A stretch of DNA of 64,000 nucleotides from Phoronis australis. Its lineage: Eukaryota > Animalia > Phoronida. The notes beneath the pieces are model-generated. The model saw only the letters and a program-made list of their open reading frames with translations. It had not been told where the DNA came from and ran no database searches. The stretch is from the NCBI GenBank assembly GCA_002633005.1, contig NMRA01000191.1, positions 364,466 through 428,465 on the forward strand, written 5' to 3'. Within the stretch, counting starts at the first letter, position 1. Each line of letters starts with the position of its first letter. Of this stretch, positions 1-64,000 are shown in pieces. The position numbers and the translations under genes are program-made.

Positions 1-367
1 GATTTGAGTGAATTAGGCTTCACGTTTTCTTTGCAAAACGGTAGACGTTGACGAGTAGGCCTATTCTGATAAACGTTAATTATTGAAGTGAAAAGTAACA
101 CATAAAAATTCTACAAGAAGACACTGGAAAACATCCAATTTAACAAACTCACGTACACAAGGAATAGAAATCAACTCTTATAAGTGAAGTTTACGCAAAT
201 GCCCGACCCTATATGTGAAAGGCTTGAAATTTTTTTCTTCGAAAAAATTCTGAATTACTTCGGACTTGAAGACGCATGAGTCTAAATACGCTTATATAAC
301 CCATGCGTTTGAAGCATTCAACGAAATCAACTAGATTTTCAAACGACCCAACCTTCTTCGCTAAAAG

Positions 368-2222
368 AAGAATTTTTAAACAAAACAATTGCTAGCATGT
401 CATGGGGCCGTGCGATAAAAAGGTAGGAACCCCGTTTTCAGAGAATGCCCATAGGTATCCGCAAAAGCCAAGTTACGTAGGTCAGGATACTGTTTCTCGC
501 TAACACCTCATTTGCTATAATCGTGTTTTATATTGCCAATTTATTCAACATTTTCTCTAATTCAGTTCTTAACTCAAGTTCCCTAGAGTTACCAATAAAC
601 CTCGATACAAAATGGCTCGCCAACTTACATGCTATTATTATCGCGCTATCGTAATGTTATCACTAATAATAAGCACCATAAAGTTTAAAGAGCCATTGCA
701 CATGGTGCAGCCTTTTCCTTTCCCATTATAAACTAAAACAATGTACAAAGTCCTGTAATTTGCTCTGTGCATAACTCACTTTAGGGATTGATTAAAAACC
801 CGACACCGAATAAAATCTGCGTCGATTAAATGACTGGCATTCTGATCCTCTTATTTCGCACCTAGCAATACAAAACAAAGGTACCTCGAGTTTTGGATTA
901 TTGCATTTTTTCACCAGCCAAGACTTTAAGCCCCTTATCGACGAAGTTTGAAGAATTAACAAAAAGCTGACACAAACTTTTTATGAAGCAGAAGATATTG
1001 CGACAACGCGCAAGGCACGTAACCTGGCAGATATGCACCGGTTGTCAAAGACAGTGTTACCTTTATCCTAAATTTTCCACATAAACACATAAAGAGCATA
1101 AGTTATATATTGAACATGACGTGATACCCAACCAAGAGCATTTGAAACTAAAATAGATTGTACTCCATTAGNCTGTCCCGGTGTTGCTGTTATTCTTCCA
1201 TATTGTTTCTTAACTTACTATTCACCACTTGCTTATTCCTTCATTGGAGGCAGATTGTCAAAAACCTTTACAGTGCAACATGTTATATAACTTTTGTAAT
1301 TACTGATATCTGTAGTAGTTTAGTTTGTCATAATATATATGACCTTTTATCTCAACTACACGTGTTGTTTCACTGTAAACTAGCTTCGGTATCGCTTCGC
1401 AGTTAGCGCATATAAAAGAATTTTTAAACAAAACAATTACTAGCACGTCATGGGGCTGTGCGATAAAAAGGTAGGAACCCCGTTTTCAGAGAATGCCCAT
1501 ACTAGGTATCCGCAAAAGCCAAGTTACGTAGGTCAGGATACTGTTTCTAGCTAACACCTCATTTGCTATAACCGTGTGTTATACTGCCAATTTATTCAAC
1601 ATTTTCTCTAATTCAGTTCTTAACTCAAGTTCCCTAGAGTTACCGATAAACCTCGATACAAAATGGCTCGCCAACTTAAAGGCTATTATTATCGCGCTAT
1701 CGTAATGTTATCACTAATAATAAGCACCATAAAGTTTAAAGAGCCATTGCACATGGTGCAGCCTTTTCATTTCCCATTATAAACTAAAACAATGTACAAA
1801 GTCCTGTAATTTGCTCTGTGCATAACTCACTTTAGGGATTGATTAAAAACCCGACACCGAATAAAATCTGCGTCGATTAAATGTCTGGCATTCTGATCCT
1901 CTTATTTCGAACCTAGCAATACAAAACAAAGGTACCTCGAGTTTTGGATTATTGCATTTTTTCACCAGCCAAGACTTTAAGCCCCTTATCGACGAAGTTT
2001 GAAGAATTAACAAAAAGCTGACACAAACTTTTTATGAAGCAGAAGATATTGCGACAACGCGCAAGGCACGTAACCTGGCAGATATGCACCGGTTGTCAAA
2101 GACAGTGTTACCTTTATCCTAAATTTTCCACATAAACACATAAAGAGCATAAGTTATATATTGAACATGACGTGATACCCAACCAAGAGCATTTGAAACT
2201 AAAATAGATTGTACTCCATTAG
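368..2222. repeat. ~805-bp near-identical direct duplication (368-1171 and 1416-2222) spanning an N at 1172; probable assembly/haplotype overlap
   Basis: Both copies run from AAGAATTTTTAAACAAAACAATT to GTACTCCATTAG with only scattered differences; the first copy ends exactly at the N. Confidence 0.9.
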
Positions 2223-2356
2223 ATAAGGCTTGGATTCAACAAACAAAAAGCATCAAATCACAAGAAAACAACAAGCATGTTAACAGGTTTCTTTTTATTT
2301 AAACATGATTATAATATATTAACAACTATGTGTAAATACATGAAAAATAAAAACAC

Positions 2357-4736
2357 TCAAAATGCTTTCTCCACAGCTTGTAATGCCTGAGCACAAAGAT
2401 TGTCAAGTTGACCATCTCCACCTGAAAGAAGAAAATATTAACTAAATAAATAAATAAACAAGGTACATAATCAACAATCACCAAGTTATCATTTTAATTT
2501 TCAGACACACTACCCAATTATATACTTCATGTCAAAAACTCTTGCAGAAGATACTTGAAAGTGAATGCCAGTGAAATCACATGTTGCACACAAAGTACAG
2601 CGATATCTTGTGATTACTTGTGTCATCTCGTCCAAATCCCACGAAGAAGACAGCCGTGAGATCATGTTGTAAGAACGCCACTTAGTGAGTGAGCAGGCAC
2701 CCACTTTGTTGCTTTTGGTGCACAAATGTGGTGACCTATGGAGGCAGACTTACTAAGCTTGGGTGTAAATATAGACATATCAACAGCTCTTTTGAAACCC
2801 TGACCTAACTTTTAAACTTGAGAAGAAAGAAATTTATAGCAAATGCCAATAGTTAATTCAGTGAGATTGAAACATGTTACAAACTGATGTGTTTGTGTCT
2901 CTAAACACTAACAATAAAAACCAAAGAAAATTTTTGAAATCTGGCACGAGATAAACATTACGCCTATTATCAGTAAGGCATTTCATTGATTTGTTGCAAA
3001 CTAAAACAACAATGCATATCAGTTTGTGAGTGCATTTAAGCAAGCTCCATGTAGTAACAATCTTTGAAAGCACTTTGGTCCATTCATTTTGGGGAGGAAC
3101 CGTTATATTGTAGTTCATAAATGCAGTGGATTAGCATCCTTACTAACTCCTCATAAAACTATGGAATCAATGGAATTCACTCATTGCTTCAACGGTGTTT
3201 CCTGTGGAGGTTTCTTTGGGACATTTTTCTCAATTTTGTGATATCTGAAAGGACCAGTCAGAAGCATCGCTAGATTTTTCTGATAGTAGCTAAACCGTAG
3301 ACGAAGTGAACCTTTCCTATTACAGCATGTCTTAAAAGCCCATGATAGAAATGACAGAATGAGGGTGTTCCTGGCTGCAATACAAGCTTACAAAAGAGTT
3401 CCACTGCTTCTTTCCAAAAAAAAACTGAGGTACTTTTTGGGCAGAAAACCACATCGCTAAAATGAATGTGTCCAAAAAAGTCCCATGATGCAAGGAATTT
3501 TAACGAAGCTAGTGTCTATCAGCAATGTCATGTGACTTACCATAATCCAGATCCCTTATATCACATTTGAACACCTGTTCTCCATTTACCCACAGTTCAA
3601 CAGCATTCCAGTCTTTGATTGGCTTGTATTCAACTTGATGACCTTGTTTTGTCAACACAGCTGGAAAAATTAAGCATATCGCATATTTTGAATGAAACAG
3701 AAAGTGTAAAGAAAACTTCTGTTTTTTCATTAACCAATGTCTTCATATGGCTGTTTTTGCACAAAAAAATCTAAAAATTCTATTTCAAACTTTAGTGTGT
3801 GAATTTTTAAAACATTAAGAAATCCTAGAAGAGTTTCATATGTATGGAAAATTTTAAAATAATGGCGATATGCTGCAAGCAGCGATTGTGGTGCAGCTTC
3901 AATATGCCAAGCACTAATCAGTAGCCAAGTTTTGACAAAAACACTTGAAATTGTTAAAGGTAACTGAGTCTCTTAATTGTATCTTGTAAAACATCAAAGA
4001 ATGTTAACATAATCTTGGTGCTGCCTATGGAATTTTTGCCAACTTTAACTAATGCATCAATTTATTATCAGCAGATATTAAAAACCTTCCATAAAAAGTA
4101 AATTTTTTGCCTGTGTCCCTAAAAACTACTATACCCCTGCTTACCATTAAACGTACAAACTTTTGAAATTAGACCACTTTCGTATTGTCATGAAACTGAT
4201 CTCAAATTGCTCTTTATATAAAGATTGAAGATGATTTCTCAGCTTAGGAAGAATGCCAGTTAATCATTGCTTTAAAGCAGGCTCAACAAGCTGACTTGTC
4301 CTGGTGTGTCATTTACTTCCCCGGGCATGGCCTCAAGCAATAACCGATTGTCAGTGGTTTCCACGTTCAGAAACCACTTCCCAACTGAGGTAGGAAAAAG
4401 CCAAGACTATTTCTGTAGCAGTAGGTGGGCCAAATCAAAAGCTGTCTCTTTCAAAAAGGTAGATTCAGTTGTAGCATCTCAAGTGGCAGATTCTGAGAAA
4501 AATCACTTAAAGCAATCTATGTTTCATGGACTGAGCTTTTTCACTTACACCAGCTCAAAACGAAGCTTTCACACGAAGGTCAATTTGACCAATTTAGTCA
4601 AGCCTCAGACAGGACACATATGACTGCTGGACATTGACTCACTTGTCATTCCCTGTAGCCTCTCTGTTCTATGTTGCACTACACCACTGGATTCATATGG
4701 GCCGTGGTGTATGGAAACAGCTGCACATAACGGCAT
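2357..4736 (-). CDS. C10orf53: UPF0728 protein C10orf53 homolog, 92 aa; exons 4643-4736, 3541-3660, 2357-2421
   Basis: Spliced translation MPLCAAVSIHHGPYESSGVVQHRTERLQGMTTVLTKQGHQVEYKPIKDWNAVELWVNGEQVFKCDIRDLDYGGDGQLDNLCAQALQAVEKAF has the family motifs GPY..G.V.H...RLQG, DWN.VEL.VN.E.VF.C.I.DL..GGDG.LD.LC. GT-AG introns, phases 1/1; minus-strand AATAAA near 2295. Confidence 0.9.
4185..4320 (+). repeat. Ancient diverged interspersed repeat, copy 1 of at least 4 (others ~35040-35165 minus, ~36600-36722, ~47880-47955)
   Basis: Shared blocks TGAAA.TG.TCTCAAATT ... GAACTGA.AGTTCATTATT ... CAGG.TCAACAAG.TG.CTTGTC...G.GTGTCAT, aligned by eye. Confidence 0.6.
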
Positions 4737-6099
4737 TGCTCTGAAAAGCAGACGATTTGTTTTAAGGAAGAAAGATAGTGACATATCACTTACTAAACCT
4801 TAGTTGCAATAATAATTTTAATTATTAGAGTTTAAAAACTCTATTCATGAACCTGTGAGCTGGAAACTATCTGATAAATAAAGAGCCCACCGTATAATTA
4901 TAGGGGCCTTCCCTGTAAAACTTGGGATAAAAATCGTAGTGGCTGAGGTAAGAGTTGGTGAAACATTTCACGCACAATGCTGGTAATTTTCAAGACAAGA
5001 TACACACACCTTATATGTTGTACATTATACGCTCACCATCAAAAAGCCCTAAACTATTGTCAAGCTGAGTTCAGCTTATCTGGACAGGGTAACGGGATTC
5101 TGCTGAGATGAATACATGCGCGCTCTCACACAAATTTTCCATAGATTGAATGTGATTGTGCTAAATGTCTAAACACAAAATGTTGCAAGTGCGAGGTACG
5201 AGTTAGGATGATTTTTCTCCACGCATTTAAAAAAAACTTGTCAAATTTATGTCTTCGTGATGTCAGAGCACAAATTGCCACCCCTGCTATTAAAACAGCT
5301 CTAATCATGAAAAGAATCATATGTTGACACCCTCACCAGTCAAGATTGGGCAACTTGACCAGTTTGTATTTCTCAAAATCTGTTGCATTGATCAAAGACA
5401 CAATGCTGTTGTAGTTAATTACATTGCCTCAGGCTGCTGATGTTATCGTTCTCCAGATAATCAGACCCATCAAACATGGGGATGACAATAGTATTTTTGA
5501 CTTTTTGTTTTGAGATTTTTTAAACAGTATGTTTGAATAGTTTGTGAAATGTACACGTGGTTAGGTTATTGAATTTTGAAAATTGGACACGAAATGTGAC
5601 TTTTACAACCTTTTGCATAGTGTTGCTAAATTATGCTCCTCATTAATGCCACTGTTTGTGCAATATAATTGGGGCAATTACCAAACCAGAAGGCAGCAGT
5701 TGTATTTTGAGGTAAGCCAGATGTCATCCTACAATTCTTGGCATAGTTATAGAATTAGTTTTATAATGGGCCAGTCAGCAGGATACACAAACTCAACTAC
5801 TGAGCTAGTCTCCACATATTGCCTCTGTGCATTTGCGCACGTATCTCACACTTTTCGTTTTTTAAAGTGCGGTGCTTTGGGGTTTAGATCCACCAGGGGT
5901 TACAGTGTAGCTTGAAAGTGATGGAGAACTTAAATACAGGACTACAATCAGTATTGTCAGTAAGAAACAAAATTGACCTATCCTATAACAATGACTGATG
6001 AACATTCAAAATGAAAGCGCACTGAAGAGTAACACTTGGTGAAAGAAAATAAAAACTTAAAGTTAAGATTGACGGCAAAACCAAGAACAAAAACAATCA

Positions 6100-6870
6100 T
6101 AACCCTGCACTAATGTATTAGATTGCACAAACGTATTAGATATCCCATAGGGAGACCTATTTACGTACAAAATTTGAAAGGTGTGGCCAAAGGATCAGGA
6201 AGTTAGAGCTCCGCAAACATAATTCGAAAAATGGCCATCACAGCGCCGCCTTGCGTCCTTGGGCTCTTGATTAGGTAAATAGTGCATGTAAATTTCAAGC
6301 TGATAACACAAAAACTGTAATCTCTAGCACTAAGTGCAGCTATAACTAGCTGTAATTAACTAGTCAACAAAAGAACAGTCGTCTGAGCAGTAAATCTAGA
6401 ATACTGCGAAAATGTAAGTCGTAGCAAAAAACAGGTTTCACAATGCTGATAGCCCTGAAAAGATCTATCCACATACCAAAATTTCAGACAGATCCGTCAA
6501 GGGAAGCCGGAAATACGGCAAAAAAACCCAGTTATTTGGAGATCAGTCCTCGGAAAATCTCAAATAACTCGAGAACCGTAAGACCTAGAGAAAAACAAAT
6601 GAGACATTTGCAATAGCCCTTGGAATGATCAATCCACAGAAAAAAATCAGAAAAATATGACCAGAAACAGCGGAGCGGAGCTATGGCTCCATAAACGAAA
6701 AAAGGGAAAAATGGCCACCACAGAGCCATCTTGTACATAACGTAGAATTGCCGTGAGGACTTGACAGGGACCTCAGGGGTCTCACACTCCACTGATTTAT
6801 TCACATTATTTTGAAAGCGCTTTGCCCACTCACACACTGTGTGCCATAAATGAGATAAGCATACTCACAG
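6100..6870. mobile_element. Probable non-autonomous interspersed repeat (family uncertain) in the C10orf53 5' intron
   Basis: CpG-richer island with repeated AAATTT[GC]A... and AAAATGGCCA modules, typical of invertebrate non-autonomous elements; termini not resolved. Confidence 0.35.
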
Positions 6871-7137
6871 CTGACGCAGCAAGTAGAACTTCTCTCATTT
6901 TTCACATTGGTGTAGACTCACAGTTGAACTGTGGTTTTCTTTGACCTCAGACCGTCCAGAGTTGCACCATATACCATCTGCGGACGGTCTCTCACGACAA
7001 TTTAGCGTTATGTCTGATTTCAACCAAAACACTAAATAGGCGTTGAGCCTTTCACAAGAAACATATGTTGTGTGTAAATTTGGCAGTGATCCAATAAGAA
7101 ATGTGATCTGTAGCGTGTGAGCAAAGAAACAAAAAAA

Positions 7138-7300
7138 ATTATGACAAAGCAACATGCTTGGAGAAATTTCATTTCAAAAAGTAAAAACACATTTTATGAC
7201 AAAGCAACACACTTGGGGAAATTTCATTTCACCAAGTAAAAACAAACACACCTCATGACAAAGAAAAACATACTTGGAGAAATTTCATTTCACCAATTAA
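7138..7300. repeat. Tandem repeat, ~55-62-bp unit x3
   Basis: ATGACAAAGCAACA..CTTGG.GAAATTTCATTTCA..AAGTAAAAACA occurs three times. Confidence 0.85.
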
Positions 7301-7919
7301 TAAAATGCCTTTGGCCTTTCTACTGTCAGTGTCAGCCGCAGACCTAGTCTGTCACTTGATCACTGATTTCACACTAGATCACTAGTTTCACTCGACAGTG
7401 ACCACCATGGTGGTATGACGTCATATCCCCTGGACCGCAGTGTTAAAAATGGTGTGTTACCAATTTTGGGAACTGAAAGAGGGACTGCTTGAAAAAAAGT
7501 TTGATAATGGGAGTATTTGTTCAGTTTGTAAGGAATTAAATACATTGACGACCTCCTGGCTAAGTGGCTAAGGCTTAGGCTAAGGTGTCCCTCTCTTTGC
7601 GCAAAAGGTATTTATCACAATGTAGCATTGATGTTTTAGTCAGTGCGAGGTATAATTCGCCGAAAATCTTCCAGCGTATGAAGCGCCTATAGGAGCATCA
7701 CAGTCTCTACTACGCCTACGGAGCCAGTAGAGACTATGACTATGGATGGTCACTGCACCTGCTCACATAGGCAATGACAAGTTACAGAGGCGATGGTCAT
7801 TGCCTACTGGCACTGCTCACAGTGTGAGCAGCTCACACTGACAGTGTCAACTCACTGAATCAACTTCGTATCCTGCACACAACTTACAATGTTATTGGTG
7901 GGTTAACCTATAGACCTAC

Positions 7920-8540
7920 CTTGTGTTACGACCCTGATAATTTCGTAAAACGAAAGTCTCGAATAAACAAAACAACAATAAAATACCTAGATTAATTAAT
8001 TCAATTCAAAACACATTTTATTTTACGATTTCTCTTTCACCGGAAGTGTCATAAGTATCCTTGGTTTCTAACCCCAATATTTTTTAAAAATATTAATCTA
8101 ATTAACAACAAATGAAAAACTCTTCCAAAAATACCAATATAAAATAAATAAGCATAACTGAACAAAGTACAGAAATAATTGTAAAATTTAAAATATTATT
8201 TGGTAACGAGGTATTTCCAGCGACCTCTAGTGTAGCACTGAGCGCAAGACAAACACTCTTGTGAAAGAAAGGTTATAGGCCTATATCAAAGAGTCTTTGC
8301 TTTGTTAGACAGGGTAATTACAAGTGTTTACTCAGTAAATACAAAAAGCTCACACCCTATTGACCGAACGTGGATATGCGATACACTGACGTATTATATC
8401 CAGTTCAGATAGTTTCAAAAGTGGTGTCAGACACACTTGCTTCGCAATTTACTAGCAGATCACTTCACCTGTCACAGACACAGTTCAACACCCTGAGTTA
8501 TATCTGTCAACATGTCTCAGCTCTGGCTTCTTACTTTCAG
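7920..8540. promoter_or_regulatory. Putative bidirectional promoter / non-coding first exons of C10orf53 (-) and NFU1 (+)
   Basis: Both ATG-containing exons begin at splice acceptors (4740 minus; 8541 plus). Candidate donors lie at ~7919 (minus AAG|GTAGGT) and ~8313 (plus AGG|GTAATT). ETS/GABP motif CCGGAAGTG at 8040-8048. Confidence 0.5.
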
Positions 8541-8552
8541 ATCAGCAACGCA

Positions 8553-11500
8553 ATGGCTTTGAAGTTTTGTTACCGATGTGCAGCACTGGCACGGATTATG
8601 TCGTCAGAGTGTATGTCCATGAGGTAATTGGCTGTTCTCTGACTACTAAATTTGTTAATATAAAATTCGCAAATTTAGTTATGAGAATTATTGAGTTTTG
8701 TTATTGCTTGAAACTGCTGTGTGTGAACTTAAAATTTTGTTTCATCTCAAGATCGTGTGTGTGTGAACTTGGAATACACGAGGAAACTTGACAAGTTCAC
8801 TCTGACAACTAATCACATTCACGTTGACAAAAATTTGCAATAATTGACTAATGCTTCCAGCTTATTGGTTGACAAAGACATTTTACTTAGATTGTTATCC
8901 AAAAATAATTGAACATGTTGCTTTGTCCTCCCTTATTCACTGATCGGAAATGTGTGTAAAAGAAAAGTTTAAAACTTAGTTGTGGAGAAAAGGAAAAATG
9001 GAAGTTGTGTGTTCGTCTTTCATTTTATCCATGAAAACAAAAAATCAATAATTGATTATAAATTTTGATTTTTCGGAGAAACTGAAAAACAAAAAAGTCA
9101 AATTATCGGAAAATGGTTGTATTTTCTATCTTAACAATTGTATTTTAAACCAAAAATCCTTTCATACACGGACCATATTGCTATGTATTGCAAGCGGAGC
9201 AAGTAATCACACTTCCTTAGCAAGATTCTTGCATCAGCGAAACTCTCCTGTGGTCTCTAGCTAGTTACAAAGTCACTTCTGCACTGAATAATAACTAACG
9301 GCACATGTTGAGACTAGTGTATTTGTTACTTTGTAGAAGGCATATTTCCAGAACCTTCAGTATACTGGGATATTAGTTTACTTGAATAAATTTCCCTTTT
9401 AGGCTTGTAAAAGGCCGTAGAGCTTGGTCAGCTGTTCGGAATTTCTCATCAATATCGGCCACGCTGAAGCCAAGCAATGTACTAAAGACACAAAGAGCTG
9501 CCTCAGCACCACAACGTAAGTGAATTAGCTGTCTTCTAAATTTAAAATGTTAACAGATGAAGTTATCAGGTTAAATTACAGTAATCACAAATTCATAGTA
9601 GCAAAGAATTGACTTATTCCATGTTTAATGGGAGTGCCATCTATGGTTGAGCCACGAGTTGATGGACTGGACCATTGTCATTAAATTAGAGGTGTGATTT
9701 CTTTCTATCTCATGTATTGCAATTCCGTTGATGAAATTTCAACATTTTTATTGGATAAAGCGATTTTACTTGAGACCCCTACACTAACATATTTTTGAAC
9801 ATTCTGGGGGTGAGATGGCTTATGGATTACTGGCTACTCATGCAGATAATCAAATTCATTTGGCTCTCGTTTCTATCGGAGATAGAATCTCAAACTAAAA
9901 CGCAAAACTAGCTTATTTTGGACTAAACTGTTTTAGACTTTTAGACTGTAATTATTGGTCTTTGGGGAATTTTATCTCATTTACTATATCGTCTACATCT
10001 TTCTTGTTTACCTCTAAACTCCATAAGGTGTGACCATGGTTCTTTTGTTGGCCATATAATTGTTTGACTTGAAAGGTCTAGCGAAATTCATTCAAGACGC
10101 TTTGCAGGTTAGAAGTAATTGTTTGTTTATTAACTAGTCTGAAGTGGACATATTTGACTTGTTTGTTTATTAACTAGTCTGAAGTGGACATATTTGACCT
10201 TATGCAATATGTCATGTAATGATTTAATTATTATTAGGTGACTGAGTAAGCCCATTGAGTCTGGAGGGTGTGGTGAATATTCTGTCTTTGATATTGTATT
10301 TACTGGCACCCTTATGTCACTATAATAAATAAATATAAAAAAATAAATCAAAATCATGGTATCTTGGCACTTTACTGTACGGACTCCCATCATGAGCAAA
10401 CAAAGTTCGTAAATGTAAAGGACATTGTTTGGTGTTTTATCCTGGAATCCAAAGTTAATTGTTTTCGGAAAATTGTGTCTTAATTTTTACTCTTCTGGGG
10501 TGGATATTTGACTTATATTATTTCCTTTTGCAATTCCATTTCTGGGTGAAGCAAACTTCACATTGCTGTACAGTAACGTTTCTCAGTAAAACTTTACCAA
10601 GTAAAAAGAGGAAAGGGGATATACTACTTCACAATTTAAAGGAAAGGCCATACGAAATTTGTTTGTGCCAAATGTGCACAGGTACTTTGTCAAATGTGAA
10701 AATGTGAACATTCCATAGTTATATTGTTTCATAATGTTCACAACAGTTAAATTCAAGAAACACTTTAATATCTTCCAAGTTTCAACCTGTGTAATATTTT
10801 CTTCCCCTCAGATCGAACCATGTTTATCCAGACCCAAGATACACCCAATCCCAACAGTCTCAAGTTCTTCCCAGGGACACAAGTGTTGGAGTCTGGCACC
10901 AGGGACTTCCCATCTGCTCAGACAGCTTACGGTTCTCCGCTGGCAAGGTATGGTAGGGTACTAGATAAGTACACCATCATTTTTAAAAGTGAAAAACAAT
11001 TGTCAGCAAGCTTTTAAATACTGTTTAATTTTTTTTGTTGGTTTCCAATTATATTTGCCCTTTCTGGTTTCATTTGTGCCCAGTTGCATGAAACAGTCCC
11101 GCATGGGGACTCTGCTGAGGACCCTAAATTTATTTTGTATTTATGGGCTTGTGAAAATGCTGATTGTCCTTTCGTGTGCTACTTTAGTTTCATTGCTATG
11201 TCAATTTTTGGCTTTGATACAAATCAAGTGTGAACTCTACATTGAATTTTCAATATTGAAAATAAATTGGGATCTTTTCATGCAACGCTCCTAATTAAAG
11301 AACTAAGACTCTATTTATTTTCACTCAACACAGGACTCTGCTCTTAGTTTTATTATTGGAAAATGTCATTAGTTAACGAGGAGCTCATAATTAAGCTGAA
11401 ATAATAGTAACAGGTTACATCTGTGAGTAAAGAAAGACACAAATATTCGGTAGATTTAGGGAACTTGGTTGAGCCTCTATTTAAAACTGTTTCATGCAAC

Positions 11501-14500
11501 CTGGCACTGGAACCTGTTTCATGAGACCAGTAATCTTTAGTGTAAAGTAACAACTTGTACTGTTGCCATGACATCAACAGCTTTGTTCAACAATTATAAC
11601 ATGACATTTGTTGTGATGGTGCTGTTATTTGGGGAACCTGGAATATGTTTACACGTAAAAAATAAATATCCAGCATTGACTTATTGATTGTCTGAACATT
11701 TATGTGATGTGGGAGATAGATATTGATGACAAAATAGGAACTGAATTTTTTTAGGTAGAAACACTTCCTTAAAGTTTAAATGCCCACAGGTCATTATTTT
11801 GTCTATTGAAAATTGTGACCTGTTCAGTTCTAGCATCAGCTCCTAAAAGGTGTATTGTGAAATCAAGTATTTGAACACTTTCTTTTCTTCAGACTTTTGT
11901 TCCGAGTTGAAGGAGTAAAGGGCGTGTTCTTTGGTCAAGATTTCATCACAGTTTCGAAAGTAAGTTAGATAGGCACTCAGGATCTTAAATTTGCTCTCAA
12001 AATTGAGCTCAAAATTATAAATTATGAGATTTTTCATTCTATTTTAGTATGAACTCAAGTTAAGTGTATTTTTGTGTTTGCTCAAGTATATCATGGTTTA
12101 AGTGGTTGAGTGTGTAATCCTAGTCTATTTGTGATGACGCCACCATTAAAGCTACATGTTCGATTCAAAATCTTGAGTTTTTCCTCGAGTTTGTAGCTCA
12201 GATGTTGGGGGCCATCAAGTTTGAACTGAGACTAAATTATCACTTGTAAAAACCATAATGTAATCGAGCATACAAAAATAGACACTTTTCTTGAGCTCAT
12301 ACCAACCAAGAAGGGAAAAGGATGCAAAGAATTTTGAGTTTAACATGGAGTACAGAGATAAAATCATGAGTCTTGGTCTTTTATGGTAAATGCTCTTCAA
12401 TTTAGTGCATAGTATGGCGGATAAGTGTTGACTTTAGCAGCTAAAATGAACATTAAAATGTCAACTATTTAATTGTTTTAAAAGACATTGCTGTTTTATT
12501 GATTAGGTGTTCTTGAGCTGTCTGATTTGTTTGGTGTGCAGTTGGTTTCTGTGTAAACCTGCAGCCGAAAGTTTTTTTTTCTTGAATTCTATAATTTTTT
12601 TGGAATGTTCCCAGATAGAAGATGCTGAGTGGAAAGTAGTGAAGCCACAGATTTTTGCCACAATAATGGATTTCTTCGCCAGTAACCTCCCTGTGATCAC
12701 AGATGAACAGCCCCCCTCTGATACAGGTGAAATAATGTGTGCAGTGTTAGTCATTGATGTTCATAAGCTAACACTTTTCTTGTATTTGTGATATGAATGA
12801 CCATCACTGACTCAGGTAATGTGTATGCATAAAGTACATAGCTCTATAGAGTCATACATGGTCACATTGTGATCCTGGGATCGAGTCTTGGTTTAGGCAG
12901 AAATCTTTTAGGACTCGTAGTTGTTCAGTCTGGTGATGTAACCACGTGTTACTCTATAGAGGTATCTACTTTATGCATTCTTCACGTGTACTGTGATGCA
13001 TATAGAGCATCACATTTACATAAAAGGGTAAGAGTCACTTACAGAGGTCCCAAATTTTGAGAACCAGTCTTCTCCACAGAATAACAGGCTACAAACTAGT
13101 TCTCAAAGTCTGGGACCCTCTGCATGCCTTTAAAAGTATAAAAACTCAGGTGATTAAGCAAGATCTATGTGGGAAGGCTTCTGTTACATTGGAGGCAAAA
13201 CCTAGTTCTTACAGGGTGCTTGAAAACACTTCATTACATGTCCAAAGAGCATCATTTTTGTGAATAATTTAAACTACATTGGTTTGTGTTCAAATTTCTT
13301 TTGTGAAGTCTTCAACTGAAAAGTAGGGGACCGGTAATGATATTTTTAAAGAAACCACAATGAACATTATGTAAAGCAACTCTAATGAACAGCATGTCTA
13401 CCCAGAACTCTCTCTTGTGGCGCTTGGTCATTTCTTAAGTTTATGTAGAACCTTATCGACAAAACTATGAACTGTAACTCTGTAAAAGTGCTTATTTTCT
13501 GAAGATAGGTAGAAGATAGATTGATTGGGTTATGTGACCATGTCTTTTTAGTGAAAGTTAGAAAAAAAAGGAAAGGTATATTCGTAACGAAACAACAGCA
13601 TCAGTAATATCCCAAATTTCATTTGATGTGAATCCTCAAGATTAAATCTCAAAAATGCTTTCCCAATTTTCTAAATATGATTTGTTCTTTAATGTAACTT
13701 CTGAGTTTTTTCTTAAAAATCATTTCAGTCCTATTTTTGATAACCCCTCTTACAAAAGTGAATCAATTTAAAAAGAAATCCTAACGGCATTTTTGAGAAC
13801 ATTGCATTAAGCATAGTAACGTATCTAAGAGTTTCACTTGAATTTGATCAGCCATTTCTAAGATTTGATTGGATGGATATTTTTCAAGGGTCCTACATAA
13901 CTTTAAGGTGGCGATGAAACGGTCAAAAGTGTGTACAGTGGCTTGTTGATAGGTCACGTAGTCGGTATGCAGGCATTCATTCTCAGTGTTTGTTGCAGCG
14001 CCACATGAAGATGATGATGAAACAGTGGCCATGATCAAAGAGTTGTTAGACACGAGGATACGACCCACAGTACAGGAGGATGGAGGGGATATTGTCTACA
14101 TGGTGTGTAGTCGGATAATGTATGATTAGCCTCTGTGGCCAGTGGCGTGAAACGATCCTAATAGGGACTCCTCTATGTTTCGTAAACTTTCAGTGGATTT
14201 GTGGACTTTGTGTAAACACTGTTTTTGTTTCTTTTGCTATTTTATCTTCTTCATTCAGGTTCTAGCATGGATACATGTTGAGACTAAACTACACTTTTAA
14301 TTATTAGTATTATTGATGATAAATAATGACTAAGTCCTTAAGTTTGGGGGTGTTGCAAGAAAATGTTCCTTTTTGTTTCCCATGGGTGGAGGGCTCGGGT
14401 TTTCCGGTATATCATCAGAAAAAGTCATAAGGAATAGGGGAGCTCATACTGAAGATAAGGGGATAGAAAAAGTAACATTAATTATTAAAAGAACTCCGCG

Positions 14501-15984
14501 AATGCTCTGAAAATTTAGTCGAGTCTCCATAGGAACTGTTTCGTGCAACTGACCTCAGCTGTTGCATGTTGACAAGACTACTGTAATTCCAGAAACTACT
14601 CAAAATAGGGCTATACACTTTTTTGAAGTGGAGAGATTTATACCCTTATTTGTTTTGTGGTGATATGAGTAGGCGTAGTTTTGAATAAGTTAACTTGCTG
14701 TTTTTAGTACATACCACAGACCTATTTGTTTACGAGTCATTATGATCTGTTTTTTTAGTGAATGCTAATTTATACTTTAATAGCTAGATCACATAAATTT
14801 TGTCGAGTTTATATTGGCTGAGCTTCTGGCAAAAAGATTTTCACAGCAATCAGTTTGAAATCTATAACAAAAATTCCGTATTAAGTAAATTGGAGAGATT
14901 TATAAAAATGGGTACAAGCTGCTGAAAAATGTTTTTATTATCCTGTTGCTGTGAATGTCTTGATATGTAACTAAATTTTACACCTCTTTTTAAATAAGCA
15001 CTCGATTCACTCTCGGGCCAGCCTTCTTGATAATTTGATTGGTTTCCGATGACGACTTCTGCCTCACAAACCAAGCAGACCACGTAGCCGGTAGACCAGG
15101 CTGAAGGCGTACGCTGTGCGACAGCAAAACACCGGCAATGTTTTGTTGCACTGAGATGTTAGTTTTACATTTTGATGTTCTCATTTGACAGGGCTTTGAG
15201 GATGGAATTGTGAAACTCCAGATGCAGGGGTCATGTTCCAGTTGTCCCAGCTCTGTGGTTACACTCAAGAGTGGCGTACAGAACATGTTACAGTTCTACA
15301 TCCCCGAGGTGCTTGGCGTGGAACAGGTATGGCTGGCCAGTACTGGTAGTTATGGTATATCTTTCGGTTATAGATGATGTTATGGTGATAACTTTGTTAT
15401 GTACACAGTGGTACAAATATAATGGCCAAAGAGTGTTTGTCATGCTTCAAAGGCTGGCCATTGAAATGCTCAAACTTGGTTTTTGTTTTTGATTAAGAAA
15501 GCTATGCAACAAAAACATTACGGCACCTCTGTTTGGAGGATTGGATGCTGTGAGCCATGATAGAGCTAGCAGTAAATGAGGGGCACAGTATTCACAAGGA
15601 GTCTTTTGTCAAGACCTGGCTGTCGACTGGGCTATTTTTCACTGTGCTGTAAAAAGACAATTTACTGAGTGTGTATTTGGACAATAAATTTGAAAATCAG
15701 TTTTCACTTTTTGATGCAAGGAAACTTACTGAAGAAAGGGATGTGTTATCCATTTTGGTCTTATATTCTTAGTGTAGATATCTCAAAGCCCAAATTTGCC
15801 ATTAATTTCAAAGTCATGGATATGACACATTTTTCAGAATTAACAAATTCTACAGTGTTTGAAATCTGGTGTGGTAGTAGTTTCTCATATTATAAACATT
15901 TTTCAGATTGAAGACGAAGTTGAGGAAATGAGCAAAGCCGAATTTAACAAATTGCAAGAAAAGATTGGTGACCAAGACCCTTAA
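8553..15984 (+). CDS. NFU1: NFU1 iron-sulfur cluster scaffold, mitochondrial, 271 aa; exons 8553-8623, 9403-9515, 10812-10947, 11893-11959, 12615-12726, 13999-14102, 15192-15326, 15907-15984
   Basis: [19 protein letters not shown] (Nfu_N), [52 protein letters not shown] (CxxC), LQFYIPEV. Arg/Ser-rich N-terminal presequence. All introns GT-AG with consistent phases; AATAAA cluster ~16848. Confidence 0.95.
10119..10198. repeat. Perfect ~39-bp tandem duplication
   Basis: TTGTTTGTTTATTAACTAGTCTGAAGTGGACATATTTGAC x2. Confidence 0.9.
11076..11507. mobile_element. MITE with ~22-bp TIRs in an NFU1 intron
   Basis: Left GTGCCCAGTTGCATGAAACAGT; right ACTGTTTCATGCAACCTGGCAC (20/22 inverted match); no ORF. 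Confidence 0.75.
14137..14554. mobile_element. Diverged MITE of the same TIR family as 11076-11507
   Basis: Left GGCCAGTGGCGTGAAACGATCCT; right AGGAACTGTTTCGTGCAACTGACC; similar length (~420 bp). Confidence 0.6.
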
Positions 15985-18243
15985 ATTATTCTTATTGGAG
16001 ATACAGTTTATGTGATAAGGCTTATAAGTGATGCTATTTCGATAAGTAACATTTTAAGATTGCTGGTAAGGCATACGAAATACTGCCAATTTGTTGCCAT
16101 TTGCATGTTGACCACGGTGGATTGCATTTTTCGGATATTGTGTTCAGTGGCTATGCATGACTAACACAGTGTTAACAAGAATTATAGTTCTTCCAATACA
16201 TCGTCTTAAAAACTGATTGTCTTAATCACAAAGCAATACACACAGTCCTTGATGTTCACAGAAACCTATGGTGTGCATGTTTTACCGGATTCCGAGATTA
16301 TTATAACTTCCAAACTTTGCACAAGTATGACTTCCAGTTCTGTAAACAATGCCTGTGTTTAAGTATGTAGACCTTTTAAACAAACTTGGCTATTATCATT
16401 GAAAATGAAGGGTATTATATGTTGAAAGTTGATGTTTTGAAAAAATGTGACCCTTTGTAATACCGTAAAGAGTTTACAGCTACCTTATGTTTTTGAAGAA
16501 TCCTCTTATTTTTAGCATAGATGCCATGTTAATGTTTCTGAGTCACAGTATATTGTGTTGTTAGAACTAAGTGCCAGTGCACACAGGTAGGTACGTGCTG
16601 ATCTGTCTGCCTCAAGTGAATTATGGCTGAGGTGATGGCTCACGCTAAGGCTAGAACAATTGAATCAACTAGCACTTAGTTCAACCAATTGTATTTTCTC
16701 ACCTTGGTGTGAACTATCAGCTCAGCTATGATTTGCTTGATACAGATTGATGAGCTCGCAGGTATCCATCTACAGTGGCTCTAAGCACCCATTTATTTGT
16801 GATGTATTGTATTTGTTTCCATTTATGGGGTTTTTCGTACAGGCATAAATAAAATAAATTACCAATTTAACAAACCTTGAGTAATATATTATGGCAACAA
16901 TGGAAATCTCATGAACATAGTCAACAGTGAAAAAGCTACATAGAGCGCTGCTTCAGCATGTCAAAAAGGCCAACTGCAAAGTAAGGCATTGATACAAGAG
17001 TTAACACCCGTCCTCTCCATTCCATTCACAGTATGACAAAGGGGAAAAGAGAAATGTTAGATTGTCTTATTGTGATGCACCAAAATATTTACTCAAAACA
17101 ATAGACACTTGCAAGTGAGGAAAGTTGGATGTGTGAAGGTAATAGTCTTATTACCAAAGCAGTGCTCAATATAGCTTTCATGATAACAGGATATTTATTA
17201 ATCATAAAAAATCAGGTACACTATCAATTCGGTTTAACAACTATAAACTTATCATTTGCACAGATTGGTCACTTCATACCAACGGCAAACGAAACTCGAC
17301 TAAGCTGTACCATCTATTAGATATCAATTAGTTCAACAATGTCATCTACATAGCTGTCATATGGTAGAAAATCTAGTGTAAGTAGTACTAATGCATCAAT
17401 ATGGTCTCCCTAACTGTTGTTTAATTAATGAAAGAGCCTTATTTTGCTCCAACTAATGACTAGATGAGCACTGGACTAAATAAATGGAAGGTAAATGCTT
17501 ATTCTTTCGCCCTAGAATTTCTTGACAACATTTCACTGGAAACCCTCCAGTGGTATGAAAATGCTATTGATACGAGGAAACGCAGGGTCTGCACAGGGAT
17601 ACAATTTTTAACACTACGTTATCATCTGCCAAGATATTATTGATTATGTTTCAGTGTCAGTCGGTGTACTCGGCACATACAAAACTGTTGAGTACAGATA
17701 TGCTCGGTAAATGAGATTCCCAAATCTTAAAGAGAAAGTCACCGACACTGGAACATTACAATACTACTGGGACGGTAAAAAGTTTAAAAAGTTGCTCTAC
17801 AAATTTCTAAGTCTAACACTAAATAAATGCTAATAAGTTTATGGCAGCTTTACCGAATGGTGTTTTATCAGGCTGGTGCTGAACTGAAAACAAAATTTTC
17901 TAATTGTAACACTAAAGCAATGACATGTTTGTTGTCGACAAGATTTTGAATACAAGACATCTCAAAAAGGGTGTTGACGAGGAGCAACTCATCTTAATTT
18001 GCACATGATTTAACTTGTAGAAACTTTGATAGCTAAGAAATGACTAGTCCATTTTATTCCACACAGATGAAACATTGGAGTTTTTGATAGACATATTAAC
18101 CAAATACATCAGTAGAAAATTAACGCTGCATAAAAAATTGTAAATATCAATAGAGAATATCATGGCCACATGATCTTGGATAGTCAGCTGTATAGGATGA
18201 TGGTCACAAACATAGCACCTATTCATGAACTTTTGACCCCAGG

Positions 18244-21200
18244 TCAAAGTTCACTGTGTTCACCCAAAGCTTTCTTCACTTTTGTAGAGAGTTCATGCTC
18301 TAGTTTTTTGACCTAAAATGAAAGTTATAGGTTTCTACGAATGCTTTAAAATAAACCTTAAGACAATAATTTAACATGCAACAATGCAAAGTCATAACTA
18401 GAAATTAAATTCTTAGCAAAAAGCAATGGCAAGGACAACACACGTGAAAAAGCAAACTTTGGCTGGCAGTACAAATGGCTTCGAGAGCTGATACACAACT
18501 TAGGTATTTCATTATTAATATTTTGACAGCTTATTGACAAAAATACTATACAAATAATTGTGCATATCATTTACCTCACCTTTGATTTTCAAATCAGTTA
18601 ATGTGGTACAAAGAAAATTTCATGGCGTATCGTTACCTGACATACCTTATAAGCATAATCATCAGCCTTATATTGCCACTTCTGAGGGCCTTCAAACGAA
18701 TCATCCTTCACTTTTCCAACATGTTTCGCCTTCTTAGCCGATATTTCAGCCTGTTCCTTCATATACCGATGCTTCTGAATTTTGCGCTCAAAATGCTTCA
18801 ACTCTTCCTGAAAATAATAGACATGATTTCGTTGATGAATATTCAACAACACCTTATTTGGTGATCAGTGTTTGCATGAAAGACTATCAATGACTTCAAC
18901 ACAGTCAGTGAAATGAAATTGTCTACAAAATCATTCAATAATTCATCAATTTCGTAAAACATCAGCTGAAAAAGAACAATTATGTCTGATGCATAAAATC
19001 AAGACATAACATGATGCACATCTCCATTCAAATTTCACTGCATTCTTTGGGGTTATTAAGATTCATTCTGAGAACTGATCTCTTGTGTGGTGGTGTACAC
19101 AAGTCAAGTCACCCCATTGTGTTGCTCAGGCAGGTTATGCAATAGATATTGGGACATATCAACAAAGGAACAGCAGTAGCAATATGGGCTATTTCTTTAT
19201 TCAGAATCTTCAGTTGCAGTTAACCAGTTTTTGTAGTTCAAACAATGAAAAAGTTCTATTTTCAGAGGCGGATCCAAGGGGGGGGATTTGGGATATTCAG
19301 GGGGCTTAAACCTCCCTGGGACAGGATAAAAAACAAAAAAACATTGCCAGGAAAACAAAATAAGCTACAAAAACCAAAAAATCTTACACGGACGGGGAAA
19401 CACCCCCCCCAACCTCCCCCCGCTCGGCACTATGCACCTCGGATTCGTGCGAATTCTAAACTCCCCTTACTGAAAACGTAGATCTGCCACTGCATTTTCA
19501 ATGACAGATTTAGAAAGTTCACAGTGTTTCACTCTGGTAGTACTAGTACTGCTGGGTGTAAACCCTTAAATGCCACATTTTACCAAGAGAAGCTGCAACA
19601 TACGTGCCCAAAGGCAATATGCACAAACAGAACTAGGTCCGTGGGAATAAGATTTGTGTATTGCGCTGAATCTAATGACATAATCGAGCTGGTTTAATAG
19701 GAGGCATAACTTTGCACTCTGAAATAGCGTGACATTTGCGACATACTTTTTGAATTCATGGAGAAGAATCACCTCACACTTGTGACTTTTTGATTTTGGA
19801 GGCATTTAGCATGATTTCATACATGTAAAAAAGCTGCGCCGGAGTGCCTGTTAATTTTATTTCTACTATTTTTTCTTGAGGTTTTCTTACATTACACAAT
19901 ATCTAGAAATTAGTATGAAAACATGTTTTGACGGTTCAAAATTTCCAGCGGCCTTCGATGACAGTTTTCTTAACTTAATAGGCATTGACCTCCCAGGCAC
20001 CAACATAACCAATAAAGCAATTGACTCTAATCAGTGAAGAAGACCCAATCACTGCTCAGAGGACATGGAATTTCTCTAAAACCCAGCTCACCTTAAATGA
20101 CAGGAGCTCCTTCTCTGTAAAGTTTGCCTTGAGAGCTTGCGACCACATTTCAAATACTCTGGGTTCAGTGAACTCCGAGTCACTTGTGTGGGATGTTTTC
20201 CTCTCAAGTCGTTCGTAGCCCTCTTTGATTTCTTTCTTCAAGGCATGGAAATCTGTCCGTTTTTCCTTTTTCAATTTCCCAGAGTCGTCTTCCTTGAAGC
20301 GATCCAATGAATTTTCCATGTCACCTAAAGCAAGAACACAAATGCCTTATGCAGTAACAGGGATTTCCAATAAACCAAGCACCAATAGGTACTTTCTGGT
20401 GATGGGTGCTATATCAGAAACTTCTGGTAGTTAAATAAATGAATATTCAGTATTAAATTGACGCTTCAACATTCACATTAAGATAAAGTATTAGTCTCCT
20501 TTGCTTGGACATCACACCAGATCGCATGATCCTGATTTGTAAAATAACCAATGCTTTCATGAATTCTCCTGATCATGAACACCTATCTATGTTTGTAATG
20601 ACATCAGCATTACAATCAGCAACTCAAAGTGAGCAGATGAAGCAAAGATATCAGAAGATGTCCACAATATTGAAACATAATGGTGGTCCAAACCTCATTA
20701 GACAGGAAAGGGTTTGTGGTGTTTATGATAGAATGTGGCAGGTTGCCTGTTCAGCAGAATTTTTGAGGAATGAAGTTATGAAAAGCGATCAGGGCATGAC
20801 CAGGTTCATGCAACCCTGCCCAGGAGACTACGTTAAACTGATAACTGCATTGTCATGACAAAACCAGGTTTGAATGAATCACGAATTTGCACCTTCATTT
20901 CAATACCCGTATGGCATTTTCAAATTTATACTACCAACTTTTCCCAAAACAAACAATTGCCGGATGAAAAACAAATAAAAATAAAAAATCAAAGCAAGCA
21001 CTTCTGCTAATTTTGAAATGACTCAACTTTCCTTTGTCTTTAGTCTTCTTCAGGGTTTTTGGCATAATTTCAATGAAGATCAAAATATTCCAACAAAACA
21101 TTTTTTAAACTACTGCAGTTATACCCAAGCAAAAGATCTCCACCCAAAATTAAATTGGATGTGAAGTTACTACAAAAGTTATACAAAAACAACCACATGT

Positions 21201-24200
21201 ACTATCACTGTCATGTTTATTATTAAATTTTATTTTCTTAATCCAATTTCGCAATAAAAGTAACTACAAAGTAATCTCTAACCCTAAACTATACCATACA
21301 CACCCTCTTTGTTGTTATTGTCTTCATCTTTCAGCTGTTCATATTCATCAATTTTCATTTGATGGTGTTCAAACTCCCGTCTTAGGTCATCCAGCTCTGA
21401 ATCTAATACGAAAACAAAAGAAATTATTTCCAAGTTTTCATGAAGACAGTTTTCTAATGCTACCTTTCTTTCACTTCAGACGTATTCTGTAAAAATGGGA
21501 CCCGTTCCAACAAAACTGACTTAGCTAAGACAAATCTTAAATTTTAGTAAGTTTTAAAATAAAATTAAATTTGTCTCAAAACCAAATCAAGAAAGAGATC
21601 TTAAGTTTGACTTAAGTGTATGAGCCAAGTTTTGTCTTAATTTTGAGTAACTTTCCAAATGTGGAAGTTTCAAAGTTTGGAAGTTAAGACAAATCTTAGA
21701 CTTAAGTAAAAAATGAACTTAAGTCAGTTTCTTGGAACAGGCCCATGATCTATAAAAATGTTTGCTATTCATAACAACATACATGGCCTCTTCTGAAATA
21801 GACGAGAGAGAAATAAATTTATTTCAGTGACCAGTGTTACTTGAACACTCAGCCCACTTATTAGTCACTTTAACAAAATACAAGAACAGCAATGCACATA
21901 CAATTTAATATGAAGCTCAAAATTATTTAAGAAATTAAGTGAACAGTACTTTTTTATCTGGCCAGATCATTACATAAAACAGCAAGTTTTGTCTTCAGAA
22001 CCGAACAGGTCGAAATCTGGGAGAATAAATGTGATTTTATCAAATAACTAAATTCTTAAATCTTCGTAAAAAGGGAAATGACAAAGGAAATGATTTTCAT
22101 CCTCAACATCGTGCAAATCAGAAGGAAACAAAGTCTGTTACAGAGATCAATGTTAGAAAATCCACCAGGTTTTGAAACAAACAGTAACTTAGAAAGCAGT
22201 GAAAGGTCTTTATCTCATAAAAGTTTCTACGTCAATTTCCCAAACTCAGTAGGAAAATCCTCAGCTAAACGGCTTTAGTTCACAACAAAGATATTTACCT
22301 GAGAATCCTGACTGTACAGCACTCTTCCACATTTTCTTCAGTCGAGAATCCAAAAACACATCTTTTTGAAAGTCGTGCTCTACTGAGTTCCTTGTATCAT
22401 CGTGTTTCGGATCAATCAGACGATATTTTATCATTATGTCTGAAAATATGACACACTGACGTGTATAATAGGACCAAATTTGAATACAGACACTGGGCCT
22501 AAATGAACACATGTGTGGTAGGGTACTGAAAAATGGGCCCACTATCCATTTTATGACTTGTAACTAGATGACGACAAAATTGTAATGGATTGCATTCTAT
22601 GCTGTGGTATGGGAGTAACGGAGTGAGATTTCATGTTACTCGTAAATTCTTTGCAACCACTTTGCCATCAAATAACCAATGTTGTACGGTGGGAGAGTCC
22701 AACTTCAGAAAACATACATGCTTCCTGAGCCCTTCACGTGACTTCTTATCTTCCGGTCTGTTGGTAAAAAAATTTTAATCCCGTATTCATTCACCTACAA
22801 GCACAATTCTGCGTGTCACATTAACCCATTTCACAGCTGCTTGTTTTTCATCAATATGAGCCGCTAGTGAAATGAAGCTTGTTTATCAGCAACGCTCATC
22901 TAAGGTCCTTAAAGCAGGGCAATTATCAGATTAGTGATTCTTTCAGGGCCGGTTAAAAATAAAATGGTTTACTGCGGAGAAAAACTGGTGATTTACCGCA
23001 CTGTCTGTCTTCTGGAGAAAACTTAGGTTAGTAACATTCTTATGATAAAAAACCAATATAGATGTATTAGGCTTTGCTTGGTATCAGTAACAATGTTTGA
23101 AACATGGTAGATAATTGGGTTTCGAGTCATGACGCAAGACCATAACGTGTTTTGGTCGTGACAGACCGGCCCGAAAATCCTCCCCTCATTTTCGGGTCGG
23201 TCAAAATTCTTGAGTAAACCACATGCCTTTATTAGGCCGGTAACATGCAATTTCACGCTAATACACATTAGCTGATGGAGTAAGATAAGAGTTGCCCAAC
23301 GAAACACAACGACTGTTTTCACTTTTTCACTCTCCTGATGGATTTAAACCAATAGAAGATTCAAAATCTTCATAATTTTGACCTCAGTGCGTGCTTTCTC
23401 CATAAATATTGGTGAAGTTTTAGCTGAGGTCGCTTCGGTCAGATCACCCGAGTTTGAAGTAACTTTTAATACTATTTCGCGGTAAAGCGGATTCATTTGT
23501 TTCGAATTTTATATCCGTTAAGAATTTAATTTACACTTATAATTTCAAAGAAAATAAACAGAAATTAGCGTGGAATGTCAGTAAATCTGAGTTAAAATTC
23601 CTGACAAAGTAACAAATTTCACAAATTTATGATTCCGCAACAGTCTAATTTGCGCAGTTCCATAGTATTCTGAGTAATCCGTTCTCGTCTGTGTCGTGAC
23701 CACATGTGTGAGCTGTAAAGTTTCTTCATTTTTTGCCATTTCAAAATGAGAGCAACGAGTAACCATGTTCAAGCACATACATTTTCGTCGTAAAGCGAAA
23801 ATCACAATAAAAAGCAGATAAAAAACGATGCTAATTTCAAGAGTTAACTATTTTTGTTGGAAGTCATGGCGAAAATCTGGAAGGAAGATGGACGAAAATG
23901 ACACTAAAATTGTTGAAAATTTACCGAAAGTTTTTGCATCAAAATTCCATCTATTTTGCGCAAGGATTATCTCGAACTTTTTTAGACCACCACATTACGA
24001 TCAATGCTAAACAGTGGTTCGACCGCGACATAGTTATTTGGTGGTTATACCATCCACAAACACGCATGTGTTACAAGTTCTATATCCATGTTCGTTAAAA
24101 ACGAATTGTAGAAAGAGTATATCGGAGCAATTGAATGTAATAAACAACGGATATGTTATAATGCGACTTGATTATGTTTTTCCTGAATCTTCTAATAGCG

Positions 24201-27200
24201 GAGTTGCAACCGAATCGATTTAACGATAGTGCATGTCCGGAAATTAGGGTGTGCAAAGGCTATCGGGGATTGATTAGGGTATGTGGAAAGGCCAATTGGT
24301 TTGCACGACGTGTGATTTGTGTGCATTAAACTACGCAGCTGTATGTAAGTCTGCCGCTATTCGCCCTAATAAGTGCCCATGCCCCAATAAGTGCCCAAAC
24401 ACGTTTTCAGACTTCGCTAAAGTAAGCGCCCAGCCCATGAACTACATGCGAAAAATGCCTTACCTACAGTTCTAACGTCTCCAATTTTTCAATTGAAAGA
24501 TCCGACAGTCCTGAATTTGTAGACCACAAGCCTCACCACTATGTCCAGATACACTTCAAACTTATGCCGCGATTCAATAAAAATGCAAAAGTTTTGCTAC
24601 TCTTGTGAGGGACGTGCCCCACTACGCGGGTCTGGACTTTGAAAACAGACGCAGCGTACTTGTCAGCAGGGTTGCATTATTTCTTTCCGGTACAGATTTT
24701 CTCCGGCCTCAACAGGAATCCAAACTTCTTTGTACACGTGAAAACCGTGAATCGAAGACTAATAAAAAACTCGACCAGTGTTAGCACGCGGCCAAGAAGC
24801 GCGCTGCATAATGTACCGGCTGTCATCGAAGACATTTAGTCGGGAACTATCTATTCATGAAACGGGTAACATAGCATCGGCAAGAAATAAATATAAGCAC
24901 TAATTTCCGAATGTTTCTAATACCGTAAAAAACTTTTGCATTATTTTTAAGAGAAATTATTTAGGTAATCATAATTGGTGTTTTTTTAAAGTCAAAATGA
25001 CCCACTAATAGTGAACACATTCGCACCCTTACACGGCCCCGAATCTTCCGGAAAATAGCTGTACACTACGGTCACGCATCCACTCACCCGGCGACTCAAT
25101 GAGTGACATATTGGTCTTACCGAAACAATTCTCGAACGTTTTTTAGCAGAGTGAGGCCAGCAAGTGCTAAATATTAAAACACGCCCTGCTTGACTGCTTG
25201 AGTTAATTTCTTTGGATACAATGCACACCTAGATCATTACATTACTCTGGCAAATGAACTCTGATGACAAGCATACGCACGCTTACTCTCACATACACGC
25301 ATACAAACTTCAAAACAAACGTCATGAGACAACAAGTGTGTTCCTCCAGAGATTTTTCTCGTGTTGCGGCCAACAATCTAGCGCAGATTTGGATTTAATC
25401 TGCAATTAATCCAGACTCCACAAGAACTTAAAAATCTTAGAGACGCTATTTGGAAAACTTGAGGAGGATTTCAGGTAATTTTTTGAGTCGAAGCTGTATT
25501 CTTATTCACGAATTCAAGCCCTATCGACGATTGCGAGATCGGCAGCTAGGCATTTGTCGGCGAGATTTTGCCCTGGGATTTCAGCACAATTTTCTGAAAA
25601 ATGATCTTAATTTAACAACGAATTTTGATAGCAATGCACCACAATTTTGTAGAAAGTAAATAATAATATTCTGCACGCTTTAGCTTAGCGCATTATGTGC
25701 GTACGTTAAGTGAGTTGACCCAGAACAGGTGCTTGTGCAGAGGCATTATCCTCAAAATTGCTTATGTTGGCTTGGTTCTGGTCAAGCGGAAACAGGTTTT
25801 TTTTTCTACCATCCGCCGTGGAGTATTTGTTACTGTTTCTTTCAAGGGAAATATTGTTGGGCAGTTTCCAAGATACGTTTTCTTGCCGCACTCAAAATTA
25901 GCGCTGCATACTTTAAGTCGGAAAGAATTCCTAAGTCGGCCTTTGCTACCAGCTCTACTGATGTGTCTGACCCATGTTTAACACAGTTCTTGATCCTTGG
26001 GAAACAGGTAGTAACTAAATTCTTTATCTCACTAACTGGTATTGTAGCATGCCAGACACACAACACGTATAACCTCCCTGTGGCCGGTTTGCCCCCACGC
26101 TTGCTGACGTACTTGTTTACCGGCTTAACCACAAAGCAACATTCTGACCTATTTCCAATATGGCGGCGTTGCAACTCCACTATTCTGTAGATATTGGGTT
26201 AACTAAAGAGACTTGTCGAAAAAGTGCTGTTCTGTATAAACTAATGTCACATGGTGTTCCTGAATTGTAAATTTGGGCACCGAAAAGTTTCATAGATGAA
26301 TGTTGTGTTGACGTTCAAGGCATCTCACCATTCACTTAAAAGTAGTTCCATTGTCAGACCAGGTGTAATTATCATGTTTATTGCCCCCACAGCCGAGTGA
26401 GTAGTGAATTATTGAAATCACTGATAAAAGCGTGTCAAGTTCATAATCCCTACAATTCCTGCTATAACCCATGAGATTCTATCACGATCATTTCGCAGTA
26501 TGCAGACGGATGCAGGAACGCTTAACAATAGCCAAGAATGATATCTTAATTAGCCTTGGTTTAGTTAGAAACAGCTGTCGACTGGAGTTTGAAACCAAAC
26601 CAAAAGTTTTTGTAACATATAGACAACAAACAAACCATGCAAGTTTTGCCTGACTTCAGCCTCCTTTTCCCCATCTGGATCTCCATCTTTCAGCTTGGTC
26701 TTTTTAAGATTCATTTCATCGTCGTCTTGAATTTTCAAATCATCATAAATCTCCATAAGTTTCTTTTCCTTAAGCCTCTGGAAAAAGCATTAAGACAACA
26801 TAGAGTCTGGTAGATCAACTTGCAAAGACTCCTATTGCCATATTAGGCTGAGCAGGCAGAGGCAGAGCACAGGTACGGGTTTGGTGCTAATCTAGCCAGC
26901 CAGCTAGCTGTATGAATTTGAAAACTATCGTTAAAATACCACTGTGTGTTTTTCTTCCATAGACCCTGAAATTGCACACAGCCAGGGTAGCTAAAGACCA
27001 GACGGGGTGCATGCACAATCTGGGAATCAACCGACACTCACCTTGCCCGTTACAACCGTTTAAGAGAAAAACAATGCAACAAATGTCATTTGCTTGCATC
27101 ATTGACCTTTTGTAACAAAGTAAAGTATGTTGTCATTGTGAAAACAGTACGCTCGTGCCATGCACACGCGTCATTTCCTAAATTTTTGCGACAACTTCGC

Positions 27201-28125
27201 AGCAGCAAAATTTGTTCTGAAATTCGTTTTTCGGTATTCTAAAAACTTATAATGAAGTGAAACCAGTTCCGATAATTTGTTGTGCCATGTACGCAACCTC
27301 ATGAAAGAACAAGTTGATAGAAGAATTGGCTAAAAAAGAAACTGGCCAATAGGTGACGCAATATTTCATGGTGCCGAAAGCCGACGCAGAAGATAGCTAA
27401 CCAACTTTAGCAGCAGAATAATGGTAGACCGCCATTTTTTCCAACACCGTTAAATAATTCAGTTTACTCAAGGAAGACTGTAGTTTTTAATGACACTAAT
27501 TTTGTGTCAGATTTTATCTTGCCACTTTTTACTCACAACGGTACAAAGCTGTATATTTAGTATACATCTTTGTACTGATTTTACGTGGGTAAAATATATT
27601 TAGTATACAGCTTTGTACCGATGTGGGTAAAGTATATGTAGTATACAGCTTTGTACCGATGTGGGTAAAATATATTTAGTATACAGCTTACAATGTACCG
27701 ATGTGGGTAAAATATATTTAGAAATTTTAGTATACAGCTTTGTACCAAGGCTAGTGCTAATTCAGCACCAACCGATATGAGATTTTCAGTAAAGTGAGTC
27801 TTAAAGTAAACTTGACATTCAACACTAAAAACAAGACTATAGCACAAAAACGTGTAAAACTGAATTGCAAGACTAATCATATGCCTTTGCAGAAAGCCAC
27901 CGAGTGGAACACCAGGGGGCGTGTCCACGCATGATGTGATTTTAATACCTTCCTTGCTTTTTGCCAAACTTGGTTGACTTTGTTGGCACGAAATGGGTTA
28001 TCCAGTTTGCTCCTATCATCTGGACCTAGGTTTTTAGTTTTTGAATACTTGCTAGCACTAAGATAACATGTCAAAATACACAAGATTATAAGCGACTTCA
28101 ACAACAATCCAACGGCAGCCGCCAT
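18244..28125 (-). CDS. LRPAP1: Alpha-2-macroglobulin receptor-associated protein (RAP), 340 aa; exons 27949-28125, 26636-26777, 22299-22439, 21304-21402, 20092-20324, 18646-18807, 18244-18312
   Basis: Signal peptide; NPFRANKVNQVWQKA; LKIQDDDEMNLKK...D.DGEKEA; D.RL.KMW..A..SGFS..EL..L.REF.HH..KI.EY; F.EPRV.EMW..A..ANFTEKEL.SFKEELKHFE.KI.KH; C-terminal ER-retention signal HSEL. Phases consistent. Confidence 0.93.
19263..19492. mobile_element. Short hAT-like MITE in an LRPAP1 intron
   Basis: TIRs CAGAGGCGGATC / GATCTGCCACTG; G-rich and C-rich subterminal tracts; TSD not intact. Confidence 0.7.
21497..21744. mobile_element. MITE (PIF/Harbinger-like GGG.CC termini), copy 1
   Basis: TIRs GGGACCCGTTCCAACAAAACTGACTTA / TAAGTCAGTTTCTTGGAACAGGCCC; a second, inverted copy lies at ~62929-63199. 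Confidence 0.8.
24350..24840 (-). pseudogene. Decayed HIRAN-domain ORF, probably carried by a DNA transposon, in LRPAP1 intron 2
   Basis: The minus strand, across a frameshift, reads IHGFHVYKEVWIPVEAGENL...NPADKYAASVFK..TRVVGHVPHKSSKTFAFLLNRG...GLQI. An adjacent terminal-like block GCCCTAATAAGTGCCCATGCCCCAATAAGTGCCC lies at ~24363-24397. Confidence 0.7.
25800..26077 (-). pseudogene. Decayed THAP zinc-finger ORF (transposon remnant) in LRPAP1 intron 2
   Basis: GGYTCCVSG/fs/CYNTS**DKEFSYYLFPKDQELC*TWVRHISR...LKVCSANFECGKKTYLGNCPTIFP shows the THAP pattern C-x-x-x-x-C...FP.D....W...I.R...VCSxHF...PTIF, with stops and a frameshift. Confidence 0.75.
27539..27747. repeat. Minisatellite, ~38-42-bp unit x~5, beginning with an inverted partial unit
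   Basis: Unit TATATTTAGTATACAGCTTTGTACCGATGTGGGTAAAA; the array starts with GGTACAAAGCTGTATA, the reverse complement of TATACAGCTTTGTACC. Confidence 0.9.
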
Positions 28126-28170
28126 AGTTAACTGCTTGCTGTCCAACAGACGTCGCTTTGTGAGGTAAAA

Positions 28171-30511
28171 ATGGCTTCTGAACACGGAAAGGAAAACCTC
28201 ACAGATTTGGGATTTAAGTTGGCACATGAAATGCCTGACGACGGTTTTAAGTATTGCAAGAATTATTGTTCTATTAATGAGGTTATTGGTGCGAAACGGT
28301 TAGAGGAAATAAGCACCTTTATGGAACTGTTTGCCGAGCTGGTCTCTCGTGATGAAGTTTCACCGAAAGACATTTCTTTCCTCAAGAAAATGCTGAGTGC
28401 TGCAACGCCGGGAAAATTCCAGCCATTGTTGAAGAATTATGAGGAAGGAATCTCTACTGCACCTACACAATGTGATGAAAATGAAGATAGCTTACCATTA
28501 GGCAAGTGGTTTGTCTGCAAAATATGCTATTCTGTTGGTTAGGACAGAACGTGTCCTAGGCAACACGTCGTAGCCCCTCGCCTCGGTTGGCCGGTGGCAT
28601 TCAGAGCGATGTATTTGCCTAAACGTGCCCAGGCAATGCTATACTAGTATTCCAGACACTAGAACTACTAGAAGCCTTTTTGGATTTCGCTGTTTAATTA
28701 TCAACTCTTTTATTTATCGTAAAAATTAGAAAAATTTTCAAAGATGTATTTCTGAATGTGTGAGAAATGATGGCCAATTAAAATTTAAATTATATATTCA
28801 TTTATATTGTCAAGACTGAAATTTTTCGAATCTGTTTGTGTCAAAAGTGACACAAGTGGCTGGTAAACAACTGTGGTAAACAATACATTTTCAGGACCTG
28901 GGATGGGTGGAATTTGGCGGTTAATTGTATTGAAGTGCCATGCATTTTCCCTTTTGTGGCTGCCTATTACTCGCTAGTTGGCTACGTGCCTAGCCAGCAC
29001 AACACGCAGGTAAAAGTCAGGTTTCATGCAGTAGCATGCACTTTAGCATTGGTTGATGTAACCTCGGTAGTCATTGGTTAGCATTACAACAACGTGAAAA
29101 AATGGTGGACTATGAACGATTTTTAGCCTTGTCACATGCAAGTGACATAGCAGCAACTATTTCATTTCTGCAGTAATGTTTAATAGATGCGTGCTTGAAG
29201 CACATACATGTACAATAAACACATATCTGGCTGATTTAACCGGTGTGTTATTCATACTGTATGAATACAGGACAGTATTGTCAACAAAAGTCATCGACAG
29301 TAGAAAGATGTACTCTGAAAAGGCGTAACCACAATTTCTTGGATTCACATTTCCTGAACATAAATTTTACTTAAGCACCGATTTGTCTGTACAACAAACC
29401 ACATTTACACTTGCTCCATCAGTCATGTCAGTTTGTTTGTTTAAATGCACTGCCTGTTGAGAATTCGACCAGCCAATCAGAAATGTCGGTGTAAAAAAAT
29501 TTCCCCATGGAAAATTAAGTGATAACTGTGTGCTGGCTACCACCTAGCGCCACGCAGGGAACCAGCGAGCCTGCATTACAGGAAATTTTCGTATTTGCAC
29601 CCATAGTGGTTTTACAGAAATCTGGGGAAATCACGGGTAGCTACAAGACAAAAAACAGAAATGGGTGGCGCTTATGCAAAAAGTTCAATGGGAAGCCCTG
29701 GTCAACTGCTTGTATTGGTCTTGGATGAGCAAGTTTATGAACAAAATAAAGGGACACCACAAAACTTGGCAATGTATATCTTGTAACATGCGGGAACTGG
29801 GGGAGTGAAGTATGTCCATGGTACAGAAGTACCTGTAACTGTACATTAGGCCAGTATTTTTTCTTTTGAGCGGGTGAATTTTTGGAATCTGGTGTGCGTT
29901 GACCTAGGAAGAACAGTGTTCTAGAACAACTTTGCGACATCAGTTTATCATGTGGTAATTCCTGTTTTTGAAGTTTTCAACAGTGGCAAGTTAGCTCTCA
30001 AATTTTTACACGTCATGTTGACATTCTTGGGATTGTTGCTGTCATTTCTGTTTGAGTTTGAATTTGACATTCATAATGGTGCTACGCATGTGTCTAAGCT
30101 TGTGAGTGTTTTAGAAAACTTGTGAAAAGATGTTAGATTTATGAGAAAAAAACACCATGCATTTTGTAGTATAGTCATAAATTACTAAGTGTAGTAAATG
30201 AAGTTAATAATTAATTGAAAGTTTATATGCTCTTTATTTTTTCAGATTTAGTGAAAGCATTTGATTATCTGGGAGAAAATTTGGGCAGGGACTGGAGACG
30301 GGTACTTCGGCGACTTGGGCTTAAGGAAAGTCAGTTTGACAAAATAACGGCTAAACATCCCTTTGACTTGGAATCGCAAATTCGTTGTGGACTGGAACTG
30401 TGGGCTTCAAAAAGGAAGGACAGTGACCTGTTTCAACTGGTGGTAAATGCGCTAAGAGAGTGCCAGCTCAATTTATATGCTAATGAGTTGGAGAAATCAA
30501 GATCTTTTTGA
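28171..30511 (+). CDS. FADD: FADD-like adaptor (DED + death domain), ~198 aa; exons 28171-28501 and 30246-30511
   Basis: Exon 1 is DED-like (IGAKRLEEISTFMELFAELVSRDEVSPKDISFLKKML). Exon 2 is a death domain (DLVKAFDYLGENLGRDWRRVLRRLGLKESQFDKI..KHP.DL..Q....L..W...LV.ALR.CQLNL.A). Two-exon, phase-1 structure as recalled for vertebrate FADD; donor probably GC. Confidence 0.82.
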
Positions 30512-30566
30512 GATTGAGTGATGCTTTGGGATGATGTTGAGGTAGATTGAAGGCATGACACTGGAG

Positions 30567-31581
30567 CAGGACTTTATCCAGGATTTCGAAAATGGGGTGT
30601 CCAAAATGGGGTTCCCAATATTCCAGGGCGTCCATGATTCCAACGATGTGTAACCCCTATCCCCACAGCCGTTCACCAGCAATCCTCCCCCACCCACACA
30701 CAGTGAGGTTATGTACAAAAAATGCGTAGACCAAGGCATTTACATCTAAGTTTACAAAACAGTCCTCTGTAGTGAGCTTTTTTACTCAAAAAGTGTGTAG
30801 ACCAAGACTTTTACATCTAAATTTACGAAAACAGCCACGTAGAGATATTGGTTGAACGAGGAGTGCATCATGTTTTTGATGATCGCTAGTCAAATTCATT
30901 TTATAAAGTTTATCATATCTAGCTTTAATATTCTGTAAAATGAGTCATCAGAGCTGCAGTTACAAAACAAGAAAAATGCACACGTGATGTGTGGTTTATA
31001 TTTTGGCAACAGGTGTCACTGCTGTTCCATATTAAATCCTTAAAACACACATTGAAAAACATGAAATGGGGGCAAACTCAAAACTTTATTCCTGTCACAC
31101 AATATAGTATTAAGATAATGACTTTTATTTTACTTTTGATGTTTTTAAAAAAGATGAAAATCATGAATTTACAGCTGTGAAACATCAGGTTGGAGTTACA
31201 CTAAGGCATGACCCCTACATAAAGTAATGAACTATGGAGGTTGGACCACTGGGAGCATAGCCAGCAGTGGAAGAAACTGACAACCAAACGTACTAATGCT
31301 TGAAAGGGTTTGGATACTCAGTGCTTTCAAACTAGTTTGAACATGGCAGCTTTGCATATAGGTTATATATTTCTTCCCTATTTGAAAAAAGTCAACACTT
31401 TGAGCTCACTTCTGTCTTCAGCTATATGCCTGGGCTTCTTAGTAATCATTATGATGTGTGTGTCCAAACTTGAAAGGTTCGGATTGACAGTGGGCGTTCA
31501 AATGATACGTTGGGTGTCCTTACCGAGGCGTCCAGATTAGTGCTAGGGCGTCCATTTGGATGTATGCTGGATAAAGGCCTG
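30567..31581. mobile_element. Non-autonomous hAT-type DNA transposon (1015 bp) inserted just downstream of the FADD stop codon
   Basis: TIRs CAGGACTTTATCCAG / CTGGATAAAGGCCTG; perfect 8-bp TSD CACTGGAG (30559-30566 and 31582-31589); subterminal GGG[CT]GTCCA-type motifs at both ends. Confidence 0.9.
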
Positions 31582-34500
31582 CACTGGAGTCGAGTAAGAA
31601 ATTTTGAGAGACTGCTTGGCTGTTTTTAAACCTATTGTATTTTTCTAACTGAATGCGTTGTATTCAATCAATAACTATTCGTGCAGTTGTTGTTTGTTTA
31701 TATAAATGTTGAAAATGTGCCAATGGCGTAAACATTCATTCTGTGGTACAGTGTAGATTGTACTTATAATGTGCTTCAAGTTTGGTATATCATATCATTT
31801 ACTTTAAACGACACAACACGTTAGTTCTTTTGCGCAGAGTTTGTTAGATTTATTTTGGTGTGATTTGTTTGAACGGTAAACTGATGATTACTTACTTTTT
31901 TAACTTTGACGCCATTTGAAATCACACGATGCAAGATTACTTTTGTGAGCATCTATTTACGGTAAAAATTCTTCAGTTTTTTACAATAATTAGATAATTG
32001 TTAAAATTGCCATATTTCTATTTTTTCAGAGCCTTACCACATCGCTGCAAATACTCAAAATTTTACCAAATGTTGGTTGGTAATAGCTACACCATACAAA
32101 CCATGCTAAAAGCAAAGTAAATTTTCGTGAAAAGTTATTTTTGTTGAGAAATTTGTCAAAATGAAATTTCACCTGTTCGTCATATATTGTTCCAAATGGA
32201 AGAATTTTTGCTGCAGTTCTTGGACATTTGTTTGAAGCGTTCTGGTTGATTTCCCCCAGGAAATACTTTTAACTTGCTTGTTATGTTTTTGTTTGCTGGC
32301 ATGAGTGAAAACTGACATGCACTTTATCTTAGCTCTTGGTGGTATCATATGGCCATGTGCATAAATTACCCAAGATATTTTGAATTAACTTCAAATTTGC
32401 TAAAATTTGATTATTAAGTTGCGATAGTAAATAGGCTTTTGAAGCATATCTTATTAAGATTTAGGCGACTTATGTTGTAAAATTGCTCTTAAATTGTCCC
32501 TTGTGTGATTTCTTGGCTGGGAAAGAATTGAGAGATCATTATGTCTTCAGACCAAGCTCATAAAATTTCAGGTGATGGTGTCACCTAAAATTGTATGAGA
32601 TTGGTGTGAAGAAACCTGTTAGTCCGTGCCAGGCCCAATGATCATTTTGAACTGAGAAAGGAATAAGACAAGACCAGTTGTATAATGTAATGTAGATGGA
32701 GTAAATCATTATCTTTGTTATAAAATACAGTGAAAAAAGTGCAGGCATAATGATGTACCTAATTTTTGTTGTCTTTTTCTTAAAAGTTTGTTTGAAGCAG
32801 ACAAGGAGACCAACGAGTTTTCATGCAACAAAAATTCCTGGTATCTCATGGAGTTTGTGCGGACTTATAATTCAACCAGCCCAGTGTTTTTTTGCTAAAA
32901 CAGTTTGTATTGTTATTGTGATACAATAGAACTTGCTCGAGTTGGACAAGCAGAAGTCGGGGTTTTTTTGCTTAACTTGGAAATCATTCCATGTTAGGGT
33001 TTTTCTAGTTTGTGTACTGAATCCTTCAGACAAGACGGATATCGCTTTATTTGGTTCATTTGGAATTGTGCAGGTTTTACCGTAATATGCTTTGTGCATT
33101 CCATTAAGCATATGTTTGACTAAAATTGCAGTGTTTCAGTTCCATACTTCAACATTGTCTAGAATTCATTGTGGGCACTTAGAAACCCATTTTCATTGTC
33201 TGGCAACACACTATTAAGCTGTAATCGGTGTGGACATTATTATTTCTTTCCGACTTAAATTGGAGTGTTCTGTAGTTATTGGTAATGGTAACCTTTCTGT
33301 GTCTCGGCAGTAGAAATGAATTTTAATGAATGTTGGATATTTTCTATTTCTACAGGTGTCACTTTCTCGGGAATTAAATTCATTGGTGTACTGTGTGTAA
33401 TGCTATTTTGAATTGTAATAAATTGTACATTACTTGTTAAAGGTATGTGGGCAAAGTAAACATCCTTAAACTATGATTTGAGAAGACACATGGTGGTCAT
33501 CAAACTTCCTCGGGCTAATGCAGCAGCTCACCAGCAACACTGTGATTTATAAATAGACAACCTAGTAGATCCAGGTCACATGAAATGAATAGACAAAATA
33601 ATATGATTAGTCGATGTTTTTGCGGTGGCTGTGGCAACAGTTGCTACAATGCATCTTTACCCTGTTTTGAGATACCAGAAGACCATGTGTAAGCTGAAGG
33701 GTGCTATGCATTAAGTATCACGATTCCTATGGGATTGTTGTCAGTTTGGTCTGCGTCTTATGGCGGTAAATTTTTTGAAAAATTAGCATATTGATGTGAT
33801 GACAAGAGCTGGGAGTTGATAGGATGCGCTTTTGATCTCATTACAGGTTACTTGAATGTGTGCTTATCAAGCTCTGAAAAGTCCAGGTCTATATATTTTT
33901 GTAGAGTTAAAGATAATAATGCTTGGAATTATTTAAGCTGTGAACACCTCATATTCAAGGTAGACAATCTTTCTCCATCGTGACCCACGCGGGCGATCCC
34001 CAATTAAAAACATCCCTCTCGCTCAGTCCCAATTCTTTTCCTGCAACCTGTAGGTCTTTTCTCATAAACCGCAATTCACTTGTTGTCGTTTACTGAATGA
34101 AACTGCATTTTGCTTCCTGGCTAATGGGAAGCACAGGTTGCACTTTGTGCCTAGCATGTGCCTGCTACGCATCGAGCCTGTGTATCAAATGTAGCAAGCA
34201 GCTGTAACTAGGAACCTGTGGTGCATGAGAACTACAGCACGTAAGAAAATGGGAGTGTTCATGACAAAAGAATGCTGTAATGAGAACACCCTATTGTGAG
34301 GGAAGATTGTGTAGTCTATTTTTGAAGCCCCTTTACTTCAAACCATGAATATTCTCCTTTACATAACATTTCAGCCTTGCTGACCAATCATTTCGGTGGT
34401 GGCCATTAGTGTTCGAGATTAAACCCACTGACCACGTACACTCACATCATGTTACATGGTCTTTCCTGATCTCATTTTTTTTCTCGAAAGAACCCTGCTC

Positions 34501-35039
34501 TGCAGAACGCATGAATTTCGAAAATTAATCAAGTTTATTGTTTTGTCTTGAGCAGTCAAACAAAAAATGTTTTGAATGTATGAACTGCATTTAGGAGAGG
34601 TTAAAACATAGAATGAGCAAACGCTACATAATCAAAATGCAAGCTTTAAAATAGTGACATATTGTGTAATGTTTTCATGAATAGTGCTCCCAATTTTCTA
34701 AAATTTAAGTTAAGACTGATGTTCCCCATCACCTCATCTACTAGTGTTTCAGTGCTCTTTTTAAAACTATTGTTTGAAATTCATAGCTGCAAAGCACTCT
34801 GCTACAGCCGTCATTTAAGAAAAACAATTGTATGGATAACTTATTATGCCCAGATATCTGAGCCAAAGATATTGAAACTGGCAATAAACTTGTTGTTCCT
34901 ACAGAGTAGCTGAATTTGATTTTGACCTTTTACTACTATAAAATTGGCCTCGACATTGTGTCCAATTCAGATGAGAACTGATTTTTGGTATTGCAAAGAA
35001 CTGACTCTTCCTACTGGATACTATGCTCGGTGAATAAAA

Positions 35040-35165
35040 TGACTCGCGGTGACAAGTGAACTTGTGGAGCCTGGTCTCAACCAATAAGGAACTGTCAGTT
35101 CTTCCCAAGTCCAGAAATGACGGGTATTCTGAGGAAGGAACAATTTGAGACCATTTCACAACAGT
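35040..35165 (-). repeat. Ancient interspersed repeat copy (inverted)
   Basis: GTGACAAGTGAACTTGTGGAGCCTGGTCTC...GGAACTGTCAGTTCTT...AATTTGAGACCATTTCA is the reverse complement of the copies at ~4185, ~36600 and ~47880. Confidence 0.6.
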
Positions 35166-36599
35166 TAGTGTCCAAACAAAAAACTGGTTTTGTTTGGAAA
35201 GTGGGTTTACTATTGCTTTAAATTTTTACCAACACAAGCCGGTTAAACTTTTGTTTTTGCAAGTAAAAAACTGATTTGACACTGTCCAGCTCATCAAACA
35301 ACATTGATGTCGGTTGTATGGGAGTTCACGTTACACTTGAAGGTGAGGGGGTTGATGAAAAGAGGACTATTAATGACAGGAGAGGGGAGTTAGGGGTTAG
35401 ACTTGTGGTGACATCATGTGATATATTAAAATATCTCCATCATAGTAAGTATCGTTGAGACATGTTTGGTGCTGACAATGTCCAACCACCATAAAACATT
35501 CGAACACCTGAACTGTTTGTATTGCTAAAAACGAAATAATGACAGTTTACGGTAATAGTTGAAATTTTGTACTTTATTTCATTGCTGAGCACAACAATGG
35601 CAAATGCAACTGACAATTATAGAGATCAGTTCGTCATTATAATCATATAAAGACGGAATATCCAATGAACTGCCAGCTCCTCCAAAACATGAGGATTGGC
35701 TGCGACGACGTAATTAGAGGCTGGACCTGGAATACATTATGATGATGATGGTGGTAAAAAGTGTCAAATTTAGGTTGGAGTAATATGTGAACAATAGCTA
35801 AATATAGGAGTGCAAACTGACTTTCTCAAGTCGGATTCACATTTTCCCATTGATGCTGCACACAGTGAATAAAACAAGTTGTAAACGAAATTTTTATTTT
35901 CACGTTTTACATCCCAATGATTACATATCGTCCATGTACGCTAGCTTGGTACACAACACAAACATCTTACTAAGCAAGTTGGCTTTACATTGCTTAAATT
36001 CTACTACCAAACATAAGGAGGCCAGAGCCTTGACATTTTCAAATTTCCGAAATTATTCGTTCCTGTGCTAAATAATTTAAGGTTTTCTGGGTTTTACTGA
36101 ACAACGCCAATATGATTGTACGAATCATTCAACCCAGCTCAAACAATAATACCGTTACTACTCCCAACTATGTATTTCCTTAAGCCACATGTCAAAGAAT
36201 ATCTCGTTCACGTCAAGTTTTCAGTGGCACGAATAATCAGCGCACAGGAAATTCTTAACAAGACTTCGCCACTTCTGTTATGCGTCAAGTCGAGGCAATG
36301 AATCCACCCTGATATTGTACCACCAACATCTACGCCAGCAAAGCTCACTTCAACGTCGCTGACTGGTTCCAATTCCACTGCAATATACAAAAGTGGATAT
36401 TTTAACACATGGTTACTTCCTGACTAGTAAAAATACCTGCAATTAATTCTTTGCTATCACTCAGCACTTTCAAGACAAACATATTTGGTCTCAAGGCAGA
36501 GTAATTCAAGAATTTATACAGTTGCACAAAGTAAAAACAAAGCCTCAAGTTGAAGCGCTTTCCATCGCAAAAACAGCTCTCGATTTAAAACACCAAGTT

Positions 36600-36722
36600 T
36601 ATGAAGTTGGTCTCAAATTCTTAATAAGTTGGACGTGACATCACGGCTTCAAAAGAACTGACAGTTCATTATTACTCGAGACAAGGATCTACAAATTGAC
36701 TTGTCACGGTGTGTCATTTTAT
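36600..36722 (+). repeat. Ancient interspersed repeat copy in the Mask 3'UTR region
   Basis: TATGAAGTTGGTCTCAAATT...GAACTGACAGTTCATTATT...ACAAATTGACTTGTCACGGTGTGTCATTT. Confidence 0.6.
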
Positions 36723-36927
36723 GCATTGAGGAATAATGAACTATCACAAAACTCGAACAAATCACTTCTCAGGTTACCAAAAGAAGACATCAAGACGAAT
36801 TTCCTAGCAGTAAGTGGTCTAAATCAGATGCTAGCTTCTCAGACAGAACACAGATTTACAAGTGTTGCACTACACAACCTACAGCTGGCTACAAATATGA
36901 GTAACTGAGGAAACGCACAGCTGGTAA

Positions 36928-39900
36928 TTACATCCACCTAGTCTGCAGGTTTGCGTCCACATGACTGGTGCTGGGGCAAGTTACCCTAGAACAAGACGTC
37001 CTACCTCGGATAAGGTGGGGGTAAACTGTCCCAGCATCCTCCAGGGGTAACTTGCTCTGGAGTAACTCGCAGTGTGGACGGCACTTAAGGGAAGAGGGTA
37101 GTTTATGGACAGAAAGAGGAGGGTGAGAACAGAGAAAGGGTGGAAGATAAAGAGAAGGGAAAATGAGAATAAGCACGAAAAATCACTATAACCACTTGGG
37201 ACACTCAAATCCAAAATCATCTATCAGACTCTTTGTCATCACATTTCAAGCATGATTTGATGATTCTTCAAGGTTTTAGTAGACATACCTTCTTAGGGTC
37301 ATCTGATGCAGACACCTGTGGACTCCACATACTGTCTCCGCTCATCCCACCCATCAAACTACTCGGTCCATTGCTGAAACCTTGGTAACTGAGCCCACCG
37401 CCCTGCAAGATTATGAAAACGGAAACATTTGAAAAAACAGGCGAGTCTTCCTGCAACACCTCACAAAAGAGACCTTAAACATAAGTGATTGAATTATATT
37501 CACTTAAAGCATGTGTAGTGCATAAGAGTTTACCAGCAACAGGCAAATAGACTGATTAAATTATACACCTTTGAAATGCAATATTTAGCTAATAATGCAA
37601 TAAGTTAACAATAATAATAGAATAGATGGCGTAAAAACTGATGAAGTTAATGTTGGGACAGCTACATTGATAACTATTTGCCAAATACCTGGTATATGTT
37701 ATCCACGTTTGAGCCGTCGTGATTCTCCAGAAACGTGGGCCCCATCAGTGTCCGACTAGACGGCCTGTCTTCAGGCGTGTGGGTGCGAGGTGGAGGAGTT
37801 ACGGACGACATGATGGACGAGGCCACAGATGACCCACTCCACTCAGTGCTGCCCTCTGTAGAACCAGAGAAATCAATTAATTTAACAACTAGAAGTACAA
37901 ACTAAAAGCAAATCTTGAAGAGAGCAGAATGCTGACTCAATAAATGTGCATGAAATATCCTGCGTTTGCTTTACAATTTATGCACATGCAACATGCCTTA
38001 TCGAGTAAAAATAAAATCTGATGATAGTTTAAAGTATTCTAGGGGTCAGTTAGGCTCCTTCACTTCACGTGGCAGATACAGAAACACTTACTTAATAAGG
38101 CATTTATCCTGGGAATCGCGGTTTTAAGACCAACTTTTTATTACATTATTGGAAAACAGGTGCAACATGCAATGCATTTTGCAAAACTCAGTGTGGAGCT
38201 TGATGTAATAAACTTAAGTCAGTGATGCCAAGAACAGTCATAACCACAAAAAGGTCATTCATACCTGCATTGAAAGACCATATGCCGAGATCCCCCATGC
38301 CTGGCACTGCTGGCTTTTTTATCGTCCTCTCAGTACCTATAGGTCGAGGGAAAAGGCGCTCCTCCAGGGCAGAGTAGCAAGACTGATCTGTGGGGGATGG
38401 GGTCTTTGTGCTGGGTGCGGGTGATGCTGCAGGTAGTCCCGAGATCCTTGGTGAGACATTGTCTGGTTTGTGATTAGAGCCAGGAAGAGACGAGAGAACT
38501 GTGGCCCCAGGAGGCACAGGTGAGACTCCCGGCCGAGGCACCAGCTGTGTAGCTTGACTATGGTAGAGACCACTACCGACGGGAAACCCTTCCGAGCTGG
38601 GCAACTGAGATCTCAGCGGGAACCCAGGAATGCCTGGCTGAGGGGGAAACCTTGGTCGACCAATCAAACCTGGTTGGGCAGGTGAGAACGCCGATGGCTG
38701 ACCTTGATTTGGTATGCCGCCGAACTGAGCAGGGTTGGGGAAGCGTGACTGGTTCATCGGGTGCGCGCTGCCGAATTGGAACCCACTACTCCGTGACATA
38801 AAGTCAGGTGCGTTGGGATTTAGTGTACTCTCAATGGTTGGTAACGTCATTGGCTGGTCGGCTTTGGTGTACTCATCGCGGGTCAGAGACATTCCCCGCG
38901 GAGAAATATGACTAGGGGTGGAGGTGGATGATCGTGGCGACGAGTTGGTTACAAACACAGGACTGGTCATGCTGCTGCCAGCTGTACCGGGCATGGAGTT
39001 CATCGAGACCAGCTGCTGTTGCTGTTCATACTCTTGGCCTGCTGATATGCGGAGAGGTCCCTTGGCACCAGGCGCTCGGGCCCAGCCATCCTCCATGGGA
39101 TGTGAGCTGGACAGTTGACCATTCAGAGGGAAGCCGGGTACACGGCTACCATCAGCGTTTGATGTATTGGTGTTGGGCGCCATGTTGGAAGCAGAACCGA
39201 CCACAGAGGGAGGAGCGGCATAATTCAATCGGCTGTCATCTTCTATCTTGCCAGGGAACACTGGGGGTATGCCCCTCCGCATGAAGGGAGAATATTCTAA
39301 GCTTGAAGAGACCGGGTTTTGGAAAGGCATGGGAATCAGAGGATTGGACAAAGATTTATCTTGTGTAACGGGCGCTCGACCACCTGGCGGCCCAATCGGT
39401 TGCGGGGGTAATGGCTTCTGCATACTGTTGGACATCGTTGCGAACACTGTGTTGGTGAGTAACTGTGTAGTTGACGCCGATGTCATGGAGACAGTTGGCT
39501 TGGCAACGGGTCCAAGACCGGGGCCCGCAGTCATGGGAAACAGCTGGCGAGAGACTTTAGTGGGGCTCTTTGATGGTGACACCGACGAAGTGAATGTGGC
39601 CGATTTTAGCGGCTGTTGTTGCAAAGGTGCTTGTGGCACGTTGCCCCATGCAGGCACAGTGGCCTGGCTCACAACAGGGGGTGACATTTTCGGATGAGCT
39701 ACGCTGTTGGCAGGTTCACTTGGACCGTTAGACATTGTTGCGGAAGTGGACGCAACAGTGGTGGTCGGCGGAACGAATGTGTCAATGGTCATGGTGCTCA
39801 GCGAGGGGGACTTTGGCTTGGTTTTCGGCATAATCTCGCCCAGATCTTTATCGGGATCCTTGATCAGGGCAGTGATCAGGTTACATGCCTGCCGTGTAGC

Positions 39901-42900
39901 GTCAGCAGAACCCCTATAAGGAAGCAGAGGAAGAGTCAAACAATGTATTCTAAGTTGCAGTTCAGATAATCTGTTTCTAAATATTTTAAGTTTCAGTAGA
40001 AACTGTCAAATGAAAAAGGTTTTTTCCGTGAAGAATAAACACCTTCTTTGCACTTTATTACTGACTGGAAAGTGTGAAAGGCTTGCTACAAAGACTTGTG
40101 TTAGACGAAAACACGTAATGTCTACCTTATCGTAATCGTTCTGTCGGTGGTTCCCTTCTGCTGTTTGTCGATTTCTATATGAGCTCCTGACACCTCTCGT
40201 ATGGCGTTGATATTACAGCCACTTCGGCCAATGACGCGACTGATGGCCGTCGCTGGAACTGTTACTTTCTTAGATCTGTCGGGACAGAACAGGTGTTTAG
40301 TTTTGATCACAAAAAGTACACTCAAAAGTACTTTTTTCTAATGACCAACCCCAAGCCTAATGAGAGACACAAGACTCGTTAGGTGGTGCTGCAGAAGGAA
40401 TGCTCCTCTTTTTAACAAATGAATAGACTGAGCAGAAAGCAGTTTATCAGCATGGGGCATCTATAGGCTAAGTGTCCCACGTGTCTACCTGAATGCAGGC
40501 ATTTATTTATATAGGTAAGACCGTTGTCACATGGCATCCCAGTAAAATCATAAGTCACCTACTAGCTTGCAAAATGAGTTTCCATGACTACATGATTATT
40601 TTCCTATTCCTCAGGTATTCCAGATTTTCCGTAGTGAATGCGAACCCCGTGATAGCCTTTCACAAGGACTGGTGGCATGAGAGCACCGTGCTGCCACATG
40701 GCTGTTTTAGAAGGCAACTCCACGTTGTAGTCATGGGAGGTTTTTTTTTGGTTCAGCAGAGCAAAATGAATAACGGATAGGGGAAATGTGAGTGAAAGAG
40801 GAGGCGCGGGCCCACAGTTTTTGGGGCAAATTTTCATTCTCACAAAACACACAGTCAAAACACTAGTTTCACGCATCACTACTTTCACCCTTGATCATCA
40901 GTCACATATCAACGACATGTAAGGAATTTAAGTCTTTTTAAGGAATGTGACAAACAGTGCTGACTGACTACCCAAGCTGAAGAAATATGAGTTGACCTAC
41001 TTTCTGACCACTTCTTTCCATCCCTCCTCTCTCTTCTGACCCTTCTTTGGACTGGGTGTGACCGCTGGTGATCTCAGGCTGGGGTTGTTACTGACCGCCG
41101 ACTTGACCGGGGTGAGTTTTAGAGGCGAGTCGAATGTATCCCTAGATATGAACAAACAAAACCAGTAAGACATTGACACCCAACAGATGTAAAAACTACA
41201 AATTATATCAATACTGCTAGTCAAATAACAACATGCAAACAGAAACTATTGCACCAAAGGCCAATCTATATGTCAAAGTTATTGAATAGCTTAGAGAAAG
41301 GGCACATAATTAGCAACAGTCATTCAAGCAACTACAGAAGTTTCACATAAGGTAGTGACAACCTATTGGAACTTAACTGTGCTGGATGGCAATTTGATGT
41401 TTTTTGTCGGACAAGAAAAACTAGTCTAACATAAAACACAGGTACAAGTTAACCAACTTAAACTTACAGCGAGCTGACACGACTGGACATCTTTTCATTC
41501 TTCGACTTTTCCTTCTTCGTTGGGAAGAGTGGCAAGTCTGGAATGTTTGGCGGAATGCCAAAATCATCCAAGTCTCCGATTCCTGAAAATTACCCACATT
41601 TTTTAATAATAGGCAACGTACAATACTTCATAAGTGTGGTTCTCAGGAAATGGTAAAATATTTAAACTGCCAATATACTTGAGTAAAGATCAAACACGTT
41701 CTTCTTAACTGAACTATGGATGGATAAAGTTTAACCACCATTCTCAATAACCGGAATAAAAATGAAAATGAATATTTTGGCTGAACTTCAGACATCATCA
41801 CTTAGAAAGCATTCATCAGCCACCAGTCTATGGCAATATCACGTCCATATCATTCCCTGCCTACAACAACACATCTAACAAAACTTTTGCGACGTTTAAT
41901 AGCCTACCCGTGGTGCTGATATTCTTATTGGTGTTCTTGACAGTGGCAGCCTTCTTCCTGTTCTCTTTGTTGGCCTTGTTTGAGGACGACTTGGTAGTGG
42001 TGGTGGTGGTGCTGTTACTGTTGCCAAAGCTTGATGTAGTTGTGGTGGTGACAGTTTTAGTGCTAGACACTATGACTGTATGATTCCCACTACTGTTAGG
42101 ACTACTGCTGGTGGTGGTGGTGGTGGCTGTGCCGATCATGGTGTAGGGGGAGGAGGATGGTGGGGCGGAGAGGGGGATCTCGGCAGGTGCGCGCTCTTTT
42201 TGCCGCTTATTCTTTTTGTTTCTGCTCTTCGTCTCACGACTGCTGGCGTTCTCATTCTCTCCGTTCTTTCTGTTATTCAGGTTCTTGTTTTCATTTTGCA
42301 GAGGCTCTGGAAATAAGAACAAAAGACGTGAACAAGTCTGCAAGGGCGGGCATGGACCAGCAGGTGGTAGAATGAGAAAGTATGAAAACAGATCTGTGAA
42401 AAAGCAAACGGAACAAAAAATAATACAAATGAACATGAACCCGTTTCCATGCTTTCAACGACTGTATTAACGAGGCCACTTTCAGATAGGAAAAAAATTC
42501 CCTAGCAAATAAGCAGTCACAAAGTTATAAATTTTTGGACTATTAACTGAAAAAGTGCAAAGCAATAACTTTTCTTCCTTCATAGATTTCAGTTTGTGTT
42601 CAGATTGATGGTATCAACTCACCTTCAGCTTGCACAGAAATGACAGTAGAACTCTTGTCATCCTCGACAGGTATTATGTCTGTCTGTTCCACTAGATCCA
42701 CCTCGTCCACTTTGATGTCACCAATATCATTCTCATCAGGCTCAGGGGACGAGTTCTTACTGTAAAAACAAAGTTGACAAGTGTCGTCACACTCTAGTTA
42801 ATGTGGACGCGGACTGACACGGACATTGATGAACCACCGTTGCAAGTAACAACCTGAATGACGGACTTTCATTTACCTTTAGCTTGTGTCACATTACCGC

Positions 42901-45900
42901 AGGCACACTACTATTCCTGTAGGTTCACTCATGTCCCAAGGCCATGTTTGACACAGTAAACAAAATTGCCACGGGCAATAAAACAACAACAGATTAACAA
43001 GCTTTCCATTATCCAGGGATCCCTCTACAGTGCTCTTTATTTGAATAGAGCACATTAACGGAGTTGTATTCTGCATTTTATGCAGATTCTCATTCACTTG
43101 CTAGCATCCATCCACAACTAAGATCGAACTCAGATGAGTATGTGTCATATTTGTACAATGCTAAAGTGTCAGCTAGTAATGTCAGGATTTCAAACTGGGT
43201 CTCCCAAATAGAAGTCTGGAGGACAAACCACAGATCTACACAACGATCAGAGGGTCAGCTTCTACTTGAACTGGTGAACATGAGAATGATTTAGGATGCT
43301 CATAACACAAACTTGTTGATCAACTATGGACCAATATTTACAACAGTTTGCTATTGCAGACAGGGGCCATTTTAGTACGTGAATAGATAGAAAACATAAA
43401 GATATTCACCATAATTTGTGGAATGAAGGTACCTGGAGTAGTGTTTTAAACAACAGAAAATAAACTTAACAAGAACAACAAAATCCATGTACATGTTTTG
43501 AAGAGTCCACATTTATGGTGCTCCTCTTTAAAGCCATGGAATTGGTTGATTGAATTGGTGCCAAAAAAAAAACAGACAAAGATGATGGCACTATGCACCC
43601 ACATATAAATATGTGGGCGCTTAATACTTATGAAATGACTAATCTCTCTAAAGTTTAAACTTGGTGCATAGGTTGCCAAACTCAAGACTTTTCCACGTGG
43701 CTAACTGACTGCAAACATTAAGGACACAGCTAGGACCACTGCTCCACCAGTAAATCTAAATCCCCTCACTATGTGAGCACCCCCCCTAGTAACTGCTCCA
43801 CGTACCTGGCTTCCTTTTCTCGTTCCTGCTTCTCTTTCTTCTTCTGCCGTTTCTTCTCACGTTTCCTGGCGGCAGCCGCCCGCTTACTCTCCTCCTGTGT
43901 CCGCTCGCGCTCCAGCTGCTCCAGTAGGAACGAGGCGTTCTTGTTGGCCTCTGCTGCCTGACGGTCTTTGGCGTGCACAATGATGTCCATGCATTGGTGA
44001 CATTTCTTAAGGATCTCCTGTTGAAGGAAGAAATTAGAAGTGTATTAAGAAGGTTGAAGACACCGAGGTATCCTATGGTAAACTGTTACAATTTTAGACA
44101 CCACATGGACACATGAAATTTTATTTTCTCATACCAAAATGAGGCTTTGCATTTCTAAGTTCTGTAATTCTTTGAAAAACTGGGGGCATTCACAACAATG
44201 CTTGAAGCCCTTGAAAAGTGAACAAAAAATGTAATTTTGACAAATATTTTTGGTCCCAAATTGGTGAGATTTTATCCTATCACACTTTTTCACACCCAGC
44301 TTAATGTCCTGCCCAGAGTTTGCACAAATTCACTACTGGACAACCCCACATTACGCCTAATGACCACCTCCCAATTTGTGTTTGTACTTGATAGGTTCAA
44401 GTCTGAAAAAACACTTTTGGCATTACCGTTGAATGGGATGCACTCCTAGAAGTTGATAGCTTTGGCCAGAGTGACGAAGAGTCAAAAATTTTGCTGTTGT
44501 CGGCGAGACAATTGCTGAACCAAGGATGGTAATTAAATATACTTAAAATACCCAGCCAATTATCAAGTGAGGTTTGGGTCACCATTAGAGAATTAGAGGG
44601 AGGCAACTGGTTAGATTCCACACTGAGTCTGATTTCAAAAGATCACCCCCTTTCTCGTCAGTAATGTCATTTCAACCTGAACAAGTACACGATGAGGCAC
44701 TGAAAGACCACATGACACATGCACTAAAGTGTATAAAACTCCCATGATAATATTCATGTATTGACTGGCAATTCCAGGGTCTCCAGTAAACTGCAGATTG
44801 TAGCCTGTTACACAAATATCTAATGTTTAAAAAACAGAATATGAGTGCTTGCCTTGCTCAACACATGACCATATACATGATGTACACAACACAAGTGTTC
44901 TGTTACACCGCAGTAATACTGAGCAAACATGTACAACCCACATGAAAGCTACGTAGGTTGCATGCATGGAACTGGAAAATAGACCTGGAAAATGGTGGGA
45001 ATCATGGCACTGTGGATGTTATACTTATTGAGCGATCTTAACAATTGAAAAAAGGTTTTATTATTGACTCTGTAAAATTCCTAGTAAACAAGCCATGGAC
45101 TTCAGTCCTTAACATTTGACTGTCACAGACACCAACGATGTGCAATATCAATTAAAGCCAGGAAGTTCATAGAGTTACTTGGCTATCATGACTAACAGCA
45201 TATGCCATGAATAAAAATCGCATGACTGCGGGTTTTACTTAAAAGCAAAAGACCTCCACAACTGTGGTGTGGTTACTGCAAGTTCTACAAGAAAAACTGT
45301 ATACACAGCGATAACAAGGCACTGGAATTGTGATCAATAAAATCCGTGATAAACAATAAAGGCTTGGAAAATAGCATACATGTCTCTGATAAACATCACT
45401 CAGCAATATGGAATGTGCACAAACGTCCAGAAGAGTTGTCAGATACTGACTGACAGTGTATTGACCTAGTGAAGTGCTGCTTAGGACTGTGTAACAAGTT
45501 GAACTGGAACTCAGCACAAGGTCATGTATCTAATGGGGATTTTTGTTGACTGAATGTGACATCTGTGGAATGCCAAGAATTAATTTAATTTGAAGACTGC
45601 AGCAGCAGATTGATAAAACTTGCCACCACACCAAATTTACAATCAGGACATACCAGATTATCAGGTTACAACAGGAAAGAAGTCATTTGAAATGGGCAAA
45701 ACCAAAAATATACAGCTATTTTTTCATGGCTAAACAACAGTCTCTCAAGTAAGAGAATAACAAGTAAAAAACACTTAGCCTAATTTACTAAAACAGTTCA
45801 TCACTTTTGACAATGATTTATGGCAACAGGTCTAGACATGTATTTTTAACATAACCAGTCCCTCATATGCAGGCTTATCAGACAGTCATTGGTAAACACT

Positions 45901-48900
45901 AACATCAAATACTGAAATACTAAGTGAAAACAGGGATCAAAGTGATACAAACTATTAATTAGTCAACCCAAAACCATAACTACAATTCCAAACATAGACA
46001 AAGAAGCCAGCTTAACTGAGCAAACTCCTAAAGCCAAAATGTAACAGTTCCTCAAACATAATCTTATCAGACTGTAATCACGGAAAACCCCAACATCAAA
46101 TACAGTTTATACATATGACAAACCCATAGTCATGATGTTTGTCATACATGACAACACACCGAAATATTCACCACTCGAGGCAATATTCACTTCCAGTCAA
46201 CAAACTCATCTCTATTTAAATAATACTACAGCCCACTATACACAGGAAAGGTCAACAGAAAAACCACCTTTATCTACTAGATTTTCATTTTTATTTCTAC
46301 TATAATTGCCATAAATTGCTCTATCTACAATAGTAATGCCCAAGCTAAAACTAGAAGCATATCAAATAACAACCACATAGATATTGATTTTCAACTGCTA
46401 GCTCAGAGCATCGGCCATTCCTTTGACCCACACTAAGGGAATGTAAGCTTCCTACTCCCAACATCAGTCAGCATGCCAATAACTGAGTCACTTACTTTCT
46501 CGGTAGAGCTCCTGCGCATCTGAGCGAAAATCTCCTTGACTTTGCGGCAAATCATGTTGGCTAACCACCAGTTAATAAACATTTACTGTCTAAATCATCA
46601 CACACACAAGACACTCTACCAGCTACACACTACACTACACTGTACACTGGCTGTGGCAGTTTCCCTCCCTTTATGCTGACAGGTTTGTTGATACTGTGAG
46701 TTCCAGTCAACACAATGGGGTCATGTGACCTCAGCTACAACTGGATCCATATCTGTCCAATGGGAAGGATAATTTGAGCTTGATAACACTGTGGTTCTAT
46801 TGTTAAGGTCAGTGTGAACAACTTCTGGCAGCCATTCAATAGGTGATAATGAGAGACAAACTTCCCAGTTCAAGTTAGTCATTGGTGGTTGCTCATACCA
46901 CTGCTGTGACCTGGTTCTGACAACAAAAACTGTGGGGATTTCACTGTGGGTAGATTGTTGATAAGAGAGATTAAATTGGAAGCAGGCTGTGGCTAACTGA
47001 CAAAAAGGTATGAAACTGAAATACAGGAACTAACCATGCAAGATAATTTGACACAATTCAGGGGCAAGTGACTGTAAGAGGGTATTTTAAAGACTTTTCA
47101 TCCTTTCAAGGTTTGATTTTGCACAGCTGGCAAATTGTCTTTTTAGGTTTTTGTATGATCTTAGCATGCATCACATACTAATTAACGTTGCTTCAGCAAA
47201 GAAACATGTCATAACAAATCCCATGACATGTGCCTTTTTACACAACTTAATATACTTGGCTAAGTTTCCCAACTGTTCATGTATTACATGGCCTAGCATC
47301 ATAACCTGTTAGTGATGGACATTGCCTCTTGAACTAACACATTAAAAGCAGAACACTTCATGCTGTTTTCAACCAACCCACATATTTATGCATGTTTTGA
47401 GTTCCTTATCACCATCCAAAAGGTTGTACTAAGAATATTGTGCCAATGAACTTCTAAAGCAGCCACAAACCTTATTTCCATCACAAAAAAACATCACATT
47501 TAGATCATTTACCATTATGAAATTGGCCTCGAATTTTTCCTAAAGTACACTCACTATTCGATGCTGCCTTCGCCCTACATTTGCAAACACTAGACCCACT
47601 TTCCTAAACTTCTTTGGTCGTTTTAAATTTCATGGAGTCTGTGAAAACTTTTCAATAAGCATTACATTAGCACAGAAATTACAACAGAAAATTATGCAAA
47701 TCAGTCGATATTTTTACAGCAAGATAACCAAGAAATGAAACTGGTGATAATATTTAATCAGTTGTATTTCTTACATCAAGGGTGAAACAAACATAAACAC
47801 GATTTTTACCTTCTTTAGCTTAACTGATACAAAAAAAACAGCCTCGGGGTTCAGGTGAACACTTGAAAATATGATTTTTAGGCTTGAAAGGAACTGATAG
47901 TTCATTATTGCGTGAGAACAGGTTCAACAAGTTGGCTTGTCAAGGCAGGTCATCTTGGGTACCAATCATGGTCTCCAAGCAGTAATGAACACTCATTTCT
48001 CCAAAAAGCAACTCTCAACCGAAGGAGGTACAAACTGTGACCAATTGCGTAATGATAAAAATGTTTTTGACGTAACGTGGTTGATGGACAGAGTGTTCAT
48101 AGTCCGACTTAAAAAAGCAAATGAACACGCAGTTGAAACCAGTAGGAAACAGACAGCCAAATATGAAACCTAACATGGCTACCAAATACAAAAAAAAATA
48201 GCCAGCAACTGAAAAATACTGACGACACCCGATAACAAAGTGACCATCAAAGACCATATGTGAATAGTAGACAACTTGAGAAATTATAAACAGAAACTGT
48301 TACTTTGTTGACAGGTACTATTCATAAATTTTCACACACAAGAAATTCTTTACAAATCATTAATCTTGCTGAGGTTAACAAGTGAGTCTATTTTTAAGTT
48401 TATGGGTCACAGAACAGATTGTCATGTGACAGGCTGATAAGTGTTGAGGTGAGCCAACACCCAGTGCAAAGATTTCAGGACTAAGGAGAGTGTATACATT
48501 TCCAGGCACAATTTCTAAACACTCTACTGGTTGTTTGCATTTCAAGCATGAAAAATTCATTATTAGGCTTTCCTTTTCTTGCAAAAGAGATAAACTTCAA
48601 ACACTGCGAGTCATGCATGGAGAATCAAAAACAAGACAGTGATTCTTATTCTGGACATGCTGTAATATTGTGCAAACTACAAAAACCTACGATATTCTAT
48701 GACAATCCTGTAAAGAACTTGGTTGATATTCAGATAGGGAAAAAAAAATGCATCTATGGGGCACAATTGAACAGTAGTCAACTTTGTCCGCAAATTAATG
48801 TCACCCTAGAACCACATCAGTCAAATTTCATGACTATCCTTCAGTGAATTTGGTAAAAAATAAAAATGCCACTAGGAGGACTGGAAGTACTCGGATACGT

Positions 48901-51900
48901 CGAAAATTTACGTTCGCTAAAAACACATCAGTTAATTGCCACCACAATCTTTCACCAAAGTTGGTGGATATTGAGGCAGGCCCAAAAACGTGAAGTAGCT
49001 TAGCGTTATTTGGACCCATCTTCAGTAGGAGCATAACCCTCCAACTTCACGAATACCCTTCAAACTGTTTGTTACATAGAAAGGCAGATGCCAAAAAGAT
49101 GAACCAAAATACCAAAACTGCTTTTGGGGGATGCAGCCATAGTTGACTCCACACGGAAATTTATGGATTGCCTGGTCTGTTTGATAGGAACACACTTGTC
49201 AAATTTGATAGATATTTAGGCGCACACAAAAACTTTAAAAATTACCGCTGGGTGACACAGCAGTTGTCGAATCCATCCAAAAGCTTTTGTCATCCGTTGT
49301 ATTGTTCATAAGAACGTATCTGGCAAATTTTACAAAGATCTTGCAAGGGGTTTACGAGATACAGCAGCGGAAGCTAGACAGAGATGAGCTCAACATGCGA
49401 CCACATACACGTATGGCCCTAACTTCACATCACAACACCAGCATATTAACACAAGAATGCAAAAACAACAACTCTTACTTCTGTAGCACAAAACTAACAG
49501 TATTACAACACTGTAACTGGAACCAAACTTGGGACGAACCAATGATTTCACATGGTTGCTACAGACGTTTGACCAAAATAATGTATCAGAGGCTTTCTGA
49601 CAAGAATTCCAGGACTTTCACGAGCTTGCTATGGCTGTCAGAACAATGTATTATAATGAAAGTTGCTCGTCACTTCAGATTGTGTATGTTTTGGAGCAGA
49701 AATATCAGGCAAACAACTGGAACTATAAAACTCTTATAGCAGTAAACATAGAACGACAGTGAAAGTGGACAAAGATACCTTTGCAGTTAATACCATGGCA
49801 ATAAAGCGGGTAATGCAGTCACATAAAAAGATAATTAATTTGAAATGAATGCCGAACTTGAAAGCGAGGGACTCAAAATAGACCAGGAATGCTCGTCGTA
49901 CAGCAAGTTTCTTACGGGAATAGCAAGATCTCACAAGATCACAGGGGCAAGGGCGAGTATTTTGCCAGTAAGCTCGGAACCATACTTGCACATGCTAGCA
50001 AAATAGCTGCCACCGAAACGATGGGCTGGATTCCGTTCCATGAGAAAATATTTGTGACCGCAAATGTATCATGTCTTGCGTCTATGAAACGCAGCTAAGG
50101 TTTAAAAAACAAAAGTTTTGACTTCAAAGTCTAACAGTCACAGATCTCTGCAGCACGACCACAACAACGGATGGATGACTACAAGAACTAAACGTCAGTA
50201 CACCAACTAACGCAATCTGTAGTGATCGCCAAAATCAAGATGTAAATGGAGCACAGCTCACCAACACTAACCAGCTGTGAACACTAAACCAGACCAAAAA
50301 CAACCAACATCTCAAGTTCACATCACAGCGAGTATGTAACCCAAAACATTGACTTACCTTATCCGTGACGGTCTGAATGAAGCGCGCACACTCGGGGTCC
50401 GACGGGAACTGATTGACGTGTTTCACCATCCATTTAACCACCTTGACGTGGCCCTTGCGGAAAGCCGCCATCAGGCAGGACACCTTGCGGTTGTCCTGGC
50501 TGTCGATATCGGCACCAGCACTGACTAACAGTTGGACCACATCCAGATGACCACCTAGGAATGAACAAGAGCTACATAAAAGAGGATCAACAGTGAATTA
50601 TACACGCGTGATTCAACGTGAAATTAAGGATAGTGTAACGATAGTAAAACATGTGCAGCATGCAATGCAAAATAAACCAAGCAGAGACAAGAACGGGTGA
50701 TATTACGCTTTATTGCCATGCCAACTTCAAATGCATTTGTTGCCTACAGTATTACCATGAATATGTTTCTCGTAAAAATTCTTGAATAAACAACATACCA
50801 GTCTGAAAACAACAAAAGCAAATAAAAAAAATTACAAATGACAACATAATCATTTCCACCACTCACCATTGCACGCTAGCCAAAGAGGAGAGTTTCCCTT
50901 TTTATTTTTCACATCCACTGCCGCATTCCGGCTGAGAAGAAGCTCCACAAAGCGATAGTGACCCTTGTCTGCAGCGATGGTTAGCGCTGTGTCTCTCGAG
51001 GATGGCACGGGAGGGGCGTTGACATCGGCTCCCTTATCCAGTAGGACACGACCCACCTCCACATAACCACCAGAGGCAGCCTCCATTAGAGGAGTCAGAC
51101 CAGTCTGGAAACATGTACAAAGGATTAGGATGTAGTAAAGAAAAGTTCACCGACTGTTAACTGCTCATTAAACTGAAAATGCTTGATACTAGACTAAGTT
51201 CAGCATTGTTACCATATTATTTTAACTTTACCTGCAATGCTCCACAAGGCTGGGACATAGCTTAAGCTAGCACCCATCCAGAGAGCAGCAGAGAGACTAG
51301 CCCGCTTGCAATACAGAAACCAAAGTCAGTAACCGCTTGTTAGTCAGTCTGATGTCTTACACTGATTCCCCTGCATTCATTAACATGGATTCAGACAATG
51401 CTGTATCACATACTCTCGTCAACAACCCACCTTGGCACGGTGCTCAATATTGGCTTTACGGTCAACCAGCAGGCTGACGACCTCGTGCCGTCCCTGGAAG
51501 CAGGCCAGTGTCAGTGCTGTGTTGCGGTTAGTCTCGATCTGAGCGTTGATGTCACTGCCCATGTCTAACAAGAGCTTGACCGCCTGCGTGTGACCGTTCA
51601 TGGCCGCCAGCATCAGCGGGGAGATTCCCAGCTTACTACCAGTTCTACAAAGACAGAGGGGAGGGTGGAGTTAGACATTTTCACAGAAGGGTGGGTGTGT
51701 TAGTCATCCAGCGACTCTAGCAAGATGTTCTGCAATGAACAGCTTTTTACTTCAGCTCCAATTTTGAACTGTGTTTTTAGAAGAAAACTACTTTAGTCGC
51801 TTAAACAATACAACAGGTGAATATATACATAAATAACAATCTGTTCAGAAACGCTCCAACATGCAGCACAGTTGTGCATGACCTTCAAATGCAGCTACGA

Positions 51901-54900
51901 AAAGATCAAAATATAGCTCGACTCTCAATTTAGTTTTCACACAGAGTGACCAGCCAGTCAAGATTGTGAGCAGGGCATTACCTGGAGTTAATCTCAGCAC
52001 CATGACTCAGCAGGAGCTTGATGATGTTGACGTAACCACCAGACGCGGCAAGACTCAGTGGTGTGTAGTCGGAGACGTTGCGGTGCTCCTTATTGGCACC
52101 TCGGGCCAGCAGGAGTTCCACGACCTCGTAGCGACCTCCGGAACAGGCCAATGATAGCGGCGTATCCTTGGTGCGCTCCGACTGGGCCTCGATGTCGGCG
52201 CCATTTTCTAGAAGAATCTCGACAACGACCGAGTGACCAGCGGTGGCGGCAAGGATGAGTGGTGTGAAACCTGTAAGGATATGGGAGACGTGTTATTCTT
52301 AAAAGGTGGCAAAATAAGATTTAAAGCTATCGCACCATTCTAAATTGATAGGCGAAAGAGGGCATGGATTGAGGTCGAAATGAGATACAATTCTAACTAT
52401 TGACCAAAATTAGTTTATCGGACACATGTTATGACACAATGTGAGGTGGTGCCGCACTATAGTCCAATTTACTGGTTAGCGCTCAACGGTTAGCTAGATC
52501 CCTACAAACCTTAACAATATATTGTGGAAACATATTACACAACTCGTGAAATTGAGACTAACCTGTCAAATTTGATGAATCTGACTTGTTCTCAAAAAGA
52601 ACTAACCCGCCCAAGACACCTTAGCAACAAATGTTTCCCTTTCCTTCGGTGGCTGCATATAAGTTCCTCAATTTCCCCCATATATGCTTGATGTTTCAGG
52701 TAAAGTAACCAAAACACAAGAACGTACCCTTCTTGTCGCGATGTTCAATCTCCGCATTCCGACCAAGCAACAGCGTAACCAGGTCAGCATGTCCACCTGC
52801 ACAAGCTAATGTCAGGGCCGTGTCGTGATTGCTTTCCGTCTCCGCGTCCAGATCTACGAGAGGGTAGGAGGGTGGGGAGATGGCTGGCGAGGGGTTAGGC
52901 GTTAGAGGCGCAGACGACGAAGGGGTAAGCGACTCAAGAGAGGAGGTGGGAGCAGAGAGGGGTAATGCCGTGAAGCTGTTGTTCTGCAGCTGCTGCTGTT
53001 GCTGCAGCTGCTGTTGTTGCTGCAATTGATGCTGTTGCTGCAATTGTTGTTGCTTCAACTGGCTGTTCTGTTGCTGCAAGGCAAACATAGAGAATGTAGA
53101 AAGTAGTCATTCGAAACGAAATCACTCACAAAGAACGTAAGAACGCCCATAAAATATTGTTTGCTCTGAGATAGGCAAATTGGTGGATAAAATACTTATT
53201 TTTTACTTCGTATTGTAGAGAAACAATATTAAATGCTAAGTGGCTTTTTACAGCTGAAACATTTGTTAGAAAGCATCCTGGTGGTGCTGCTTTAGCATCC
53301 GTCTCAAGAAAATTCATGTTCAAAAATAAGGCGAGTGAAGTGTTCCAGCATTCCATGATTGTGCCATGTACAGCGACATTTGTATCATTTTAACATATAA
53401 TTATGGACTACCTGCTGCTGCTGTAGTTTCAGCAACTCTTTGTGCAGCATCAGATTAGCTTTCTTCCTTCGTTCCTCCTTGGTCTGGCCAGCCACGTGCT
53501 GCAATGAGGACGACTCCACCTCTTCCTTCAGCATCACGTTGGTCAGGTCGTCATCAAAGCACACCTGTGTCCGCTTATCATAGTGTGGCAGAGACCGCTT
53601 GGCCTTCTTCTTGTCACGACTAGCAATCTCCGGCGACAGCATGTTCTGCAGCTGCTGCTGGACATAGAGGTCATTAGACGCGTCGCGGTTCATCTCGTTC
53701 TTGAGGGCCTCGTGCAGCAAGGCCGGACGTGGTGTCTCAGCATTACTGGTGGCAGGTTCCGACACAAGCCCTTGCACAGTCTCACCATTCTCAGTCAACT
53801 TTTGCACCAGGTCCTTCGACTGCCGCGGATCCATCGCTGGTGGAGGTTCGACATCCGGCGGCAGGGGGATATCCACCTCCTGCATCTGCTGCAGCAACTC
53901 TGCCTCATTCAAATCTAACTCTTCATCCGTCTTGAAACCCGGTGGTAGCTCCACCACCTTACCCTCAATCTTGGCCTGAAGCTGGTCGTGCAGAGCAATG
54001 TGCAGTGGGATAGGCTTGCGTTTCTTCTCCTCGTTCTGCTGCCGCTGCACTGCCTCCAGCTGCTGCTGGTGCTGCTGCAACTGCAGCTGCTTCTGCTGGT
54101 ACTGCTGCCGTAGCTCTTGCAGCTTGTACTGGTAGTATTCTTTCTGCTGCTGTAGAAGCTGTTCCTGCTGGTGCTGCTGTTGCAGCTGCTGCCGCTGCTG
54201 CTGCTCTAGCCGCTGCTGTGCATTGATCAGCAGCTGCGTCTGCGCCTTCTCGTGCAGCTCGCGCTCCACCTTCTGCAACTCTTCCAGGATCTGTTGTTTC
54301 TTCAGGATCTGCTCCTCACGTGTCGTATTCAACACCTCTGCCTTGCGCATCATCTTGTTTATGAATGCTTCCAGCCGGTCGCTGGCCTTCAGCTCTGGCC
54401 GTTCATCCCCCTCACCGGTAAATGGTAGCGAGGAGTCTGCCTCCGTGTAACTCTCATCATACTCCTCATCAAACTCATCCTGATCTGAGTAGTTCTCCTG
54501 GTCCGTCGAGTCCGTCTGACCGTCGGGGTCTGTGCGCATCGACCGGCTCCGCTTCTTCACCATCCCATCTGACACGTGCAGGGGAACGTTGAGATCAGCC
54601 AGATTGATATGACCTTGATCACCTACAATAGGAAATAGTCAACTGCAATCAACACTTAAGCATTTTGCATTTAGAACCTTTTACATTGATTCACAAATAT
54701 GGAAGTTACCCAAATATTTATTTTTGTTTAAAGACAAATTTCGAACAACCAATTACTCTAGAAAAACATTCCATTTTTGTAATATAGATGATCACTATTT
54801 TCTTGGTACCTTCAACATGTAGTACAACGCATGCTTTTCATTTTAACAGTAATCGTCGAACTGAACGTTACACTGATGTTTAAAAATGACTTTCTCCAAT

Positions 54901-57900
54901 TTAATGTAATGGGGAAAGCATCACACAGTGGAATTCTTCCACATTTTCGTAAGTGGTAATGTTAACAACCGAAACTACAGTGAACACTACGCTACTGGTA
55001 GATTAGATATAGTATACCTACCATGGGCTAATTGATAGTTCATAAGGTGTGCATCTTTGGTAACTGTGGCATTGTTCAGACCCTGAACTGGTACTCGAGG
55101 ACTCTGTAACACACAACAGTCAGCCGATGATGAACTTTGTGCAATAAACCAAGTGTCTTACAGGTATTGTGTTAACTTGTTTATCTCTGTTCATAAACCT
55201 TAAGTTAATAAACTTGAGTTTGGCGAATTATGACATTTAAAATTCCAATTGAACCAATTTCTTATTATGTGATACACCATGATCTTTACTCTGGCCAGAA
55301 ACGGAAAAACCTCTAAAGTCATGTGTAATGGCATTCTCTAACAACAATGGCCGAAAAGTTTAATTGGTATCCCCAGAAAAGGTGTGGTTGCAAGACTACT
55401 ACCTTTGTCATCGACTTTCTGTTTATTAAAAATAAACGTGTCTGTTGAAAAATTCACATTTGAAAACTCATAAAATCTTGCCTAGGTTCAATTCCAAACA
55501 AAGGAAAAATGAAGGAAAACAAGAAGAAGAAACTCTAAAGGCCACATGTTATAATTAATGGTAAAGCTTCTGCAATAATCCAAGTCATTTCTAAAAAGGA
55601 ATAGCTTTTGAAATCCTTGAGCAATGGTTAATGATAGCATAGGCAAGTGGGACTCAACTCAACATGGTCAGGGTAAGGCAAGTTCATCCACATGACTGTT
55701 GTGCACTTCACTGTCATATTCAGAAATGGCAAATGAATGTGACATCCTAACATGGTGTGATGCCACTGCTTTTATTCAAAACACAAGACTTTTGAGTGTC
55801 AGTCCTGTTCCCTGTTAACTCACCTCGTGCAAGGAATTATGGACGAGCTCCGGGGGTGTGGACGAGGACTGGAGTGACTGATTGGGCCAGTCGAGCAGCA
55901 AGTTAACCACATTAGTGTGCCCACCCTTGGCCGCCTCAATAAGCATAGTTGAACCATCCTGTAGACACAACATCAGAGTGAACATAATGAACAAGGCAAC
56001 TAAGGCTGAGGTTTCTCCAATACAGTTCACCAAACTGACATTGAAAATACTTGATAGAAACAAGATAGCAGACACACCAAGGTATGAAGATTTTCTTACA
56101 ACCTACCCATCCTCACAATTATCACCGGGTTTGACTGGCTTCAAACTATTTTGACCATTTAGTGGTGACAAGTATCAACAACGTTTGATCAAAGACAACA
56201 GAGTGTTTCAAACACGACGTGTTTTCCACAGCATGATACCAACATTTTTTTAACAAGAACCAGAAACAAAAATTACCATCCAAAACAAGAATTTATTTCA
56301 ACAAAAACAATAACTGAAAAGGACAGGTTCAAACATTGTTTTTAATACAGTATTTATCAAATAAAAAACCTGTGAGTTTCCCAACTGAACTGTTCACAGT
56401 AATTCCCCATACCTTGAGCTTAAATGCAGGGTCAGCACCGTGTGCCAGTAACGTTTCTACAACCGATAGGTAGCCGCCGGCGCACGCCAGCGACAACACT
56501 GTATGGTCCTCGTTGGTGGTGACACGGTTCACGTCGGCATTCTTGCTGATCAGGAATTGCACAGTACACAGATGTCCAGCCCTGGCCGCCTTCATCAGAG
56601 GGGTCCGACCTCCCTCCGACTCGTGCTCCTGTTGAGGGGTACACACAAACATCATATTACCATGGTTCGCATTGATGAATCACAAAATCTCAACAGCAGT
56701 GACTAAGAAACAATTTGAGATTCCACAAAATCCAATTGCAGACATAACAATCTAGAACCAGGGAAGCACATCACATGTCGCGTCAAGTATACTAAATCAA
56801 AGGCAATACCTACAGTGTCTATCTTATGACAAGATGTTTAGTTTTTATGAAATTGGACAAAAACCAAAAAGATGTTGGAAAAGTAACTTGACATAAAAAA
56901 ACAACTATACAATGATACCCACTATGCAACTATATAGAACTGATACAATTAGCCAAAATTTCTATTTGCTGTGAATTTCACTTTAATAAGGCATCCACAC
57001 GCACGCACGCACGCACACACACACACACATATTAGTTCTCATTTCTTCAGTAAGGAACATCTTGTACAATTATGTTCTTCAGTACCCCAACTAGTAGTAG
57101 GTGATTTAAAAATACCAGTCGAACAAACTAGGGACACTGACCAGTTCTGCACCATGTTGTAGTAAAATGTCCGCCACGTCAGTGTGACCGTTCTCACAGG
57201 CATATGTCAGTGCTGTGTCACCAGAACCAGTCTGAGCATGTACGTTGGCACCTGGAACAAGACGGCTGGCTGTGAATTTATAAAAATTCAACAAAACTCT
57301 AAAACGTGAACATGACTAAATGTTTTCATTAAAAAGATTCAACCTAACTTCAAGCAACTCGAACTAAGTGTGTTCACTTCAGTCATGTATGCTTTCAGAG
57401 GAATGACATAAAAATATCAAACCCATGCGGTGCAATGCTTCCATAAAAATACCAACCAAAAACATCGACAAATATTCCAAGTCTTAACTGAGTAAGGTGA
57501 ATTGACTAGAGATTATAAGATGATGTCACCAACTTTATTTAAGTGCCACCAATACCAACAAAGATTTCCAAATGCATATCCACTGGCTGCAATTGCACCC
57601 GAACAAGATATTTTTTACATAACACAAACCAGACCATATAGCGTAAATTTCGACTACCAAAGTTGCCTAACTGACCTTTGTCCAGAAGAAACTTGACCAC
57701 CTCCAAATGTCCCTCCTGTGAGGCCTCCATCAACGGTGTGCTGCAGCCCATCTCGATGTCAGCGTCAGCCTGCACCAGGAAGTCGACCACCTCCAGACAG
57801 CCACCGCACGCCGCTAGCGTGAGCGCCGTCTCTTGTGTCTCCTCCGTTTGTGCGTTGACATTGGCACCTGCAGGGGAAGTAATCAACTGGAAACTCCAAA

Positions 57901-60900
57901 TGTACTAGGTGGCACTGGTGAAACAATAATCCTGCTTACAGACACGGGTACAAAGACCCTTGTTCCACCAACGCCCTCATGTAAGACAGCAGCATTACAT
58001 TGAGTTGACAAAAAAAGAGAGCAATTTCTTCATTAGTGCTACTTAAAGAGTATGAAGGAGCCCATTAAGGTTATTACAGTTGCACTAATAACAGCCATTG
58101 AACCCTTAATCCAAACATTGTAATAGTCACCTTTACTGCTTTCATAGTTCATCGTCTGATCATTGATGCCCTGCATAGTTGGTTATGTTTGCATCTCTGA
58201 AGGTCGGTCCGGTTGGCACTTTTACAAACACAATTGCTTTTCAATTGGCTTTATTAGAGTAGAATGAAACTTGAGTCCAATTTGTACCTAACTCGTTATC
58301 AAGAATATAAATGGATTCCCTAACGTAAAAGGTCTCCTTTGACATTCAGTAAAATAAGTCTAAGTAAAATCGTACAATGTGCCAGCAGCTGCACCACCAT
58401 TTCCTCATGACCTTCTCGCGCCGCCTCCATCAGTGGTGTATACCCCTCATCATTGACCTCCTCCAGGTTGGCTCCTCGTCCAATCAGGAGGTTGGCTAGC
58501 TCTACGTGACCCCCACATGCAGCAAGGGTCAGCGGTGACTCGAAGCTGTCGGCTGGCATATTCACCTGAGAATGGCAAGACAAAGGTTAAATTTGACCGA
58601 GACTGTCATGCACTTTACAACAAGTTAATCTAAACAATCACCTATCAAGACACAAGACACTCCTGGGTCTGAGTGATATGACTGAGTACATAGCTCATTA
58701 ATAATGGTCATTTGCCGGGTTCTAAACTTCTCTTTTTGCGGAAGTAGAGAAATGCGTTGTAGGACAGGCAATTTTTTCTGAAGGTTAGTCCCTTAAACAT
58801 TTCTGAGATGAGGCATATGCATCATACCTGACCCAGCTTATCAAGTTCCTGGTTTGACAGCAAAACTTTACTGGCTATAAAATGGTTGCCTAGTAGCTAT
58901 GTACTGCTGTTGGACATTGGCTTACTGGTGTGCAGTACTGTGGGTGAATATCACACAAGGAAGTGTAGTTGTTCAGGAAGTAGCCACAATGTCCGCCCTC
59001 CAGCACCCCAGTGACTCACCTGTGCGCCCCTGTCCAAGAGCAACCTAGCCACCTCCACGTGACCGTCCATGGATGCCTCCATAAGTGCCGTGTGCATCTC
59101 ATCCGTCTTATGCTCGTGGTCTGCTCCAGCATCCAGCAGGAACCGCACCATCTCCAGGTGACCTGAAACACGCGTTTGGCAAGACAATGGGATGACTGAT
59201 GTACAGGATGAATGAGTAAATAAGAGGATTTTGTGAAGACTTGCGCCTCGCTAAATAATAGTACAGCATCACTTTCATGTCACTTGAAACACCCATTGTG
59301 GCTTGTGGATTGTTACACAGTAGGCCATCGCTGAATAGTGTGTTATCACAACTCAATAAGAAATTGCAAATGAACTTTTGTTCAAAAATTATCATCACAG
59401 CATGGGGAACCACGGGTACTCTCATCACCTGTTTGACGATACGTATAATATATAGAAGGTATACAGGAGCGATGCAATACAGCCGCCAAGCAGAGCTTTC
59501 ATTAATTAAAATTAGCGGGACTGCTAAAAGTGCACGTCAGATTGTTAGCTACAGGTATTGATCCACAACTTAACATTCGTTTTATGAGGTTGCAACCAAT
59601 ACAGACAAATGGCACCATCTGGTCTATGCAATATGCCTCAAAATTCCACAACTCACCGAAAACAAGGCCAATGGTAAATTTGCTCCAATGCGCATGCTCA
59701 AAATAGGTTTGCATCAAGTGAAAATAACAACATGCACAACAGTTTATAGGGAATGTAGAATGACTTAGTTTTGTGCCATTCATTTGGCAGAGGCTCGAAA
59801 GAAGAGCACGTATTGCAATGTGGAAGTGATGAGGCATTTGTAAGCTGGAAAGACATTCTGCAAATACAGCCGACCTTAAGTACTTTTCATATAAACAGCA
59901 TCTTCTATTTTGTCAAACAAAAACACAGGATATAACTCAAATTCAAATATATAATTCAAACTCAAATTTCTCAAAAATGTGCAACTTTATATGTGGGAAC
60001 TTTTTAGATTTTGAAAACACTCTAATAAATGAATTATAAAACATCAAAATAAAATTGCCCCCCTAAAGTAATCACAAAAACCATTTTCTAGAGGCCCTAC
60101 AAAATCTGGCCCACCGACTAATAAGTGAATCAATGTGCACTACTTGTTCAGTAACAAACGTTCCAATATTTACTTCCAAGACCCTCACTCAACTGTCTTG
60201 CCCCCTATCTCTTATTTTCACTTCATGGTAGGTTATTTTGAGCATGCACATTGCAGCAAATTAGCCGTAGTACTTTTTTCTCAGTGAATGAGCTGTGAAA
60301 CGAGGCATATTGCCTAGATCAGATGGTACCATTCGTCTATATTGGGTGTATCCTAAAAAACCAACATCAAGTTAAGCATCGGTACCTGTAATTAACAGTA
60401 TGAAGTGTATTTTTAGCAGTCTCGCTAAATTTAATCAGTAAAAACTCGCTCGATTGGCAGCCATATTGGATCGGTCTTGCATACCTTCTATATATTAAAG
60501 GGTTATGACAAATGGCTGGTAAATGAGCCTGTGGGGGAACTTCGTTGCCTTTCAGTGAAAAGGCAACCAGACTTCACATCTGTCTTGTGGGCGCACAAGT
60601 GAGCAAGCTCTAAGAATATCCAAATAATAGCTATGGCATAAGAGACCAACAAACAATATCATCTAAATTACTAGAGGTCGATAAAATAGCCATTTATGAT
60701 TTTTACAGATTAATTCCATATACTATACATTTGAAATGGCATCTTTGCTTGACAAGTACAGCTCGCCACACTTCCTAGACATTGCGACAACACCCAACTT
60801 ACCTTTATAAGATGCTAACGTGAGTGCGCTCTCTTTGAACTCGTTAGAGTGTGTATTGATGCCGGCCCCTGCATTCAACAGGATCTGGGCGACGCCAACA

Positions 60901-62550
60901 TGTCCGGCACTGGAGGCTTCCATCAGAGGTGTGTGCCCGTTCTCATTGTGTTCTTCCACGTTGGCGTTGGCCGCAATCAGCACACGCACCACATCCTCGT
61001 AGCCACCCTCAGCTGCATAGTGCAGAGCTGTCTTACCTGGAGAGCCACGGAGAAAAACTTGTATTCTCTTGGTTTGAACTAATTACTGGCATCAGATTAC
61101 AGTTATGTATACAAAATAGCACTGCTAGGTTTTCAAGTAATTTTTGGAGACAAAGGACTTCTGCCAAACTATTCATATGGAACAGGGCAGATAAGAAAAA
61201 ACAAGACACAGTGAACAACATGCATCTCAAGAAACTGCTGGACCATTTCCATCATTACTAGAGAAAACCAATCTCTGATTGCAGCCACTGCTTTCACATT
61301 CTGGTAAACTCATAGCTGAGTCCATCAACCCATTCCGTCACTATTTGGATATACACGCCTGTAGATCATGTGTCCTCCACAACCGGTTACTCAGTTGATT
61401 CCATTATTATTGTGCTAAAAAATTTGGATAGAATACAGCTATCAAAGATCTCTATGCTGGTTTATCAACCAATTCTGTCACTACTGGGTCAAATACAAAA
61501 GCAGAAAAAACGGTCATCACGAATCGCCTAACGACAATTTACGTCATTATTGGACTAAAAAAATATAAGTTAATAAGGTTACCAGAAGATCTCAATGCTA
61601 GAGTCTTAAACAATTGCAGCATTACTGGGTTTAACACAAAGGCAAGGGATGTTTGCCACCATGACGCATCATCACCGCTTAGCTATGTGCCGTAGCGCAG
61701 TTCGCCGCCACGTTCTACACAATAAAGAGGAGTCTTGTTCATCTCCAGCCTTTCTTCAAACTTTACACACAGGCAAGTACTTAAATTGGAGACTATTACC
61801 GCTGTAGTACACCCCATGTCAGTGGAGTGAAGACAGGCAAAATGTCTGCACTGATACCTATACAATGAACTTCGTGACAGTGGCAAATTCTGGAGCAAAA
61901 TAAAGAACGGAATCCTCTCCTTCGATATCTACAGTGGATTTGTAAACAGTTCCACCACTATTCAAATAAATCAATAAACACGAGATTCCAGAAGTGATTA
62001 CCATACAAAATTAGCAGGACAAGCTTGGCATTTAAACACGTTTGCCTATCGTCACTACAGGTTTGTCATAACAGCCGGAGGGTCAAGAATTTCGACTTGG
62101 ATTTTGTTGTTTTGACCTGGAAATTTCTTACGTTAAAGGCTGCTGCACTGAATTTTTTCCCTACTAGGACCAAACTCACCACCAAAGAATTACACTTACC
62201 AGACAGCCTTTGTCTTTCAACCAGTGCTGTAATGGAAGCTCACTAACACCCCATACTTAGTCCATCTCAGAGCATTAAAGCATGCTATGAATAACACTTT
62301 ATTGAGAGCGACACATGGACAAGCACAGAAAATCATGTGGACCGTATTACCTACATAACCACTGGTATAGGAATGTTGGCAACTCTGCAGCCCTTACCCT
62401 ACCTGATGACGACTGGGCGTTGACATCTGCCCCATGAGCCAAAAGCAGCTTGACCATATCCACGAATCCCCCGCTAGCAGCCTCCATTAACGGCGTACAG
62501 TCACCCTTCACACCACGGTCTTCAACATTGGCCCGCATAGCTAGCAGTAC
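36928..62550 (-). CDS. ANKHD1: ANKHD1/ANKRD17 (Mask) ortholog, ankyrin repeats + KH domain, 5'-partial; exons 62403-62550, 60803-61036, 59020-59162, 58376-58565, 57676-57867, 57142-57251, 56413-56628, 55824-55958, 55022-55103, 53412-54622, 52728-53073, 51982-52270, 51431-51644, 50867-51104, 50358-50554, 43806-44017, 42623-42759, 41908-42306, 41468-41582, 41001-41141, 40126-40275, 38265-39913, 37689-37855, 37289-37402, 36928-37083 (last exon less certain)
   Basis: Family-diagnostic peptides INTHSNEFKESALTLA, HKTDEMHTALMEASMDGHVEVARLLLD, VNMPADSFESPLTLAACGGH, QIETNRNTALTLACFQGR, VNAPPVPSSRDTALTIAADKGH, AKDRQAAEANKNA, REEGWKEVVRK, KH domain ISRVIGRSGCNINAIRE and PIGTER. Phases close across all 25 exons. 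This may be a single invertebrate co-ortholog of ANKHD1/ANKRD17. Confidence 0.95.
39860..40275 (-). other. KH domain of Mask (split by the intron 39914-40125)
   Basis: SKKVTVPATAISRVIGRSGCNINAIREVSGAHIEIDKQ...DRTITIRGSADATRQACNLITALI, with GxxG loop GRSG. Confidence 0.9.
46496..46582 (-). CDS. Putative alternative first coding exon of Mask (MFINWWLANMICRKVKEIFAQMRRSSTEK), in frame with exon 43806-44017
   Basis: Two in-frame ATGs (AAAATG at 46582; GCCAACATG at 46555), GC-rich coding-like codons in an AT-rich intron, and a phase-0 AAA|GTAAGT donor matching the phase-0 acceptor at 44017. Confidence 0.65.
46635..46765 (-). promoter_or_regulatory. Putative internal promoter of the Mask short isoform
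   Basis: Minus-strand CATAAAG TATA-like box (~46669-46675) lies ~27-34 nt upstream of CCAGT/ACAGT Inr-like sites; near-palindromic E-box GTCATGTGAC at 46720-46729; CCAAT near 46757. Confidence 0.45.
47880..47955 (+). repeat. Ancient interspersed repeat copy in a Mask intron
   Basis: GGCTTGAAAGGAACTGATAGTTCATTATTGCGTGAGAACAGGTTCAACAAGTTGGCTTGTCAAGG. Confidence 0.55.
52985..54240 (-). repeat. Coding CAG/CAA-rich poly-glutamine tracts in the Mask inter-ankyrin linker
   Basis: QQQQLQQQHQLQQQQQLQQQQQLQ (~52985-53055) and a Q-rich coiled coil (~54035-54240). Confidence 0.85.
56996..57029. repeat. (CACG)n(CA)n microsatellite
   Basis: CACACGCACGCACGCACGCACACACACACACACA. Confidence 0.9.
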
Positions 62551-62928
62551 CTGTGGGTCAAGAAGACACATACAGAGGTTTGCACTAACAAATGGACCCA
62601 ATCCATTTGACCAATAACTGTGCTTTCTTCAAGGAAGAAACTGATGGTGGTGTTAACACACAGAGAAAAGTTCAGGTAAAAGCCATGTTGTTTTGAAAAT
62701 AGCATATCTAAAGGCAGATATAAAACTGCATTCTGTTCAAGAGGCAAACCTTTGATTTAAACTACTTACTACTGTAAAATAGGTCTCAACATGTTCCTAA
62801 CTTGTATGAGAAGTGCTTTCTGGGTTTGAAAAGCTTTGAAATCAACTTCCATTTTGACCAAGGAACAATTTCAGTCTTAATTCATAATGTTAAGTGATTC
62901 AAATCAAAGTTTTTGTGATGGAAGACAG

Positions 62929-63199
62929 GGGCCCATTCCAATAAAGTGACTGAAGTTGATTTTTGACTTAAGTCTAAGATTTGTCTCAACTTCCAAACAT
63001 TGAAACTTACACATCTAGTAAATTAGTCAAAATTAAGACAAATTCTTGGTCAAAATTAAGACAAATTCTTGGTCAAAAACTTAAATCAAACTAAGATCTC
63101 GTTCTTGAAACGGACAAGAAAAAAACATTCAGTTTCATCTTAAAATTAACTGAAATTTGACATTTATCTTTGCTAGGTCAGTTTTCTTGGAACAGCCCC
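62929..63199. mobile_element. MITE copy 2 (same family as 21497-21744, opposite orientation)
   Basis: TIRs GGGCCCATTCCAA / TTGGAACAGCCCC. Internal ACTTAAGTCTAAGATTTGTCT..AACTTCCAAAC is the reverse complement of copy 1; there is an internal 23-bp duplication. Confidence 0.8.
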
Positions 63200-64000
63200 C
63201 TGGTTTATTAACACTTTAAGGGAAGGAAACGCTTAGTATGTTCCTTAAATGCCATGGAAATCAGCGTTATATCGAACCATTTCTCCATGTTGATCATAAG
63301 AGAAATTACTGCATAAGTCAAAAATTCTTACACAAAATATTTAAAATAAATTATCTAACGTCACACATAAAGTAGATAAAGCCACAACTATATAAAAAAA
63401 TATGCAACCGCTGCCTGATAAAATCCTTTGCAGAATAGAATGTGGTTTAAACTATGGAATCCAAAATTGCATATACTTGGAATAGTAAACAACAACTAAC
63501 ACAGTTCAATAATAGTTCCATTAAAAAGTATCAGGATAACGAGAATTACGAGATGTAACCACACTCAATTGGCCATGCATACTTAATTGGCTCGTCCTGG
63601 TGACAATTAGCAGTTCAAACAGCTTCTACACAAACACCCACGTTCAATCTACACAAACTGTGGAGTGCACCATGCAAAACTAACATCATTAATAACCACT
63701 TATTATAATCACTAAGTGGTGAATGCACACTGCTACACCAAACAAACAAATGCAAGAAAAAGCTCAGGCCTGAAAACGTGTAGCAATGTATCAGAATTTG
63801 ACCCGACATGCCAATACAAAGCTTTGAGACAAACGCCAGTTCTGGGCTGACTTCCTAAGACACAAGAACCTCGTGAAGGAAGCTAGTGTGATAACGTGCT
63901 TCCATTGTAATACATGGCAATATCTTGCAAAATCTTGCACAATCTTGTATTTTCGCAAGGTTCTCGCATCTATTGAATGCACACGGTTGTATTGGCTTAA

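What the first reader, a model, noticed from the sequence alone, without database searches (positions are those of the whole stretch)
27300..29640. LRPAP1 and FADD start codons lie head-to-head only 45 nt apart
Seen: the LRPAP1 ATG (28125, minus) and the FADD ATG (28171, plus) are separated only by 28126-28170. There is no room for two ordinary 5'UTRs plus a promoter, so the mRNAs must have very short leaders or overlap, each starting inside the other's first coding exon or intron. Promoter-type motifs cluster in both first introns: CCAAT boxes, TGACGCAA and CCGCCATTTT at ~27325-27440; CAGCCAATCAGA at ~29470 and reverse CCAAT boxes at ~29048 and ~29073. Inference: interlocked promoters giving natural sense-antisense coupling or transcriptional interference between an ER chaperone of LDL-receptor-family proteins and a death-receptor/immune adaptor.
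Basis: partly seen in the sequence, partly recalled or inferred. Interest (0 to 1): 0.75.

Follow-up and report, generated by a model that had tools for sequence, protein, structure and literature searches.

The report
Tiny two-way promoter: FADD and LRPAP1
In this animal the genes for a cell-death adaptor (FADD) and an ER chaperone (LRPAP1) start back to back only 45 bases apart, and their RNA reads end inside that gap instead of running into the partner gene, so both likely fire from one tiny two-way promoter with very short leaders, an extreme case of a well-known arrangement.

Summary
The 45-nt ATG-to-ATG gap is real, and both genes are genuine, spliced and expressed. LRPAP1 reads reach no further than 28144, FADD reads start no earlier than 28143, neither strand has any depth in the partner's coding exon, and no read carries an upstream exon or spliced leader. 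The leaders are therefore very short and the starts likely lie inside the spacer. Interlocked intronic promoters are not supported: CCAAT boxes occur at chance frequency there, and most cited motifs appear to sit in dispersed repeats. A relative's RNA contig suggests the same arrangement (about 37 nt) with possible slight 5' overlap. The gap is shorter than every positive coding-start distance among the 103 tightest of 384 human head-to-head pairs (smallest 54), but the kind is known. This scan noted similar pairs on other DNA (yeast, foraminifer, skate). YY1/TISU-like start contexts and mutually exclusive firing are plausible, untested. RNA-seq does not map start sites.

The parts
28126..28170 (.). 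45-nt spacer between the two start codons; likely holds both start-site clusters and both 5' leaders
   Evidence: depth of both strands falls to zero inside it; no ATG, CCAAT or GC box; no TATA or GGAA core by direct reading
27949..28125 (-). LRPAP1 coding part of exon 1 (59 codons, hydrophobic signal-peptide-like N-terminus)
   Evidence: Pfam Alpha-2-MRAP_N; joint 26777/27949 in 32, 23 and 8 reads; hydropathy 2.0-2.8 over windows starting at residues 3-13
28126..28144 (-). LRPAP1 5' leader as far as reads reach (19 nt at most seen; most reads end nearer the ATG)
   Evidence: bins; base-read totals 83/81/20 in 28121-28142 and 2/0/0 in 28143-28164
28118..28129 (-). LRPAP1 start context, TISU-like: 9 of 12 matches, 3' half ATGGCGGC perfect, 5' AAS not met
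   Evidence: ATGGCGGC at 3 of 2580 ATGs in the window
28143..28170 (+). FADD 5' leader, outer bound (28 nt at most seen; most reads inferred to start about 28160-28180)
   Evidence: base-read totals 0/0/24 in 28143-28164 and 47/0/431 in 28165-28186
28167..28175 (+). FADD start context matching the YY1 core VAAVATGGC 9 of 9 (TISU 8 of 12)
   Evidence: motif from PMC6292497 supplement row; 12 matches among 2580 ATGs
28171..28501 (+). FADD coding exon 1 (death effector domain)
28502..30245 (+).
   Evidence: loose ends at 28501 continue into exon 2 in 12, 3 and 22 reads; ends GC..AG; both-strand depth and loose ends at 29190 and 29569
30246..30511 (+). FADD coding exon 2 (death domain); protein 198 aa
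26778..27948 (-). LRPAP1 intron 1; holds the 27325-27440 motif cluster in a repeat-like stretch and a 38-nt tandem array at 27542-27749
18288..26777 (-). LRPAP1 coding exons 2-7 (26636-26777, 22299-22439, 21304-21402, 20092-20324, 18646-18807, last coding exon starting at 18312; its end here is approximate)
   Evidence: six CT..AC joints in all three raw-read runs

Best explanation
LRPAP1 and FADD are a head-to-head pair whose RNA reads end inside the 45-nt gap between their start codons, so both are likely transcribed from one ultra-compact two-way core promoter into mRNAs with leaders of roughly 5-25 nt. Shown: both genes, both ATGs, splicing, strand-separated coverage with no reach into the partner's coding exon. 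Inferred: the true starts lie in the spacer, about 10-30 bp apart, so each gene's -30 region falls on the other's leader or start codon (geometry, for assumed start positions). Mechanism I commit to, about 35-40% on its own: the two outward-facing start-codon elements are YY1/TISU-like. Each would set initiation in the ~30 bp behind it and let ribosomes start next to the cap, so that the spacer needs no upstream activator sites. The two pre-initiation complexes would be too close to sit together and would fire alternately. The intron motifs are likely passengers of dispersed repeats, at most distal enhancers 0.8-1.3 kb upstream.
For: (22-nt bins; X3/X4/X5). LRPAP1 strand: 11.3/25.6/4.7 at 28099-28120, 3.8/3.7/0.9 at 28121-28142, 0.09/0/0 at 28143-28164, 0 after. 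FADD strand: 0 up to 28142, 0/0/1.09 at 28143-28164, 2.1/0/19.6 at 28165-28186, 10.7/2/28.6 next. Strandedness is checked by the six LRPAP1 joints, all on one mate direction. Rule-of-three upper bounds for transcripts reaching the partner CDS: 3-5% for LRPAP1, 6-12% for FADD. No 5' loose ends. The FADD upstream ATG is needed: human FADD residue 31 aligns to residue 39 (weak, E 0.3), so the next in-frame Met (21) would cut the DED start. The relative's contig keeps coding identity upstream of Met21 (4 of 7 residues, two synonymous changes, read by eye). The relative's LRPAP1 contig matches 27949-28150 without gaps and its last 25 letters hold an ATG-GCC 12 nt further on. Literature passages: TISU genes have a 12-nt median leader and TISU is a YY1 element (PMC2518114, PMC3177215); YY1 motifs are orientation-specific with initiation in a ~30-bp window upstream (PMC11160661); the amphioxus YY1 DNA-binding domain is listed as identical to human (PMC6292497 supplement).
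Against: RNA-seq is not start-site specific and loses 5'-terminal bases (recalled), so leaders are lower bounds and a small overlap inside the spacer is not excluded. No single place had 5 or more molecule ends (table 6 empty). Only 3 runs of one study, 18-19% of each read, library selection unspecified: unstable or tissue-specific longer RNAs could be missed. Neither context is a full TISU: LRPAP1 lacks the 5' AAS (9 of 12; 1.8% of window ATGs score as well), FADD scores 8 of 12 (7.8% do). An A-rich -4..-1 context is also the ordinary invertebrate start consensus (recalled). In the relative the presumed FADD context matches the YY1 core only 7 of 9 (by eye). The relative's contig runs 13 nt into the presumed FADD coding sequence, which implies some 5' overlap there. 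No binding, reporter or start-site data.
Confidence: 0.7

Rival explanations
1. Same anatomy, no special mechanism: an ordinary housekeeping two-way promoter squeezed by local compaction. The start contexts are plain strong invertebrate contexts, YY1/TISU plays no role and the two genes are not functionally coupled.
For: Imperfect TISU matches. YY1 core apparently not kept in the relative (by eye). 25% of neighbouring amphioxus genes are in bidirectional promoters, mostly housekeeping (PMC6292497 passage). The fly genes taken as FADD and LRPAP1 (ids recalled) are each head-to-head with other partners, 88 and 253 bp. Neither gene is in the human, mouse or rat tables. No known shared pathway (0 papers with all three terms; 13 co-mentions, none on linkage by title or abstract start).
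Against: The locus is not compact otherwise (introns 0.3-4.2 kb). The first 25 nt of the spacer align without gaps to the relative, with at most 5 unlisted differences shared between both contig ends. ATGGCGGC is rare (3 of 2580 ATGs).
Confidence: 0.45
2. One dispersed start cluster spans the whole spacer, and a minority of starts cross over, giving 10-50 nt of 5' sense-antisense overlap.
For: The relative's spliced LRPAP1 contig (664 nt, depth 21.6) extends across the spacer and 13 nt past a probable FADD ATG (X2); as a word-graph contig this needs overlapping RNAs or one long leader. RNA-seq under-reports 5' ends (recalled).
Against: In this species observed reads overlap by 2 nt at most, and in different samples. 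One unstranded contig; its FADD ATG is inferred, with a gap of about 26 nt to the FADD contig; DNA or nascent RNA could contribute.
Confidence: 0.3
3. One reading: interlocked (convergent) promoters in each other's first intron give long overlapping transcripts and sense-antisense coupling.
For: Two full NF-Y boxes in the FADD intron (p 0.037 uncorrected) and a perfect YY1-like site at 27429. Convergent promoters are common in human, median 413 bp (PMC11735407 passage). An in-frame ATG on the LRPAP1 strand exists at 28227. Both-strand reads do occur in the introns.
Against: Zero antisense depth over both first exons and no loose ends leading to intron sequence. CCAAT at chance level. The intronic reads have loose ends (122/78/114 reads at 29569), many fixed differences and a joint linking 29569 to 27332, the pattern of multi-copy repeats transcribed elsewhere (run at 90% likeness, where such joints often come from repeats).
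Confidence: 0.05
4. Leaders come from elsewhere: a non-coding upstream exon or a trans-spliced leader joined at an acceptor-like CAG in the spacer (around 28147-28149 on plus).
For: A pyrimidine-rich stretch ending in CAG precedes 28150 (sequence).
Against: Depth between 28143 and 28164 is at most 1.09 against a plateau near 30-40, and 104 of 104 partly laid reads are explained by the two internal junctions. The tool's minimum loose-end length is not stated, so a few clipped bases could be hidden.
Confidence: 0.04

Closest known systems
Head-to-head (bidirectional) gene pairs of human, mouse and fly (Li et al. 2006, PMC1487180; Yang and Yu 2009, PMC2670823; passages and supplement rows read)
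   Same: Divergent, unrelated housekeeping-type genes with starts far under 1 kb apart, TATA-less spacer. Annotated start gaps of 5-47 bp occur in 17 of the 103 human rows read.
   Different: Human start distance peaks at 101-200 bp and the median coding-start distance is 1,893.5. Smallest positive coding-start distances in the 103 rows read are 54 and 90 (2 rows coded -1, 3 blank); here it is 45, with two tiny leaders and no CpG-island contrast.
Surf-1/Surf-2 YY1-dependent bidirectional promoter (primary papers not held; YY1 role seen only as a citing passage in PMC2670823; very close heterogeneous 5' ends recalled)
   Same: Very short TATA-less shared promoter, dispersed starts, YY1 implicated.
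   Different: Human SURF1/SURF2: 67 bp between gene starts and 140 bp between coding starts, three times the gap here. YY1 use is shown there, only suggested here.
TISU genes (Elfakess and Dikstein 2008, PMC2518114, parts 1 and 3 of 6 read; Elfakess et al. 2011, PMC3177215, passages)
   Same: Start codon within about 5-30 nt of the 5' end, ATGGCGGC core at LRPAP1, YY1-like overlap with the start codon.
   Different: Consensus matched 9 of 12 and 8 of 12; described in mammals; two such elements back to back on one spacer were not found in my searches.
Amphioxus bidirectional promoters with 0, 1 or 2 nucleosomes between starts (Marletaz et al. 2018, PMC6292497; passages, legends, two supplement parts)
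   Same: Invertebrate ubiquitous promoters, often bidirectional, YY1 motif scored; this pair would fall in the zero-nucleosome class.
   Different: I could not extract the distance distribution (the table is sorted by strand), so how extreme 10-30 bp is among invertebrates is open. FADD and LRPAP1 were not named in the supplements searched, one of which was cut when stored.
Convergent promoters (Wiechens et al. 2025 by recall of authors; PMC11735407, passages)
   Different: Requires starts downstream of each other; not seen here.

Membership tests
[quoted passage not shown] | Adjacent genes on opposite strands, divergent, starts within 1 kb | tested here: met
[quoted passage not shown] | Both genes expressed and spliced | tested here: met
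   six LRPAP1 joints; FADD junction loose ends in 12, 3, 22 reads
[quoted passage not shown] | One shared DNA element drives both directions | not testable with these tools
   needs a two-way reporter
[quoted passage not shown] | Correlated expression (tendency, not required) | tested here: inconclusive
   per 1,000 million letters: LRPAP1 junction reads 15.6/14.8/9.0, FADD exon-2 depth 11.3/10.4/23.6, FADD junction 6.5/1.8/13.7; 3 runs, one study
Canonical divergent promoter architecture (two core promoters about 110 bp apart, activators between) | About 110 bp between divergent starts (PMC10979970 passage) | tested here: not met
   read ends confine both starts to a 45-bp interval; RNA-seq, not CAGE
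Canonical divergent promoter architecture (two core promoters about 110 bp apart, activators between) | Central activator sites (CCAAT, GC box, ETS) or CpG-island contrast | tested here: not met
   none in spacer (direct reading); CpG o/e 0.68-0.83 and GC 41% like the flanks. A central GACGTC palindrome is not kept in the relative
TISU element | Consensus SAASATGGCGGC around the start codon | tested here: inconclusive
   LRPAP1 9 of 12 (3' half met, 5' AAS not met); FADD 8 of 12
TISU element | Very short 5' leader (median 12 nt) | tested here: met
   observed at most 19 nt and 28 nt; lower-bound method
TISU element | Accurate cap-proximal initiation without scanning; YY1 binding needed for transcription | not testable with these tools
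   needs reporters, ribosome profiling, ChIP or EMSA
Convergent / 5'-overlapping sense-antisense promoters | Each start lies downstream of the other; overlapping RNAs | tested here: not met
   zero antisense depth over both coding first exons in 3 of 3 raw-read runs; one relative's contig hints at a short overlap
Spliced-leader or upstream-exon 5' ends | Non-colinear sequence at the mRNA 5' end | tested here: not met
   0 of 244 reads with an unexplained loose part
FADD | N-terminal DED plus C-terminal death domain, about 200 aa, closest to FADD | tested here: met
   orthology not tested by a tree
LRPAP1 / RAP | Signal peptide, Alpha-2-MRAP_N and _C domains, C-terminal ER-retention-like tetrapeptide | tested here: met
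   (HSEL; retention function inferred)

The most novel reading that the evidence does not exclude
The 45-bp spacer is a single shared core promoter working as a toggle: each gene's YY1/TISU-like start-codon element sits at about -30 to -38 of the other gene, the two pre-initiation complexes exclude each other, and the locus switches output between the death adaptor FADD and the ER chaperone LRPAP1 (in the 3 runs, the one with about twofold more FADD had about 40% less LRPAP1). It would be a natural minimal exception to the two-separate-core-promoters model, kept in a relative at about 37 bp.
Probability: 0.15. Interest if true: 0.65.

Novelty: new member of a known kind. Interest (0 to 1): 0.35.

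Why it matters
The standard picture of divergent transcription has two separate core promoters and pre-initiation complexes about 110 bp apart (PMC6203779, PMC10979970 passages). A pair of conserved animal genes whose starts, leaders and start codons all fit into about 50 bp is a compact natural test of how small that unit can be, whether the complexes must alternate, and whether TISU/YY1-type cap-proximal initiation works in invertebrates. As a fact about this genome it is modest: tight head-to-head pairs are common, and the FADD-LRPAP1 linkage was not found in human, mouse, rat or fly tables, so it is probably lineage-limited.

Tried and rejected
No whole genome is held, so no genome-wide baseline of ATG-to-ATG gaps and no copy count of the intron repeats. 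The intron stretches have no second copy inside the window; their repeat nature rests on read behaviour. The run search listed no RNA holder on record; evidence comes from laying runs added by species label, whose reads match at 99%+ in 238 of 244 cases. Three homolog searches with single exons found nothing; the representatives search gave 4 weak multi-stretch hits, not used; the Atlas gave no answer; two metagenome scans found no relative. The single-sequence fold of FADD exon 1 was low confidence (mean pLDDT 45; helix predicted at 10-20 with pLDDT under 50) and is not used. Downstream FADD start at Met21 rejected. Extended LRPAP1 start at 28227 rejected: no reads. Central GACGTC as key element rejected: not kept in the relative. 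Amphioxus promoter table could not be paired from 2 parts read. Not held: Core 2014, Duttke 2015, Trinklein 2004, Lennard and Fried 1991, Cole and Gaston 1997, Williams and Fried 1986. Supplements of PMC3514665 (ancient microsynteny lists) could not be read, and the list of 372 ancestral amphioxus pairs was not seen: either could bear on the age of this linkage. PMC1968695 gave only a reference line.
Full report
1. Observation. The LRPAP1 start codon reads CAT at 28123-28125 and the FADD ATG is at 28171-28173; the spacer 28126-28170 is 45 nt and has no ATG on either strand. FADD exon 1 hits Pfam DED (E 2.5e-8, slightly under the curated cut-off) and exon 2 hits Death (E 2e-11); the best solved-structure relatives of exon 2 are FADD chains at E 7.5e-15, nine orders better than RIPK1. 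LRPAP1 exons hit Alpha-2-MRAP_N and _C. With boundaries from RNA joints LRPAP1 is 340 aa ending HSEL and FADD is 198 aa with a GC-AG intron. Earlier scan notes call this genome an invertebrate animal (unchecked).

2. The intron motifs. They are present where stated but not enriched. CCAAT occurs 165 times in the window against 175.5 expected, 2 against 3.0 in LRPAP1 intron 1 and 5 against 4.5 in the FADD intron. Three of 16 motif-by-intron tests reach p 0.036-0.048 uncorrected, among them two full NF-Y boxes in the FADD intron; these motifs were chosen after seeing the sequence. In one search (90% likeness) the bins 26969-27519 and 29173-29723 have reads on both strands (31.5/49.5 and 39.7/30.4 in X3), loose ends at 29569 in 122, 78 and 114 reads and at 29190 in a contig, fixed differences, and a joint from 29569 to 27332 whose 26 inserted letters resemble window 27306-27331 (by eye). 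I read this as dispersed repeats carrying the 27332-27440 and 29470 motifs. The boxes at 29048 and 29073 lie in a bin with weaker both-strand depth, so the case is thinner there. No second copy lies in the window, so copy number is not shown.

3. Where the RNAs begin. Three raw-read RNA runs of one study (X3-X5; 18-19% of each read) gave 89, 66 and 89 reads on 27901-28560, 238 of 244 at 99%+ identity. All six LRPAP1 joints are on one mate direction, so the libraries are stranded. LRPAP1-strand depth falls from 47-53 (X3, X4) through 11.3/25.6/4.7 at 28099-28120 and 3.8/3.7/0.9 at 28121-28142 to 2 base-reads in total at 28143-28164 and zero beyond. FADD-strand depth is zero up to 28142, 24 base-reads at 28143-28164 (X5 only), then 2.1/0/19.6 and 10.7/2/28.6. 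So no LRPAP1 read passes 28144 and no FADD read starts before 28143; from the totals I infer most FADD reads start about 28160-28180. The partly laid reads (48, 28, 28) equal the loose ends at the two splice junctions (36+12, 25+3, 6+22): no upstream exon and no spliced leader. Rule-of-three bounds on transcripts entering the partner's coding exon are 3-5% and 6-12%. Limits: this is not a start-site method, no place had 5 or more ends, 5' bases are typically lost (recalled), and unstable or tissue-specific RNAs could be missed.

4. The FADD start. The 28171 ATG is the first in the RNA, with A at -3 and G at +4. The next in-frame Met is residue 21, but human FADD residue 31 aligns to residue 39 (weak, E 0.3), placing the DED start near residue 9. 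The relative's contig keeps 4 of 7 residues of codons 14-20 with two synonymous changes (read by eye). The fold attempt was uninformative.

5. A relative. Run X2 (organism B, spliced contigs, unstranded) gave two pieces. One matches 27949-28150 with 23 differences and no gaps, then ends in 25 letters holding ATG-GCC 12 nt past 28150. If that is the FADD start, the spacer there is about 37 nt and the arrangement is conserved at roughly 11% divergence. The second piece is FADD and ends at the equivalent of 28210. The first contig running 13 nt into the presumed FADD coding sequence implies some 5' overlap in that species, which speaks against a strict no-overlap reading. It is one contig, and the frame across the ~26-nt gap cannot be checked.

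6. Mechanism. Shown: two short-leader, non-overlapping stable RNAs around a 45-bp spacer lacking CCAAT and GC boxes, TATA and ETS cores (direct reading) and CpG contrast. Inferred: starts 10-30 bp apart, which puts each gene's -30 position on the other's leader or ATG (assumed starts); pre-initiation complexes cover about -45 to +20 (general knowledge), so the two could not co-occupy. The LRPAP1 context matches TISU (SAASATGGCGGC; PMC3177215 passage) at 9 of 12 with a perfect ATGGCGGC, found at 3 of 2580 window ATGs; FADD matches 8 of 12 and the YY1 core VAAVATGGC 9 of 9 (12 of 2580). In human data TISU supports accurate initiation 5-12 nt from the cap and doubles as a YY1 element (PMC2518114), and YY1 motifs direct initiation to a ~30-bp window on their upstream side in one orientation (PMC11160661). 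Two outward-facing elements 45 bp apart would thus share one initiation window. Against: neither match is complete, A-rich contexts are ordinary in invertebrates (recalled), and the relative's FADD context fits the YY1 core at only 7 of 9. I put this mechanism at 35-40% and the anatomy at about 75-80%. Expression is not in lock-step: X5 has about twice the FADD exon-2 depth and about 60% of the LRPAP1 junction reads of X3 and X4 per letters read, but by junction reads X3 exceeds X4 for both genes; three runs prove nothing.

7. Comparison with what is known. Head-to-head pairs are 9.4% of human genes with a start-distance peak of 101-200 bp (PMC1487180), 31.6% of fly genes (PMC2670823) and 25% of amphioxus neighbours (PMC6292497). 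Divergent core promoters are usually separate and about 110 bp apart (PMC6203779; PMC10979970). In Table S5 of PMC1487180 I read 103 of 384 human pairs, those with start distance -998 to +102. The smallest positive coding-start distances are 54 and 90, SURF1/SURF2 is 140, 2 rows are coded -1 and 3 are blank; the 281 unread rows should have larger gaps if the sort continues. Annotated start gaps of 5-47 bp occur in 17 of these rows, so the rare feature is tiny gap plus two tiny leaders. FADD and LRPAP1 are absent from the 11 supplementary files of that paper; the fly genes I recall as their homologues pair with other genes. No paper held all of FADD, LRPAP1 and head-to-head, and 13 co-mentions showed no linkage in title or abstract start; subscription journals are mostly not searched. 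This scan noted similar pairs on other DNA: 30-54 bp in a yeast, 25-55 bp in a foraminifer, 63 bp in a skate (unchecked notes, not support).

8. Verdict. Real, expressed, probably conserved in a relative, and at the short extreme of a known class. New member of a known kind; interest 0.35. The bold reading, a mutually exclusive single core promoter toggling between FADD and LRPAP1, is not excluded (probability 0.15, interest 0.65).

Noticed in passing
window 28502-30245 (+): The single FADD intron is a GC-AG intron; reads join 28501 to 30246.
   Followed up: partly
window about 3530-4736 (-) and 8553-14100 (+): A second divergent pair: a UPF0728 (C10orf53-like) gene on minus and NFU1 on plus (Pfam). 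The UPF0728 ATG near 4736 follows an acceptor-like AG, so its first non-coding exon may lie near the presumed NFU1 start (ATG about 8553, donor-like site near 8470). Not checked with reads.
   Followed up: partly
window 27527-27749: Five degenerate 38-nt tandem units with internal inverted symmetry in LRPAP1 intron 1; reads with loose ends suggest a dispersed family.
   Followed up: partly
window 28225-28227 (-): In-frame upstream ATG on the LRPAP1 strand inside FADD exon 1 (would add 34 residues); no reads cover it on that strand.
   Followed up: yes
window about 530-2240: Near-identical direct duplication with a period of about 1,050 bp and an ambiguous base between copies; possibly an assembly artefact at a gap.
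   Followed up: no
window about 37300-63000 (-): Long ankyrin-repeat gene with polyglutamine exon, ANKHD1/ANKRD17-like (label recalled from the translations; not tested).
   Followed up: no
window about 8215-8235 and 26155-26168: A CTCF-like site upstream of NFU1 and a strong YY1-like site in LRPAP1 intron 2 (consensus recalled).
   Followed up: no
window 16500-17300: Plus-strand reads at 16500-17050 and minus-strand LRPAP1 3' reads from 17051 lie close, so a plus-strand transcript (probably the NFU1 3' end) nearly meets the LRPAP1 3' end.
   Followed up: no

What the first reader, a model, noticed from the sequence alone, without database searches (positions are those of the whole stretch)
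43806..46765. Hidden internal promoter and first exon predicting an ankyrin-less Mask isoform
Seen: inside the 6.3-kb intron that follows the last ankyrin exon (the longest Mask intron in view), 46496-46582 encodes MFINWWLANMICRKVKEIFAQMRRSSTEK. It has two ATGs in good context and a GTAAGT donor in phase with exon 43806-44017; upstream are Inr-like, TATA-like, GTCATGTGAC (MiT/TFE/USF-type E-box) and CCAAT motifs. The junction TEK|EILKKC mirrors the normal TDK|EILKKC. Inference: a ~1100-aa isoform with no ankyrin repeats but keeping the basic coiled coil, KH domain and PAM2-like tail, with a new amphipathic N-terminus (possible membrane or mitochondrial targeting). This would separate RNA-binding from the ankyrin scaffold used in Yorkie/YAP-type signalling. 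Alternative reading: a weak TTAG acceptor at 46561 gives a 65-nt phase 1-to-0 exon that could be mutually exclusive with 50358-50554.
Basis: partly seen in the sequence, partly recalled or inferred. Interest (0 to 1): 0.85.

Follow-up and report, generated by a model that had tools for sequence, protein, structure and literature searches.

The report
Ankyrin-free Mask isoform from intronic promoter
RNA reads show that a small exon hidden in an intron of an invertebrate Mask (ANKHD1/ANKRD17) gene is spliced to the gene's RNA-binding half; it is likely a first exon with its own promoter, predicted to give an ankyrin-free protein that would regulate mRNAs apart from the signalling scaffold, and a Capitella gene model starts with a similar peptide.

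Summary
The exon is real. Stranded reads join 46496 to 44017 in X1 (9 reads) and X2 (13), against 6 and 17 for the canonical joint; in X4 only the new joint is seen. Coverage tapers to about 46689 and no joint enters the exon from upstream, so it is most likely a first exon. A Capitella teleta gene model (1081 aa, KH, no ankyrins) starts with MISMRVNEIFHYL at the same joint, matching the window peptide from its second ATG (46555); it was 1 of 447 homologues to do so. The predicted 1058-aa protein keeps the NLS helix, KH domain, a sub-threshold PAM2-like motif and PIGTER, a motif reported to bind CCR4-NOT in human ANKRD17. Likely role: an mRNA-decay adaptor that cannot carry YAP/Yki (inferred). 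No short form was seen in the mollusc, nemertean or amphioxus isoform sets. No protein-level or capped-end evidence.

The parts
46496..46689 (-). Alternative exon, most likely a first exon (5' leader of about 134 nt plus 20 codons); 5' end approximate
   Evidence: Joint reads; depth tapers to about 46687-46689, zero at 46692-46769, no 5' loose ends listed
46496..46555 (-). Coding part from ATG2, the likely start: MICRKVKEIFAQMRRSSTEK
   Evidence: Context CCAACATGA; Met-anchored match to Capitella P0009
46556..46582 (-). In-frame extension from ATG1 (MFINWWLAN), weak context, no counterpart in Capitella
   Evidence: TAA directly before the ATG; a non-synonymous read difference at 46576
46590..46598 (-). 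Two-codon upstream ORF, out of frame
   Evidence: a read difference at 46591 changes its stop
46490..46495 (-). GTAAGT splice donor, used
46720..46729 (.). GTCATGTGAC E-box-like site, 31-40 nt upstream of the furthest read ends; function untested
   Evidence: two other copies in the window have no sign of a promoter
46757..46761 (+). CCAAT, about 70 nt upstream of the furthest read ends; function untested
   Evidence: 165 copies of this 5-mer in the window
50358..50554 (-). Last ankyrin exon of the long isoform, absent from the short form
   Evidence: Pfam Ank 36.2 bits; joints 50867->50554 and 50358->44017
43806..44017 (-). First shared exon: long helix with the basic NLS-like stretch (43867-43829)
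   Evidence: NLS placed just after the second ankyrin block in PMC6861002
40126..40275 (-). KH domain, first exon (GRSG loop in 40232-40218); continues into the exon starting at 39913
   Evidence: Pfam KH_1 50 bits, cut-off 21.5
38800..38823 (-). LNPNAPDF, PAM2-like motif
   Evidence: Pfam PAM2 14 bits, below cut-off 20; present or nearly so in 13 of 17 homologues checked
38326..38343 (-). PIGTER motif, reported to bind the CCR4-NOT NOT module in human ANKRD17
   Evidence: preprint 10.1101/2024.09.11.612445, passages
36345..42759 (-). Remaining shared exons: 42759-42623, 42306-41908, 41582-41468, 41141-41001, 40275-40126, 39913-38265, 37855-37689, 37402-37289, 36377-36345 (stop); 1058 aa in all from ATG2
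   Evidence: One AG/GT-bounded open model. Only the joints at 43806/42759 and 42623/42306 were read-checked.

Best explanation
The intron after the last ankyrin exon of this Mask gene holds an exon that is spliced in frame to the post-ankyrin exons and is likely the first exon of an internal promoter, predicted to give a 1058-aa ankyrin-free Mask that would act as an RNA-binding adaptor for mRNA deadenylation. Shown: the splice, its strand, its abundance (60% and 43% of joint reads in X1 and X2; the only joint in X4), and the domain content of the shared exons. Inferred: transcription starts near 46689 (0.8). Translation starts at ATG2 and the N-terminus is homologous to Capitella's, so the isoform is old (0.7). 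The short peptide is mainly a start module that extends the long helix (0.5). The protein binds RNA through KH and recruits CCR4-NOT through PIGTER, perhaps PABP through the PAM2-like motif, but cannot bind Yki/YAP or Notch, which use the ankyrins (0.5). Switching promoters would thus set the ratio of Mask's RNA function to its scaffold function by tissue.
For: Joint 46496->44017: X1 9 reads/7 starts, X2 13/11, X4 contig depth 83.8; all raw reads on the gene's strand. No joint or loose end on the 5' side; depth zero at 46692-46769; furthest ends of three runs within about 3 nt. The X4 contig (3592 nt) starts in this exon and runs unbranched through the next three exons, while ankyrin exons 51437-51646 have depth 12.3; its length fits the model plus about 350 nt of 3' UTR. 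Capitella P0009 has KH and no ankyrin, and its first 13 aa score 27 against window M10-M22: 172 of 100000 shuffles reach the local score, it is the best of 3013 intron 13-mers, and the next best of 1066 13-mers from 62 other non-canonical upstream segments scores 13. It ends in Glu at the joint, whereas 62 of 98 non-canonical hits end in Gln, as intron read-through does. Window and Capitella are only 73% identical in Mask's conserved C-terminal blocks, about as far apart as from molluscs. An ankyrin-free ANKRD17 fragment (1950-2603) binds CNOT1/2/3 through PIGTER. An engineered fly Mask-KH-Only fails to rescue microtubule defects, while KH is needed for autophagy (the latter unpublished there).
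Against: No capped-end or protein data. The 5' end rests on about 5 reads; one X3 read and up to 4 X2 reads have unexplained loose parts below the listing threshold. X3 has no joint reads, but Mask is barely covered there. Conservation rests on one species and one gene model of unknown support, with a 13-residue match found after the fact. No short isoform among 119 listed members (of 564; 186 read) of ten mollusc, nemertean and amphioxus clusters, nor a matching exon in 19 whole and 8 partial orthologous introns from 52 metagenome loci. The PAM2 match is below cut-off. All function is transferred from human and fly.
Confidence: 0.6

Rival explanations
1. The transcript and protein are real, but the new N-terminus is a targeting signal (membrane or mitochondrion), as in small ankyrin-1, and relocating the KH module is the point of the isoform.
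For: Hydrophobic residues at i, i+4, i+7, i+8, i+11 are shared with Capitella; window peptide net +4, moment 0.59; ATG1 would add a Trp-rich stretch; predicted helical.
Against: Capitella peptide net -1 with a conserved Glu; moments reached by 1090 and 4622 of 20000 shuffles; no transmembrane-length hydrophobic run; the Trp-rich part has no counterpart in Capitella and a weak start; the NLS follows 50 residues later.
Confidence: 0.13
2. The short form acts chiefly as a damper of full-length Mask: it keeps the long helix and NLS, so it could compete for importin, RNA or CCR4-NOT, or pair with the long form, and lower YAP/Yki import.
For: Both forms occur at similar levels in X1 and X2; the NLS is essential for Yki import in flies; the long helix is intact.
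Against: In X4 the short form dominates, which suits an independent role; whether the two forms share cells is unknown; Mask dimerisation was not tested.
Confidence: 0.12
3. A lineage-specific or noisy intronic start: the RNA exists but is poorly translated or without selected function, and the Capitella likeness is chance.
For: Such a frame arises in 11.6% of simulated introns; uORF and weak ATG1 lie upstream; only 1 of 447 homologues matches; other lophotrochozoan isoform sets lack it.
Against: About half of joint reads in two runs and all in a third; Met-anchored match at the identical joint with p near 0.002; the only listed read difference after Met10 is synonymous (46523).
Confidence: 0.1
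4. The exon is internal: a 65-nt cassette from the TTAG at 46561 replacing 50554-50358, a recursive-splicing intermediate, or an exon fed by an unseen upstream exon.
For: The frame fits a phase 1-to-0 cassette; joints with fewer than 3 reads are not listed; a few reads have unexplained loose parts.
Against: No joint from 50867 or 50358 into the exon; depth runs through 46561 (X2 17.7 to 16.1) with no loose ends; zero depth just upstream; candidate acceptors have 5-13 pyrimidines in 20 against 13-18 for 13 of 14 real ones.
Confidence: 0.05

Closest known systems
Mask / ANKHD1 / ANKRD17 family, full-length
   Same: The gene is a clear member: second ankyrin block 94-96% identical to nemertean and mollusc Mask, NLS helix, KH, PIGTER.
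   Different: The short form lacks all ankyrin repeats. The short human isoforms described in two reviews (isoforms 2-4, VBARP) are the opposite: ankyrins kept, KH lost.
Capitella teleta CAPTEDRAFT_219177 (ELU15000.1)
   Same: 1081 aa, KH only, similar Met-anchored N-terminus joined at the same position, PAM2-like and PIGTER motifs.
   Different: Three residues shorter linker, net -1 rather than +4; deposited as a hypothetical protein, not recognised as an isoform; its transcript support could not be checked.
Small ankyrin-1 (sAnk1.5) from the internal P2 promoter of ANK1
   Same: Internal promoter and new first exon give a short isoform with a new N-terminus (PMC10199891 passages).
   Different: Unrelated gene; sAnk1.5 gains a transmembrane anchor and is 17 kDa; here no such segment and an RNA-binding domain is kept.
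Engineered Drosophila Mask-KH-Only and human ANKRD17(1950-2603)
   Same: Ankyrin-free C-terminal fragments; show that ankyrin and C-terminal functions separate.
   Different: Laboratory constructs; this is a natural transcript. ANKRD17(1950-2603) is a shorter piece of the tail.
GW182/TNRC6- and Tob-type deadenylation adaptors (recalled; search listing only)
   Same: Disordered tail with PABP- and CCR4-NOT-binding motifs: what the short form would work like.
   Different: No homology; targets would be chosen by a KH domain; not tested here.

Membership tests
Mask/ANKHD1/ANKRD17 (the gene) | Ankyrin repeat blocks upstream of a single KH domain | tested here: met
   Pfam Ank on exons 50850-51146 and 50235-50597, KH_1 at 40122-40337; 94-96% identity of the second block
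Mask/ANKHD1/ANKRD17 (the gene) | Basic NLS just after the second ankyrin block | tested here: met
   RKREKKRQKKKEK at 43867-43829 in the place of the fly NLS; by sequence only
Mask/ANKHD1/ANKRD17 (the short product) | Ankyrin repeats that bind Yki/YAP | tested here: not met
   No Ank hit in P0009 or in the four post-joint window frames scanned plus the new peptide; it is a truncated product of a member gene
Alternative-promoter truncated isoform (sAnk1 type) | Own exon spliced in frame to shared downstream exons | tested here: met
Alternative-promoter truncated isoform (sAnk1 type) | Exon begins at a capped transcription start | tested here: inconclusive
   Taper to about 46689 and no upstream joints; no pile-up of starts listed; no CAGE data
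Alternative-promoter truncated isoform (sAnk1 type) | Short protein is made | not testable with these tools
   Indirect only: Capitella match, start context
Alternative-promoter truncated isoform (sAnk1 type) | Regulated or tissue-biased use | tested here: inconclusive
   9:6, 13:17, 0:0 reads and short-only contig across four runs whose tissues are not shown
sAnk1.5-like membrane-anchored isoform | N-terminal transmembrane segment | tested here: not met
   20-aa peptide, mean hydrophobicity -0.38, eight charged residues
Mitochondrial presequence | Basic amphipathic helix without acidic residues | tested here: not met
   Glu conserved; Capitella net -1; moments not clearly beyond shuffles; TargetP not available; criterion recalled
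KH RNA-binding domain | KH_1 profile match with GXXG loop | tested here: met
   50 bits on one exon; GRSG, as in Mytilus Mask
PAM2 motif | Pfam PAM2 above 20 bits | tested here: inconclusive
   14 bits, E 0.041; conserved in 13 of 17 homologues
CCR4-NOT-binding PIGTER motif | PIGTER sequence in the disordered tail | tested here: met
   Exact motif at 38343-38326
CCR4-NOT-binding PIGTER motif | Binding to CNOT1/2/3 | not testable with these tools
   Shown only for human ANKRD17 in a preprint
MiT/TFE or USF target promoter | Factor binds the E-box and drives the start | not testable with these tools
   Motif present and over-represented (3 against 0.13 expected), but two copies lie where no start is evident; factor assignment recalled

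The most novel reading that the evidence does not exclude
An ancient internal promoter, kept across distant annelid-grade lineages, splits Mask into two proteins: the YAP/Notch ankyrin scaffold and a stand-alone KH-CCR4-NOT mRNA-decay adaptor that is the main Mask product in some tissues. This would be the first natural ankyrin-free Mask and a ready-made separation-of-function test of what the KH half does.
Probability: 0.35. Interest if true: 0.75.

Novelty: new variant of a known kind. Interest (0 to 1): 0.55.

Why it matters
Both ANKHD1 reviews consulted say that the KH domain's role and isoform-specific functions are largely unexplored, and the natural short forms they describe all lose KH. 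A natural, abundant, KH-only form suggests that Mask's RNA half works on its own, and makes that testable by deleting one promoter or exon in an invertebrate model. It also shows that a 'hypothetical' Capitella protein is probably a real isoform, not a split gene model. Internal promoters that drop a domain are common, so the mechanism itself is not new.

Tried and rejected
No whole genome was held. The run search listed no RNA holder by index; four runs came by species label. Three homologue searches, one representative search and three cluster look-ups gave no second species with the peptide; clustering can hide short isoforms, and annelid annotations were scarce among the hits. Metagenome scan: 52 loci, 19 with a whole intron (all 1.3 kb or shorter), 8 with part of one, no match (ATG-to-GT test on 19 of the 52); L002 has over 4.1 kb of intron that runs off the contig. 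MAFFT misaligned the peptide onto the next exon, so no profile search was made. ESM Atlas: no usable hit for P0009 1-60; the window peptide could not be searched. PDB: no structure of this region. AlphaFold: Capitella 1-75 is one helix (pLDDT 76 over the first ten residues), the canonical form is short helix, loop, long helix; this discriminates little and shows no hairpin. Trees did not place the organism (unfinished, unresolved). The idea that the peptide copies the canonical cap helix is only a pattern likeness. Earlier scan findings: none. Paper searches (one search was swamped by an unrelated term) showed no natural ankyrin-less Mask isoform.
Full report
Setting. The window holds, on the minus strand, most of a Mask/ANKHD1/ANKRD17 gene: ankyrin exons down to 50358, then exons for the long helix, KH domain and a disordered tail. 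The second ankyrin block is 94-96% identical to nemertean and mollusc Mask and 84-92% to others, so the organism is a lophotrochozoan by similarity; a small tree did not place it further.

Observation. The 29-codon frame, its GTAAGT donor and the phase match are as stated. On sequence alone this was modest: 116 of 1000 simulated introns held such a frame.

RNA evidence. About 18-19% of three stranded raw-read runs and one contig set were laid on 42200-51800. The joint 46496->44017 is seen in 9 reads from 7 starts (X1), 13 from 11 (X2), none in X3, where Mask exons are barely covered, and in one X4 contig of depth 83.8. The canonical joint 50358->44017 has 6, 17, 0 reads and no contig. X4's ankyrin exons have depth 12.3; contigs show presence, not absence, and X4's RNA status is a guess, though its contig is spliced. 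A fine lay on 46380-47130 shows depth starting at the donor, running through 46561 without a step, tapering upstream and reaching zero at 46692-46769. The only listed loose ends are the splice to 44017. Furthest ends are estimated at 46687, 46689 and 46687 in the three runs (from bin means). This fits a first exon, but rests on about five reads, and a few reads have unexplained loose parts. The cassette-exon alternative has no joint (listing needs 3 reads).

Start codon and conservation. ATG1 follows an in-frame TAA (T at -3); ATG2 at 46555 has A at -3. Capitella teleta CAPTEDRAFT_219177 (P0009) has KH and no ankyrins and begins MISMRVNEIFHYLSKEE before the shared exon; the window reads MICRKVKEIFAQMRRSSTEK from ATG2. 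Seven of 17 positions are identical. The local score is reached by 172 of 100000 shuffles; the window segment is the best of 3013 intron 13-mers and tied second of 61580 in the window. Of 447 homologues aligned at the joint, 349 have the canonical sequence, 98 do not (62 end in Gln, typical of intron read-through); P0009 scores 27, the next 13, and among 45 N-termini the next is 7. The two species share 73% identity in the conserved C-terminal blocks, no more than with several molluscs, so if homologous the exon is old. Against breadth: no short form among 119 listed members of ten mollusc, nemertean and amphioxus clusters and none in 27 whole or partial introns from metagenomes. The best reading is a restricted, perhaps annelid, distribution; this is one species of support.

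Product. One AG/GT-bounded exon chain gives 1058 aa from ATG2; joints below 42200 were not read-checked, but the X4 contig's length fits with about 350 nt of 3' UTR. Retained: the basic NLS-like stretch, KH with a GRSG loop, LNPNAPDF (PAM2-like, below cut-off) and PIGTER. The new peptide is predicted helical and continuous with the long helix in Capitella, a weak result. Targeting is not supported: Capitella's peptide is net -1 and neither moment clearly beats shuffles.

Promoter. With a start near 46689 the E-box lies at about -31 to -40 and CCAAT at about -70, while CATAAA falls inside the transcript; a second start near 46645 cannot be excluded. The E-box 10-mer is over-represented in the window (3 against 0.13) but its other copies are in unread intron and at another gene's donor, so it proves nothing. 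Fly Mask raises V-ATPase expression independently of Mitf/TFEB (PMC5788473, passages); a link through this E-box is speculation.

Mechanism, inferred. Ankyrins bind Yki/YAP and the NLS drives import (PMC6861002, passages; its 2026 correction, read whole, concerns figure images); the second ankyrin block binds Notch-ICD (PMC12309132, passages). An engineered ankyrin-free fly Mask does not rescue microtubule defects, and KH is said to be needed for autophagy (PMC8572007, passages, the latter as unpublished data). An ankyrin-free ANKRD17 fragment binds CNOT1/2/3 through PIGTER (preprint 10.1101/2024.09.11.612445, passages; its supplements are closed and may show motif conservation). The short form would therefore be a KH-guided deadenylation adaptor without scaffold function. 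Rivals are a damper of the long form, a targeted form, noise, or an internal exon.

Novelty. Internal promoters that drop ankyrin repeats are known for ANK1 (PMC10199891, passages). For Mask, two reviews describe only KH-less short forms (PMC10454556, passages and the isoform section; PMC7473474, passages); one notes ten unvalidated human transcripts that it does not describe. Searches (listings) showed no natural ankyrin-less Mask; the library lacks most subscription journals, and model-organism databases were not available. Verdict: a real, abundant, apparently undescribed isoform of a known kind; interest 0.55.

Noticed in passing
window 28125 (-) and 28171 (+): A RAP/LRPAP1-like gene (Pfam Alpha-2-MRAP) and a DED plus death-domain gene (FADD-like, name recalled) lie head to head with likely start codons only about 46 nt apart, so their leaders or promoters must overlap.
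   Followed up: partly
window 3512-3742 (-): Exon of a UPF0728 family gene; its donor overlaps a copy of the GTCATGTGAC 10-mer.
   Followed up: partly
window 52696-54638 (-): The linker between the two ankyrin blocks has long poly-Gln tracts.
   Followed up: no
window 43573-43624, 44108-44274, 47883-47917, 49324-49362: Short intronic pieces attract many partly matching reads, most in X3: dispersed repeats; 44108-44274 has inverted ends.
   Followed up: no
window 46586-46645: The leader holds a TG/GTGTA repeat with a 2-nt insertion allele at 46598 and a read difference that removes the upstream ORF's stop.
   Followed up: partly
P0262, P0258, P0255, P0261, P0257, P0286: Nemertean and mollusc Mask have PIGGER or PIGVER where the window, Capitella, amphioxus, Xenopus, beetle and Nematostella keep PIGTER.
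   Followed up: partly
   Followed up: no
L002:1-4166: Another invertebrate Mask with a long (over 4.1 kb) intron at the same place, cut by the contig end; no matching exon in the part held.
   Followed up: partly
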